NCBI RefSeq assembly: GCF_000196355.1 | Contig: NC_007614.1 | Location: 450,001 to 482,000, forward strand | Length of the DNA: 32,000 nucleotides | Direction: 5' to 3' | Origin: Nitrosospira multiformis ATCC 25196 | GTDB taxonomy: Bacteria > Pseudomonadota > Gammaproteobacteria > Burkholderiales > Nitrosomonadaceae | In this document: piece by piece, positions 1 through 32,000 of the stretch | Layout of the letters: each line of letters begins with the position of its first letter | Position numbering within the stretch: the stretch's first letter is position 1 | Notes under the pieces: model-generated | What the model saw: only the letters and a program-made list of their open reading frames with translations | Told to the model about the DNA's origin: nothing | The model's database searches: none | Made by a program: the position numbers and the translations under genes

Positions 1-1
1 C

Positions 2-463
2 GATTGTTCCGGGACCGGAGCGACTACCACCGAAATGATCTGGACCAATGGATTGACCCAGACCTACGCGGCGGAATTGCGGCCGGAGAGAGCAGGGCGC
101 GCGCGCCAGCTCGCACAGATGAACCTGGAGGTCTATTCACGCCTGACTACCCTGGCAGTACCTGCACTGGCAGGAAAATTGATGCCCCTCCCGGATGGAA
201 GTTACGAATCTCTGATAGACGATGCAGGACGTCGGAAGTCACTTTGGCACTGGCAGCTGCGGCGTTGGCAGGGAAAAGTCCTGTCCGTGCTGCGGCTGTC
301 AAAGGCGGCTTTTACCTTTCATGACAGCATTAGCTATGCGGCCTGGAAAATCGAGCGCCACACCGGTATTCGCGTCGAGGTGACTCCTATGCTACGGCGC
401 CATCCCCTGTTGTGGGGTTTCAAAGTTTCCTGGCGCCTGCTGCGGCGTGGCGTATTACGCTGA
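2..463 (+). CDS. hypothetical protein, 3' portion of a gene that begins upstream of the window
   Basis: Frame 2 is open from base 2 (no stop before the first listed Met at 35) to TGA at 461-463. Composition is protein-like (…ISYAAWKIERHTGIRVEVTPMLRRHPLLWGF…), unlike the Arg/Pro-rich overlapping frame-1 ORF 4..324. No family could be assigned. Confidence 0.45.
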   Translation, partial: DCSGTGATTTEMIWTNGLTQTYAAELRPERAGRARQLAQMNLEVYSRLTTLAVPALAGKLMPLPDGSYESLIDDAGRRKSLWHWQLRRWQGKVLSVLRLSKAAFTFHDSISYAAWKIERHTGIRVEVTPMLRRHPLLWGFKVSWRLLRRGVLR

Positions 464-562
464 CAGTGAAGCAATCACGAGCGGAATTCGACATCAAAAG
501 CCGGGATTGAGCGCGGCACACGATATAGCGTCCGGTATGCGTAAACAATTCTTCCAGGCGGA

Positions 563-1768
563 TCATGAGTACGCTTCCGCTTCAGCGGAGTCATGTCGTA
601 TGGTTTCTCTTGATCGGAGAATCAAGTCGCATACCTCGCGAACCGCGCCGTGGCCACCCGAATATTCACACATATAATGGGCCTGCCGCACGACCAGGGG
701 GACAGCATCCGCCGGGCAGAAGGCAACGCCTACGCGGCTCAGGCATTCCAGATCGCTGAGGTCATCACCCACATACCCGATATTTTCCAGAGGAACCCCC
801 CAGCGTTTGGAAAGCTTTAGGAGGAGAGGAAATTTATCGCTTATGCCCGGGTAGTATTCGTCGATGCGCAATTTTCTCATCCTTGCTTCAACGGAAGGAC
901 TAGTCTCGGTGGTGATTACGCAAACCCCGAGGCCATGTTCACGCAACCGTTGCAAACCATGGGCGTCGCGAGTATTGAATTTTTTCAAGGCTTCGCCGGC
1001 GGGGCCGTAATACATTCCCGCATCCGTCAACGTTCCGTCCACATCGAGTACCAGAAACTTGATTCGTGACGCGCGGGCTTGGACCGACCCCCGTTCCTGC
1101 TCCCGTAAAAGACGCTCCACGATGTTCCAGCCAGCCTCTCCGGTGATCTCGATCGCAGTTTCGGGCGCCATCTCGTGAATACCCATGCGTCCACCCAGAT
1201 AATGATCGTTGTCTCGAAGTAATTTTTCATGTGTCAGATAGAAGGCGCCATTTTCCAGCAGGTATCCCTCCGGATTCGATGCATCGCATGACGCACGGGA
1301 TTTTAGCGGGTCATGACCGACGGGTTCTCCCATCCTTGTCCACAGAAACCGTCTGGACGGCGCAGCTGTCAGAAGCGAGTCAAGATTTTCCGAAAGAAAT
1401 TTGCGCTTAGCGGCACGAAAATCTTCAGCACGCGTGAGGGGCGAGGCTGCCTGTATTGAACAGACGACGTCGAAGGGGATCTTCTGCTGAAACGTGTGTA
1501 GGAGACTGGTCCAATTCTCTACGCCCGTACGGGTTGCGCCACTGCAATCGAGAATCTCGATTATCGTGTCGGCTCGCGAAAATTCTTCCACTATCCGTTT
1601 TCGAATGACAGGCGGGTCGGCAGTTACGTAAATGGTGTCGAAACATCCCGATATGACGGCCTGCTCCAAGCTCCAGGAAAATAATGGCCTTCCCGCCATG
1701 CTGCGTGCGCTGCTTCGGGAAACCGGCCCGAAATTTCCATGCAAAGGCGCGAAAGCTACCCAGCGCAT
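563..1768 (-). CDS. NeuA-like (acylneuraminate cytidylyltransferase fold) N-terminal domain fused to a KdsC-type HAD phosphatase C-terminal domain
   Basis: 401 aa with an ATG start at 1768-1766. The N-terminal ~225 aa align to CMP-sialic acid synthetases (…CFDTIYVTAD…, IQAASPL, ENGAFYL). The C-terminal ~165 aa (about nt 566-1063) carry HAD motifs: FLVLDVDGTLTD (DxDxT) and GDDLSD, with KdsC-like spacing. The start overlaps the neuB-family stop by 1 nt (TGATG). Confidence 0.8.
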   Translation of the reverse strand: MRWVAFAPLHGNFGPVSRSSARSMAGRPLFSWSLEQAVISGCFDTIYVTADPPVIRKRIVEEFSRADTIIEILDCSGATRTGVENWTSLLHTFQQKIPFDVVCSIQAASPLTRAEDFRAAKRKFLSENLDSLLTAAPSRRFLWTRMGEPVGHDPLKSRASCDASNPEGYLLENGAFYLTHEKLLRDNDHYLGGRMGIHEMAPETAIEITGEAGWNIVERLLREQERGSVQARASRIKFLVLDVDGTLTDAGMYYGPAGEALKKFNTRDAHGLQRLREHGLGVCVITTETSPSVEARMRKLRIDEYYPGISDKFPLLLKLSKRWGVPLENIGYVGDDLSDLECLSRVGVAFCPADAVPLVVRQAHYMCEYSGGHGAVREVCDLILRSRETIRHDSAEAEAYS

Positions 1769-2646
1769 CAGTTAAAGTGAACCCCTTGTACGCGCTTGAG
1801 TTTGTCGCGTTGTGCAAGCTCGATTTCCGTCATGTCTCCCTCCTTGAACTTCAGGGTCTTGCAGACATTGCGAACATCACGGACCAGCCTGCGCAATCCG
1901 TCGGGCTCCAGCGAAGCGGCATGATCGGTTCCCTTCCAGGTCCGGTCCAGCGTGAAATGACGTTCGATCCAGGATGCCCCCAGGACCACAGTCGCAATGT
2001 CGATGGCAATACCCAGGTGGTGGCCGGAAAATCCAACCTCCTTGACGCGCGAGCCGAACCTGTCCCTCAGTGACTGGATTTCCAGCAGACAGACTTGGTC
2101 GAACGGAACTGGATATCCGGATGTACATGCGTAGAGGACGACTCGACCAGCAGCACCGTGGCGTTCCATCCATTGCACGACCTGCTCCTGTTCGGCGGGA
2201 GTGGTCATGCCGACGGATATGTGAATATCCCCGGCGTAATCGGTGGCAAGATATGCCAGCATGGGGAAATTGAGGTTGCACGCCGAAGGTATCTTGATGA
2301 ACTCTGGGTTGAGGCGGGCAATCTCCTTTGCCGAAGTCAGATCCCAGACCGACGTCGAATAACCGATCCCAAACTCTTGGCACCATTGCTGCAATTGGCG
2401 GTGCTGATCCACATCAAACTCGAGGAATTCACGATGAGCGCCGTAGCTGTCGCCATAACTGTTTTGAGGATTTGGATGGTGCGCGTTATATTCCTCGGGC
2501 GTCAATAATTCCCTGTTCGAACGCTTTTGAAATTTCACGAAATCGCATTTGGCGAATGTCGCGGCGATTCCGATCATCTCTCTTGCAATTTCGATATCCC
2601 CTTTATGATTACAGCCGATTTCAGCAATGACTCGTGGTGTCTTCAT
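1768..2646 (-). CDS. neuB: NeuB-family sugar-acid synthase (PEP-condensing nonulosonate synthase type), TIM-barrel only with no C-terminal SAF/antifreeze-like domain
   Basis: 292 aa with an ATG start at 2646-2644. Family signatures: VIAEIGCNHKGDIEIAREMI, DFVKFQKR, FIKIPSACNLNFPML, HISVGMTT, GFSGHHLGIAID, IERHFTLDR. The protein ends about 20 aa after the barrel (…KLKRVQGVHFN*), where full-length NeuB/PseI/LegI have a ~60-aa SAF domain. Confidence 0.88.
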   Translation of the reverse strand: MKTPRVIAEIGCNHKGDIEIAREMIGIAATFAKCDFVKFQKRSNRELLTPEEYNAHHPNPQNSYGDSYGAHREFLEFDVDQHRQLQQWCQEFGIGYSTSVWDLTSAKEIARLNPEFIKIPSACNLNFPMLAYLATDYAGDIHISVGMTTPAEQEQVVQWMERHGAAGRVVLYACTSGYPVPFDQVCLLEIQSLRDRFGSRVKEVGFSGHHLGIAIDIATVVLGASWIERHFTLDRTWKGTDHAASLEPDGLRRLVRDVRNVCKTLKFKEGDMTEIELAQRDKLKRVQGVHFN

Positions 2647-2772
2647 AAAAATGCGATCAAACCCCTGAATAAAAGAAAATGAATATGACTCCAGCCCACC
2701 GTTTGCGAACCCTCCACTATAGCAAAGCTTTCTGAAAAGGAAGATCTGGAATCATTTTGGACTCTATGGCTG

Positions 2773-4173
2773 CTACCCATTGATCCTGAACAGATGCTTG
2801 GAGTGCTGTTTGACCCGGATGGCACCGAACCGATTCAATAAGCGGCCAAATCGCGCAATTTTCTGCTCGATCTGCGCGACCGAAATCTCGGGAAACCGAT
2901 GGTCATGGTAGGATAACCGGTTGGGTCCGGGCCGACGCATGTTCAGGCTGGTTAATGCGGTTTTCAGGTTGGTAAGTGCCCATCCGCCGATGTACGTCCC
3001 GGCAGGACTCGCCGGCGGCTGGGTCCTGCCATAGCCGCTGTCTTCCAGAACATCGACGATGCGTTCGCACGCCAGGCGACCATTTTGCGCCGCCAGGTAA
3101 TAATCGATGAGTGTCCTGCGCTCCTCGCCCCCCGCAACGCCCAGTTCGCCATGCAGGATCCGGGATAGAGTATCCTCCAATTCATCGAAATTAAACGACT
3201 GATAACTGAGTTTGGTGGGCAGGCCCTGAAAATCATAGTCGTAGTATTCATTGAAGGTGGCTAGGTAGGAGATGGCCGGCACCCCCAAGGCATAGGCTTC
3301 CAGCCCGGTCGTGCAGCCGTTGTGCACCATCGTTTTTGAAGCCAGAAGCCAGGGAATAACATTTCCTTCATTGGTGACCTTCACACGCCGGCATTGGGCG
3401 GCGATATCGTCGTACACTTGGAAATTTTCGCTCGGATGCGGTCGTACGACGATCGTGACATCCGGGAATGCCCGTTCCAGTGCCGGAATGAGCTGCTTGA
3501 AATCCTCCAGTATGGCTTGCTTGTGATGCCACAGCCCCTCAGCGAATTCATTGCTCATGCCTATTCCGGCTTGTCCGCGCCGAGATTTTTTTCCACCATC
3601 CTTCGGGGGAATGAACAGTCCAATGCTCGGGATGAAGGGATTGACGTCGGTGAAATTGGTATTGACGAGGATGAAATCACCGTAAAGGCCGCGTAGTCTT
3701 TCCACCTCTGCTGCAAAGTAGGCACGCATTTCGGGTCTCAGAATGTCTCCTCGCGGATTACCGGTGACGTGGATAGGCATGCCTGCCGGAAGCTGTGGAT
3801 ATTGCTGAAGCAGATCGACATTTTCCTGCCCCCAGGCAAAAATATGAGAGACTTTCCTGATCGTGATGGGAGACAGCCGCAGTGTGAAATATGTGTCGGC
3901 CGGTGGGTGAACCAGCGCCTCTTCTTCCCATGCGACAATCTCGTGCCCGAGCATGCGGAGAATCCGGAACATCGAATTGCTCAGGCTGCGCATGCTTTTC
4001 GCTAGGTATACTCCACGTGGAAGTGACGCAACCTCGAAATGAATGAAGGCCCGAGAACCAATGACAACCGGAAAACCACGTTCCGCTGCCACGCAAGACA
4101 AGAGGAGTTTCGCATCCAGTTCGCGAACTTGATTTTCAACGGGAATGATGAGGGTTGACGCAGATGTTGCCAT
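2773..4173 (-). CDS. surface carbohydrate biosynthesis protein (GT-B-like; resembles the TIGR04396-type family found in nonulosonic acid loci, from memory)
   Basis: The listed ORF 2773..4206 starts at TTG. The first ATG (4173-4171) gives MATSASTLIIPVENQVRELDAKLLL…, which matches how I remember this family beginning. C-terminal Rossmann-like motifs: IVVRPHPSEN and MVHNGCTTGLEAYALGVPAISY. The start is uncertain by 33 nt. Confidence 0.72.
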   Translation of the reverse strand: MATSASTLIIPVENQVRELDAKLLLSCVAAERGFPVVIGSRAFIHFEVASLPRGVYLAKSMRSLSNSMFRILRMLGHEIVAWEEEALVHPPADTYFTLRLSPITIRKVSHIFAWGQENVDLLQQYPQLPAGMPIHVTGNPRGDILRPEMRAYFAAEVERLRGLYGDFILVNTNFTDVNPFIPSIGLFIPPKDGGKKSRRGQAGIGMSNEFAEGLWHHKQAILEDFKQLIPALERAFPDVTIVVRPHPSENFQVYDDIAAQCRRVKVTNEGNVIPWLLASKTMVHNGCTTGLEAYALGVPAISYLATFNEYYDYDFQGLPTKLSYQSFNFDELEDTLSRILHGELGVAGGEERRTLIDYYLAAQNGRLACERIVDVLEDSGYGRTQPPASPAGTYIGGWALTNLKTALTSLNMRRPGPNRLSYHDHRFPEISVAQIEQKIARFGRLLNRFGAIRVKQHSKHLFRING

Positions 4174-4547
4174 GTTTTCCAAGCTTCGGGTTAGCAAATC
4201 CAGCAACTCATTATCGCATTATCAGTCGAAGTAATCATTCACAACCGCTAACGAAGCAAGTTGGAGCATTCCGACGCGAAGACTACCCTGAACGGGTCCC
4301 GCGACTGAGGGCTTTCGGAGATCGGGAACACAAGGGATAGGGGTATAAGGGATACAAGAATATGGGTCATGATTATGACATAGGGCACGGGGAGACGTCC
4401 GGGGGGCAGTCGGGGAATCGAATTTACTCTCAAGCGATCCGAAGACAAACGGGGGTAATTATATCCAGTTCTACATTGGTTTAGGACTCACTGTCTGGAG
4501 AACCACTCGGGTATGGCATAGAGCACGGGTTTGTAAGTTCACGCTGC

Positions 4548-4576
4548 TTGACAATGACTTATCCCCAGCGCATCAT
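4548..4576 (+). promoter_or_regulatory. candidate sigma70-type promoter for the 4822-7354 operon
   Basis: TTGACA (4548-4553), a 17-nt spacer, then CATCAT (4571-4576, 4/6 match to TATAAT). It lies ~245 nt upstream of the ATG at 4822, inside a ~650-bp non-coding divergent region. Pattern match only. Confidence 0.2.
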
Positions 4577-4821
4577 TCGGGCACGCAAACTAGGCCACAA
4601 ATCAGCGGGGTCATCAAGCCTGCCGAATGAAGCAGCGCAGACTCCTGGCAGCTTGTGGACTTGAGGGAAATCGGCTGCAAAAGGATCTGGTTGGTCCATA
4701 TTTTGCCGCTCTTTTGATCAATAGAAATAGAACGACTATTGACCTGCAAAATCGTCAATTCTGTCCTCACTCAGCCAATTTTTTGCTTCGATTCTTCAAG
4801 TCCGACAGAGACTGCTGGCCG

Positions 4822-5538
4822 ATGTTGATTTATTCGCTCATTCCCGCGAGGGGAGGATCAAAAGCCGTACCCCATAAAAATATCCGGCCTTTGCGGGGAA
4901 AACCCCTGATCGCCCATTCGATTGAAGTCTCCCTCAAGTGTCCTTCCATTCGAAGGACTTTTGTCAGCACCGACTCGGAAGCCATTGCCGGGCTCGCGAG
5001 AAACGCCGGCGCCGAGGTACCCTTTCTGAGGCCTGCTGAGTTCGCGCAGGACGATACCCGGGATCTGCCGGTATTTCGGCATTTTCTCGAATGGCTGGAA
5101 CAAAACCGGGTTCCGCTTCCCGACGCCATTTTCCAATTCCGTCCGACTTCCCCCTTGCGCAGCGTTTCAAAAATAGAAGAAGCGGTTGAGCTCCTGGAAA
5201 AAAATCCCGAAGCCGATTCGGTTCGCGGGGTCACGGAGCCGGGACAGAATCCCTACAAGATGTGGACTATCGGAGCGGATGGTTTCATGCGAGCCCTATT
5301 GAACGTCCCGGGCATTCCCGAGCCCTTCAACGAGCCGAGGCAAAGCTTGCCCAAGGTCTACTGGCAAATCGGTTATTTGGATCTGATCCGTACCCGGACC
5401 ATTCTGGAAAAAAATTCGCTCACGGGCACACACATCTTGCCGCTCAAGATCGACAGCAGGGACTCGATCGATATCGATGACGAATTCTCGTTTCAACTGG
5501 CCGAGTTTCTGATGGAAAGACAGGGAAGCGTCATTTGA
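4822..5538 (+). CDS. CMP-nonulosonic acid synthetase (acylneuraminate cytidylyltransferase family, canonical)
   Basis: Start taken at ATG 4822 (MLIYSLIPARGGSKAVPHKNIRPLRGKPLI…), because homologues begin directly at this motif. The 65-aa extension from ATG 4627 has no family-like sequence. All canonical signatures are present: PARGGSKxxxxKN, FRPTSPLR, PRQSLPKVY, SIDIDDEFSFQLAE. Confidence 0.88.
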   Translation: MLIYSLIPARGGSKAVPHKNIRPLRGKPLIAHSIEVSLKCPSIRRTFVSTDSEAIAGLARNAGAEVPFLRPAEFAQDDTRDLPVFRHFLEWLEQNRVPLPDAIFQFRPTSPLRSVSKIEEAVELLEKNPEADSVRGVTEPGQNPYKMWTIGADGFMRALLNVPGIPEPFNEPRQSLPKVYWQIGYLDLIRTRTILEKNSLTGTHILPLKIDSRDSIDIDDEFSFQLAEFLMERQGSVI

Positions 5539-6521
5539 AGGCTCTGGTAGTTGGCCTTGGGTCCATTGGCGTGAGGCATCTCAACAACCTGCATGCACTC
5601 GAGGTTCGCGAACTCGGCGTGGTGCGAAGCCGGAATTTCCCACCTCCTACAGAAATCGTCCCCAAAGACATTGCCGTCTTTCAGGATATCGATCTCGCGC
5701 TCAGCCGGAAATTCGACCTTGTGGTCGTGGCCAACCCTACCTCTCTGCATCTGGAAACACTCATCAAAGCTCTCCGGGCCGGGTCCCATGTTTATGTCGA
5801 AAAGCCAGTCGCCCATGAAAAACGGCGGTTGTCCGAGCTTACGCGTTACGTTTCCCTAGATGGGCCCCGGGTTCTGGTGGGGTGCCAGTTCCGCATGCAT
5901 CCGGGGTTACGGAAAATCGAAGGGTGGATCAGGCAGGGTAAGCTCGGGAAGATTCATTCGGTGCAGGTCGACCTAGGCGAATACCTGCCTGGCTGGCATC
6001 CTTGGGAAGATTACCGGCAGAGCTATGCGGCCCGGGCGGATCAGGGCGGAGGCGTCGTGCTGACGCTTATCCACGAGCTGGATTATCTGCACTGGCTTTT
6101 TGGAAAACCCAAGAGTGTGTTTGCTATCGGAGGTCATCGAACGTCTCTCGACATTACGGCGGAAGATACTGCACTCATTACGTTCGAAACCGAGCAGGAC
6201 ATCTGCGTTCAGCTCCGGATGGATTACTGGCGCAAACCGCCTGTTCGCCACATGAACATTGTTGCGGAAAATGCCATCGTCGACTGGGATTATCCTACTC
6301 GCCTCACTACTCTGAGGCAAAACGGACAAGTCCTGGATGAGATGGTACTGGTTCCGTCCTGGGACCGGAATGAGCTGTTTCTCTCCATGATGAAAGAGTT
6401 CATTGAGGGTATTCCCCGGGGATCAATCCCGCGCGTGACTTTACGAGACGGCATCGAGGTGTTGAAAACCGCCTTAGCGGTTAAAAAATCTCTTCAAACC
6501 CATCGGAAGGTTGCGCTATGA
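5535..6521 (+). CDS. Gfo/Idh/MocA family NAD(P)-dependent oxidoreductase
   Basis: 328 aa. N-terminal Rossmann motif VVGLGSIGVRH at residues 5-15 forces the TTG start at 5535, which overlaps the upstream TGA (TTGA). The EKP motif (VYVEKPVA) is typical of the family. An AGGGAAG is present upstream. Confidence 0.85.
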   Translation: MKALVVGLGSIGVRHLNNLHALEVRELGVVRSRNFPPPTEIVPKDIAVFQDIDLALSRKFDLVVVANPTSLHLETLIKALRAGSHVYVEKPVAHEKRRLSELTRYVSLDGPRVLVGCQFRMHPGLRKIEGWIRQGKLGKIHSVQVDLGEYLPGWHPWEDYRQSYAARADQGGGVVLTLIHELDYLHWLFGKPKSVFAIGGHRTSLDITAEDTALITFETEQDICVQLRMDYWRKPPVRHMNIVAENAIVDWDYPTRLTTLRQNGQVLDEMVLVPSWDRNELFLSMMKEFIEGIPRGSIPRVTLRDGIEVLKTALAVKKSLQTHRKVAL

Positions 6522-7354
6522 ATCAAGCCTATAAAGGAACACCCTTCGACCTCTCTGGACGGGTGGTGCTCATTAGCGGCGCTACCGGACTTCTCGGCAC
6601 GGAATTCGCCCTCGCAGCCGCGTCGGCCGGTGCGAATCTGGTATTGGGGGATCTGGACGGGGGCAGGCTGGAATTACTGAAAAGTGAGATAGCATCGGCG
6701 TATCCCGACACGCAAAGCTGGGCTCAGGTGTTGGATGTTACCCGCGCGGATTCCTGTCGGTCTATAGCGCAGTCATGCGAAACCCGGTTCGGTCGCATCA
6801 ATGCCGTGGTCCACAGTGCCGCGATCGACCCGAAATTCGAGCAAGGTTCCGATACGTCGCATTTTTCAAAATTCACCGAGTTTCCGGGAGAGCTCTGGCA
6901 ATCCTCTCTTGATGTCAATTTAACCGGCGCTTTCCATCTCGCTCAGGCCACCTGCAGGGTGATGGAAAAAACGGGCAAGGGATCCATTGTTTTTCTGGGC
7001 TCAAATTACGGGCTCGTGGGTCCGGATCAGCGCATCTACAAAAAGGCAGGGCAGGAGGAACAGACCTATAAACCTGCGGTGTATTCAGTGTGCAAGGCGG
7101 GTCTGCTGGGATTGACAAAATTTCTGGCTGCCTACTATATGAACACATCCATCCGTGTAAATATGCTCACGCCCAGCGGCGTCTGGAATCAGCATGGCTC
7201 CGAATTTGTCGATAATTATTCGTCGCGAACCATACTGGGGCGCATGTCGGAAAAAAATGAATACCGGGGAGCGATCATTTTTCTGGTCTCGGATGCATCC
7301 AGTTATATGACGGGCGCAAATCTGGTCATCGATGGGGGATGGACAGCATTATGA
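6518..7354 (+). CDS. short-chain dehydrogenase/reductase (SDR) family oxidoreductase
   Basis: 278 aa. Motifs: cofactor-binding SGATGLLG, catalytic YSVCKAG (YxxxK), and NAVVHSAA. The ATG overlaps the upstream stop (ATGA at 6518-6521). Confidence 0.9.
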   Translation: MNQAYKGTPFDLSGRVVLISGATGLLGTEFALAAASAGANLVLGDLDGGRLELLKSEIASAYPDTQSWAQVLDVTRADSCRSIAQSCETRFGRINAVVHSAAIDPKFEQGSDTSHFSKFTEFPGELWQSSLDVNLTGAFHLAQATCRVMEKTGKGSIVFLGSNYGLVGPDQRIYKKAGQEEQTYKPAVYSVCKAGLLGLTKFLAAYYMNTSIRVNMLTPSGVWNQHGSEFVDNYSSRTILGRMSEKNEYRGAIIFLVSDASSYMTGANLVIDGGWTAL

Positions 7355-7509
7355 TTCCTCATCACCCCTGTGTCTGAAACTGCTCCCGGAGCAATTCACA
7401 GAATTTACCGGATCACGGATTCTCAGGACCCTGCAAGCAGAATGGAAGTTTATACTGCGGCAGGAATATGTCGGTTCATGAGAATTCCTTGCATTTTTTC
7501 CTCCTCGCG

Positions 7510-8619
7510 TCAGCATTTTTCATTTTCCAATACCTCCCAGCAGTGTGCGAGAACCTGAAAAATCAGGGGGTTGCTGGAAATAGCGGCAATTTCATGGTTC
7601 AGCCAGAACGAGGGTTTGGTCCAGTTGAAGCTCCCAAAAATCGACCAAGCGTGATCGCCATCCTCCACCAGCACGAATTTAAGGTGCATGGGAAGCCGCT
7701 CGGGATTCCGGATACGCCTGAACCGGATTCCGGCGGAAGCCAGCCGTCGTTCCACTTTAGGCGTGACGCGTCTATGCGTCGACTCCGCGAATATTTCCAG
7801 TGTAGTGCCCCGCCTGGCAAGCCCTGCCATAACGTCAACCGCACTTTCCGTCCTGATATGTGATGCGACGACACGTATACGGGCACCGCTGTTGACCCGG
7901 CTCAGGAACTGCACGACGGGATGTGGACTGACCCGAGGCCAGAAATGAATTGTGGTATCCGCGCCATGGATGATGCGGCTTGCATGGGTCGAGAACCGAT
8001 AGAAGAGGCCCGGCGGCGACCGGTGAATCTGCCTTGCATGATTCACCAGTCCCTCGACCAGTACCGGATCGTTGAGTCCAACCAACGCATTGTAGCCACG
8101 GTCCTGATCACCGATTTCCCGAATGAGCTCGGGATCGTCTTCCGGCATATTGCCCGAGGGATTGAAGGATCCAATAAAGGCAACGGGTTCTGGATGTGAA
8201 AAACAGTAGAGTTTCTCGTGTAACTGGGGCTTCCACGATTTTGTCGCGGGTGACGGTACGCCGGGGATGGCTATGATGCGAAATGCATCGCCCAGTCCTC
8301 CGGGTCCCGAGAGCATTTTGATCACCGCATCATTGGCGTGAGGAATGCGCGGCCTGCCTTCCAGGCTCAGGGTGACCTGGACGCCCCGCTTGCGCGCCTG
8401 AATCAGCGCTTCCGCCAGACGGAGGTCACGAAAATAATAGGTTACCCAGTCAATGGATCCCCCGGAGGGAACAGCTGTGATGTGTGCGGCCAGAACGTCG
8501 CGCAGATGACCCGGAGCCTGATGGGGACCGCCAAAGTAAATCTCGACCGGAACGGTCTCCATTTCGCTTAGCAAGCCTGAAGAGGGCGGTCTGGGGGAAT
8601 GTGCAAGCGACTTGCTCAA
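7510..8619 (-). CDS. phospholipase D / cardiolipin-synthase-like superfamily protein with two HKD motifs
   Basis: 369 aa. HKD-1 is HEKLYCFSHPEPVAFIGSFNPS and HKD-2 is HLKFVLVEDGDHAWSIFGSFNWT. The listed start is TTG (8619); an alternative ATG lies at 8562 (METVPVEIYFGG). Confidence 0.85.
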   Translation of the reverse strand: MSKSLAHSPRPPSSGLLSEMETVPVEIYFGGPHQAPGHLRDVLAAHITAVPSGGSIDWVTYYFRDLRLAEALIQARKRGVQVTLSLEGRPRIPHANDAVIKMLSGPGGLGDAFRIIAIPGVPSPATKSWKPQLHEKLYCFSHPEPVAFIGSFNPSGNMPEDDPELIREIGDQDRGYNALVGLNDPVLVEGLVNHARQIHRSPPGLFYRFSTHASRIIHGADTTIHFWPRVSPHPVVQFLSRVNSGARIRVVASHIRTESAVDVMAGLARRGTTLEIFAESTHRRVTPKVERRLASAGIRFRRIRNPERLPMHLKFVLVEDGDHAWSIFGSFNWTKPSFWLNHEIAAISSNPLIFQVLAHCWEVLENEKC

Positions 8620-8662
8620 TTAAGGGATGATCCTGAGGGTGTGATTCTGGTATTCGATGTTT

Positions 8663-10567
8663 TCATGCCAGCCTGCGGCTTTGCGGATGAGCAGATTCTA
8701 CTGTAGTTCCGGTGCGTGTCTGTTTCCTGGAAGTGGACGCTATTACGAGGCGGAAGAAATCAACCAGTTCTGGGACATGATGATCGAATGTGAACAGGTG
8801 CCGCTGCTGCCAGACCCGCTCACGCGTCGCTCGCAACTGCTTGCAGTCGCGCAACTGTGCGGCGAGCTCATCCACGGTATCAAAAAAAATTCCAATATCA
8901 AGCTGCTTTGCTAATGTACGAGTGGCGACGAGAGCATCCTCATTCGCCTTCTGCAGCATCGGCAGGCCGGCCGCTGCAAGGGTACTCAGCCTTGCCGGGT
9001 AGTTCAGGTCATCCCAGTTTGCCCGCCTGATTTCCCCTCTGTTGCTGCTTTCGAAGAGATGCAGCCAGCCCGCGTCATATTGGGAGAACTCGGCAGTCCA
9101 GTGACTTTGATCCACGTTCGGGTGTAAATGCAGGTAGTCTGGCGCGATTGCTTGGGTTTTTTCAATCCATTGCAGCCATTGTCCATGGGTTATCTCCCCA
9201 TAAAAATGCAGATGAATGCCATGGTGGGCCAACTCCGCAACATGATGCGGATGCAGCCCGATGGGTCGTCCGGGTGATACGGTATGAATATCCCCTTCGC
9301 TTTCAGAACGCAGCGGCGCACGAGGCTGATCAAACCAGTCACGCTTCGGCAGGTCTCCATCCAGCACGTGGGTGGGTTTATCCAGCGACAAACCGGGAAT
9401 GATGGTATCAAACCAATCCCGCATTTCGGGGCTGGAGAAGATTTGGCCGTTCGAATACCGGTGCAGGTCGATCAGTTGCGGCCAGGTTCCCTTTTCAAGA
9501 CAGATGAAAGGACCTTCCTTGAAATGCCAGACGAAAGGAATGCCGTGCGTGGCCATCAATACCTCATGTGCAAACGGCACTGCCTGCCAGTTGAGCAATG
9601 CATAGATAACATCAGGCTGCACCTGCTTCACTGCTTCGCGCCAGTTGTCGCGCGGCAGGTCCTCCACATGCCCAAAAGGCATCGGCCCTACCGTGTTGTA
9701 CCAGTACGGGTTCTGCATCCACAGGCCATACAGCTTGTGTCCCCGCTCTTCCAGGGCAAGCACGCGCTCGGCGTTATAGGCCAGTTCTCCTACCAGAAGT
9801 ATTTTCAACCCGTTGTCGGCACGAGGAGTATCCGGCCGTTCGCGCATTTTTCGGTAATGGTCCGCTTCATCGATCCGATGGCCTACGGTTGTATGAAAGC
9901 GCAGCGGTTCTTTGACCCGATAATGGGAGCGAAACGTGTTGATGCCGCCTTCCGGTTCCTGCATGATCTTGTGGCGTTGCATCGGGTGGGAGACCCACTC
10001 GCAGGTAAGAGTTCCGCTTTCGGCAAAAGCGCCGAGGGGCCGCAGCAGGCTCCAGTAGAGGCGCTCAAGATCATCCGACTCCAATTCTGCGCGCTCCACC
10101 CACCGCACCGGCATTTTCCGATGCATGCACTGCACCAGTTGCAAAGGAAATTCCGGAATTTGCCCAATGGCCTCGCGGTTGTAATGGTGGCGAACGCCTG
10201 AACAAGCCAACACAGCGCCTTTCTGCGTCTCGAGGCATGTTTTCAGGCTGCCCAGGTGATCGCGGTAATAAACATCATCGGTTGGCAAGTAAGCGATGAG
10301 CGGCGCTTTTGCTTTGGCAATGCCTTCATTCAGGGTGCGACCCAACCCCCGATTTTCGGGAAAGCGATAGTAATGAATGCGGGTGTCGCCCAGGTATGCC
10401 GATACGACTTCGGCTGTAGCATCCCGTGAACCATCGTCGATGACGACTGCTTCCCAATCCGTCAAAACCTGCGCCTGCAGGCTGTCCAACGCGCGGCCAA
10501 TGAATCGTGCTTGCTCATAAGTGGGAACTACTACGCTGACTGAGGGAGAGTATGTCTGCGGCATCAT
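8663..10567 (-). CDS. bifunctional-looking glycosyltransferase: N-terminal GT2 domain plus a C-terminal GT-B (GT4-like) region
   Basis: 634 aa with an ATG start. GT2 signatures: VSVVVPTYEQARFIGRALDSLQAQ, VVIDDGSRD, YLPTDDVY. The C-terminal half starts with LKILLVGELAYNAE… and ends with a GT-B-like …YPARLSTLAAAGLPMLQK…. Confidence 0.85.
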   Translation of the reverse strand: MMPQTYSPSVSVVVPTYEQARFIGRALDSLQAQVLTDWEAVVIDDGSRDATAEVVSAYLGDTRIHYYRFPENRGLGRTLNEGIAKAKAPLIAYLPTDDVYYRDHLGSLKTCLETQKGAVLACSGVRHHYNREAIGQIPEFPLQLVQCMHRKMPVRWVERAELESDDLERLYWSLLRPLGAFAESGTLTCEWVSHPMQRHKIMQEPEGGINTFRSHYRVKEPLRFHTTVGHRIDEADHYRKMRERPDTPRADNGLKILLVGELAYNAERVLALEERGHKLYGLWMQNPYWYNTVGPMPFGHVEDLPRDNWREAVKQVQPDVIYALLNWQAVPFAHEVLMATHGIPFVWHFKEGPFICLEKGTWPQLIDLHRYSNGQIFSSPEMRDWFDTIIPGLSLDKPTHVLDGDLPKRDWFDQPRAPLRSESEGDIHTVSPGRPIGLHPHHVAELAHHGIHLHFYGEITHGQWLQWIEKTQAIAPDYLHLHPNVDQSHWTAEFSQYDAGWLHLFESSNRGEIRRANWDDLNYPARLSTLAAAGLPMLQKANEDALVATRTLAKQLDIGIFFDTVDELAAQLRDCKQLRATRERVWQQRHLFTFDHHVPELVDFFRLVIASTSRKQTRTGTTVESAHPQSRRLA

Positions 10568-10681
10568 GTTTCCTTTTTATCGTTGTGTACCTGAGGCCGC
10601 GTTAACCCTTCGCGGATAAGCAAGTTTAATTATAGAAGCAGAGCCAGTATTTTTTAAGGTTCAGTCACATGAATACCTTTT

Positions 10682-12001
10682 TCACCTGTTTTCAATTCTC
10701 GATGCCTGAGCTTGTGTTTCAAGCAGTGTCACATAACGCGGCAATACATCGGACCCGCCCACGTGAAGCATTTCGTTGATGAAGCGTTGCCGGTGTTCCT
10801 CTACATAGAATGAATCGCAGCCATTGGAAAGAAATCCGTCGATTTTCCGGTATACATCATCCCGGCACTTCAATTCCGTCTCCGGCATGAAATGCGCCAG
10901 GGTAGAGCGACCGGCGTGCAGGTAGTCGGCAGCGAGCACCGGTTTTTTTCCTTTGACTGCTTCAAATACTACCGAAGTGGCAAGATCGATAATGACATGG
11001 GCCCAGTTCATCAGATGAACGGAATGGATTTGGTCGGGTGCCACGCTCACATTGGGGAGGTCACGCAACGAGGTATTTCTGGTCAGGGGTTGTCTCCAGC
11101 CGCCACGGGTATGAGGTTTGATCACCAGTTCCACATTCGGAAAAGCTGCAATCATTCCCACAATTTCCTCGACCTCTTCCCAGAAGGTCGTAAAGTTACT
11201 CTTTCTCAGGAATATCAAGACTTTAAGGCCTTTTGTTTTCGTGGACTCCTTCACTCTTTTTGGCTCCTTCCCGGGGTGGATAGCAGGCGGGGCGGGAGAA
11301 AGTTCTGCCAATTTCACCAGCCACTCGTCACAGTAGCGAGGGGAGCCGAGGACGGCGATGGATTGATCGTCCAGGAATGGGCGAAAACGTTCCGCGCATA
11401 ACTCGTTGGGGACCACCAGCTTGTCGAATATGCTTGCTGCGGAGTAGAGGGAATTCGGCTTGAGACTCCGCTCGTGATGCCGTATCAGCTGGCTGGCATG
11501 CGGACTGTCTCCGTGTGGCAACGAAACCGTGCCCAGACCCTTGCTCCGCGCGAGGGAAACAACCACTTCGACCCATTCCACCGAAACAGGCGAATCCCTT
11601 GTGATCCAGTCAAACACCACTACGCCTCTGTCAGCAGCGGTGAAGCTGCGTTCCAGCAATCTGCCGGCAGTGCTGCGCCAGATCGATTGACGCCGGTCTA
11701 CCCTGTACGCGCGAGCAAGTGCATCGACAAGCGGACCCATTATCGATCGTCGCAAGCGGCTGGCCAGAAGCAGTGTCTGTAGCCGCCACCCTAAAAATTC
11801 CCAGGAGGGCAGGAGATCGCGAATATGGGCAACACGCGCCCCCTCCAGTGTACCCAGAAATTCAACACGGTAATCATTACGGAATTTCGGATTGCCTATC
11901 AATACAACATCGCACCGGTGACCGGACTCGAGCCATTTTGAGATAACCGGTGTAATATGGTCTATATCATTGTAATGTCGGAGAAAAAAGAGCGCTTTCA
12001 T
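10682..12001 (-). CDS. uncharacterised conserved protein, paralogue A (GT-B/epimerase-like features; family not recognised)
   Basis: 439 aa with an ATG start. It is about 70% identical to the product of 27865..29187 (42/60 identical over the first 60 residues by manual count). Conserved blocks: MKALFFLRHYNDIDHITPV, GTVSLPHGDSPHASQLIR, IKPHTRGGW, IIDLATSVVFEAVK-GKPVLAADYLHAGRS. Confidence 0.8.
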   Translation of the reverse strand: MKALFFLRHYNDIDHITPVISKWLESGHRCDVVLIGNPKFRNDYRVEFLGTLEGARVAHIRDLLPSWEFLGWRLQTLLLASRLRRSIMGPLVDALARAYRVDRRQSIWRSTAGRLLERSFTAADRGVVVFDWITRDSPVSVEWVEVVVSLARSKGLGTVSLPHGDSPHASQLIRHHERSLKPNSLYSAASIFDKLVVPNELCAERFRPFLDDQSIAVLGSPRYCDEWLVKLAELSPAPPAIHPGKEPKRVKESTKTKGLKVLIFLRKSNFTTFWEEVEEIVGMIAAFPNVELVIKPHTRGGWRQPLTRNTSLRDLPNVSVAPDQIHSVHLMNWAHVIIDLATSVVFEAVKGKKPVLAADYLHAGRSTLAHFMPETELKCRDDVYRKIDGFLSNGCDSFYVEEHRQRFINEMLHVGGSDVLPRYVTLLETQAQASRIENR

Positions 12002-12096
12002 ATAGGAATTGAGGGAAAGGCTTGCGCCGGAAAGTTGTTTTTTGCCATTACTTCATAGCAACCATGCATAAAGACAGTACAGCTGTTTCAGATCGT

Positions 12097-12136
12097 CAGT
12101 TGTTGCTGCACTTCCCTATGGAAGTTGTTGTCGCAG
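12097..12136. promoter_or_regulatory. candidate operator in a divergent promoter region: a near-direct 12-13-nt repeat flanking a short palindrome
   Basis: cAGTTGTTGCTGCA (12097-12110), then CTTCC-ctat-GGAAG (12111-12124), then TTGTTGTCGCAG (12125-12136). It sits in the AT-rich 315-bp gap between the divergent genes at 12001 (-) and 12317 (+). Pattern only. Confidence 0.2.
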
Positions 12137-12316
12137 TTTCTTATGTTTGGTATCGCACGGCTGGTTTTATTCCCGATCATTAAATTTATATGTTAATGTA
12201 ATCGCGCAAATTCTTTAGCGATTTTCAAATTCAGTGACGGAAGTCATTGCCGCTTTTCCATGAGTGTATTACTTTACTTATAGACTATTCGTACGTCCAA
12301 CAGATCAAGGAACACC

Positions 12317-13270
12317 ATGATAAATAAGGAACTGGATGCGGGATACCAGGAAGGTAATATTGTGCAGATGCTGACGATAGAGCCGGGGGCCGACCTGAGG
12401 GCACCCGAGTTGCAGCGTGCGGCAATCGACATGTTGGAAGGGGGTGGTGTCATCTATCTGCCCAAAAGTGGATTTGAGTTGTCCTGCCATGAGAGAGAGC
12501 TGATTTCGGATACGGCGAATATCCTGTCTCGAACGCCAGATGTCGAGGATGGACGTCCAACCATCATTTTTGATCCAGAGCGTGGGCGTATCAAGAAGTA
12601 TCATTATGCCCAAGTGCGGGGAAAGATGATGCGGGCTCAGGTCAAGAACACAGCCCGTCCCCAGATCGAGGCGATGATGTCGCGCTACAGCAAATGGACA
12701 GAGAGTGTCATCACTCAATTGTTTCCCAGCTATCAGGGAGCCTTGGAGCGGAAACGCGTTACTTATCGTCCTTTCCCCCGTAATAACATCCAATCCCTGC
12801 ACATTGATTCAAGCTACGGCTATCCCACCCAGGGACGAGGCATGCTGCGTGTGTTTTCCAATATCAATCCCACTGACAGGCTGCGTATCTGGCAGCTCGG
12901 CGAACCGTTTGAACCCTTCGTGCGGCGCTTTTTGCCTGCCGCGCACCCGAGTGAGCCGAGTTGGATCACCTCTATCCTGGGTCGCCTCGGCATCATAGAC
13001 GGCCCCAAGACCCGATACGACCGTTATATCGCAACGCTGCGTTCGCTCGGCATGCGCGACAAGGAGTACCAGCGGACGGCCCCGCGCAAGATCATGGAAT
13101 TTCCTGCAGGCGCGAGCTGGATTGCGATCACCGATCTGGTGTTGCATGGGGCCATATCGGGGCAGCATAGTCTCGATCAGACCTTCTATTTGCCCGTGGA
13201 GGCGATGAAGGATTCCTCGCGCTCATCATTGCGCATTCTGGAGAGGTTGGCGGGCAAGGCTTTGGTTTAA
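12317..13270 (+). CDS. kdoO: Kdo hydroxylase (KdoO)-like Fe(II)/2-oxoglutarate dioxygenase family protein
   Basis: 317 aa with an ATG preceded by AAGGAA. It matches my recollection of the KdoO/Kdo_hydroxy family: …LHIDSSYGYPTQGRGMLRVFSNINP…RIWQLGEPFEPF…, …MEFPAGASWIAITDLVLHGAISGQHSLDQTFYLP…. The HxD-type facial triad is plausible (HID…H). Assigned from memory, not from a search. Confidence 0.62.
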   Translation: MINKELDAGYQEGNIVQMLTIEPGADLRAPELQRAAIDMLEGGGVIYLPKSGFELSCHERELISDTANILSRTPDVEDGRPTIIFDPERGRIKKYHYAQVRGKMMRAQVKNTARPQIEAMMSRYSKWTESVITQLFPSYQGALERKRVTYRPFPRNNIQSLHIDSSYGYPTQGRGMLRVFSNINPTDRLRIWQLGEPFEPFVRRFLPAAHPSEPSWITSILGRLGIIDGPKTRYDRYIATLRSLGMRDKEYQRTAPRKIMEFPAGASWIAITDLVLHGAISGQHSLDQTFYLPVEAMKDSSRSSLRILERLAGKALV

Positions 13271-13464
13271 GCGTGAGAGGTGCCAGTCAGAGGTGACGCA
13301 GCCCCGATAAAATCATGCGGACAATCGTCGGATAAAAGCATCCAGGCGATCAGTTGGAATGAAACTGGGACAAAGTCGCGGGAACGTGTCGGTGGCCATC
13401 CATCTGAATCGGTCATAACCTTATCACCTATGCCCCAGACATTTGGCGCCAATACCAGAATACA

Positions 13465-14769
13465 ATGAGTGCCTGGAGTCTCGACAGAATTACGCAGGCA
13501 TTGAGTGGTGCAATGTGGACGTTTTCCTCTCTGCCTGAGGACAACTCGGCCGCCACTTTCGTCCATCGATGTTTCCGGCGGGAAAGCTGGCGAGGTGCCG
13601 GGTTTCGCGAACGCACCCTCATGTATGCAGCCTTACCGTTTGCGCCATTCGTCACCCTGGTGTTGGCTATCGCCTTCACTGCGCTTAACGGACAGGCTAT
13701 AAAGAAGCGGACCGGAAAAGGGATAATCCGGCAAATCCGGGAACAGTTTGAGATTGCGCTGCGATACGCGATTTTGCCCCCCTGGTATTATATTTTTGAA
13801 CTGCATGACGGCGACAAGCGGCGGCGCGCTTCTGAATACATCAACCGCTTTGAAGTAAAAACCTGCCTCTACCGCATCCTCCGTGACTACAATGGCGGCC
13901 TTCCCATCCCTGCAGAGCGCAGTACCTTCTGCATCAAGGACAAATTATGCTTCCTGTCACGCTGTCGCAGGTTCTCTATTGCCACAGCTCCTGTGTTTTT
14001 GATTGTCTCGAAGGGGGAGATCAAAGCAATTGATTGGGGCGGGTCCCTGCTCCCGGAAACCGATCTGTTCGTGAAACCGCTCCAGGGGGAGAACGGAAGG
14101 AACGCGGTACGATGGGATTATCTGGGTTCGGGGCAATATCGGCGCAACGATGGTAAACACGCCACCGCTCAAGAGGTGCTGGAGGGGTTATGCAAGGCAT
14201 CATGGCGCAGGTCTTTCCTGGTGCAGCCCCGGCTTATTAACCATAGAGAAATTGCCGATCTTGCAAATGGCACCTTGGCGACGATACGGGTAATGAGTTG
14301 CCGCAATGAGCGGGGCGAATTCGAGGCAACCAATGCGGTTTTTCGAATGGCGCAAAATGAGACCGTAGTTGTCGATAACTTTCACAGAGGCGGAATCGCA
14401 GTCAATGTCGATCTTCATACCGGCAAATTGGGAAGGGGCGCCTGCGGAGCGTGGGGATCCACAGGAGGAGGATGGTACGAGCGACATGACAAGACGGGTG
14501 TGCAGATTCTGCACCGCGAGCTTCCGTGCTGGCCCGAGTTGCTCGCGATGGTTCGATACGCCCATGGGAGCGCCTTCTCCGACCAGGTGGTAATCGGCTG
14601 GGATGTTGCCCTGCTCGACAGCGGGCCGTGCATGGTTGGAATCAACAAGGCCCCCGATCTGGACATGATCCAGCGGATAAGCCGGCGTCCGCTGGGTAAC
14701 GAGCGGTTCGGAAAGCTTCTGGCATTCAACCTGGAACGCACTGTCGAGGCTGTGCATCAATCTTCTTAA
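13465..14769 (+). CDS. sugar-transfer-associated ATP-grasp family ligase (ATPgrasp_ST-like), copy 1, with an N-terminal hydrophobic anchor
   Basis: 434 aa. ATG 13465 is the first start after an in-frame TGA at 13405-13407. ATP-grasp C-terminal signatures: LFVKPLQGENGRN, DNFHRGGIAVNVDLHTGKLG, GWDVALLDSGPCMVGINKAPDLDMIQ. A hydrophobic stretch is present (AALPFAPFVTLVLAIAFTAL). It is ~73% identical to copy 2 over a hand-counted 101-aa block. Confidence 0.8.
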   Translation: MSAWSLDRITQALSGAMWTFSSLPEDNSAATFVHRCFRRESWRGAGFRERTLMYAALPFAPFVTLVLAIAFTALNGQAIKKRTGKGIIRQIREQFEIALRYAILPPWYYIFELHDGDKRRRASEYINRFEVKTCLYRILRDYNGGLPIPAERSTFCIKDKLCFLSRCRRFSIATAPVFLIVSKGEIKAIDWGGSLLPETDLFVKPLQGENGRNAVRWDYLGSGQYRRNDGKHATAQEVLEGLCKASWRRSFLVQPRLINHREIADLANGTLATIRVMSCRNERGEFEATNAVFRMAQNETVVVDNFHRGGIAVNVDLHTGKLGRGACGAWGSTGGGWYERHDKTGVQILHRELPCWPELLAMVRYAHGSAFSDQVVIGWDVALLDSGPCMVGINKAPDLDMIQRISRRPLGNERFGKLLAFNLERTVEAVHQSS

Positions 14770-14975
14770 GCGGGTCGGAAGAATCGAAACCAGTGTTCGA
14801 TTATGCTGGCCAGAACGGGAAGGGATTCGAGCCAAGTATTACCTCGATGACGCATTTGTAACCTTGTTTAGATTTCCTAGGTGGTGCTGGCTGGCCAGCC
14901 CTGATTTCTCGGCCGGTTATTTGCCTATACTCCCGCTCTCCAGCTTGTTTATATTGCCTGCATGAGCCCTATTCG

Positions 14976-16271
14976 ATGAATGAGAAAGTCACAGTTCCTT
15001 GCAGTCCGATATACGAAGCGCGCGCGTGGCAAGAGGTCGCCGCAAAGTTTGTGCTGCTGTTTTTCGGCATCGCTTTATGGAGCAAATGGCTGAGCCTGGG
15101 TACCGGTATCCTTCTGACCTTCATCTGGATTCTCGATAGCGGCCCTCGCAGGCTCGGCCAGATCATTAGAGAGCCACTCGTGCTGGGAATACTCCTTCTG
15201 TGTGCGGTAGTGGCGGTGGGACTCCTTTGGGCAGATTATCCGGAGGCAGGGCGAATGAAATGGAGGCGATATTTTGGCTTCCTGGTTTTCATCCCGTTTT
15301 TATCGCTTCTCAATAGACACCGCTTGCCTTGGGCGATTGCCGGCCTGCTCACGGGTTACATCATTGTCCTGTTGTCAGGTGTTTACCAATGGGCTGTTTC
15401 CGGAGTGCAAGGCATCCCCCCACTTAACATCAGCTATCTCGTGTTTTCCTCCCTGCTGGGGATCGGTGTCATTCTTTTACTCTACCTTGCCACGGCCATC
15501 GGCGAGATAAAATGGAAATGCGTCTTGGGGCTCGGGAGCTTGTTTTTATTGCTGATCCAGTTTGGGCAATATGGACGCGGTCCCTTGCTGGCCACGCTTC
15601 TTGCCGTTTTTTTGATGGTTTTCCTGACTTATAAAACGGAAAGAAAAGCACTCCTGGGTATCATTGCATCGCTGACTATTGTGGTTGCGGTTCTGGTATA
15701 CGGCAGTAACAGCTTTCAGGCCAGACTTGAGCAGGTGGAGGTCGAAGCCAAGTTGTCCCAGCAGGGAAAATACGATACCAGCCTGGGCTACCGGCTGGCT
15801 ATGTGGGATGTCGGCCTGCACGGAATTCTGGAGCATCCGTTCTTTGGCCATGGCACCGGGATGCCGGAAAGCTATTTCGAAAAAACCGTGGCAACCTATA
15901 AGGGCGGAATTTACAGGGATTTACCCCAGTATGTAGGAGCGTCTCATTATCATAATGACTGGATCGAGATTGGAATGCATACGGGCGCACTGGGAATTCT
16001 GGCTTACGGCTTTTTCCTGTGGAGCTGGTTTCAGACACTGAGAGCGCACCGTCTTCCAGTTCTAGGGGCGGCTTTGGTGTTCTTCATCTTCCTCTCCGGT
16101 TTGACGGATACTTTTGCCCTTTACAGCAAGATTCCTACCTTTCTCGTGGTCATCACCGCCATAGCCATAGCCTGGCAGAAGGAAGGAAATTGGCGGAAAA
16201 ATCAGGAAGCTTCATTCAGCAACTCCCTGCCCGCCCGGTCTCCCGGGCCTGAACGGCTAGAGAATATATGA
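14976..16271 (+). CDS. O-antigen ligase / Wzy_C family polytopic membrane protein (ligase, polymerase or O-oligosaccharyltransferase type)
   Basis: 431 aa, multi-TM throughout. It has a periplasmic-loop signature typical of the Wzy_C domain: LGYRLAMWDVGLHGILEHPFFGHGTG … SHYHNDWIEIGMHTGALG. Confidence 0.85.
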   Translation: MNEKVTVPCSPIYEARAWQEVAAKFVLLFFGIALWSKWLSLGTGILLTFIWILDSGPRRLGQIIREPLVLGILLLCAVVAVGLLWADYPEAGRMKWRRYFGFLVFIPFLSLLNRHRLPWAIAGLLTGYIIVLLSGVYQWAVSGVQGIPPLNISYLVFSSLLGIGVILLLYLATAIGEIKWKCVLGLGSLFLLLIQFGQYGRGPLLATLLAVFLMVFLTYKTERKALLGIIASLTIVVAVLVYGSNSFQARLEQVEVEAKLSQQGKYDTSLGYRLAMWDVGLHGILEHPFFGHGTGMPESYFEKTVATYKGGIYRDLPQYVGASHYHNDWIEIGMHTGALGILAYGFFLWSWFQTLRAHRLPVLGAALVFFIFLSGLTDTFALYSKIPTFLVVITAIAIAWQKEGNWRKNQEASFSNSLPARSPGPERLENI

Positions 16272-16282
16272 CATGGCGCCGG

Positions 16283-16399
16283 CTAGGTATGCTTTTCCTC
16301 TGCGCACTTGGGCGAGATTTGCCGATATTCCTTGCCCAGGTATCCATGTGCGATGCGATAGTATACCCCCCGCAGCGATTTACCGTTCTCCGTGATGGC
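16283..16399 (-). pseudogene. orphaned 3' end (38 codons + TAG) of the GT39 gene, separated from it by the IS insertion
   Basis: The minus strand from 16399 reads GCC ATC ACG GAG AAC GGT … CAT ACC TAG, which is AITENGKSLRGVYYRIAHGYLGKEYRQISPKCAEEKHT*. This is exactly in frame with codon CTA (17247-17245) once the IS and one CTAG copy are removed. Confidence 0.72.
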
Positions 16400-16402
16400 T
16401 AG

Positions 16403-16420
16403 GCTCAGGACTCATTAATT
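16403..16420. repeat. IS terminal inverted repeat (transposase-distal end)
   Basis: GCTCAGGACTCATTAATT matches the reverse complement of 17226-17243 (GTTCAGGACCTATTAATT) at 15/18 positions. The transposase stop codon (16415-16417) lies inside this repeat. Confidence 0.78.
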
Positions 16421-17172
16421 GAGATAGAAGATGACAGTTGCGGCGATACAGATGGCAGAGAAGAAGGTATGGGCACAGCGGTCGTAACGCATGGCGATCC
16501 TGCGCCAGTCCTTGAGCCGAGCGAACATGTTCTCGATCCTGTGCCTTTGCCTGTAGAGGGTCTTGTCGTATTTGATCTGGATTTTGCGATTCCTTTTTGT
16601 CGGTATGCAGGGCGTCATGCCTTTGGCACGCAACGCTGCCCGGAACCAGGCAGCGTCATAGCCGCGGTCTGCAATCAGGGTTTTGGCTTTGGGCAATGAC
16701 GGCAGCAGCACACGTGCTCCCTTGTAATCGCTCATCTGCCCTTCGGACAGGAGCATGGCCACAGGCTTGCCCTGACCGTCGCAGACCACATGAAGCTTCG
16801 AGTTCAGGCCGCCCTTTGTGCGACCGATACGGCGGGGAACATCCCCTTTTTTAGCAGGCTGGCTGCCGTGCGGTGGGCCTTCAGATGCGTGGCGTCGATC
16901 ATCAGCCTCTCGGGCGTTTCCTCTTTACCGGTCAGTTCCACAAAGATGCGGTTGAACACGCCCAGTCGGCTCCAGCGCACGAAACGGTTATACAGTGTCT
17001 TGTGCGGCCCGTATTCCCTGGGGGCATCCTTCCATTGCAGGCCATTCCGAATGACGTAGATGATCCCGCTGATCACCCGCAGATCATCAACACGGGGAAC
17101 TCCGTGGGACAAGGGAAAATAAGGTTTTATACGGTTGAACTGTGTTTCCGACAGGTAAAACAAATCTCTCAT
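16415..17172 (-). CDS. IS5-family DDE transposase, expressed as an orfA-orfB fusion by programmed -1 ribosomal frameshift
   Basis: orfA (17172-16804) begins MRDLFYLSETQFNRIKPYFPLSHGVPRVDDLRVISGIIYVIRNGLQWKDAP…. orfB (to 16415) contains …LIADRGYDAAWFR… and …RHRIENMFARLKDWRRIAMRYDR (DDE_Tnp_1-type D, D, E). orfB is in the -1 frame relative to orfA. Reading through the slip gives …LLKK GDVPRRIGRTKGGLNSKLHVVCDGQGKP…. Confidence 0.9.
16846..16852 (-). other. programmed -1 frameshift slippery heptamer A AAA AAG
   Basis: The minus strand reads CTA AAA AAG GGG at the orfA/orfB overlap. This heptamer at this position is typical of the IS427 group and other IS families with two-ORF transposases. Confidence 0.72.
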
Positions 17173-17208
17173 GGCAGCACCTCCGCCATAAGTGAATCAC
17201 ATTTGATC

Positions 17209-19119
17209 CTATTCGTGAATCATGAAATTAATAGGTCCTGAACCTAGTTGCCGAACCGGATCAGGATTGGCGAGCATCTTCCCGATCTCGATGCTGTCTC
17301 GGACGCATTCGAGATTATCCTGCCACATGCCGACGAGAATGACGGGTCGCGTCGTAGGGGATTCCGACGGATACCAGAGATCGTACATGGCGCCGCTGTC
17401 GCCGAATATGTTGCGCGAACGTATTTCCATGGGTTTGCCCCGATTATAGAAAGTGACGATGCTGGCCACGGACCACTTGCTCATGCCCACGACGATGGGC
17501 TCCTGGCCGGTTTGCCGCCGCGTATCCTCTACAATCTGCTCGATGCCCATCGTTGCCTGGCGCCAGAAATAATGCTCGGGGAAACCTTTATATATGCCCT
17601 GGTAGGGAATGCCTGGGAAGCCGAGAACGAGGTAGTGCAGTGCAATCGCATAACAAACCAGGCATGCCAGAATAGTGGGCCTCCAAGCTGCCATTACCCG
17701 ATCCGCAATCGTCGGGTTACCAGAGAAATTTCGCATTTTCCCCATCATCGAAGCCATGGCAGGCAGTGCCATAAGCCATAGCGGCCCGGTCCAGTGGAAC
17801 CGCTGGGTGTCGAAAATGCTGAGAATCAGGAAGATCGCCAGCGGCACGCCGGTGAATACCATAATGAACAGGCGGCGCCTGCAAATGGAGACGCTATTAT
17901 TCTGCCGGGTGCCGGGCAGCAATACTAGCGCGGCAGCGAGCAAGCCGGTCGGCGTAAGCAGTACGGCAAAATGAAGAATCAATTCGAATAATCCGAACTC
18001 GTCATCTCCTACGCCCCTGACGCGGCCGGACTGGAACAATATCGACATCCAGCCATGCTCCATGTTCCAGATAATTACGGGGGAGAACAAGAGCAGTGCA
18101 AGCAGTACAGCGAGGTACGGATAAGGATGGCGCAACCAGCGGCGTGCAACCGGGTCGATAATCACAAAAACCAGTGCGGCAATACCCACCAAACCCAGGG
18201 TATACTTGGAGAGAATGCCCAGACCGAAGGCAATGCCCACCCCGAGCCAAGCCCGCTCCCGCTGGGCGATCAGGGCCTGCTCGAGATAGTACAGAGTTGC
18301 AGCCCACGCGGCCACGAGCGGCGCATCTGTCGTCATCAATGCGCCAGTAGCAAAGAAAAAGGGAAGAATCGCAAGCAGCAGCACAGCGCGAATCCCCGTT
18401 GCGCTATCGTATAGATTGCGTGTGAGCGCAAATAAATACCCCATTGTTATCAAGCCGCACAGGAATGCTCCGACCCGGACGCCAAATTCGCTGTTTCCAA
18501 AAATGGATGTGCCAAGCCATATCAACCAGGCAACCATAGGTGGGTGATCGTAGAAACTCAGATCCATGTGCTGGGCGTAATTCCAGTAATATGCTTCATC
18601 AGGAATCAGTTGCGCCACGCCAATGTAGATGAGGCGCAACAGGATGACAAATGCGATGATCCCGAAAGAGGCGATGCGCCAGTCTGCCTCAGGCGAGGGT
18701 AGGGCGTTCCCGCTGGGGATCACGTAGAAAACAGATCCCAGATACAACATTACGGCTGTGGCCGCGATTGCAGGGAGTATGGCCGCAGCCGGCGGTATAT
18801 CCCAGGCCTGGATTAGCACCGCTAATAGGCCGCCGCGCACGGAAAGCGCCAGCACACAGATAACCAGGAAGCGGCCGAGCTCAGTCCATCTGGAATAGCC
18901 CGCGAGGTCGTATAAAAGCCGCGGTCTCGAAATAAACCAGTAGTGCAAGGTCGCAGCCGCGAGGAAGCCCACGATATGCGACAGGGCGAGGTTTGCCCCA
19001 TAGCTCATCAGCGACTCGAACAGCAGTCCGTCGAGGAACGCGGCCAATAACCCTGGGACTGCAAAACGACTGTGATCCGGAAATAGGGGACGTCGCCCAA
19101 CTCCAGCCAGCTCAAGCAT
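17209..19119 (-). CDS. GtrA-like 4-TM N-terminal region fused to a GT39/GT83-type (ArnT/PMT_2) lipid-carrier-dependent glycosyltransferase; 3' end truncated by IS insertion
   Basis: PMT_2 signature: PDEAYYWNYAQHMDLSFYDHPPMVAWLIWLGTSIFGNSEFGVRVG, followed by many TM segments and a soluble C-terminal domain. The start is taken at ATG 19119, preceded by AAGGAG 9 nt upstream; the listed TTG at 19149 is less likely. The last 11 codons (GSGPINFMIHE*, 17244-17209) are encoded by the IS end. Confidence 0.88.
   Translation of the reverse strand: MLELAGVGRRPLFPDHSRFAVPGLLAAFLDGLLFESLMSYGANLALSHIVGFLAAATLHYWFISRPRLLYDLAGYSRWTELGRFLVICVLALSVRGGLLAVLIQAWDIPPAAAILPAIAATAVMLYLGSVFYVIPSGNALPSPEADWRIASFGIIAFVILLRLIYIGVAQLIPDEAYYWNYAQHMDLSFYDHPPMVAWLIWLGTSIFGNSEFGVRVGAFLCGLITMGYLFALTRNLYDSATGIRAVLLLAILPFFFATGALMTTDAPLVAAWAATLYYLEQALIAQRERAWLGVGIAFGLGILSKYTLGLVGIAALVFVIIDPVARRWLRHPYPYLAVLLALLLFSPVIIWNMEHGWMSILFQSGRVRGVGDDEFGLFELILHFAVLLTPTGLLAAALVLLPGTRQNNSVSICRRRLFIMVFTGVPLAIFLILSIFDTQRFHWTGPLWLMALPAMASMMGKMRNFSGNPTIADRVMAAWRPTILACLVCYAIALHYLVLGFPGIPYQGIYKGFPEHYFWRQATMGIEQIVEDTRRQTGQEPIVVGMSKWSVASIVTFYNRGKPMEIRSRNIFGDSGAMYDLWYPSESPTTRPVILVGMWQDNLECVRDSIEIGKMLANPDPVRQLGSGPINFMIHE
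17226..17243. repeat. IS terminal inverted repeat (transposase-proximal end)
   Basis: The plus strand reads AATTAATAGGTCCTGAAC. Its reverse complement, GTTCAGGACCTATTAATT, pairs with 16403-16420. Confidence 0.78.
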
Positions 19120-19344
19120 TTTTTCCTGCTCCTTTGGAAACCATATCAAGTTGACTTTGTTCTGTTTTTCTCGCTTGTGCCGATTTTATCTATTCTGCTC
19201 TCGGATAAGATAGAAGATAACTCTGGAATTCATTTTTGTCCCCCTCATCTTGTAGCACAAGTTCGCTATACGGAGGCTTGCAGACTCTGATTCAGCTATC
19301 ATTCCGGCGTCGTCGGAATACTGGCTGCGTCTTCTGTTCACCGC

Positions 19345-20058
19345 TCAACCTGTATGGCCGGTCAATCCGGTGTCTGCGTAGTAATGCCGGATTGGATGCA
19401 GGTTATCGTCAAGCTCATAGATCAGTGGACGACCAGTGGCCACTGACAATTTTATGAGCTGAATAATGGATAGGCCATCCAACTGCATTATCAACCCTCT
19501 CAGGATATGCTTGTGGGCGACAATGAGCACTCGCTTGCCGCGCTGGATTTCCGGGGTGATTGTTTGCTGCCAGTAAGGCAGCATTCGCGCGAAGGCTTGT
19601 CGCATGCTCTCACCAAGCGGCAGTTCCCCAGGATCGATGGTTGCATAGCACGCCTGGTTTCCGGGAAAACGGATATCGGCAGGATCAAGTGGGGGTGGCG
19701 GAGCATCAAAACGGCATTGCGAACTGAGAATAGGGCAAAAGCCGTATTTCCTGATTGCCTTCCAGCGATTGATTCCTTCCAGAGCCCCATAGTGGCGTTC
19801 ATTCAAGCGCCAGTTTCGTTGCACCACCGGTTCATCCTGCCCCATGACCGATAGCACGATGCGGAGCGTGTCATTCGCGCGGCTGAGCTCGGAGGTGAAG
19901 CAGATATCGAACTTGTGTCCTGCTTTTTTCAAGAGATTGCCCGCCTGCTCTGCCTCCCGCTCGCCTCGGGGCGTCAAAGGAGCATCCCCCCACCCGGTAA
20001 AGCATCCGTCGCGGTTCGAGACGCTTTCTCCATGTCGCAGCAGAACGAGTTGTGTCAT
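19345..20058 (-). CDS. gpmA: 2,3-bisphosphoglycerate-dependent phosphoglycerate mutase-like histidine phosphatase
   Basis: 237 aa with an ATG start. Motifs: [29 protein letters not shown] (RHG motif), [39 protein letters not shown]. It departs from the canonical dPGM at RHGESxWN (here SN) and AHGNSLR (here AHKHILR). Confidence 0.72.
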
Positions 20059-20327
20059 ATAGGGTTTGCTTCTCGATTAGGGAATGGATTCGACATGGGC
20101 ATGCTCCGGGGGGGGACAGCATCTCTTTTGCATGAGGGTGTCATTTGATCTGAAATTTCGATGATATGTAAAACATAGACAAAATACCGGGAAAAAACTA
20201 CCCCAGTTCGCGATGAAGGCGGGTGCCAAATAACCCGGGTCGGAACAGATATCTGATCGGGGAACGGGGAATGTGGCAATAGCCCAGTTTCCCCAGGTTT
20301 TCTGAAGAGGCGCACATTATCAGGGTA

Positions 20328-20786
20328 TCAAGGCCAACAGGAGATGAGCTGCTCCTTTATCAGCCGATTGGTGTCGGCATCCGTCTTTGTAGCCTTGTTG
20401 AAGTCTGGCGGACCCGGCCAGCCGGAATCGATGAATTTCACGCCGTTGAAATAGCGGCCTTCCCCATATCGCGGAATGACATGAAAATGTACATCCGGAT
20501 CGACCATCATCAGCATGAGGTAGTTGAGCTTGTCGTAGTTGAATGCTTTAGCCAAAGCCGATTCCAGCTGGCCCGTTATTTTGTGAAGCTCAGTAAAGCT
20601 TTCCTGACCAAGCTGGGAGAAGGAGCGGGCTGGCTCATGCGCAGCAAGAACGAGAGAACCCAGGGTCACCTGGATTGGACGCAGCATGACGATCCAGTGC
20701 TGAAATTGATGAATGATTGTCCCCGGCGCGCCGAATTTCCGCATCGTGGGATTTAGGATTGCGGTACCGGAGGGGGTGGGAGTCAT
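20328..20786 (-). CDS. HIT (histidine triad) family protein
   Basis: 152 aa with an ATG start. The triad region is MMVDPDVHFHVIPRY (the first His of HxHxHxx is Asp here). The upstream …WIVMLRPIQVTLGSLVL… is typical of HIT beta-strands. Confidence 0.75.
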   Translation of the reverse strand: MTPTPSGTAILNPTMRKFGAPGTIIHQFQHWIVMLRPIQVTLGSLVLAAHEPARSFSQLGQESFTELHKITGQLESALAKAFNYDKLNYLMLMMVDPDVHFHVIPRYGEGRYFNGVKFIDSGWPGPPDFNKATKTDADTNRLIKEQLISCWP

Positions 20787-21180
20787 TTAGCACCTTCTAA
20801 ACGGGGGGTTTTGCTGATGGGTTGAATATGTGGACCATGCGGATCGGCCCAATGGAGGCAGCATCAAAAGTTTTCCAGAATAGCATGAACCCATGAATAA
20901 ATCCCTGCAGGCGCGAGTATGACTTTACGGGATGATCATGGAAAAACAACCCCGGTTATGTGCGCTGGCACACATACACTTTTACTGCCGAGTGAAAGAA
21001 TTTTGCTGATCCGAAAAAACGCTGCCGACGATCGGCTTGCTGCTTGACTGCCATTCAGCCACGCTTCAAGAGCCTGCTCACGCGCGGGCTTGCCCGGGGT
21101 TCTTCAGCGAGCATGACAAAAACTAGAAATACATTGCTCTTCCCATTTTTTGACATCTCGTCGAAGGAAGCTGAAAGACC

Positions 21181-22503
21181 ATGAAGATTGTGAATGATCT
21201 GGGTATCGACAGGATCACCCGGGACTTGAGCGGTGCCATGTGGATCTTTGGTCGCTTGCGTGAAGACGATAGCTCCACGGCGACTTTTATCCACCGCTGC
21301 TTCCAGCGCGAGATCTGGCGCGAGATCAGGTTACGCGACAGGATCGCGATGTGCGCAGTTTTGCCAGCCGTACCGCTCGTCATCATGGGGGTGACCGCTG
21401 TCTTCACCGCGCTCAACGGATCGGCTATAAAGAGACGCACGGGAAAAGGAATCATCCGGCAGATTCGCGAGCAGATCGAACTTGCGCTCCACTGTGCGAT
21501 CCTGTCTCCCTGGTACTACATCTTCGAGTTGCATGACGATGACAAGAAGCGGCACGCCGGAGAGTATCTGAATCGCCTCGAAACCAAGGCCGGACTTTAT
21601 CGCTTCCTGCGCGATTACAATGGCGGTCTTCCTGTTCCTGCTGTGCGAAGCACTCCCTGCATTTCCGACAAATCGTGCTTCATGGCTCGTTGCCGCGAGC
21701 ATGGAATCATGACAGCCCCTGTATTCTTCAAGATCATGGGAGAGAAGGTCACAGCAGTGGATTGGAATGGCACCGGCCTGCCGGAGACCGATCTCTTTGT
21801 AAAGCCATCGCATGGGCGGGGCGGTAGAAATGCGACTCGCTGGATTTACCTCGGTTCAGGGCAGTACCGGCGCAACGATGGCGAGATTCTGACCGGAACT
21901 CAGTTGCTGGAGCGCTTGCGACTGGAATCACGGCAAAAAGCTTTCCTGATTCAGCCTCGGCTTCTGAATCATGAGGATATCGCAGATCTTGCCAATGGTA
22001 CGCTGGCGACAGTGCAGGTAATGAGCTGCCGTAACGAGCGGGGCGAATTTGAAGTAATCAATGCAGTTTTTCGGATGGCCCGGAAAAAATCCGTGATAGT
22101 GGACAATTTTCACGCTGGAGGAATTGCAGCCAACGTCGATATTCGCACCGGTGAATTGGGGAGAGGAACCGGTGGCGCGTGGGGCGCCACTGCTGATGGA
22201 TGGTACGAGCGCCACTGCGAGACGGGGGTGCAGATCCTGCACCGGAAGCTTCCATGCTGGCCTGAGCTGGTCGATCTCGTGCAATACGCTCACGCCAGCG
22301 CCTTTTCCGATCAGGTGGTAATCGGATGGGATGTTGCCCTGCTCAACAGCGGACCGTGCATAATGGAGGCCAACAAGGCGCCTGATCTGGACATTATTCA
22401 GAGAGTGGGAGGCGGTCCGGTTGGCGAGCAGCGACTGGGAAAACTTCTGGCATTTAATCTCAGACGAACCGTCGAGACTAAATACAACAGGCCTGCCCCC
22501 TAG
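21181..22503 (+). CDS. sugar-transfer-associated ATP-grasp family ligase (ATPgrasp_ST-like), copy 2
   Basis: 440 aa with an ATG preceded by GAAGGAAG. It is collinear with 13465..14769 along its whole length: DNFHAGGIAANVDIRTGELG, GWDVALLNSGPCIMEANKAPDLDIIQ, and a hydrophobic anchor (AVLPAVPLVIMGVTAVFTAL). Confidence 0.82.
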   Translation: MKIVNDLGIDRITRDLSGAMWIFGRLREDDSSTATFIHRCFQREIWREIRLRDRIAMCAVLPAVPLVIMGVTAVFTALNGSAIKRRTGKGIIRQIREQIELALHCAILSPWYYIFELHDDDKKRHAGEYLNRLETKAGLYRFLRDYNGGLPVPAVRSTPCISDKSCFMARCREHGIMTAPVFFKIMGEKVTAVDWNGTGLPETDLFVKPSHGRGGRNATRWIYLGSGQYRRNDGEILTGTQLLERLRLESRQKAFLIQPRLLNHEDIADLANGTLATVQVMSCRNERGEFEVINAVFRMARKKSVIVDNFHAGGIAANVDIRTGELGRGTGGAWGATADGWYERHCETGVQILHRKLPCWPELVDLVQYAHASAFSDQVVIGWDVALLNSGPCIMEANKAPDLDIIQRVGGGPVGEQRLGKLLAFNLRRTVETKYNRPAP

Positions 22504-23285
22504 CGCTGCAAAGTTACGCTTCTACTCAGCTTCTTCTCGCTGAAGAGCTCTTCTGCCTTTATCAGATCAGCGGGAAAATCAATTTCACACCAGGAGCTTT
22601 CCGGTACAAAACACGCTTTTACCAGTTGTCTGCTGGCAAGGTTCTCTATTATGGAGAGATACCAGGCTTTGAGTCCACTCTGATGTCGCAGCGCTTCCTC
22701 CAGGGTATCGCGAAAAAGCAGCGGTCCACGTTCTCTGAAAAGAACAAGGCCGACAGATTCGGCATCGATCCGATCTGCCGGCAGCGTTTTGCTGACATGT
22801 CTGACCCATCCGTTTTCATCCAGTTGGACTTTCATGTCATCCGCATCATAGGCAGGTTTTTGATCTACACCGAGCGTAACAGGCGCTGGATCAGAGTTCA
22901 GCACTCTCGCCAGTAAAACTTCCTCAAACAGCGTATCCCCGTTCAGAAGCAGAAAGTCGCGGTCCATGGCCGATCGGGCGATCCAGCAACTCACCAGGTT
23001 ATCCGTAATACTGAAAAAAGGGTTGAAAACGGTCTCGATCCTTCCATCGTTTCCATAACGCTGTTGCAATAAAGTTTCAATCAGGCAGGATTGGAAACCG
23101 GTGATCACTGTCACCAGGTTGATCCCTGTTGACAGCAGGGCATCGATCTGCCATTCGATGATAGGTTTGCCGGAAATTGGCAACAGGCATTTGGGAATAC
23201 TGGTTGTCAGTGGACCCAGCCGGTGCCCCTGGCCGGCGCTCAGAATAATCGCCTTGACAGGAGGTTTTTCTTCGCTACCCGCCAT
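22500..23285 (-). CDS. sugar-/alcohol-phosphate nucleotidyltransferase (LicC/PntC/MobA-like NTP_transferase family)
   Basis: 261 aa with an ATG start. Motifs: KAIILSAGQGHRLGPLTTSIPKCLLPISGKPIIEWQIDAL, then …FNPFFSITDNLVSCWIA…FLLLNGDTLF, as in LicC-type cytidylyltransferases. Confidence 0.85.
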   Translation of the reverse strand: MAGSEEKPPVKAIILSAGQGHRLGPLTTSIPKCLLPISGKPIIEWQIDALLSTGINLVTVITGFQSCLIETLLQQRYGNDGRIETVFNPFFSITDNLVSCWIARSAMDRDFLLLNGDTLFEEVLLARVLNSDPAPVTLGVDQKPAYDADDMKVQLDENGWVRHVSKTLPADRIDAESVGLVLFRERGPLLFRDTLEEALRHQSGLKAWYLSIIENLASRQLVKACFVPESSWCEIDFPADLIKAEELFSEKKLSRSVTLQR

Positions 23286-23407
23286 ATTGCAATCCGCTCC
23301 CTCGAAATCGAATAAGCTCTGAAGTTATATTTTTAAAGCATTGCCGGGTTTGTATCTGGCCGCTTGACGTGGAGTGAGTGGAGATGCGGCTGAGAATGAG
23401 GCTGTAT

Positions 23408-24049
23408 TCAAAGGAGTAACGGGCTCAGGTCGGGCAGCACATCTACATGCGCTGGAAAAGGATTTTGATCGCCAGGACGTACACGGCCTATAAACGCGAC
23501 ATTGTTGACCATGGCGCTCTGATAATCGATCAAGGCGTCTCCGATCATCAGCACGCGCTCTGGCAGGAGGCGATGGGTAGTCAGGATATCTGCGATCAGT
23601 TTCTGCTTGGGAGTGGGTGAACCGCGCACAGCAGTAAAATAGGACTCCAGACCACGGCGAACAACGATCGTATTCAATTCGGTTTCCGGGGTACCGGATG
23701 CAACAAACAAGGGAATACGCCCCGCTTCACGCTGGATCAGCTCCGCTGCGCCTGGAACCGGGGCGCTGGCAATCACAGCTTCGACCACCAGTTCGGAAAA
23801 GCGCTGATCGAGTTGCCGCTCCTCCTCCGCGGTGAGTGGAGGTTTTTCCAGCAGCATTTCCTGAAAGTAACGAAATTTCTGATAGCGCGACATGCCGCCG
23901 TTCAGGACATGATATTTCGCAACCTCGACCATTACCTCCTCGCCGTATTCCTGGTAGAGGTTGGCAAACGCCTGTGTCTTGATTTCTCCTGATTCGACCA
24001 CGACCCCGTCGAAATCGAAAATGATCGCTTGCCATGCAGCAGTCTTCAT
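23408..24049 (-). CDS. HAD-superfamily hydrolase (beta-phosphoglucomutase/phosphatase-like, capped subfamily I)
   Basis: 213 aa. Motif I is AIIFDFDGVVVES. Later motifs include LFVASGTP and VLMIGDALIDYQSA. The ATG overlaps the upstream gene's stop (ATGA, 24046-24049). Confidence 0.85.
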   Translation of the reverse strand: MKTAAWQAIIFDFDGVVVESGEIKTQAFANLYQEYGEEVMVEVAKYHVLNGGMSRYQKFRYFQEMLLEKPPLTAEEERQLDQRFSELVVEAVIASAPVPGAAELIQREAGRIPLFVASGTPETELNTIVVRRGLESYFTAVRGSPTPKQKLIADILTTHRLLPERVLMIGDALIDYQSAMVNNVAFIGRVRPGDQNPFPAHVDVLPDLSPLLL

Positions 24050-24975
24050 GCCTTATTATCCGACGCCAGCGGTATGATCTCCTCATTTTCACCCGAATGG
24101 TGCATGCTCTGATGAATATCCTGAAGGCAATCCAGCAGCCCCTGGCCCAGATCGACATGCTCGTTCAGAACCAGCTTGCGGCCGATCCGCGGCTGATAAG
24201 CATAAGGCGTTACTTCGTAATGATGCCCCGCACGGGCCTCGTCGAAACGCAGATCGACTTTCCAGGGCATAATTTCTGAAATCATTGTCATTACATCCTT
24301 GATGTGCAACCGCTCCTGCCCTGTCAGGATCAGGTGACGATTCGCAAACTCCGGTGCCAGCACTTGTACGCTCATGCGCGCCGCATCTTCCACATGAATA
24401 TATTCCCGAATTGCTTCTCCACTGCCGTGATAAGTAATCGAGTGCTGTTCCAGCGCCTCGTACAGCATGCGGTAGATGCCGTTTCTCGCGTCGGCGCGTC
24501 GGCCATAGAGCGAGCCATAGCGCAAAATACTATACTCCAGGCCATAACGCTCGTGGTAGGTTTCGATGAAACGTTCCGCTGCCTGCTTGCTGGCCCGGTA
24601 AAAGGAACCCGATTCGGAATAGACGTAAATCGTGCTCGCGAAGACAAAGCGCCGGGCGCCGGCAAGACGCGCTGCTTCCAGTGTATGCATGTTACCCAGC
24701 ACATTGATGGTCGCCGTAGCGATGGGTTTTTCCTGTGCTTCGTCAATATCTGCAATGGCGGCAAAGTTGTAAACCACGTCAGCACCATGAGCCGCTTCCT
24801 TCACCTGCTCAAGATCCATGATATCGCCAATGATCATCTCCTGATCCGCGCGCTGGTAGCGCGATGGAGAGCGGTCGAACAGGCGCACCCGATAGCCCGA
24901 GTCGGAGAGCGCGTCGGCAACGTGACTGCCCAGAAAACCGCTGGCGCCATAGACAATGGCAATCTCGCTGGACAT
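24046..24975 (-). CDS. NAD-dependent epimerase/dehydratase (extended SDR)
   Basis: 309 aa. Motifs: IVYGASGFLGSHVADAL (GxxGxxG), FYRASKQAAE (YxxxK), FASTIYVY. Confidence 0.9.
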   Translation of the reverse strand: MSSEIAIVYGASGFLGSHVADALSDSGYRVRLFDRSPSRYQRADQEMIIGDIMDLEQVKEAAHGADVVYNFAAIADIDEAQEKPIATATINVLGNMHTLEAARLAGARRFVFASTIYVYSESGSFYRASKQAAERFIETYHERYGLEYSILRYGSLYGRRADARNGIYRMLYEALEQHSITYHGSGEAIREYIHVEDAARMSVQVLAPEFANRHLILTGQERLHIKDVMTMISEIMPWKVDLRFDEARAGHHYEVTPYAYQPRIGRKLVLNEHVDLGQGLLDCLQDIHQSMHHSGENEEIIPLASDNKA

Positions 24976-24983
24976 CTGCTGTT

Positions 24984-25931
24984 TTAACCTTTTTCCATTA
25001 CACCGGCTTCGATCAATCCGCGCACCAGATTTTCCGCGGCTTCCAGTTCCATACGCTGACGCGATTCCTTTGCAAGAGAGCCGATATGGGAGGTCAGTAT
25101 TGCGTTATCGCATTGCAGTAACGGGCCATGGTAAGGTTCCTGCTCGAAAACGTCCATTGCCGCTCCTCCAAGCTGCCCGCTGTTCAGGGCATCGGCCAGC
25201 GCTGCTTCATCTATCAGCCCACCCCGGGCGGTATTGATGACGATCGCGCCAGGCTTCATCCGTGCAAACGTTTTTTCATTCAACAGATGGTGAGTGTCCG
25301 CGTCGTAGGTCAGGTGCAGGCTGATGATATCCGCTTCGGCTATCAAGGTTTCGAAGGGTACCAGTTTCACGCCTTCCATTCCCGGAGGCATCTCCTTTAC
25401 ATAAGTATCGTGCGCCACCACCTGCGCTTCGAACGCACGACACAATCGGGCTACACGTGATCCTACCCGTCCAAGCCCCACAATTCCCACCTTTTGGGCA
25501 GCCAGCAGACCTCCCTGGGCCCGGGGCCACTGCCCCGCGCGAACCTGTTTATCTGTCTGGCATATCTTCCTCAATGCTGCCATTATAAGGGCCAGCGAGA
25601 GCTCGGCAACCGCCTGTGCGGGAGCTTCCGGCGTGTTCAACACCTTGATTCCATGCCGTTTCGCTGCGCCAAGATCGACGCTGTCGAGGCCGCTGCCGCA
25701 GCGCGATACGACTTTCAGGCTCCTCGCGCAGGAGAAAACCCGCTCTGTGAGAGGCTCCACGCCTGCGATCATTCCCACCGTATCTTCGCCCAGCAGGGCG
25801 ATAACCTCATCCTCGGTAAGTTTCCTCTTATGACTGTTTTCGGCAATGGGTATGCCCCTCTCCTGTAAAGGCCGGAGAGCACTATTATGGCTGACATCGA
25901 ATGACGAGGTGGAAATCGCAAGTTTGTTCAT
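24984..25931 (-). CDS. D-isomer-specific 2-hydroxyacid dehydrogenase (PGDH/GhrA-like, no ACT domain)
   Basis: 315 aa. Motifs: VGIVGLGRVGSRVARL (GxGxxG) and …IVINTARGGLIDEAALADALNSGQLGGAAMDVFEQEP…LTSHIGS (catalytic R/E/H pattern). The ATG overlaps the aldolase stop (ATGA, 25928-25931). Confidence 0.9.
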   Translation of the reverse strand: MNKLAISTSSFDVSHNSALRPLQERGIPIAENSHKRKLTEDEVIALLGEDTVGMIAGVEPLTERVFSCARSLKVVSRCGSGLDSVDLGAAKRHGIKVLNTPEAPAQAVAELSLALIMAALRKICQTDKQVRAGQWPRAQGGLLAAQKVGIVGLGRVGSRVARLCRAFEAQVVAHDTYVKEMPPGMEGVKLVPFETLIAEADIISLHLTYDADTHHLLNEKTFARMKPGAIVINTARGGLIDEAALADALNSGQLGGAAMDVFEQEPYHGPLLQCDNAILTSHIGSLAKESRQRMELEAAENLVRGLIEAGVMEKG

Positions 25932-26689
25932 AGAGCTTCCCTGATGTTTTGCAGATGACTGCGGCAGACGGTATCGAGAATGCGGATATCCAGGCCATAG
26001 CCAAGAAAACTGAAGCCCGCCTCGATATTGCGGCGCAATTGTTCCGGATTGGGTTCGACTACATGAATGCCGCCTGCCTTGCCCGCGCGTCGCCCGGCAT
26101 CTTTTACCCGTTCTACCGCAGCCTGGACTTCCGGATCAGCGAGTTCTCCGGGACGGCCGAGCGATCCTGAAAGATCGTAGGGACCTATGATATAAGCATC
26201 GATTCCCGGAACGGAAAGAATCGAATCGATGGCATCGACTGCATCGATATGCTCGATCATGGCAATGATGACGGCATTTTCTTCCAGCCAGTGGCGATAT
26301 TGCTGAAATCGCGCGCCATACCCCTGGGCGCGTGCAAGCCCGACTCCACGTTGTCCGCGTGGAGGGTAATATACTGCGTTTACGGCCGCTTCGGCATCCG
26401 CCGCCGTTTTGATCATGGGTACCATTACGCCTGTCGCTCCTGCATCCATGACCCGCTTGATCTGATCAGGATGATTCGACGTCAATCGCACGATGGCGGG
26501 ACATGCACGGCTGTCGAGCACCTGGATCAGCATCTGAACTTCGCTCAGTTCCAGAACGCTGTGTTCCGTATCCAGCACCAGCCAGTCAAATCCCGCCGCG
26601 CCCATGATATCGGCGATGGAAGGATGTCCCAAAGTGATCCAGGAGCCGATGGTCAAGGCGTTGCGCGCCAGTTTTGCTTTTAATTGCAC
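25928..26689 (-). CDS. HpcH/HpaI-family class II (metal-dependent, pyruvate-specific) aldolase
   Basis: 253 aa. The GTG start at 26689 is preceded by AAGGTG 5 nt upstream. Motifs: LTIGSWITLGHPSIADIMGAAGFDWLVLDTEHS, IVRLTSNHPDQIKRVMDAGATGVMVPMIKTAADAEAAV, YYPPRGQRGVG. These match HpaI/HpcH/GarL-type aldolases. Confidence 0.87.
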   Translation of the reverse strand: MQLKAKLARNALTIGSWITLGHPSIADIMGAAGFDWLVLDTEHSVLELSEVQMLIQVLDSRACPAIVRLTSNHPDQIKRVMDAGATGVMVPMIKTAADAEAAVNAVYYPPRGQRGVGLARAQGYGARFQQYRHWLEENAVIIAMIEHIDAVDAIDSILSVPGIDAYIIGPYDLSGSLGRPGELADPEVQAAVERVKDAGRRAGKAGGIHVVEPNPEQLRRNIEAGFSFLGYGLDIRILDTVCRSHLQNIREAL

Positions 26690-26739
26690 GTATGCACCTT
26701 GAGAAATGAAGTGCGTCTGAGAGAATTATGAAGTCCGCA

Positions 26740-27507
26740 TCAGTATGATGCGAGTAACGGGTCTTTCTCCATCAGTCTGGCTACACGCTCCAGGTCGGCC
26801 TGGGTGTCGACAGCTTGGGTATTGAACCGGGTTTCCACCATTTTTACACGATAACCATGCTCCAATAGCCGCAGCATGTCCACCGATTCAAGCTTTTCGA
26901 GCGGCGTGGACGGCAGCGTGGAGAATTCGAGCAACGTTTTTCGGCGGAAAGGAATGATGCACACCTGTTTAAAGGCCAGGGTATGCGGAAAATCAGATCC
27001 GGCGGACAGAGCAGACGCCGGCACAGTCGGAATCGGTTGGCGTGACATGAAGAGAGCGTCGCCACGCCGGTCTGTCACAACCTTGATTGTATTGAAGTCG
27101 TAGAAATCCCCTTTATTATCGATGCTCCGCATGAGATTCACGCACCCCAAGTCCGGGTCATGCCGGAACGGATCCACGGCTGCGTCGATCATCTCCGGAT
27201 GAGTCATGGGTTCATCGCCCTGTACCATGACGATAAGTTCAGCATCCATTTCTGCCACCGCCTCGGCCACGCGGTCACTCGCACGTTCGTGAGTATCCGC
27301 AGTCATAATGACCGGTGCACCGAAATTCTCTGCGGCGCGTCGTATTTCGTCATCGCAGGTGGCTATATAGGTTGCATCAAGCGCTTTGCTCAAGGCGACA
27401 CGTTTATACACATGCTCGAGCATGGTTCGGCCCAGCAGGTTCGCAATGGGTTTTCCGGGAAAACGGGACGAACCCATACGGGCCGGTATAACAGCAATTG
27501 TTTTCAT
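26740..27507 (-). CDS. KdsB-like cytidylyltransferase (3-deoxy-manno-octulosonate cytidylyltransferase family)
   Basis: 255 aa with an ATG start. Motifs: IAVIPARMGSSRFPGKPIANLLGRTMLEHVYKR, …ASDRVAEAV…, VMVQGDEPMTHPEMID. The length and motif order match CMP-Kdo synthetase. Confidence 0.85.
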   Translation of the reverse strand: MKTIAVIPARMGSSRFPGKPIANLLGRTMLEHVYKRVALSKALDATYIATCDDEIRRAAENFGAPVIMTADTHERASDRVAEAVAEMDAELIVMVQGDEPMTHPEMIDAAVDPFRHDPDLGCVNLMRSIDNKGDFYDFNTIKVVTDRRGDALFMSRQPIPTVPASALSAGSDFPHTLAFKQVCIIPFRRKTLLEFSTLPSTPLEKLESVDMLRLLEHGYRVKMVETRFNTQAVDTQADLERVARLMEKDPLLASY

Positions 27508-27864
27508 GTGGGATTTATGTTAATTGAAGGCGATGAGGCCGAGCTTTTCACTTTGACTGATGACTGCCTTTATTTATCGGGATAGGTTGCCCTTTAAAGG
27601 TGCGCATCAGGCATTGGAGGATTATGTGCTGAATTCTGCAGCTATGGTTTGGCGATTGCAGCAGGAGAGCGGCAAAAATCGGGCTAATGGCTAAGTGGTG
27701 ACTCCATTTTAACAGAAGGCCGGGGAAGTAAAAACATCTGTAATGCTAGTAAAACGGGTATCAGCGCGTGTAGAATTGTAAGATTTTTCCCTGAGAATGT
27801 CTAAAGGACCTCAAAATGAGGAGATGCAGCGTATTGCTTGCGTCCAAGGAATAGGTATGCTGGT

Positions 27865-29187
27865 ATGAAAGCTTTATTTTTCCTTCGTCATTATAATGAC
27901 ATCGATCACATTACCCCGGTCATTTACAAATGGACCAGCAAGGGTCATACCTGCGACATCATCCTGATCGGCAACTCGCGATTCCGGACGGATTATCGCA
28001 TCGGATTCCTGAAAGGCCTCAAGGGTGTGCGGATGGCTTACATTGCGGATGTATTGCCGCCGCTCGACTTTATCAGATGGTTTTTCCAGACGCTGATACT
28101 GATCCGTAGCCTGCGCCGCCCCTTCCTCGGGCCGATCATGAAAAAACTGGAGGAGGTTTATGATGCCAAGCGGCGCGAGCCTGTCTGGCAGCGCACCGCG
28201 GAGTGCTTGTTGACCCGGAGTTTCGCAGCGAATGAGGAAGGCGTGGTGGTGTTTGACTGGATAGAACGCAACTCCTCCATCTGCGTGGAATGGGTCAAGG
28301 TGGTATTGTCGACGGCGCGCCGGATGGGCCTGGGCACGGTATCGCTGCCGCATGGAGACAGTCCCCACGCCAGTCAGTTGATCCGGCGGCGCGAGTTGCG
28401 CCTGGAGCCGGATACCACATTTGCCAATGCCGGCATTTTCGAGAAGGTTGTGGTGCCGAACGAGTTATGCTCGGTGCGTTTTCGCCCTTTCATGGATAAC
28501 CAGAAACTTGCGATACTCGGTTCCCCGCGCTACTGCGACGAATGGCTCGCCAAACTGGCAACGTTGATGCCCCCGTCACCGCTGACGCGAACCGGTAGCA
28601 ACCTCAAGGTGGCGATGTTTCTGAGAAAGAGTAATTTTTCCACTTTCTGGGAAGAAGTGGGAGAGGTAGTGCGCATAGTGGCAGGCTTTCCGGGAGTGGA
28701 ACTTATAATAAAGCCGCATACCCGCGGCGGCTGGCAGCAATCCCTGACAAAAGATATTTCGCTCCGGCGCTTGCCCAACGTGCGGGTAGCAGGCGGCAAT
28801 CTTCATTCCATCCATCTGATGAACTGGGCAGATGTCATTATCGATCTTGCCACTTCTGTAGTATTCGAGGCGGTAAAGGTCGGAAAGCCTGTACTGGCGG
28901 CGGATTACTTGCACGCCGGTCGGTCGGCTCTTGCTGAATACCTGCCGGAAGCAGAATTGCGCTGTCGCGATGATGTGTATAAACACATGGAAAAATTCCT
29001 TACCCAGGGTTGTGATTCTTTTTATATAGAAGAGCATCGTCAACGCTTTCTCAAGGAAATGATCGATGTAGGGGATCCGGACGTGTTATCGCGTTATGTC
29101 GCGCTGCTGGAGGAACAAGTGCGGTCAAAGGCAGACCAGAGCCAGCCCGAGCCGCAAGGCAACACCAAAGATTTCGCTTTTGCCTGA
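27865..29187 (+). CDS. uncharacterised conserved protein, paralogue B of 10682..12001
   Basis: Start taken at ATG 27865 (MKALFFLRHYNDIDHITPV…), which aligns with residue 1 of paralogue A. The listed ORF begins at an upstream TTG (27838). It has the same conserved blocks as paralogue A but lacks A's Lys-rich insertion. Confidence 0.82.
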   Translation: MKALFFLRHYNDIDHITPVIYKWTSKGHTCDIILIGNSRFRTDYRIGFLKGLKGVRMAYIADVLPPLDFIRWFFQTLILIRSLRRPFLGPIMKKLEEVYDAKRREPVWQRTAECLLTRSFAANEEGVVVFDWIERNSSICVEWVKVVLSTARRMGLGTVSLPHGDSPHASQLIRRRELRLEPDTTFANAGIFEKVVVPNELCSVRFRPFMDNQKLAILGSPRYCDEWLAKLATLMPPSPLTRTGSNLKVAMFLRKSNFSTFWEEVGEVVRIVAGFPGVELIIKPHTRGGWQQSLTKDISLRRLPNVRVAGGNLHSIHLMNWADVIIDLATSVVFEAVKVGKPVLAADYLHAGRSALAEYLPEAELRCRDDVYKHMEKFLTQGCDSFYIEEHRQRFLKEMIDVGDPDVLSRYVALLEEQVRSKADQSQPEPQGNTKDFAFA

Positions 29188-29233
29188 TCAGCCGGCTTCG
29201 CTGGTAGTTTTCTCAAGGAGGTTACTGAGCCGT

Positions 29234-30280
29234 ATGCCGGCGATGCCCCCCATCGATGTGGTGATTCCCGTCTATAATGCACCAGCGTTGACACGGCGCT
29301 GCATCGATTCGGTCGTTGCCTGCCTGAGCCCATCCATACGCTTCATTTTCATTCAGGACGACGCGTCGGGAATGGAAACCCATGCCATGCTGGATCAATT
29401 GCCGCGCGGGCGCATACGCGTGCACCACGCGCGGGAGAACCAGGGTTTCGGTGCCTCGGTAAACGAAGCAATCAGTCGATCCGATGCATGCTACGTGCTG
29501 GTCCTGAACTCCGACACAGTAGTGGGCGAAGATTTTTTACCGCTCTTATACGCGACACTCGTCGCCGATTCCCGGCTGGCAGTCATCATCCCCGCAGGGA
29601 ATGATTTTGCCGGATATGATTTGAACCGGTATGTGCGGCAGCCGGGCGGCTATGTTCAGACACACCGCCTTCGGGGTCACGCGTTTCTCATCCGCCGGGA
29701 GGTATTCCGGGATGCGAACGGTTTCGATCTGGCCTTCGGCCGCGGCTACTATGAAGATGTCGATCTCGGGCGCCGCCTCAACAAACGTGGTTGGCGGGTG
29801 GGCGTGCATCCGGATGCTCACATACAACATGAGGGGGGCGGCTCGTTCGGGCGGGGCCGCTCCTTCAAGAAACTGGTCAGGCGCAATCGTAAGCTTTTTT
29901 TTTCGCGCCATCCCAGCGCAAAGCGTAATATTCTCCTTCTTTCCGGAGACTGCCCCCTAGCGTATTTTCCATCGAGCCTGCTAGAGGCGCTCGACGAGGT
30001 ATTTTGCGGAGGAGGATACGTTTACTGGCTTTCGCCCGAAGCGGCAGGCATGCTTCTCTGTTTGCAGATGAGGAGCCTCTTGTCAGGCGTGGACGCTGCC
30101 GTGCGGTTATTCTTGTGCAGTTGGCGTGAGGACAAGCGCATTTCGGAAATCTGGATATTGCCCGATGTTCCACGCGTGCGGTATGAGGCACTGACCTTAT
30201 GGGCGCGTATTTGCGGCTTGCGGATACTGACCTGGGAAAGGGTGCCGACCGAAGAAAATTGTACTCCTAGGCTACTATGA
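29234..30280 (+). CDS. GT2-family glycosyltransferase with a ~110-aa unassigned C-terminal extension
   Basis: Start taken at ATG 29234, with AAGGAGG at 29214-29220. The listed ORF starts at 29096, inside the end of the upstream gene. GT2 signatures: IDVVIPVYNAPALTRRCIDSV, FIQDDASG, NQGFGASVNEAI, VLNSDTVV, YYEDVDLGRR. Confidence 0.85.
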   Translation: MPAMPPIDVVIPVYNAPALTRRCIDSVVACLSPSIRFIFIQDDASGMETHAMLDQLPRGRIRVHHARENQGFGASVNEAISRSDACYVLVLNSDTVVGEDFLPLLYATLVADSRLAVIIPAGNDFAGYDLNRYVRQPGGYVQTHRLRGHAFLIRREVFRDANGFDLAFGRGYYEDVDLGRRLNKRGWRVGVHPDAHIQHEGGGSFGRGRSFKKLVRRNRKLFFSRHPSAKRNILLLSGDCPLAYFPSSLLEALDEVFCGGGYVYWLSPEAAGMLLCLQMRSLLSGVDAAVRLFLCSWREDKRISEIWILPDVPRVRYEALTLWARICGLRILTWERVPTEENCTPRLL

Positions 30281-30322
30281 ATGCTCTGCGGAGAACGGCC
30301 TTCCAGTAAAGGCGATGCATCT

Positions 30323-30341
30323 CCTTGCAAGAACTGCAAGG
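30323..30341. terminator. candidate (weak) bidirectional terminator hairpin between convergent genes
   Basis: CCTTGCA-agaac-TGCAAGG gives a 7-bp perfect stem with a 5-nt loop. It lies between the GT2 stop (30280) and the corA stop (30398). There is no clean U-tract on either strand; the nearest T/A runs are 10-20 nt away. Confidence 0.25.
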
Positions 30342-30397
30342 CTTCTGAAGTTTAAAAAAATTCTCCGGCTATCCTTTGGGTTTTTGTATTCACGCCG

Positions 30398-31468
30398 CTA
30401 CAACCATTTTTTCCAGCGGAACAGTAGCAGCATCGCAATACTGATGACTGCCATTGCGGTCAGTACAATAAAAAATCCCATGTGCCATTCAAGCCCCGGC
30501 ATGTACGTGAAGTTCATTCCGTAAATGCCCGTTATCAGCGTCAAAGGCATGAATATGGTGGTGATGACGGTAAGAACTTTCATGACAGTACTGATGCGGA
30601 AACTTACGCTCGATAAATAAATATCGAGCATGCCCGCCGTGACGTCACGCAGCGATTCGATCGATTCGATAATGTGGACAGTATGGTCGTACACATCCCG
30701 CAGGTAGAGCAGAGTATTGCGGCTAAACAGGGGTGAATCTCCACGTTGCAAAGAACTGATTACCTCGCGGAGCGGCCACAGCGCCCTGCGTAAAAAAACG
30801 CCTTCACGTTTGAGTCTTTGAATGGATTGCAAGGTGCTCGGCTGCGGACGATCGACCAGTTCCGTTTCCAGCGCTTCGGTTTTTTCGTCGAGGCGTTCAA
30901 GAATGCTGAAGTAGGTGTCGACCACTGAATCAATCAGGTTGTACATCAGGAAATCGGCACCAAGTCTTGCGCTTTGGCCTTTGCCGGCCCGCAGGCGGTC
31001 GCGGACCGACTCGAATTGAACACCATTCGCTTCCAGAAACGACAGCACGAAATCCTTGCCGAGTACAAGACTGATCTGTTCGGAATATATTCTCTCTTCC
31101 TTACCCCTGGTTTCATACCCGAAGGTTTTGAGCACCACGTACAGGTAATCTCCGTAATCCTCCACCTTGGAGCGTTGCTCTGTGTTGAATATGTCTTCCA
31201 GTACCAGAGGGTGAAGGTTAAAACATGCGCCGAACTGCTCGATCATGTGGATGTCGCCCAGGCCCTGCAGGTTAACCCACTTGACCCCGGAAGCGTGTTT
31301 GATCTTTTCGGCAAGGTCTGCGGGAGCCACCTCGGCTTCACGCACGCCTTCCGGATCGTAATCCAGCAAGGTTATGCGTGGGGACGCGTTTTTCTTTGCC
31401 CCGATATGCACCGGCATGCCCGGCGGCAGGCCTGCTTTCTTGGATCTCTTTTTGGAAGGGGATATCAC
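30398..31468 (-). CDS. corA: magnesium/cobalt transporter CorA
   Basis: 356 aa. The signature YGMNF (…ITGIYGMNFTYMPGLEW…) is followed by the second TM helix and a basic C-terminus. The N-terminal KKRSKKAGLPPGMPVHIG is typical of CorA, which supports the GTG start at 31468. Confidence 0.92.
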   Translation of the reverse strand: MISPSKKRSKKAGLPPGMPVHIGAKKNASPRITLLDYDPEGVREAEVAPADLAEKIKHASGVKWVNLQGLGDIHMIEQFGACFNLHPLVLEDIFNTEQRSKVEDYGDYLYVVLKTFGYETRGKEERIYSEQISLVLGKDFVLSFLEANGVQFESVRDRLRAGKGQSARLGADFLMYNLIDSVVDTYFSILERLDEKTEALETELVDRPQPSTLQSIQRLKREGVFLRRALWPLREVISSLQRGDSPLFSRNTLLYLRDVYDHTVHIIESIESLRDVTAGMLDIYLSSVSFRISTVMKVLTVITTIFMPLTLITGIYGMNFTYMPGLEWHMGFFIVLTAMAVISIAMLLLFRWKKWL

Positions 31469-31486
31469 GGCATCCGGATGAGGGTT

Positions 31487-32000
31487 TTATACAGATGCGG
31501 ACAACTTGCTTCCGTCGGCTCCGGCCATGCCAAAACGAAAACCAAGGGCATCCCACTGTTCAATTTCGCCAAGCAACGCGTTATATGTCAAGGGATTGCC
31601 TTCCAGCCACTTTCTTTCAAGATATAAACTGAATTCCTTGCCTCGAAGGCTGACCTCGAGCCTCGGAAGTGCCGTCTCACAGCGGCTGCGATGAAACAAT
31701 GCCGCGAGGCGAAGCGCAAACAGCAGGGCGAAATCAGCCCGCTCTATCATGTTTCCACGCGCTTTGCCGATATCGCCCCGGTGGGCGAGCACAAGCATGC
31801 TTAAGCGCTCCTGCTCCCTTTGGGAAAAACCCGGCATATCGGCATTACCCAGGATATATGCAGAATGCTTGTGGTAACCGGAGTGGGCGACCGAAATACC
31901 TACTTCATGCAGCCGGGCAGCCCATGAGAGAACTTGCAGATGTTCTTCTCCCTCACAGGGAAAGGCCGCCAGCAACTGTTCTCCGAGCAAAAGTGCAGTC
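31487..32000 (-). CDS. ppx: exopolyphosphatase / guanosine pentaphosphate phosphohydrolase (Ppx/GppA), C-terminal part; the 5' end lies beyond the window
   Basis: The frame stays open to base 32000 (the listed Met at 31990 is an internal TTG). An HD-like C-terminal domain is present: …LSWAARLHEVGISVAHSGYHKHSAYILGNADMPGFSQREQERLSMLVLAHRG…. The stop is TAA at 31489-31487, 18 nt before corA. Confidence 0.85.
   Translation of the reverse strand, partial: TALLLGEQLLAAFPCEGEEHLQVLSWAARLHEVGISVAHSGYHKHSAYILGNADMPGFSQREQERLSMLVLAHRGDIGKARGNMIERADFALLFALRLAALFHRSRCETALPRLEVSLRGKEFSLYLERKWLEGNPLTYNALLGEIEQWDALGFRFGMAGADGSKLSASV

What the first reader, a model, noticed from the sequence alone, without database searches (positions are those of the whole stretch)
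10682..12001. Unrecognised ~440-aa protein family present in two diverged copies; candidate new transferase class for ulosonic acids
The products of 10682-12001 (-) and 27865-29187 (+) are collinear paralogues, with 42/60 identities over the first 60 residues by hand count. I cannot place them in a named family.

Conserved blocks suggest a two-Rossmann (GT-B, UDP-GlcNAc-2-epimerase or TagF-like) architecture:
- an N-terminal beta-strand plus loop, MKALFFLRHYNDIDHITPV
- a His-rich central block, GTVSLPHGDSPHASQLIR
- IKPHTRGGW
- IIDLATSVVFEAVKxGKPVLAADYLHAGRS

Copy A carries a Lys-rich ~19-aa insertion (AIHPGKEPKRVKESTKTKG) that copy B lacks. Both copies are retained at this divergence, and both sit next to ulosonic-acid genes. 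They are therefore good candidates for the otherwise missing transferases that use the CMP-activated acids made in this locus.
Basis: partly seen in the sequence, partly recalled or inferred. Interest (0 to 1): 0.7.

Follow-up and report, generated by a model that had tools for sequence, protein, structure and literature searches.

The report
Uncharacterised GT-B transferases beside Kdo-activating genes
Two diverged copies of an unnamed, widespread two-domain (GT-B) enzyme family sit in a Nitrosospira surface-sugar locus and, across many bacteria, sit next to the gene that activates Kdo-type acidic sugars, so they are most likely a new sequence family of transferases that attach such sugars; this has not been shown biochemically.

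Summary
ORFs 10682-12001(-) and 27865-29187(+) are paralogues: 63% identical over 433 aa, 42/60 in the first 60, and every quoted motif is present. Neither hits Pfam at E<=10.

The window is Nitrosospira multiformis ATCC 25196. The family is large (1,027 50%-identity clusters).

An AlphaFold model (pLDDT 91.9) is a GT-B fold. Its nearest solved structures are UDP-GlcNAc 2-epimerases, then GT1/GT4 enzymes, at fold level only (12-14% identity).

Sequence links are weak and confined to the C-terminal half. They point to CMP-ulosonate transferases:
- Tannerella BFO_1060 Pse/Leg transferases: 33/53 members, best E 9e-11.
- KpsC: E 0.02.

The N-domain has no detectable relative, and the QxxxD nucleophile motif of retaining Kdo/Pse transferases is absent.

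Genome context is the strongest evidence. 47/59 family genes have a CMP-sugar synthetase within 5 kb. B-type copies sit next to a KdsB-like gene in 49/52 loci, and the link persists at 31-45% identity. Some members are fused to TPR repeats.

Best reading (about 0.55): an inverting CMP-Kdo-type glycosyltransferase family.

One correction: the transferases are not all missing, because ORF 2773-4206(-) next to NeuB is a TIGR04396/BFO_1060-like protein. Function is inferred, not shown.

The parts
10682..12001 (-). Copy A (439 aa): uncharacterised GT-B family protein, 'A-type' subfamily
   Evidence: ORF and translation. No Pfam hit. AF2 GT-B model with pLDDT 91.9 and Foldseek matches. A-type orthologues are followed by a PLD-like gene in 22/30 loci.
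27865..29187 (+). Copy B (440 aa): paralogue of copy A, 'B-type' subfamily. Distant family members score higher against B than against A.
   Evidence: 63% identity to copy A. 49/52 B-type orthologues have a divergent KdsB-like gene upstream. All 11 distant members tested give higher bit scores to B than to A.
11957..11971 (-). NDIDH motif (aa 11-15) in the beta1-alpha1 loop of the N-domain; candidate catalytic or acceptor-binding residues
   Evidence: Conservation among 53 diverse members: N11 50/53, D12 49/53, D14 52/53, H15 46/53. Coordinates verified.
11507..11521 (-). LPHGD motif (aa 161-165) after a strand of the N-domain; H163 is nearly invariant
   Evidence: P162 52/53, H163 52/53, G164 46/53. 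Coordinates verified.
11105..11119 (-). KPHTR motif (aa 295-299) in the C-domain; a variant of the 'HP' nucleotide-phosphate motif
   Evidence: K295 45/53, H297 52/53, R299 47/53; position 298 is T in 33 and P in 13 members. It aligns with 'vkvHP' of KpsC and 'RPHPSE' of TIGR04396. Coordinates verified.
11231..11266 (-). Copy-A-specific 12-aa Lys-rich insertion (EPKRVKESTKTK) in the inter-domain linker
   Evidence: Gap in BLASTP. Only segment with pLDDT <50 (residues 247-255). Coordinates verified.
26740..27507 (-). KdsB-like CMP-ulosonate synthetase, divergent from copy B; the family's most conserved genomic partner
   Evidence: Pfam CTP_transf_3 E 9e-45. NF009905 292.5 bits against a cutoff of 255. 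Orthologues (37-55% identity) are the nearest CMP-synthetase in 8 of 10 distant loci.
22500..26689 (-). Rest of 'cassette B': HpcH/HpaI-type aldolase (25928-26689), PGDH-like 2-hydroxyacid dehydrogenase (24984-25931), SDR epimerase/dehydratase (24046-24975), HAD phosphatase (23408-24049) and NTP_transferase (22500-23285). Proposed to supply the sugar acid that the KdsB-like enzyme activates.
   Evidence: Pfam and NCBIfam. Nearly always syntenic with B-type genes in the 29 B-type Nitrosomonadaceae loci >=15 kb (HAD/Epim/KdsB-like in essentially all, HpcH and 2HADH hits each missing from a few maps). Present again in distant loci L082, L083, L086 and L088.
7510..8619 (-). PLD-like (PLDc_2, two HKD stretches) protein; conserved downstream partner of A-type genes
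   Evidence: Pfam E 1.1e-20. Downstream in 22/30 loci. In N. eutropha L013 its ORF overlaps copy A as a stand-alone pair.
8663..10567 (-). GT2 glycosyltransferase (634 aa) lying between copy A and the PLD-like gene in this strain
   Evidence: Pfam Glycos_transf_2 E 5e-25. Found at this position only in N. multiformis loci L001 and L002.
12317..13270 (+). KdoO-like Kdo 3-hydroxylase, divergent from copy A
   Evidence: Pfam Kdo_hydroxy E 2.5e-90. Directly upstream of A-type genes in L001, L002, L023 and L027.
13465..14769 (+). ATP-grasp_ST amidoligase, copy 1
   Evidence: Pfam PF14397 E 9.5e-31. 67% identical to copy 2.
21181..22503 (+). ATP-grasp_ST amidoligase, copy 2 (co-duplicated with the GT-B family)
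   Evidence: Pfam PF14397 E 4.8e-30. 67% identity to copy 1. It lies between the A-type gene and PLD in L022, L023, L027 and L037.
2773..4206 (-). TIGR04396 'surface carbohydrate biosynthesis protein' (BFO_1060-like GT-B); the likelier transferase for the NeuB product
   Evidence: TIGR04396 E 1.1e-128 (430 bits, cutoff 125) and NF046086 E 1.4e-14 over aa 20-376. NeuB lies within 1 kb of 18/22 such genes. Only C-terminal, weak similarity to the A/B family (hhalign probability 26%).
563..2646 (-). NeuB-type synthase (1768-2646) and CMP-synthetase fused to a KdsC/Kdn-9-P-phosphatase-like HAD domain (563-1768): 'cassette A', a NulO pathway via a phosphorylated intermediate
   Evidence: Pfam NeuB E 3.6e-72 and CTP_transf_3 + HAD. 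NF007019 KdsC E 4.6e-46 and NF058599 Kdn-9-P phosphatase E 4.7e-36.
29096..30280 (+). GT2 glycosyltransferase (394 aa) downstream of copy B; its ORF overlaps the end of copy B by 92 nt
   Evidence: Pfam. A GT2_394 homologue follows the B-type gene in most Nitrosomonadaceae loci that lack a tandem second B-type copy.

Best explanation
Copies A and B belong to a large, unnamed sequence family of GT-B enzymes. I propose they are glycosyltransferases that take a CMP-activated 2-keto-3-deoxy sugar acid (Kdo, or a Kdo-like product of the adjacent KdsB-type synthetase) and attach it to a surface-glycan or lipid-linked acceptor at the cytoplasmic face of the membrane.

Proposed mechanism (inferred, not shown):
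- The C-terminal Rossmann domain binds the CMP moiety. H297/R299 of KxH(T/P)R would contact the phosphate. T342/S343/E347 of 'TSxxFEA' would contact the ribose/base.
- The N-terminal domain supplies a general base: H15 with D131, or H163 with D165. This base deprotonates the acceptor hydroxyl for direct, inverting displacement of CMP.
- There is no QxxxD nucleophile, so the covalent-adduct retaining mechanism of GT99/GT107/GT118/GT140 is not expected.
- A variable, basic helical insertion (about aa 60-120) would tether the enzyme to the membrane or to an anionic acceptor.

Roles of the two copies:
- Copy B (closer to the distant members) works with the divergently transcribed cassette: KdsB-like, HpcH aldolase, 2-hydroxyacid dehydrogenase, SDR and HAD.
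- Copy A (the more diverged paralogue) works with a PLD-like protein. Because the A+PLD pair also occurs alone in N. eutropha, it probably uses a housekeeping donor such as CMP-Kdo.

What is shown: paralogy, GT-B fold, family size, conserved residues, gene neighbourhoods and fusions. What is inferred: transferase activity, donor, stereochemistry and acceptor.
For: 1. Fold. The AF2 model has pLDDT 91.9 and pTM 0.92. All 50 Foldseek PDB hits shown are GT-B proteins, with E down to 1.6e-12.
2. Sequence relatives. 33/53 diverse members hit NF046086, the family of the knock-out-validated Tannerella Pse/Leg transferases (best E 8.9e-11; PMC5420450). The only PDB profile hit is the beta-Kdo transferase KpsC, aligned on its HP-motif region (E 0.023). 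Pfam Capsule_synth (KpsC/KpsS) matches 9/53, against Glyphos_transf 2/53 and Epimerase_2 1/53.
3. Context. 47/59 family genes have a CTP_transf_3 homologue within 5 kb and 53/59 within 10 kb. B-type genes have a divergent KdsB-like gene in 49/52 loci. In 10 of 11 distant loci (31-45% identity) a CMP-synthetase is nearby, and in 8 of those 10 it is an orthologue of the window's KdsB-like gene at 37-55% identity.
4. The link is to the synthetase, not to the aldolase. L085 reads Wzm / Wzt(+Wzt_C) / family / sulfotransferases / KdsB-like. L087, L090 and L091 have the KdsB-like gene but no HpcH.
5. Fusions. 6 of 10 long members carry TPR repeats and 1 carries a methyltransferase, as expected for enzymes acting on macromolecular acceptors.
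6. Copy number. Tandem B-type duplicates occur in 11 loci, and several genomes carry 2-3 copies. This is typical of transferases with different acceptors or linkages.
7. Insertion. The helical insertion is basic (mean net charge +4.2, positive in 85% of members), the rest of the protein is near neutral, and no TM helix is predicted.
Against: - There is no biochemical or genetic evidence for any member.
- All sequence similarity to known CMP-ulosonate transferases is weak, far below family cutoffs (17.5 / 23.7 bits against 200), and confined to the C-terminal nucleotide-binding half. That half could be shared by any nucleotide-binding GT-B enzyme.
- The closest solved structures are UDP-GlcNAc 2-epimerases, not transferases. 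KpsC, WbbB and TagF are not among the 50 Foldseek hits shown.
- The N-domain, which holds most invariant residues, has no detectable relative. Such strong N-domain conservation is unusual for transferases with varied acceptors.
- Six A-type loci have no CMP-synthetase within 10 kb.
- The identity of the sugar activated by the KdsB-like enzyme is unknown.
- The assigned residue roles come from topology and my own recollection of other GT-B enzymes, not from a docked or superposed model. No coordinates were accessible.
Confidence: 0.55

Rival explanations
1. Pathway enzyme rather than transferase. The family would be a NeuC/PseG-like nucleotide-sugar hydrolase or hydrolysing 2-epimerase. It would release a free aldose from an NDP-sugar (made by the neighbouring SDR). 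The HpcH aldolase would condense that aldose with pyruvate, and the KdsB-like enzyme would then activate the product.
For: - The best structural matches are UDP-GlcNAc 2-epimerases (E 1.6e-12, TM 0.55-0.68). The hydrolysing epimerase NeuC (5xvs) is also matched.
- One family member hits Pfam Epimerase_2 at E 8e-7.
- Cassette B otherwise parallels Pse/Leg pathways (SDR, GT-B hydrolase, synthase, CMP-synthetase) and lacks an obvious source of free sugar.
- The N-domain is rich in invariant Asp/His/Asn, as in enzymes that act on a fixed small substrate.
Against: - TPR-repeat fusions in 6/10 long members argue for macromolecular substrates.
- The family stays with the KdsB-like gene where no aldolase or NeuB is present: L085 (with Wzm/Wzt), L087, L090 and L091.
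- It coexists with bona fide Epimerase_2 genes in L081, L082 and L084.
- Tandem duplicates and 2-3 copies per genome are seen against one cassette.
- The A-type + PLD pair stands alone in N. eutropha.
- By sequence, only 1/53 members hit Epimerase_2 against 33/53 for BFO_1060, and no epimerase appears in PDB profile searches.
Confidence: 0.12
2. A GT-B glycosyltransferase with an ordinary NDP-sugar donor. It would add a common sugar next to, or onto, the ulosonic-acid residue, and it would co-localise with the KdsB-like gene only because both build the same glycan.
For: - The GT-B fold has GT1 and GT4 enzymes among the top structural hits.
- Pfam Glyco_transf_4 matches weakly in 4/53 members.
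- Glycan loci routinely mix transferases of many specificities.
- Similarity to CMP-dependent enzymes is weak.
Against: - The specific, long-range conservation of adjacency to one CMP-synthetase subtype (8/10 distant loci; 49/52 B-type) is tighter than expected for a bystander transferase.
- The minimal pair L087 (family + KdsB-like only) would leave the CMP-sugar without a user.
- The conserved KxH(T/P)R aligns with the HP motif of CMP-dependent KpsC and TIGR04396.
- No members hit UDP-dependent family models at significant E-values.
Confidence: 0.15
3. A TagF/TagB-like phosphotransferase. It would transfer an alditol- or sugar-phosphate from a CDP-activated donor, building a teichoic-acid-like phosphodiester polymer. 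This is what some UniRef entries already call these proteins.
For: - UniRef names several orthologues 'CDP-Glycerol:Poly(Glycerophosphate) glycerophosphotransferase'.
- Glyphos_transf matches weakly in 2/53 members and TarB in 1/53.
- The TagF-like polymerase 8qoy was a Foldseek hit (rank 36, E 4.4e-9).
- TagF-like capsule polymerases also carry TPR domains (my recollection of the literature).
- The family has two nearly invariant His (H163, H297). I recall TagF having two key His, but this was not tested here.
- An NTP_transferase with weak IspD / inositol-phosphate-cytidylyltransferase similarity lies at 22500-23285.
- The PLD-like partner of copy A is a phosphodiester-chemistry enzyme.
Against: - Neither copy hits Glyphos_transf at E<=10.
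- The conserved partner is a CTP_transf_3 (CMP-sugar) synthetase, not a TagD/TarI/IspD-type CDP-alcohol synthetase.
- The NTP_transferase is present in only 11/51 Nitrosomonadaceae loci and not next to the distant members.
- CMP-sugars carry a single phosphate, so they cannot donate a sugar-phosphate.
- TagF structures are not among the 50 Foldseek hits shown for the high-confidence model.
Confidence: 0.1

Closest known systems
BFO_1060 family (NF046086): Tannerella forsythia Tanf_01245 / TFUB4_00887 pseudaminic / legionaminic-acid-derivative transferases (PMC5420450)
   Same: - Soluble, TagB/GT-B-like, with a CMP-ulosonate donor and an HP-type His motif in the C-terminal half.
- This is the model hit by most family members (33/53, best E 8.9e-11).
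- Encoded beside CMP-sugar synthesis genes.
   Different: - Copies A and B score only 17.5 and 23.7 bits (cutoff 200) and match profile positions ~209-349 only, i.e. the C-terminal half.
- The N-domain is unrelated at sequence level.
- The genomic partner is a KdsB-type synthetase, not a Pse/Leg pathway.
- The true BFO_1060-like protein of this window is ORF 2773-4206.
Retaining beta-Kdo / Pse transferases: GT107 KpsC, GT99 WbbB, GT118 KpsS1, GT140 KrkA (PMC12887879, PMC10148158, PMC9587256)
   Same: - CMP-Kdo-type donor (proposed) and a modified or extended GT-B fold with helical insertions.
- HP-region similarity: KpsC is the only PDB sequence hit (E 0.023), and Pfam Capsule_synth matches 9/53 members.
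- One family member sits next to Wzm/Wzt(+Wzt_C) and a KdsB-like gene (L085). By my recollection this resembles WbbB-type chain termination.
   Different: - The QxxxD motif with the Asp nucleophile that defines these retaining enzymes is absent. The equivalent segment is FLR(K/N)xx(Y/F) with no conserved Q or D.
- Neither window copy hits Capsule_synth.
- These structures are not among the 50 Foldseek hits shown.
- An inverting mechanism is therefore more likely.
Inverting Kdo transferases: GT30 WaaA and the unassigned ELM1-like KdoT of Acinetobacter (PMC12856342)
   Same: Predicted inverting GT-B enzymes that use CMP-beta-Kdo at the membrane surface. KdoT shows that unassigned GT-B Kdo transferases were still being discovered in 2025.
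   Different: - No meaningful sequence match: Glycos_transf_N matches 1/53 members at E 0.13.
- KdoT is about 35 kDa with an SRRT motif. The A/B family is about 49 kDa with NDxDH / PHGD / KxH(T/P)R motifs.
UDP-GlcNAc 2-epimerases (Pfam Epimerase_2; WecB/MnaA/NeuC)
   Same: Best structural neighbours (E 1.6e-12, TM 0.54-0.68). Similar domain size and order of secondary-structure elements.
   Different: - 12-14% identity.
- No Pfam or PDB sequence match for A or B.
- The epimerases have fewer residues (349-384 against 439), consistent with lacking the ~60-residue helical insertion.
- Context and TPR fusions do not fit a soluble epimerase.
TagF/TagB CDP-glycerol glycerophosphotransferases (Pfam Glyphos_transf)
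   Same: GT-B-like with a cytidine-nucleotide donor. Some databases label orthologues this way. Both families show TPR fusions (the TagF side is my recollection).
   Different: No hit for A or B, and 2/53 weak hits in the family. The partner synthetase is CMP-sugar type, not CDP-alcohol type.

Membership tests
GT-B fold superfamily | Two Rossmann-like alpha/beta domains with a C-terminal helix returning to the N-domain | tested here: met
   AF2 model with pLDDT 91.9 and pTM 0.92. Strands and helices alternate in both halves, and a long C-terminal helix spans residues 419-438. Foldseek finds 317 PDB matches at E<=1e-3, and all 50 shown are GT-B proteins.
BFO_1060 family glycosyltransferase (NF046086) | Full-length match at or above the curated cutoff of 200 bits | tested here: not met
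   17.5 bits (A) and 23.7 bits (B), covering the C-terminal half only. 33/53 family members give weak hits, best E 8.9e-11.
TIGR04396 surface carbohydrate biosynthesis protein | Match to the model at or above 125 bits, or profile-profile homology over both domains | tested here: not met
   No hit for A or B. 6/53 members hit weakly. hhalign of A2 against A3 gives probability 26%, E 7e-4, C-terminal domain only. ORF 2773-4206 is the true member.
Retaining ulosonate transferases GT99/GT107/GT118/GT140 | QxxxD motif with an absolutely conserved Asp nucleophile at the start of the C-domain (PMC12887879) | tested here: not met
   Family positions 264-270 read F-L-R-(K/N)-x-x-(Y/F). No Q or D is conserved there or nearby.
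Retaining ulosonate transferases GT99/GT107/GT118/GT140 | HP motif (His contacting the CMP phosphate) and a Capsule_synth-type sequence match | tested here: inconclusive
   H297 is conserved in 52/53 members and is followed by P in 13 and T in 33. It aligns with KpsC 'vkvHP' at E 0.023. Capsule_synth hits 9/53 members (best E 0.0029) but neither window copy.
TagF-like phosphotransferases (PF04464 Glyphos_transf) | Pfam match | tested here: not met
   No hit at E<=10 for A or B. 1/34 close and 2/53 diverse members hit weakly.
TagF-like phosphotransferases (PF04464 Glyphos_transf) | A CDP-alcohol donor supplied by a TagD/TarI/IspD-type cytidylyltransferase | tested here: not met
   The conserved neighbour is CTP_transf_3 of KdsB type. 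An NTP_transferase is near in only 11/51 loci.
UDP-GlcNAc 2-epimerase (PF02350 Epimerase_2) | Pfam/TIGR00236 match | tested here: not met
   No Pfam hit for A or B. 1/53 members match at E 8e-7, and wecB TIGR00236 matches 1/53 at E 0.15.
UDP-GlcNAc 2-epimerase (PF02350 Epimerase_2) | Catalytic acid/base residues (Asp/Glu/Glu/His in E. coli WecB) at equivalent 3D positions | not testable with these tools
   Model coordinates and Foldseek residue alignments are not returned. Only fold-level similarity is available (TM 0.54-0.68, 12-14% identity).
GT30 WaaA Kdo transferase | Pfam Glycos_transf_N match | tested here: not met
   1/53 members at E 0.13 and none for A or B.
CMP-ulosonate-dependent glycosyltransferase (functional class, not a sequence family) | Transfer of a 2-keto-3-deoxy sugar acid from its CMP ester to an acceptor | not testable with these tools
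   Only indirect support is available: the CMP-synthetase neighbourhood, weak C-terminal homology and TPR fusions.

The most novel reading that the evidence does not exclude
The A/B family would found a new CAZy-type glycosyltransferase family of inverting CMP-Kdo-type transferases. It would have its own catalytic N-domain (NDxDH / FDW / LPHGD) and no QxxxD nucleophile.

Its conserved partner cassette (HpcH-type class II aldolase, PGDH-like dehydrogenase, SDR, HAD phosphatase, KdsB-like synthetase) would make a CMP-activated ulosonic or ulosaric acid. This route would use pyruvate and an aldolase rather than the PEP-dependent KdsA/NeuB-type synthases, and it has not been described. The sugar would decorate the envelope of ammonia-oxidising bacteria and other environmental lineages.
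Probability: 0.3. Interest if true: 0.75.

Novelty: new variant of a known kind. Interest (0 to 1): 0.55.

Why it matters
Transferases for Kdo, sialic-acid-like and other ulosonic acids are notoriously hard to recognise from sequence. New CAZy families were still being founded in 2024-2026: GT118 for KpsS1, GT140 for KrkA, and the still unassigned KdoT.

This family has about a thousand 50%-identity clusters, no Pfam model and no characterised member. It is present, often in 2-3 copies, in what look like most sampled Nitrosomonadaceae, the main bacterial ammonia oxidisers of soils and wastewater plants.

Assigning it would:
- name thousands of 'hypothetical' or mislabelled ('CDP-glycerol glycerophosphotransferase') genes;
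- give a handle on the unexplored envelope glycans of nitrifiers, which bear on aggregation, biofilm/granule formation and phage susceptibility;
- possibly expose an aldolase-based route to a new CMP-activated sugar acid.

It would not overturn any principle. GT-B enzymes that use CMP-sugars are a known kind.

Tried and rejected
Libraries that were unavailable:

Searches that found nothing or too little:
- Single-sequence and close-family profile searches of PDB sequences found nothing.
- An N-domain-only profile found only a spurious designed helical repeat.
- hhalign of the family against the window's TIGR04396 protein, alone or as a 27-sequence profile, gave only a weak C-terminal match (probability 33% and 26%). 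I therefore rejected the idea that copies A and B are simply diverged TIGR04396/BFO_1060 members.
- The search for related loci with the diverse alignment failed because no stretch was conserved enough. The close alignment returned only Nitrosomonadaceae, so distant contexts had to come from the look-up of encoding contigs.
- tblastn against PLSDB plasmids gave no match.
- The cluster look-up gave no names or organisms for distant members.

Literature:
- Searches for TIGR04396, NulO in Nitrosomonas, an HpcH + cytidylyltransferase ulosonic pathway, and Dha/ulosaric acid found nothing on this family or cassette.
- The SugarBase preprint reports new CMP-ulosonic acids, but not in nitrifiers and not via an aldolase.

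Other checks:
- Promoter and terminator scans around both genes were at shuffle expectation.
- GC content is flat at 52-56%, so there is no compositional sign of an island.
- The first AF2 model, built from close homologues only, was mediocre (pLDDT 75.6). It was superseded by the diverse-alignment model.

Idea rejected:
- That the 19-aa Lys-rich stretch is functionally special. It is a 12-aa net insertion in a disordered linker, specific to copy A.

Full report
**1. The observation**

The two ORFs are real. Copy A is 10682-12001(-), 439 aa. Copy B is 27865-29187(+), 440 aa.

They are collinear paralogues. BLASTP gives 271/433 identities (63%), E = 0, with one 12-residue gap. DNA identity is 68% over 918 nt.

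Two details need correcting:
- The net insertion in copy A is 12 aa (EPKRVKESTKTK, window 11231-11266). It lies in the inter-domain linker, the only low-confidence stretch of the model.
- The pattern 'AVKxGKP' fits copy B but not copy A (AVKGKKP).

Neither protein hits any Pfam model at E<=10. NCBIfam gives only 17.5 / 23.7 bits to NF046086, against a cutoff of 200. PDB sequences give nothing. 'Unrecognised family' is therefore correct.

**2. Source and size of the family**

The neighbouring ORF 2773-4206 is 100% identical to a protein of Nitrosospira multiformis ATCC 25196. The best hits for copy A are Nitrosospira/Nitrosomonas proteins labelled 'hypothetical'. In a few UniRef entries they are labelled 'CDP-Glycerol:Poly(Glycerophosphate) glycerophosphotransferase'.

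A pattern scan of one genome per species returned 265 confirmed loci. The best 80 were almost all labelled Nitrosomonadaceae or unclassified beta-/proteobacterial MAGs (one was labelled Verrucomicrobiota), and several genomes appear 2-3 times.

An exhaustive profile search of 1.84 billion cluster representatives found 1,027 clusters at E<=1e-3 and 214 at E<=1e-30. This is a large, broadly distributed family.

**3. Fold**

A 53-sequence alignment with mean identity 29% (A2) gave pLDDT 91.9 and pTM 0.92.

The model has two alpha/beta domains, a helical insertion at roughly residues 60-120, a disordered linker (247-255) and a long C-terminal helix.

Foldseek against the PDB gives 317 matches at E<=1e-3:
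- UDP-GlcNAc 2-epimerases fill the top 18 places (E 1.6e-12 to 5.5e-11, TM 0.51-0.68, 10-14% identity).
- GT1 and GT4 glycosyltransferases follow.
- In the first search, a TagF-like capsule polymerase (8qoy) also appeared.

**4. Sequence relatives**

Scanning the 53 diverse members one by one gave these counts:

| Model | Members hit (of 53) | Best E |
|---|---|---|
| NF046086 BFO_1060 | 33 | 8.9e-11 |
| Pfam Capsule_synth (KpsC/KpsS) | 9 | 0.0029 |
| TIGR04396 | 6 | 1.3e-5 |
| Pfam Glyco_transf_4 | 4 | 0.00053 |
| Pfam Glyphos_transf (TagF) | 2 | 0.0099 |
| Pfam Epimerase_2 | 1 | 8.1e-7 |

BFO_1060 belongs to the Tannerella forsythia enzymes Tanf_01245 / TFUB4_00887. Their deletion removes the terminal pseudaminic or legionaminic-acid derivative from the S-layer O-glycan. 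They are described as TagB/GT-B-like with D/E-D/E-G and HP motifs (PMC5420450).

The family profile's only real PDB hit is the beta-Kdo transferase KpsC (6mgb_A, E 0.023). It aligns family positions 277-351, including KxHxR, with KpsC 'vkvHP…'.

All of these matches cover the C-terminal, nucleotide-binding half only. An N-domain-only profile finds nothing real in the PDB.

**5. Family signature**

In copy A numbering, with counts out of 53:

| Motif or residues | Conservation |
|---|---|
| FFxRxxNDxDHxxP (5-18) | N11 50, D12 49, D14 52, H15 46, P18 53 |
| D43xR45 | 53, 53 |
| FD131W | D131 52 |
| LPH163GD | P162 52, H163 52 |
| D193…PN199 | D193 46, N199 43 |
| LG219SPR222YxxEW227 | G219, R222 and W227 invariant |
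| FLR266 | R266 34 |
| E276 | 46 |
| K295xH297(T/P)R299 | H297 52 |
| W333 | 49 |
| T342S343xxFE347A | T342 43, S343 47, E347 40 |
| K353P354 | 40, 44 |
| Y399 | 52 |

The retaining beta-Kdo/Pse transferases (GT99, GT107, GT140; the related GT118) use an Asp nucleophile. In GT99, GT107 and GT140 it lies in an absolutely conserved QxxxD motif (PMC12887879). The A/B family has no conserved Q or D at the equivalent segment. It is therefore not a member of that clade, and a direct-displacement (inverting) mechanism is more plausible.

The helical insertion is poorly conserved but consistently basic (mean net charge +4.2, positive in 85% of members). The rest of the protein is near neutral, and no TM helix is predicted. 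This fits a peripheral membrane enzyme or one that binds an anionic acceptor. That reading is inference.

**6. Genome context (the strongest evidence)**

The window is a surface-glycan locus. In gene order it contains:
- a CMP-synthetase fused to a KdsC/Kdn-9-P-phosphatase-like domain, then NeuB, then TIGR04396;
- a second CMP-synthetase, GFO/IDH/MocA and SDR;
- PLD-like, GT2, then copy A;
- KdoO, ATP-grasp_ST, Wzy_C;
- an IS element;
- GtrA-PMT_2, a His-phosphatase and an unknown ORF;
- a second ATP-grasp_ST;
- NTP_transferase, HAD, SDR, 2-hydroxyacid dehydrogenase, HpcH aldolase and a KdsB-like gene;
- copy B, then GT2.

In the 51 Nitrosomonadaceae loci of >=15 kb, two orthologous groups separate cleanly:
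- B-type genes lie divergently next to KdsB-like<HpcH<2HADH<SDR<HAD. Counting all B-type genes with enough flank in all 80 loci, a divergent KdsB-like gene lies upstream in 49/52. The 10 largest distances (about 2.4 kb) are consistent with the downstream gene of a tandem B-B pair.
- A-type genes are followed by the PLD-like gene in 22/30, often with TIGR04396>NeuB>CMP-synthetase beyond it.

HMM-based tabulation over all 91 loci found 100 family genes. Of the 59 with >=5 kb on both sides, 47 have a CTP_transf_3 homologue within 5 kb and 53 within 10 kb. The six exceptions are all A-type + PLD pairs. In N. eutropha this pair (overlapping ORFs) stands alone between kdpABC/kdpD and a GST gene.

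**7. Does the link survive deep divergence?**

Yes. Eleven loci carry members only 31-45% identical to A/B. Ten of them have a CMP-synthetase nearby, and the exception is a 6-kb contig. In 8 of those 10 the nearest one is an orthologue of the window's KdsB-like gene (37-55% identity, 161-272 bits). NeuA-type synthetases, where present, lie further away.

The whole aldolase cassette recurs in L082, L083, L086 and L088. The family also occurs with the KdsB-like gene but without any aldolase:
- L085: Wzm, Wzt with a Wzt_C domain, the family gene, two sulfotransferases, KdsB-like.
- L087: the family gene and a convergent KdsB-like gene only.
- L090 and L091.

The family therefore tracks the enzyme that makes the CMP-sugar, not the enzymes that make the free sugar. 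That is what one expects of the consumer of the CMP-sugar.

By my recollection, the L085 arrangement resembles WbbB-type O-antigen termination, in which a terminal beta-Kdo is read by the Wzt carbohydrate-binding domain. This was not tested here.

**8. Fusions**

Of ten family members longer than 570 aa, six carry TPR repeats (N- or C-terminal) and one carries a Methyltransf_24 domain.

TPR + GT-B is known from OGT and from TagF-like capsule polymerases (established knowledge, not tested here). It implies a macromolecular acceptor. This argues against the rival suggested by the Foldseek ranking, namely a soluble NeuC/PseG-like nucleotide-sugar hydrolase or epimerase feeding the aldolase.

Three further points count against that rival:
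- Tandem duplicates occur in 11 loci.
- The family coexists with genuine Epimerase_2 genes.
- The A+PLD pair stands alone in N. eutropha.

**9.

ORF 2773-4206(-), which heads the NeuB operon, has no Pfam hit but is a full-length TIGR04396 protein (E 1.1e-128). It also matches the BFO_1060 transferase model over residues 20-376 (E 1.4e-14). NeuB lies within 1 kb of 18/22 such genes in the fetched loci.

It is thus the natural candidate for transferring the NeuB product, so the locus is not devoid of candidate ulosonate transferases.

Its relation to A/B is remote. hhalign gives probability 26%, E 7e-4, over the C-domain only, with KPHTR aligned to RPHPSE.

A simple pairing fits the data:
- TIGR04396 pairs with the NeuB-type nonulosonic acid.
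- The B type pairs with the KdsB-like product.
- The A type is a diverged paralogue working with PLD, often next to KdoO and an ATP-grasp_ST. It may use housekeeping CMP-Kdo on a lipid or LPS-core acceptor.

The last point is speculative.

**10. Verdict**

The best explanation (confidence about 0.55) is a new sequence family of inverting GT-B glycosyltransferases that use a CMP-activated Kdo-type sugar acid.

Rivals:
- A GT-B transferase with an ordinary NDP-sugar donor in the same pathway (0.15).
- A NeuC/PseG-like pathway enzyme (0.12).
- A TagF-like phosphotransferase (0.10).

No literature on this family, on TIGR04396 or on the aldolase cassette was found. Recent papers show that new Kdo/Pse transferase families are still being defined.

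Novelty: a new variant (a new sequence family with a distinct N-domain) of a known kind (GT-B enzymes using CMP-sugars).

Interest is moderate, at 0.55. It is testable and useful for annotating nitrifier envelopes. There is a possibly more novel side-finding in the aldolase-based cassette. It is not conceptually surprising, and the function is not demonstrated.

Noticed in passing
window 2773-4206 (-): This 477-aa ORF has no Pfam hit but is a full-length TIGR04396 'surface carbohydrate biosynthesis protein' (E 1.1e-128). It matches the Tannerella Pse/Leg transferase model BFO_1060 over aa 20-376 (E 1.4e-14). It heads the NeuB / CMP-synthetase operon and is the likelier NulO transferase. It is itself uncharacterised, and no literature was found.
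   Followed up: partly
window 22500-27507 (-); also L082 11305-15491, L086 2569-6692, L088 11289-13735: A conserved cassette of KdsB-like synthetase, HpcH/HpaI-type class II aldolase, PGDH-like 2-hydroxyacid dehydrogenase, SDR and HAD phosphatase recurs next to family members across deep divergence. It looks like an undescribed, aldolase-based (pyruvate- rather than PEP-dependent) route to a CMP-activated ulosonic or ulosaric acid. The product is unknown.
   Followed up: partly
window 13465-14769 (+) and 21181-22503 (+): The two 'sugar-transfer associated' ATP-grasp (PF14397) genes are also paralogues (67% identity over 425 aa), so a GT-B + ATP-grasp pair seems to have been duplicated together. 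In Nitrosomonas loci the ATP-grasp lies between the A-type gene and PLD. It may amidate a sugar carboxylate.
   Followed up: partly
window 7510-8619 (-); L013 10001-12435: A PLD-like protein (two HKD-type PLDc_2 stretches) is the most constant neighbour of A-type genes (22/30). In N. eutropha the two ORFs overlap and stand alone between the kdp operon and a GST gene. This suggests a two-enzyme module acting on a phospholipid or phosphodiester-linked acceptor.
   Followed up: partly
window 563-2646 (-): The NeuB homologue is short (292 aa, no SAF domain). The adjacent CMP-synthetase is fused to a KdsC / Kdn-9-phosphate-phosphatase-like HAD domain. This points to a Kdn-like pathway through a 9-phosphate intermediate, with no NeuC-type epimerase in the window.
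   Followed up: no
window 16415-17172 (-): An IS4/IS5-family transposase is split into two ORFs (DUF4096, then DDE_Tnp_1). It is inserted between the Wzy_C gene and the GtrA-PMT_2 gene, which are direct neighbours in the maps of other N. multiformis strains (L001, L002). The IS itself was not used as a query in those loci.
   Followed up: no
L085 179-6546: A distant family member (39% identity) sits directly after Wzm and Wzt (with a Wzt_C carbohydrate-binding domain) and before two sulfotransferases and a KdsB-like gene. The layout is reminiscent of WbbB-type O-antigen chain termination by a terminal Kdo.
   Followed up: no
proteins P0173, P0172, P0189, P0223, P0240, P0253, P0156: Natural fusions of the family domain to TPR repeats (six proteins, N- or C-terminal) and to a Methyltransf_24 domain (one protein). 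L090 and L091 also contain radical-SAM and methyltransferase genes next to the family gene and two CMP-synthetases.
   Followed up: partly
window 29096-29187: The 3' end of copy B overlaps the longest ORF of the downstream GT2 gene by 92 nt. Either the two are translationally coupled or the GT2 start is further downstream.
   Followed up: no
UniRef names of P0002, P0020, P0087, P0111: Some orthologues are labelled 'CDP-Glycerol:Poly(Glycerophosphate) glycerophosphotransferase' in UniRef, although Pfam Glyphos_transf does not match the window proteins at E<=10. This is probably an over-propagated annotation.
   Followed up: partly
L050, L061, L064, L066, L069, L070, L073, L074, L076, L077, L079: In many of these loci two family genes lie in tandem after the cassette; in the nine of these loci long enough to be mapped, the pair is followed by a Wzy_C gene. 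In Nitrosospira a single B-type gene is followed by a GT2. The subfamily has expanded repeatedly.
   Followed up: no

Follow-up and report, generated by a model that had tools for sequence, protein, structure and literature searches.

Two paralogous ATP-grasp proteins near a Kdo 3-hydroxylase gene in Nitrosospira multiformis: candidate modifiers of the lipopolysaccharide inner core

The window analysed here, a stretch of 32,000 nucleotides from Nitrosospira multiformis ATCC 25196 (contig NC_007614.1, positions 450,001 to 482,000), carries two related ATP-grasp genes, referred to as copies A and B, within a lipopolysaccharide (LPS) cluster. This arrangement raises the question of what the two proteins act on, and whether both of them are working enzymes. 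The original prediction, made from the DNA letters alone, regarded them as two amidoligases that decorate acidic sugars produced by the locus. Our findings suggest a different partner. In the explanation that we favour overall, to which we give about an even chance of being right as a whole, the pair belongs to a subfamily of ligases that work with the Kdo 3-hydroxylase KdoO on lipid A-core, B being the catalytic copy and A an impaired or specialised partner. The features on which this argument draws are collected in Table 1.

Table 1. Coordinates of the genes and protein segments discussed, numbered from the first letter of the window.
Feature	Position	Strand	Remarks
Kdo 3-hydroxylase KdoO (PF11004)	12317..13270	+	194 bp upstream of copy A, same strand; Pfam E 2.5e-90
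Copy A, ATPgrasp_ST paralogue	13465..14769	+	434 aa; degenerate type: G392 for the Mg-bridging Glu, N210 for the Gly-loop Gly
Hydrophobic membrane-anchor helix of A, aa 52-74	13618..13686	+	KD19 2.15; inside model helix H47-83
A K204 (FVKP), ATP-phosphate-binding Lys, then Gly-rich loop G208-E-N210-G211	14074..14076	+	K invariant 117/117; aligns with RimK K141
A metal-site segment D380...G392-I-N394, canonical D...E-x-N without the Glu	14602..14646	+	hhalign to RimK, DdlB
Wzy_C / O-antigen-ligase-like membrane protein	14976..16271	+	Pfam E 1.2e-22; same LPS cluster; co-located in Nitrosospira loci
GtrA + PMT_2 (ArnT-like) lipid-linked glycosyltransferase	17209..19149	-	Pfam E 3e-54; weak ArnT NCBIfam match
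Small ORF, divergent from B	20328..20786	-	Pfam HIT E 0.002, below cutoff
Copy B, ATPgrasp_ST paralogue	21181..22503	+	440 aa; complete catalytic set K164, K208, D384, E396, N398
Hydrophobic membrane-anchor helix of B, aa 55-78	21343..21414	+	KD19 2.28
B metal-site segment D384...E396-A-N398, intact D...E-x-N	22330..22374	+	hhalign to RimK, DdlB

The two collinear paralogous reading frames that had been predicted were recovered with exact coordinates, and BLASTP aligns them from residues 6 and 9 to residues 429 and 433 (A and B, respectively) with 284 of 425 positions identical (67%), 79% positives and a single gap. Both C-terminal ATP-grasp motifs also hold up, reading DNFHRGGIAVNVDLHTGKLG and GWDVALLDSGPCMVGINKAPDLDMIQ in copy A and DNFHAGGIAANVDIRTGELG and GWDVALLNSGPCIMEANKAPDLDIIQ in copy B, as does the N-terminal hydrophobic segment, of which each copy has a single one. 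Membership in the Pfam family ATPgrasp_ST (PF14397) was confirmed by scores of 107.5 bits for A and 105.1 bits for B (E ~1e-30), far above the gathering score of 31.4 bits, with the match to the model beginning at residue ~154. Only one other Pfam family, PF14398, was reported, as a weak match in both copies; the TupA-like family PF14305 gave no match in A or B at E <= 0.1, and membership in it is ruled out. With the TIGR02291 model of RimK-related alpha-L-glutamate ligases the scores (21.8 and 33 bits) stayed far below its cutoff of 314.2, and the match spanned the C-terminal 110 residues only.

NCBI names the homologues of A and B sugar-transfer associated ATP-grasp, and the ATPgrasp_ST family is reported to have been defined under that description, by comparative genomics, by Iyer et al. 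in 2009. It is large: 436 cluster representatives are recovered at E <= 1e-30, and more distant members number in the thousands. A full-text literature search found no characterised member of PF14397, and PDB sequence searches with the single protein and with a 40-sequence profile found no solved structure of the family and no ATP-grasp match, returning nothing beyond chance matches of the hydrophobic helix to GPCR TM6-TM7. A and B are near-tandem-derived paralogues in a distinct PF14397 subfamily. They share the family model and the surface-glycan context with PF14397 at large; the subfamily adds a conserved helical N-terminus of ~150 aa with its anchor, which lies outside the Pfam model, and a specific linkage to KdoO and LptF/LptG.

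The AF2 model of copy A (pLDDT 87.8, pTM 0.87) places this N-terminus in a structural context. Residues 1-170 are modelled exclusively as helices, and the first strand does not appear before residue 179. The alpha/beta substrate domain that precedes the ATP-grasp in related enzymes is absent from the model, and no Pfam match falls in the N-terminal region. The subfamily layout is accordingly an all-helical N-terminal stretch with one hydrophobic helix (Kyte-Doolittle 19-residue mean > 2.0), followed by the ATP-grasp catalytic domain. A Foldseek search with the model returned 185 PDB matches at E <= 0.001, and the best 50 of the 185 are all ATP-grasp enzymes, headed by RimK, Ddl, LysX/ArgX and an L-amino-acid ligase (E ~1e-6, probability 1.0); sequence identity in these top matches is just 12-18%, with TM-scores of ~0.38 by query and ~0.55 by target. 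The catalytic region is thus predicted, at the level of the model, to have the fold of the ATP-grasp superfamily. These closest solved folds carry a canonical alpha/beta pre-ATP-grasp N-domain where A and B have the helical, membrane-anchored region.

The C-terminal flank of the single helix is the more positive side in 109 of 114 homologues, and because of this bias, together with fusion to cytoplasmic KdoO, the catalytic domain is likely to be cytoplasmic. A simple N-out/C-in arrangement does conflict with the fusion proteins that contain two modules, in which the two hydrophobic helices cannot both be passes of that kind; these fusions suggest a monotopic anchor, with a cytoplasmic N-terminus.

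The catalytic residues separate the two copies. Using hhalign in local mode, D380, position 392 and N394 of copy A correspond to D248, E260 and N262 of RimK and to D257, E270 and N272 of DdlB, and K160 and K204 pair with K100 and K141 of RimK in a collinear but weak local alignment (E 0.12). Because each template is a single sequence, these residue alignments are statistically weak, and it is the register of the motifs alone that is convincing. K160, K204, D380 and N394 are invariant in 117 of 117 homologues; position 392 varies. The E-x-N motif is found in B and in 92 of the 117, while A has G-I-N there, inside the second motif. The K...K...D...E-x-N set of RimK, D-Ala-D-Ala ligase and LysX-ArgX is therefore common to B, including the Mg-binding triad D...E-x-N, whereas A lacks the Glu of that triad. 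The original prediction was made conditional on the ATP-binding residues being in place: they are complete in B, and in A one of them is missing (G392).

How copy A should be regarded depends on this position. In the tree, the Glu at 392 was lost once, in a monophyletic, Nitrosospira-specific A clade of 13 loci, and every Glu-lacking sequence among the 86 tree-mapped genes falls in that clade. Residue 210 follows the same division, being N in 13/13 members of the A clade and G in 73/73 of the others. Two trivial explanations can be set aside. A sequencing error at G392 is ruled out, as G is present in the four N. multiformis orthologues, and a decaying pseudogene is ruled out by a full-length ORF in 13 genomes with dN/dS ~0.13. 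Median dN/dS is 0.126 in the A clade and 0.110 in the B clade, and judged by these ratios the A clade remains under purifying selection. In all genomes with an A-type copy (13/13, by record names and tree), an E-type copy is also present. Nitrosomonas has one copy only, of the E-type, and it adjoins kdoO.

Since A is strongly conserved, lies beside kdoO and is always accompanied by an intact paralogue, we regard it as a partner of B that is either impaired in catalysis or specialised, a reading that we consider about evenly balanced against the alternatives. The partnership may, for example, take the form of a hetero-oligomer of which A supplies one half. By analogy, such a pair would mirror the double-module fusions P0121 and P0276, in each of which one module is divergent and the other canonical. 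Copy A may nonetheless have activity, its metal being coordinated differently. A stronger version of this possibility, in which A is fully active and sub-functionalised for another substrate or metal geometry, the changes at E392 and G210 retuning rather than disabling it, seems to us somewhat unlikely, although it is the best-placed of the competing explanations. Purifying selection acts equally strongly on the two copies, all the remaining catalytic residues of A are kept, A retains the ancestral position beside kdoO, and G210N need not be damaging because the equivalent RimK residue is Gln. Against these points stand the retention of the Glu in 92/117 homologues and its loss, among the 86 tree-mapped genes, in the A clade alone, the alignment of the missing residue with the Mg-bridging Glu of both RimK and DdlB, the impossibility of metal ligation by Gly or Ala, and the fact that an A-type copy is never alone. 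For the same reason, the absence of the Mg-bridging Glu, the earlier suggestion of two active enzymes serving two acceptors or amines is doubtful.

The partner of these proteins becomes apparent from their neighbours. Compared with the solved KdoO structure 5y9i, the KdoO of the window gives an alignment at E 5e-43 in which the HxD...H iron-site motifs are in register ('lHiD' and 'vlHga' against 'lHvD' and 'vlHav' in 5y9i), and on this sequence evidence it is assigned as a genuine Kdo hydroxylase. Copy A adjoins kdoO on the same strand; copy B does not in this window, where it lies 7.9 kb from kdoO. No terminator-like site was found between kdoO and A, and scans for promoters and terminators near the two copies gave background levels.

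A neighbour census by tblastn mapping and annotated contigs covered the 70 homologous genes that have 1.5 kb or more of flanking sequence on either side. In 28 of the 70, KdoO was located within 600 bp and on the same strand; in 38 of the 70 it was within 5 kb. The linked cases occupy deep branches of the tree, occur in both gene orders, and span Acidobacteria, Binatia, Delta- and Gammaproteobacteria, Dongiaceae, Nitrospira and Nitrosomonadaceae; some of these loci contain no other glycan, O-antigen or capsule genes. The KdoO/ATP-grasp pair is itself duplicated in two loci (L051 and L060), and three divergent proteins, mutually 47-48% identical over 98-99% of their length, fuse ATPgrasp_ST to Kdo_hydroxy. 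The LPS export genes LptF/LptG adjoin the ATP-grasp gene in four further loci (L083-L085 and L042). About 40% of assessable homologues lack KdoO within 10 kb, including those of alphaproteobacterial clades (Dongia, Hyphomicrobiales). Taken together, these observations make it very probable that the subfamily is a functional partner of KdoO, a linkage to KdoO/LptFG of which our literature search found no description. In other lineages a ThuA gene recurs after kdoO; it is absent from the window. We considered ThuA as an ammonia donor of the glutamine-amidotransferase type and set it aside, given an alignment with no evident Cys-His-Glu triad and this absence.

KdoO acts on Kdo2-lipid A at the cytoplasmic side of the inner membrane, turning its outer Kdo into Ko. 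Given KdoO as the conserved partner, the KdoO fusions and the LptF/LptG neighbours, the substrate of the ATP-grasp enzyme is probably the Kdo/Ko of lipid A-core. In the proposed mechanism, the enzyme would act on the same membrane-bound glycolipid as KdoO, and a carboxylate, most simply the C1 carboxylate of Ko/Kdo, would be activated to an acyl-phosphate by ATP-Mg. The activated group would then be coupled to a nucleophile, for which we favour a small common amine or amino acid, yielding an amide. This would leave the LPS inner core modified and less anionic ahead of its export by LptB2FG. Amidation of the carboxylate in particular, through an acyl-phosphate, is a tentative choice. Our literature search turned up neither a Kdo/Ko carboxylate that is amidated or derivatised in another way nor an LPS structure from Nitrosomonadaceae.

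Carboxylate activation as such is plausible because the fold is nearest to RimK and Ddl and because at least 13 contigs encode a fusion of ATPgrasp_ST with an acylphosphatase domain. Together with a biochemical precedent, these features make the ligase mechanism of the original prediction reasonable. The precedent is the C-terminal domain of Cj1438 (Cj1438C) in Campylobacter jejuni HS:2, which, according to PMC11800379 with reference to Riegert et al. 2022, uses ATP to join serinol-P or ethanolamine-P through an amide to the C6 carboxylate of capsule GlcA. It is an ATP-grasp enzyme of a glycan locus acting on a sugar carboxylate, and the best available parallel for the chemistry proposed for A and B. 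It belongs to the TupA-like family and thus to another Pfam family than A and B. It carries a fused GT2 domain instead of a membrane anchor, modifies a capsule repeat unit where lipid A-core is proposed here, and receives its amine donors from dedicated neighbouring PLP enzymes and a HAD phosphatase. The earlier statement that such proteins have no established substrate therefore stands for ATPgrasp_ST and does not extend to this sister family.

The acidic sugars of the locus itself are an unlikely target. Under that proposal, A and B would both be active amidoligases on the NeuB-type nonulosonate and the KdsB/aldolase product of an O-antigen or capsule, with different acceptors or amines. The window does encode NeuB, three CMP-transferases, a KdsB-subfamily enzyme and an HpaI-like aldolase, and in Nitrosospira copy B is consistently flanked by an NTP-transferase/HAD/epimerase/PGDH/aldolase/KdsB operon of the sugar-acid or glycerate type; Cj1438C offers an example of the chemistry. 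The partner conserved across phyla is nevertheless KdoO, with LptF/LptG in places, and not the NeuB, KdsB or aldolase pathways, and it is retained even where O-antigen and capsule genes are missing and in fused form. B and the sugar-acid operon are convergent with overlapping stop codons and so are not co-transcribed, and their association may be positional because B adjoins KdoO-A in two other loci (L012 and L014, in the order KdoO-A-(small ORF)-B). The missing Glu of A again argues against two active enzymes, and no aminotransferase, decarboxylase, PLP enzyme or other obvious dedicated amine-donor gene was found in the window.

An equally improbable alternative retains KdoO as the partner and changes the bond that is formed. 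The enzyme would be an ester or lactone ligase that uses the hydroxyl made by KdoO, attaching an amino acid or other carboxylate to the 3-OH of Ko in the manner of D-Ala-D-Lac ligases, or lactonising the Ko/Kdo carboxylate with a sugar hydroxyl. That the coupling to a hydroxylase looks obligatory would follow most simply if the hydroxyl it installs were the reacting group, the D-Ala-D-lactate ligases 1e4e and 1ehi are among the Foldseek matches listed, and the acylphosphatase fusion suits any acyl-phosphate route. Ester formation is, however, a minority chemistry among ATP-grasp enzymes, the hydroxyl may have no role beyond recognition, and about 40% of homologues have no KdoO nearby. A kinase of the ATP-grasp fold that phosphorylates a hydroxyl of Kdo/Ko or another core sugar with no ligation is very unlikely: phosphorylated Kdo occurs in some LPS and Asp1/PPIP5K2 are among the Foldseek matches listed (E ~2e-5), but ligases rank first with higher TM-scores, the acylphosphatase fusion indicates an acyl-phosphate rather than a phosphoester, and the weak sequence similarity is to the RimK-related ligases of TIGR02291.

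The favoured reading, a KdoO-partnered ligase on lipid A-core, can be placed alongside known inner-core remodelling. In Burkholderia, Yersinia and Acinetobacter, KdoO-dependent formation of Ko takes place in the inner core, and in Burkholderia an ArnT-type enzyme adds Ara4N to Ko. The window likewise has KdoO and an ArnT-like PMT_2/GtrA transferase, which is consistent with a Ko-centred core modification module. To our knowledge, the described Ko pathways include no ATP-grasp enzyme, and the step proposed for A and B would be an extra reaction at the cytoplasmic face.

No part of LPS is more conserved than the Kdo region. Its carboxylates contribute to binding the divalent cations that stabilise the outer membrane and influence how cationic peptides, polymyxins, antibodies and the Lpt export machine recognise LPS. 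Our findings raise, as a possibility we hold only tentatively, a widespread and undescribed modification of this region in which a KdoO-partnered ATP-grasp enzyme derivatises the Ko/Kdo carboxylate, represented in Nitrosospira by B and the pseudo-enzyme A. If so, the product would be an amide of ammonia, an amino acid or an amine, or else an ester or lactone with the 3-OH installed by KdoO, and LPS would lose a conserved negative charge at its base in nitrifiers, Acidobacteria, Binatia, Salinisphaera and others. An ATP-dependent enzyme that alters Ko/Kdo would represent a new class of lipid A-core modification and give the uncharacterised PF14397 a new biochemical role, of relevance to the cell surface of ammonia-oxidising bacteria. 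Fusion and adjacency to KdoO sharpen the vague annotation as a glycan-associated ATP-grasp into a specific hypothesis and, if the reading of A holds, the A/B pair would offer a clean natural enzyme/pseudo-enzyme duplication in cell-envelope biosynthesis.

Two other neighbours recur in these loci. The small HIT-like ORF is located directly upstream of the B-type copy in Nitrosospira and is conserved in 17 loci. The GtrA + PMT_2 gene is present in 25 of 78 loci, recurring near KdoO/ATP-grasp in Nitrosomonadaceae and Nitrospira, and in two loci (L002 and L030) it takes the form of a GT2-GtrA-PMT_2 fusion.

The window is a surface-glycan/LPS region in which copies A and B were originally predicted to be collinear paralogues encoding membrane-anchored ATP-grasp amidoligases that decorate acidic sugars. 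The observations behind this prediction held: both ORFs exist, their products are identical at 284 of 425 positions (67%, one gap), and each carries both quoted ATP-grasp motifs and one strong hydrophobic N-terminal segment (A 52-74, B 55-78). In the proposed HMM search, both scored 105-107 bits for PF14397 (“sugar-transfer associated ATP-grasp,” cutoff 31.4; E ~1e-30); the amidoligase interpretation was borne out in part. Judged from their sequences, A and B are bona fide members of PF14397, a family that is, to our knowledge, known solely as a comparative-genomics prediction. Their only further signals were a weak PF14398 and a sub-threshold TIGR02291 (RimK-related) match, and membership in the TupA-like or RimK families was rejected. 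The closest relatives are Nitrosospira multiformis proteins with 88-91% identity, which marks the window as DNA of a Nitrosospira-like ammonia oxidiser. The class is that of glycan-modifying ATP-grasp ligases, of which the A/B subfamily is a variant; new here are its architecture, its coupling to KdoO and LptFG, including fusions, and a degenerate paralogue. With moderate confidence, we explain A and B as two membrane-anchored ATP-grasp ligases that are coupled to KdoO and act on the Kdo/Ko of the lipid A-core, with B catalytic and A degenerate.

The conserved partner of the A/B subfamily is KdoO, the Kdo 3-hydroxylase (PF11004, Kdo_hydroxy). The KdoO of the window is clearly homologous to the enzyme of known crystal structure (E 5e-43, iron ligands aligned), and of 78 loci mapped by tblastn, 41 have KdoO no more than 10 kb away. 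Flanks of at least 1.5 kb were available on both sides of 70 genes; 28 of these have KdoO on their own strand within 600 bp, and 38 have it within 5 kb. These adjacencies occur on the deepest tree branches, in both gene orders, and range over Nitrosomonadaceae, Nitrospira (one gene between), Acidobacteria, Binatia, Delta- and Gammaproteobacteria (Salinisphaera) and Dongiaceae. In a distant Acidobacterium the homologue begins 10 bp after the Kdo_hydroxy gene, in non-glycan surroundings (PTS genes, an esterase and a peptide-binding protein), and in L051 and L060 the ATP-grasp/KdoO pair itself is duplicated. An exhaustive representative search (436 representatives at E <= 1e-30) revealed a fusion, P0134, of ATPgrasp_ST followed by Kdo_hydroxy (E 8e-76), and a follow-up search added two more from different data sources (P0274 and P0275; 47-48% identity over 98-99% of P0134). 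Since all three diverged fusions keep canonical ATP-grasp motifs, with the KdoO HxD motif seen in P0134 and P0275, the fusion is real and maintained. In L042 and L083-L085, the gene directly adjoins lptF/lptG, which encode the LPS-export permease, and kdoO (with ThuA) is near. The literature search found no paper tying KdoO or Ko to an ATP-grasp enzyme.

A ThuA-like gene (PF06283) directly follows kdoO in L050, L051, L053, L058, L059, L060, L062, L083 and L084, forming a three-gene ATP-grasp-KdoO-ThuA module in these other lineages that lacks its ThuA member in the window. In the ThuA-like proteins, the motif GHHDYxxGC and seven His residues do not vary; an amidotransferase triad is not evident.

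No solved structure for A/B was detectable by sequence. The AlphaFold2 model computed for A from an alignment of 40 sequences has high confidence (pLDDT 87.8, pTM 0.87). It is wholly helical over residues 1-170, with the hydrophobic stretch inside a 37-residue helix (47-83), followed by an alpha/beta ATP-grasp core. In the best 50 of 185 Foldseek matches, the nearest were amide-forming ATP-grasp ligases: RimK, the D-Ala-D-Ala and D-Ala-D-Lac enzymes, LysX/ArgX and an L-amino-acid ligase (E ~1e-6, TM ~0.38 by query and 0.55 by target, identity 12-18%). Profile-to-sequence alignments, statistically weak but collinear, fix the register of the motifs and place D380/E392/N394 (A numbering) at RimK D248/E260/N262 and DdlB D257/E270/N272, K160 and K204 at RimK K100 and K141, and the loop G208-x-210-G211 at RimK G145-T-Q147-G148. 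Across 117 full-length homologues, K160, K204, R280, E282, R294, N305, H307, W379 and D380 are invariant, D304, N394, K395, D400 and Q403 nearly so, and position 392 is E in 92; copy A and the orthologues close to it have G, A or Q there. The ATP-binding residues, which the original prediction needed to be intact, are complete in B (K164, K208, D384, E396 and N398 in B numbering), whereas A departs from the canonical Mg triad at position 392.

E392 is ancestral in a neighbour-joining tree of 86 homologous genes, drawn from 76 species-representative loci and the window. Its single loss falls in a monophyletic clade of 13 genes, specific to Nitrosospira, where the residue is A in seven, Q in one, and G in four N. 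multiformis strains and the window. All 13 also carry G210N in the Gly-rich loop (G in 73/73 others), and further changes are R297Q, A393I and I401M; because RimK itself has Gln at the equivalent of 210, only the loss of Glu is clearly serious. Decay of the A clade is rejected by its median pairwise dN/dS of 0.126, beside 0.110 in the B clade. At least one gene retaining the Glu (E-type) accompanies the A-type gene in 13/13 genomes, sharing its locus in L003, L006, L012, L014 and the window; in the remaining eight it lies on another contig of that assembly. The order kdoO - A - small HIT-like ORF on the opposite strand - B in L012 and L014 shows A and B to be near-tandem duplicates inside one cluster; in the window lineage, a Wzy_C/PMT_2/dPGM block and later an IS element now lie between them. 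Tandem paralogues recur in L051, L057, L060, L063, L072 and L084. In both double-module fusions, P0121 and P0276, the N-terminal module has lost residues invariant elsewhere (H307 to F/C, W379 to F/L, K395 to A/G) and the C-terminal one is canonical, a theme that the Nitrosospira pair fits by a different lesion. On this analogy we prefer to read A as a partner of B that is impaired in catalysis or has become specialised; it may instead be an active enzyme whose metal binding was retuned.

In 109 of 114 homologues, positive charge is higher on the flank C-terminal to the helix (median net +5 versus +1), which predicts a cytoplasmic ATP-grasp domain, consistent with ATP use and the KdoO fusions. 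The N-terminal ~50 residues are conserved, with H34 invariant, and may be periplasmic, or the helix re-entrant. P0121 and P0276 contain two helix-plus-ATP-grasp units per chain with no extra hydrophobic segment between, so both helices cannot be simple N-out/C-in passes; this favours a monotopic anchor, or the placement of one module outside the cytoplasm. The puzzle is that, with simple transmembrane passes, both catalytic domains could not be cytoplasmic. The representative search also found other subfamily fusions, in P0189, P0255 and P0129/P0136: one with a sulfotransferase domain, one with an acylphosphatase domain and, for a large 600-640-aa group, one with an N-terminal polytopic membrane domain of ~220 aa that has no Pfam match.

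The only carboxylates of Kdo2-lipid A are those of Kdo/Ko. KdoO reportedly works on this glycolipid at the cytoplasmic face of the inner membrane, as attributed to Chung and Raetz, 2011. Sharing this compartment, and sometimes the polypeptide, with KdoO, the ATP-grasp domain most plausibly acts on the same glycolipid: the anchored enzyme would meet it at the cytoplasmic face and derivatise the Ko/Kdo carboxylate in an ATP-dependent step via an acyl-phosphate. Such activation is favoured by the ligase folds being nearest, by a recurrent relative, P0255 (a four-sequence cluster on at least 13 contigs), in which an acylphosphatase domain is fused on, and by Cj1438C of the sister TupA-like family, which amidates capsule glucuronate using ATP (PMC11800379). 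We infer that the derivatisation is most likely amidation with a common amine, preferred because donor-synthesis genes are absent from many loci; no aminotransferase or other obvious amine-donor gene was found in the window. The literature search yielded no precedent for amidated Kdo/Ko and no LPS structure for Nitrosomonadaceae. Esterification or lactonisation with the KdoO-made 3-OH is one possible alternative to amidation and phosphorylation another; ATP-grasp kinases ranked below amide-forming ligases among the Foldseek matches listed. The modification would affect a very conserved part of LPS.

Features of the window around copies A and B
Feature	Position	Strand	Remark
NeuB + CMP-transferase/HAD fusion	563-2646	-	
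ORF without Pfam match	2773-4206	-	
CMP-transferase, GFO-type oxidoreductase, SDR	4627-7354	+	
PLD-like (PLDc_2)	7510-8619	-	
GT2	8663-10567	-	
ORF without Pfam match	10682-12001	-	
KdoO, Kdo hydroxylase	12317-13270	+	194 bp upstream of A
Copy A	13465-14769	+	434 aa
Wzy_C/ligase-like	14976-16271	+	
IS5-family transposase, split	16415-17172	-	DDE domain 16415-16789, DUF4096 16804-17172
ArnT-like GtrA+PMT_2 transferase	17209-19149	-	
dPGM-type mutase	19345-20058	-	
Small ORF, weakly HIT-like	20328-20786	-	followed by B
Copy B	21181-22503	+	440 aa
Operon: NTP-transferase, HAD, epimerase, PGDH-like dehydrogenase, HpaI/GarL-like aldolase, KdsB-subfamily cytidylyltransferase	22500-27507	-	convergent
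ORF without Pfam match	27838-29187	+	
GT2	29096-30280		

The A-to-B distance of 6.4 kb in the window exceeds the 5.8 kb seen in L003 and L006 of N. multiformis, so the IS5-family element looks like a window-specific insertion between the Wzy_C and ArnT-like genes. The stop codons of B and the convergent NTP-transferase gene overlap by 4 nt (22500-22503), leaving no room for a terminator between. This operon, with its HAD phosphatase, SDR epimerase/dehydratase and HpaI/GarL-type pyruvate aldolase members, stays beside B-type copies in Nitrosospira. Its KdsB-subfamily cytidylyltransferase scores above the NCBIfam cutoff, and together with the nearby dPGM-type mutase the operon resembles an unusual pathway, either to a 2-keto-3-deoxy sugar acid or derived from glycerate. 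The NeuB-family synthase (291 aa), which precedes the CMP-transferase/HAD fusion, and the separate trio with a GFO/IDH/MocA oxidoreductase are second and third nonulosonic/ulosonic-acid activation systems in one 32-kb window. The PLD-like gene, whose product could be a phosphotransferase on lipid or glycan, accompanies the cluster in 22 loci and lies directly 3' of kdoO in Nitrosomonas (L002 12454-13545). Three ORFs of 439-477 aa have no Pfam match even at E <= 1 and are kept with the cluster in 17-24 related loci; the last overlaps the next GT2 gene by 92 nt.

Follow-up and report, generated by a model that had tools for sequence, protein, structure and literature searches.

Kdo-like sugar acids are usually made by a PEP-dependent synthase and are activated with CMP by a cytidylyltransferase such as KdsB. 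In Escherichia coli KdsB, Q98 and Y185 contact the C5 hydroxyl of Kdo (PMC12199768), and Arg165 of CMP-Neu5Ac synthetase binds the carboxylate (PMC2901514). A prior characterization of an aldolase-based route to a CMP-sugar acid was not found in the literature that we searched. If the reading proposed here is true, a pyruvate aldolase replaces the usual PEP-dependent synthase for a Kdo-like sugar acid in many phyla, extending to an archaeon.

Organization of the locus

The analyzed window, i.e., the whole stretch of 32,000 nt from Nitrosospira multiformis ATCC 25196, carries six minus-strand ORFs for which a first-pass annotation had given two ATGA overlaps and one 8-bp gap. Coordinates and junctions of all six are borne out by the sequence. 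The features of the locus are:

26740..27507, minus strand: KdsB-like CMP-transferase (CTP_transf_3 PF02348, E 9e-45)
25928..26689, minus strand: HpcH/HpaI-family class II (metal-dependent) 2-oxoacid aldolase (HpcH_HpaI PF03328, E 9e-36)
24984..25931, minus strand: D-2-hydroxyacid dehydrogenase, 2HADH (2-Hacid_dh and 2-Hacid_dh_C; PF02826, PF00389)
24046..24975, minus strand: extended SDR (Epimerase PF01370, E 1e-43)
23408..24049, minus strand: HAD-IA phosphatase (HAD; PF00702, PF13419)
22500..23285, minus strand: LicC-like nucleotidyltransferase (NTP_transferase PF00483, E 8e-12)
27865..29187, plus strand: divergently transcribed GT-B-fold protein (no Pfam family)
29096..30280, plus strand: family 2 glycosyltransferase, GT2 (PF00535, PF13641)
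27508..27864, no strand: divergent intergenic region between cassette and GT-B gene, searched for promoter-like sites

Reading of the sequence places the ATGA overlaps at 25931–25928 (aldolase stop codon and 2HADH start) and at 24049–24046 (SDR stop codon and HAD start), with the 8-bp gap between 2HADH and SDR at 24983–24976. The cytidylyltransferase and aldolase genes are separated by 50 bp, with AAGGTG ahead of a GTG start, and the HAD and LicC-like genes by 122 bp. In the intergenic region, a promoter-like TAGACA-17-TACAAT matches 10 of 12 positions and points in the direction of the cassette strand (27803–27775, minus strand), although the counts of such sites there were not clearly above those in shuffled controls.

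Glycan genes of the window comprise KdoO, Wzy_C, GT2 and GT-C genes. At 563–7354 the window also encodes a PEP-dependent synthase of the NeuB family together with cytidylyltransferases of its own; the earlier description of the aldolase as the sole C-C bond-forming enzyme therefore holds inside the operon but not for the window.

The reading frame of the GT-B protein properly begins with the ATG at 27865. Nearly every Nitrosomonadaceae locus has its gene next to the cassette, and in a Desulfobacteraceae locus (L057) it lies in the cassette operon. In Foldseek searches, the MSA-based AF2 model of the protein (pLDDT 73.6, pTM 0.76) matched UDP-GlcNAc 2-epimerases (E 2e-12) as well as GT1 glycosyltransferases and 8QOY, a TagF-like polymerase, and a weak profile match to the TagF-like Cps3D was found. 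We regard the protein as a candidate activated-sugar transferase, with an NDP-sugar hydrolase/epimerase as the alternative. The GT2 gene follows downstream and stands beside it in many Nitrosomonadaceae loci; its Pfam match begins at residue 51, and its real start is probably near 29234.

Conservation of a five-gene cassette

One-genome-per-species scanning recovered about 80 species loci in all. The aldolase and cytidylyltransferase genes are adjacent or close by in about 50 Nitrosomonadaceae species. The first five genes keep their order in the genomes of about 50 Nitrosomonadaceae species and recur as a set across many distant phyla, an arrangement far beyond what chance would give. Distant carriers include Desulfobacterota, Dehalococcoidia, Saccharibacteria, Planctomycetes, Firmicutes and the archaeon Methanoperedens. 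In all 29 distant loci the aldolase neighbors a PF02348 cytidylyltransferase, which is KdsB-like in 25, PseF-like and directly adjoining the aldolase in three, and another CTP_transf_3 gene 3 kb away in one. Partners of the aldolase clade come from two distinct ulosonic-acid CMP-transferase lineages, KdsB-like and PseF-like. Moreover, a cytidylyltransferase domain and an aldolase belonging to this clade are joined in one metagenomic protein, P0153, found on four contigs from at least three data sets. The functional coupling of the two enzymes, suggested by the first-pass annotation, is well supported by inference from their neighborhood in all of the approximately 80 species loci, in bacteria and an archaeon, and from this fusion.

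The conserved unit comprises five genes rather than the six first proposed, namely those for the KdsB-like cytidylyltransferase, the HpcH/HpaI class II aldolase, 2HADH, extended SDR and HAD phosphatase; the LicC-like gene does not belong to it. The latter follows the HAD gene in only some Nitrosospira (L006, L010, L011, L013 and L055), lies upstream together with HIT-like, His_Phos_1 and GT-C genes in L015, L036 and L041, and is found in none of the cassettes outside Nitrosomonadaceae. Its companions are HIT-like, histidine-phosphatase and GtrA/PMT_2 genes, and hence it adjoins the conserved cassette as part of a different module. Likewise, a second branch formed by the HAD and LicC-like enzymes had to be given up, since the HAD belongs to the core and is accompanied by the 2HADH in 12 of 12 HAD-bearing distant loci.

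The aldolase is distinct from catabolic relatives

Searches against equivalog models placed the aldolase below all cutoffs (HpaI, 187 vs 369; GarL, 179 vs 407; RhmA, 148 vs 441). Alignment to GarL (1DXE) puts H43, R68, E146 and D172 at the catalytic His/Arg/Glu/Asp positions, and these residues are invariant or nearly so throughout the clade. A structure described as hydroxyketoacid aldolase, 6R62, matches the window protein with an E-value of 5e-30.

As the nearest named families (HpaI, GarL, RhmA) are catabolic, a catabolic HpaI/GarL-type aldolase might have come to lie beside a kdsB paralogue by chance. We consider this so improbable as to be negligible: the pair is kept in about 80 species loci of several phyla, none of the examined loci contains hpa or gar genes, and the scores lie far under the catabolic cutoffs. 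In addition, catabolic homologues on plasmids reach no more than 41% identity and have no cassette-type cytidylyltransferase. Synteny and the P0153 fusion effectively refute chance juxtaposition. The context was always glycan biosynthesis, and aromatic or sugar-acid catabolism was not found in any examined locus; neighbors elsewhere are flippases, NeuB, DegT and glycosyltransferases. The aldolase is predicted to generate the ulosonic acid by C-C bond formation.

An altered sugar pocket in the cytidylyltransferase

The window cytidylyltransferase exceeds the NF009905 cutoff (292 vs 255 bits) and reaches neither of the two kdsB equivalog cutoffs (TIGR00466, 130 vs 155; NF003948, 155 vs 281). The KdsB-like partners from distant phyla all score 308–325 bits on NF009905 (cutoff 255) and therefore form one subfamily. 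The subfamily retains the CTP/Mg motifs, Gln98 and the Arg of SRxPIP, which aligns with Arg165 of CMP-Neu5Ac synthetase; in the window protein, the retained motifs are PARMGSSRFPGKP, QGDEP, SRQPIP and VDT. By contrast, all cassette-type homologues have KQVCIIPF in place of K/R-H-V-G-I-Y-A-Y and ESVDMLR in place of E-S/A-L-E-Q-L-R. The Kdo-contact residues are thereby swapped (H181 to Q, Y185 to I), invariantly from Nitrosospira to the archaeon. Given that H181, Y185 and LEQLR are replaced by this subfamily signature, a non-Kdo 2-ulosonic acid is the probable substrate; this reading of the pocket uses two literature-documented contact residues and motif comparison. We predict that the enzyme is a CTP:2-ulosonic-acid cytidylyltransferase of the NF009905/PRK13368 subfamily and not an orthodox CMP-Kdo synthetase.

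The cassette could still provide an alternative, capsule-type supply of ordinary CMP-Kdo, in which case the aldolase would join D-arabinose and pyruvate as a Kdo aldolase (EC 4.1.2.23) and the cytidylyltransferase would be a second CMP-Kdo synthetase resembling KpsU. In line with this, the top PDB match and closest relative of solved structure is E. coli K-CKS, a capsule-specific CMP-Kdo synthetase (1GQ9, E 5e-45), all databases name the family CMP-Kdo synthetase, and the window is an LPS-core region with KdoO. Some cassette members even exceed the TIGR00466 kdsB cutoff (158–175 vs 155 bits), so that Kdo activity is compatible with their sequence. However, Y185, which contacts the Kdo C5 hydroxyl in KdsB, and the active-site His are replaced, as is LEQLR, the window protein misses both kdsB cutoffs, and the linked methyltransferase, dehydrogenase and SDR would be superfluous for Kdo. 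Furthermore, the Firmicutes, Dehalococcoidia, Saccharibacteria and archaeal carriers make no lipid A, and the cassette should therefore have a role other than ordinary Kdo supply. Overall, we judge a CMP-Kdo function quite unlikely.

Dehydrogenase, SDR, phosphatase and variant cassettes

The third most conserved component is the 2HADH, found in 25 of the 35 analyzed loci. Its top NCBIfam match is PGDH (259 bits vs a cutoff of 454) and its closest PDB structure 1WWK (E 2e-58); relatives include glycerate/glyoxylate reductases and 2-ketogluconate reductases (9M0T, E 1.5e-43). All 25 cassette homologues carry "MIA-GVEP" in place of "IVRSATK" and keep the catalytic R/E/H motifs. By these sequence features it is a cassette-specific subfamily, PGDH-like overall but lacking the "VRS" arginine, which in PGDH helps to bind the phosphate of 3-phosphoglycerate (3-PG).

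These properties bear on the aldolase donor. In place of pyruvate, the 2HADH and phosphatase could supply hydroxypyruvate from D-glycerate or a phosphorylated precursor, and the CMP-activated product would be a 3-hydroxy (Ko-type) 2-ulosonic acid instead of a 3-deoxy acid. Such an acceptor-independent role would fit the frequency of the 2HADH, its nearness to PGDH and glycerate/glyoxylate reductases, its constant presence with the HAD and an IMPase adjoining it in variant cassettes; solved HpcH-family aldolases, e.g., 6R62, use hydroxypyruvate. The step from 3-PG to phosphohydroxypyruvate is nevertheless doubtful because the "VRS" Arg is missing in all cassette 2HADHs. Some loci also have no 2HADH and are reduced to aldolase and cytidylyltransferase, at times joined by a methyltransferase (several of these contigs are incomplete), and the aldolase sequence does not discriminate between donors. 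We regard a hydroxypyruvate donor as unlikely.

The top PDB matches of the extended SDR, 6WJB and 6WJ9, align at residues 1–207 only. GASGFLG and YRASK are present, and inspection by eye found "STIYVY" where dehydratases carry TDE, which assigns it by sequence to the epimerase/oxidoreductase type rather than to the 4,6-dehydratases. SDR and 2HADH occur together in 16 of 19 distant loci. The HAD, with its DFDG motif at residues 12–15, has the TM_1254 phosphorylated-carbohydrate phosphatase, CbbY and beta-PGM as top PDB matches and is predicted to be a HAD-IA sugar-phosphate phosphatase, the counterpart of KdsC.

Some variant cassettes contain a SIS isomerase resembling GmhA and a phosphatase of the IMPase type, and a methyltransferase is tightly linked in other lineages. 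A true 6-phosphogluconolactonase domain (162 bits vs a cutoff of 124) adjoins the HAD in Nitrosomonas europaea-type loci and Micavibrio, and a PF04199 ("cyclase") hydrolase fills this slot in nine other loci. The lactonase hints at sugar-acid-lactone chemistry, superfluous to a Kds-like scheme. Accordingly, the accessory enzymes might themselves build the substrate, a 2-keto-aldonic acid from a sugar 6-phosphate, by C1 oxidation (SDR or GFO), lactone opening (Pgl or "cyclase"), C2 oxidation (KguD-like 2HADH) and dephosphorylation (HAD) before CMP activation, leaving the aldolase a side role in retro-aldol/aldol remodeling or epimerization. Besides both lactonase-slot hydrolases, the 2-ketogluconate reductases among the 2HADH relatives and a weak match of the HAD to 6-phosphogluconate phosphatases agree with such a route. 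Yet no pair is as tight or as universal as aldolase and cytidylyltransferase, the two that are fused in P0153. Furthermore, no lactonase was found in the window, the likeness of the SDR to SDR-type glucose-6-phosphate dehydrogenase is limited to the Rossmann part, and the aldolase would lack a clear function. We hold this route to be very unlikely.

Proposed pathway and comparison with Kdo synthesis

On balance, we think it fairly probable that the cassette encodes a PEP-independent route to a CMP-activated, non-Kdo 2-ulosonic (alpha-keto sugar) acid. We infer the steps, their order, donor, acceptor and the destination of the sugar from gene content, conservation, the fusion, conserved catalytic residues and the altered pocket. 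In place of KdsA or NeuB, the class II aldolase would add a 2-oxoacid enolate, in the simplest case that of pyruvate, to an aldose or aldose phosphate and so give a 4-hydroxy-2-oxo (3-deoxy-2-ulosonic) acid. The HAD phosphatase would strip the distal phosphate, and the KdsB-like enzyme would transfer CMP from CTP to the anomeric C2 hydroxyl. 2HADH and extended SDR may serve either to prepare the aldehyde partner or to modify the product, a stage to which other lineages would add the lactonase or "cyclase" hydrolase, the methyltransferase and the SIS isomerase. Finally, the divergent GT-B protein and GT2 may place the sugar into LPS core or a surface glycan. Of the route first proposed, the pyruvate aldolase feeding a CMP-ulosonic acid is favored by the conserved pair, its fusion, the pocket and the glycan context, and the six-gene unit and the HAD/LicC branch fall away.

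Kdo synthesis follows a logic of isomerase, synthase, phosphatase and CMP-transferase, which is mirrored by the SIS/IMPase variant cassettes, but a simple Kds-like scheme leaves the 2HADH without explanation. Similarly, genuine KdsB and the cassette cytidylyltransferase have the CTP-, Mg- and carboxylate-binding motifs in common, whereas their sugar pockets differ.

A five-gene cassette is conserved across phyla

The six minus-strand ORFs described in the first-pass annotation are present at 27507-22500, and the family names given to them there agree with their Pfam and NCBIfam profile matches. The ATGA overlaps (aldolase/dehydrogenase and SDR/HAD) and the 8-bp gap were likewise borne out when the sequence was read; further gaps measure 50 bp after the cytidylyltransferase and 122 bp before the LicC-like gene. 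A scan of this 122-bp gap detected no terminator. One promoter-like site was found upstream of the cassette, in a scan whose site counts were not clearly above those of shuffled controls.

A scan in which each species was represented by one genome, with an aldolase-clade alignment as query, recovered 80 loci, about 50 of them from Nitrosomonadaceae and 29 from other lineages, including Desulfobacterota, Omnitrophota, SAR86, Cohaesibacter, Micavibrio, Bdellovibrionota, Dehalococcoidia, Saccharibacteria, Nitrospirales, Planctomycetia, Ignavibacteria, Flavobacteriales, Gallionella, Syntrophomonas wolfei, and the archaeon Methanoperedens. All nearest relatives of the window aldolase are from Nitrosomonadales, and proteins of the window region are 90-98% identical to those of N. 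multiformis Nl12. To define the conserved unit, each window protein served as a tblastn query, and the neighbouring ORFs were then all clustered. The five most recurrent neighbour families are exactly the first five genes of the operon: of 35 analysed loci, 34 have the cytidylyltransferase, 32 the aldolase, 27 the SDR, 25 the D-2-hydroxyacid dehydrogenase (2HADH), and 18 the HAD protein.

The LicC-like gene lies 3′ of the HAD gene in some Nitrosospira only. In three Nitrosomonadaceae MAGs it flanks the cassette on the opposite side, accompanied by HIT-like, histidine-phosphatase, and GtrA/PMT_2 genes, and it was found in none of the distant cassettes examined. The recurrence of the first five genes and the variable position of the LicC-like gene thus define a unit of five genes, with the HAD gene in its core, instead of the six originally proposed. 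The gene-neighbourhood check therefore upheld five genes as a conserved set and left the sixth outside, and a second branch formed by the HAD and LicC-like enzymes, as had been suggested, is not supported: the LicC-like gene is part of a separate, variable module. Its genes travel together on either side of the cassette (also in loci L006, L013, L015, L036, L041, and L055 of our collection), and the group looks like a modification module in its own right.

Genes of the LicC-like travelling group in the window
17209-23285, minus strand: whole group, including the LicC-like gene at 23285-22500
20328-20786: weak HIT-like protein
19345-20058: histidine-phosphatase/GpmA-like protein
17209-19149: GtrA+PMT_2 GT-C enzyme

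The cytidylyltransferase departs from KdsB at the Kdo contacts

The cassette cytidylyltransferase has the fold of KdsB (PF02348, E 9e-45), and alignments to the capsule CMP-Kdo synthetase 1GQ9 and Coxiella KdsB 3TQD show that it keeps the CTP-binding P-loop (PAR..S.R.PGK) and the QGDEP Mg/sugar motif. It belongs to the NF009905/PRK13368 subfamily (292.5 bits, cutoff 255), as do its partners from the archaeon, a Firmicute, SAR86, a Planctomycete, and Saccharibacteria (308-325 bits), and it stays below the kdsB equivalog cutoffs (130.2 against 155.2 for TIGR00466; 155 against 281 for NF003948). Some distant cassette members pass the TIGR00466 cutoff.

All cassette-type enzymes have PARMxSSRFPGKP, QGDEP, SRxPIP, and VDT in common. 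They also share K-Q-V-C-I-I-P-F and E-S-V-D-M-L-R, where KdsB has K/R-H-V-G-I-Y-A-Y and E-S/A-L-E-Q-L-R. Documented Kdo-binding residues of E. coli KdsB are Q98, Y185, H181, and D100, with Q98 and Y185 hydrogen-bonding the C5-OH of Kdo and H181 lying in the active site (PMC12199768). In the cassette enzymes, H181 (E. coli numbering) is replaced by Q and Y185 by I, and LEQLR reads VDMLR; these replacements are conserved across the subfamily. The arginine aligned with the SRxPIP motif salt-bridges the sugar carboxylate in CMP-Neu5Ac synthetase (PMC2901514). Thus, the predicted machinery for α-keto acid recognition is retained and more hydrophobic residues stand at the predicted distal sugar contacts, a combination that fits a 2-ulosonic acid other than Kdo as substrate. 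Judged by its profile scores and predicted active site, the cassette enzyme is not an orthodox KdsB.

The aldolase is coupled to the cytidylyltransferase

The second cassette gene encodes an HpcH/HpaI class II aldolase (PF03328, E 9e-36), in which H43, R68, E146, and D172 align with the His/Arg/Glu/Asp set of GarL 1DXE and are invariant or nearly so in the clade. Its scores reach only about half of the catabolic equivalog cutoffs (HpaI, 187 against 369; GarL, 179 against 407; RhmA, 148 against 441). Cytidylyltransferase-linked members share 49-60% identity with the window aldolase; plasmid-borne catabolic homologues show at most 41% identity and lack a cassette-type cytidylyltransferase. A search of a plasmid collection with the aldolase and cytidylyltransferase found no cassette, the matches being confined to canonical KdsB (at most 36% identity) and catabolic aldolases (at most 41%). 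Synteny of the HpaI/GarL type would have spoken for a catabolic enzyme, as the first reading had pointed out, and no hpa, gar, or rhm catabolic genes were found near the aldolase in 85 loci. The synteny is biosynthetic, and the enzyme likely works in the synthetic direction.

In all 29 distant loci a PF02348 cytidylyltransferase is encoded near the aldolase. The partner is KdsB-like in 25, a directly adjacent, distant PseF-like enzyme in three, and another CTP_transf_3 protein at 3 kb in the remaining one. Moreover, the two domains are joined in P0153, a 478-residue metagenomic protein with an N-terminal cytidylyltransferase and a C-terminal aldolase domain that is 46% identical to the window aldolase (L002, 10001-11437; also L003 and L004). 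P0153 was seen on four contigs from independent data sets, in a glycan locus that also encodes a 2HADH. Its neighbours, a 575-aa "LIC13510-type surface carbohydrate biosynthesis" protein, AroB-related TIGR04425, adh_short, 2HADH, SIS, and GFO, make this locus a third architectural variant of the cassette. Apparent further fusions in L074 and L060 were artefacts of ORF picking, with the genes in different frames.

One clade of aldolases thus pairs with ulosonic-acid CMP-transferases from two lineages, and one protein fuses both domains; we regard this as strong genomic evidence that the aldolase product is the cytidylyltransferase substrate. The earlier proposal of a single predicted route through both enzymes is well supported by conservation, fusion, and active-site residues.

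A proposed Kdo-like pathway and the remaining cassette genes

The simplest reading maps the cassette onto Kdo synthesis. The aldolase would stand in place of KdsA, and a SIS isomerase, where present, in place of KdsD; the phosphatase (HAD or IMPase) would have the role of KdsC and the cytidylyltransferase that of KdsB. Preparing the acceptor or tailoring the product would fall to the 2HADH, SDR, lactonase, and methyltransferase. No KdsA or NeuB-type PEP-dependent synthase was found among the cassette genes; NeuB occurs only in a separate module 22 kb away in the window and in four of 30 distant loci.

This mapping leaves the strong conservation of the 2HADH unexplained. The protein belongs to the 2HADH superfamily (PF02826, E 6e-59; PF00389, E 2e-21), conserves the ARGG, EQEP, and SHIGS motifs with the catalytic Arg/Glu/His, and resembles short phosphoglycerate dehydrogenases most closely (1WWK, E 2e-58), with glyoxylate, glycerate, and 2-ketogluconate reductases as further relatives. 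It does not classify as SerA, the D-3-phosphoglycerate dehydrogenase (PGDH; 259 versus 454 bits). The arginine of the PGDH VRS motif binds phosphate, and all 25 cassette 2HADHs have IA-G in place of VRS. With this replacement beside a conserved catalytic Arg/Glu/His set, the cassette 2HADHs are a distinct subfamily, predicted to act on some 2-hydroxy/2-oxo acid. The HAD protein resembles sugar-phosphate phosphatases in a structure-database match and is always accompanied by the 2HADH. A 2HADH and a phosphatase might together supply hydroxypyruvate as the aldolase donor; the absence of the PGDH arginine weakens this explanation, which we rank below the Kdo-like mapping.

The SDR is an extended SDR of the epimerase/oxidoreductase type whose C-terminal substrate domain matches no solved structure. 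It is not recognized as a 4,6-dehydratase of the RmlB, LegB, or PseB kind (LegB model, 93 versus 475 bits), and inspection by eye shows STI where dehydratases have TDE. Accessory genes vary. In 17 loci of other lineages the aldolase/cytidylyltransferase pair has a Zn-ribbon SAM methyltransferase next to it, and in nine a PF04199 "cyclase" hydrolase is encoded beside HAD. Variant cassettes have a GmhA-like SIS isomerase, a GFO oxidoreductase, and an IMPase in place of SDR and HAD, or an AroB-related enzyme in addition. Directly beside the cassette HAD gene, in two gene orders, some loci encode a genuine 6-phosphogluconolactonase domain, with a TIGR01198 score of 162 bits (cutoff 124).

Loci with a 6-phosphogluconolactonase domain beside the HAD gene
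L047 (N. europaea): 11145-11828
L001: 13295-13978
L056
L080 (Micavibrio): 9364-9975

The lactonase/PF04199 slot is left over by the simple pathway model. It would find a place in an oxidation series from sugar phosphate through lactone and aldonate to 2-keto-aldonate, but such a series gives the aldolase no role and is also ranked below the Kdo-like mapping.

The cassette lies in a surface-glycan region

The window is a surface-glycan region. It has genes for KdoO, Wzy_C, two ATP-grasp proteins, and GT2 and GT-C enzymes, and its left end carries a separate NeuB-type module. With this module and the cassette, one region holds both a PEP-dependent and a predicted aldolase-type pathway.

Further features of the glycan region
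563-7354: classical PEP-dependent ulosonic-acid module
563-1768, minus strand: CTP_transf_3+HAD fusion
1768-2646, minus strand: NeuB-family synthase
4627-5538: second CTP_transf_3
5535-6521: GFO_IDH_MocA oxidoreductase
6518-7354: adh_short
12317-13270, plus strand: Kdo hydroxylase KdoO (PF11004, E 2.5e-90)
13465-14769, plus strand: "sugar-transfer associated" ATP-grasp protein (PF14397)
21181-22503, plus strand: ATP-grasp paralogue of the same family (PF14397)
16804-17172, minus strand: IS4/IS5-family transposase fragment (DUF4096, E 6.5e-22)
27865-29187, plus strand: GT-B neighbour, divergent from the cassette, no Pfam domain

The presence of KdoO implies production of ordinary Kdo2-lipid A, in which a Kdo residue is converted to Ko, and so points indirectly to a canonical Kdo pathway elsewhere in the genome. 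The occurrence of the cassette in taxa that lack lipid A is a further indirect sign that its cytidylyltransferase is not the sole KdsB. The ATP-grasp proteins could amidate the carboxylate of a sugar acid; the second of them is missing from the otherwise 90-98% identical Nl12 locus and is thus strain-variable. The transposase fragment lies between the O-antigen-ligase-like and GT-C genes and marks a rearrangement point in the glycan region.

The GT-B neighbour is kept beside the cassette throughout Nitrosomonadaceae and is in the same operon in a Desulfobacteraceae MAG. An MSA-based AF2 model (pLDDT 73.6), used in place of a single-sequence AlphaFold model (pLDDT 41) that was set aside, has the two Rossmann domains of a GT-B fold. 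Foldseek matched it to UDP-GlcNAc 2-epimerases (E 2e-12, TM 0.55-0.60) and also to GT1 enzymes and the TagF-like polymerase 8QOY, and its family profile gave only marginal matches to PDB sequences (TagF-like Cps3D, E 0.43). In an hhalign comparison with the "LIC13510-type" family c23, which adjoins the cassette in archaeal, Firmicute, and fusion loci, only the shared IKPH(T/P) C-terminal region was aligned (E 0.0015, probability 17%), a suggestive match on which no conclusion here is based. The protein is probably the transferase for the sugar. Alternatively, by analogy with NeuC and PseG, it might be an NDP-sugar hydrolase/epimerase that supplies a free aldose.

Two start codons from simple ORF calling are probably mis-set. 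The GT-B protein family begins with MKALFFLRHYNDIDH, which corresponds to the ATG at 27865 and not to the TTG at 27838. The downstream GT2 ORF, called from 29096, overlaps the GT-B gene by 92 bp; Met47 (~29234) is the likelier start because the Pfam match begins at residue 51. In Nitrosomonas cryotolerans the GT-B neighbour family is represented by two near-tandem copies, P0319 and P0360 (locus tags ending in 101840 and 101838), both labelled CDP-glycerol:poly(glycerophosphate) glycerophosphotransferase in UniRef.

Implications of an aldolase route

To our knowledge, all characterised routes to CMP-ulosonic acids (Kdo, Kdn, Neu, Leg, Pse, and relatives) rely on synthases that consume PEP. The cassette would represent CMP-ulosonic-acid biosynthesis with a different C-C bond-forming enzyme, and a route through a pyruvate aldolase would solve the same problem a second time, by another mechanism. 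Our confidence is evenly divided on the full claim, that this is the first PEP-independent aldolase route to a CMP-ulosonic acid, present in many phyla and an archaeon, with an orphan or undescribed sugar acid as product. A search of the open-access full-text literature found no description of the gene set, and absence from that literature is no proof.

Candidate products include a Kdo-like acid that is short-chain or O-methylated, a Ko-type 3-hydroxy acid from hydroxypyruvate, and a Dha-type ulosaric acid; the last, proposed in the first-pass annotation, may be the product. According to PMC3355719 the activated form of Dha was still unknown, and the cassette could account for the origin of such orphan sugar acids.

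If the reading is correct, the PRK13368 subfamily, automatically annotated "CMP-Kdo synthetase", is misnamed. The aldolase is labelled "dihydroxyheptenedioate/deoxyglucarate aldolase" in databases. The cassette is abundant in metagenomes, where its annotation is uniformly that of a CMP-Kdo synthetase plus a catabolic aldolase, so that reconstructions as Kdo/LPS synthesis or aromatic catabolism are probably wrong; ammonia oxidisers, syntrophs, Dehalococcoidia, CPR bacteria, and Methanoperedens are probably affected. The proposal is directly testable because the cultured models N. europaea and N. multiformis carry the cassette. Class II aldolases combined with promiscuous CMP-transferases would also be useful biocatalysts for CMP-sugar analogues.

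Comparison with known systems

The Kdo pathway (KdsD, KdsA, KdsC, KdsB) follows the same logic, from aldose phosphate through ulosonic-acid phosphate and free ulosonic acid to CMP-sugar. In line with this, the cassette encodes a clear KdsB homologue with CTP/Mg and carboxylate-binding motifs and a HAD phosphatase, and variant cassettes add a SIS isomerase. In contrast, a class II 2-oxoacid aldolase stands where KdsA or another PEP-dependent synthase would be expected, other residues occupy the Kdo-contact positions, genes for a 2HADH and an SDR come in addition, and the cassette also occurs in organisms without lipid A.

Nonulosonic pathways (NeuB/PseI/LegI with NeuA/PseF/LegF) likewise join a three-carbon keto-acid unit to a sugar, free or phosphorylated, before CMP-activation, and are encoded in glycan loci with SDRs, methyltransferases, and glycosyltransferases. 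A PseF-like cytidylyltransferase is even paired with the aldolase in three loci and the fusion protein. However, their synthases belong to the PEP-using NeuB family (PF03102), whereas the cassette has an HpcH/HpaI aldolase. With the catabolic enzymes HpaI, GarL, and RhmA/YfaU this aldolase shares fold, Pfam family, and the catalytic His/Arg/Glu/Asp set, but it falls below their equivalog cutoffs and lies in biosynthetic synteny.

The best solved homologue of the cytidylyltransferase is E. coli K-CKS (KpsU; 1GQ9, E 5e-45, ~37% identity), which is also a second, glycan-specific cytidylyltransferase beside a housekeeping one. Unlike the cassette subfamily, K-CKS keeps KHVGIYAY and SLEQLR, and it has no linkage to an aldolase.
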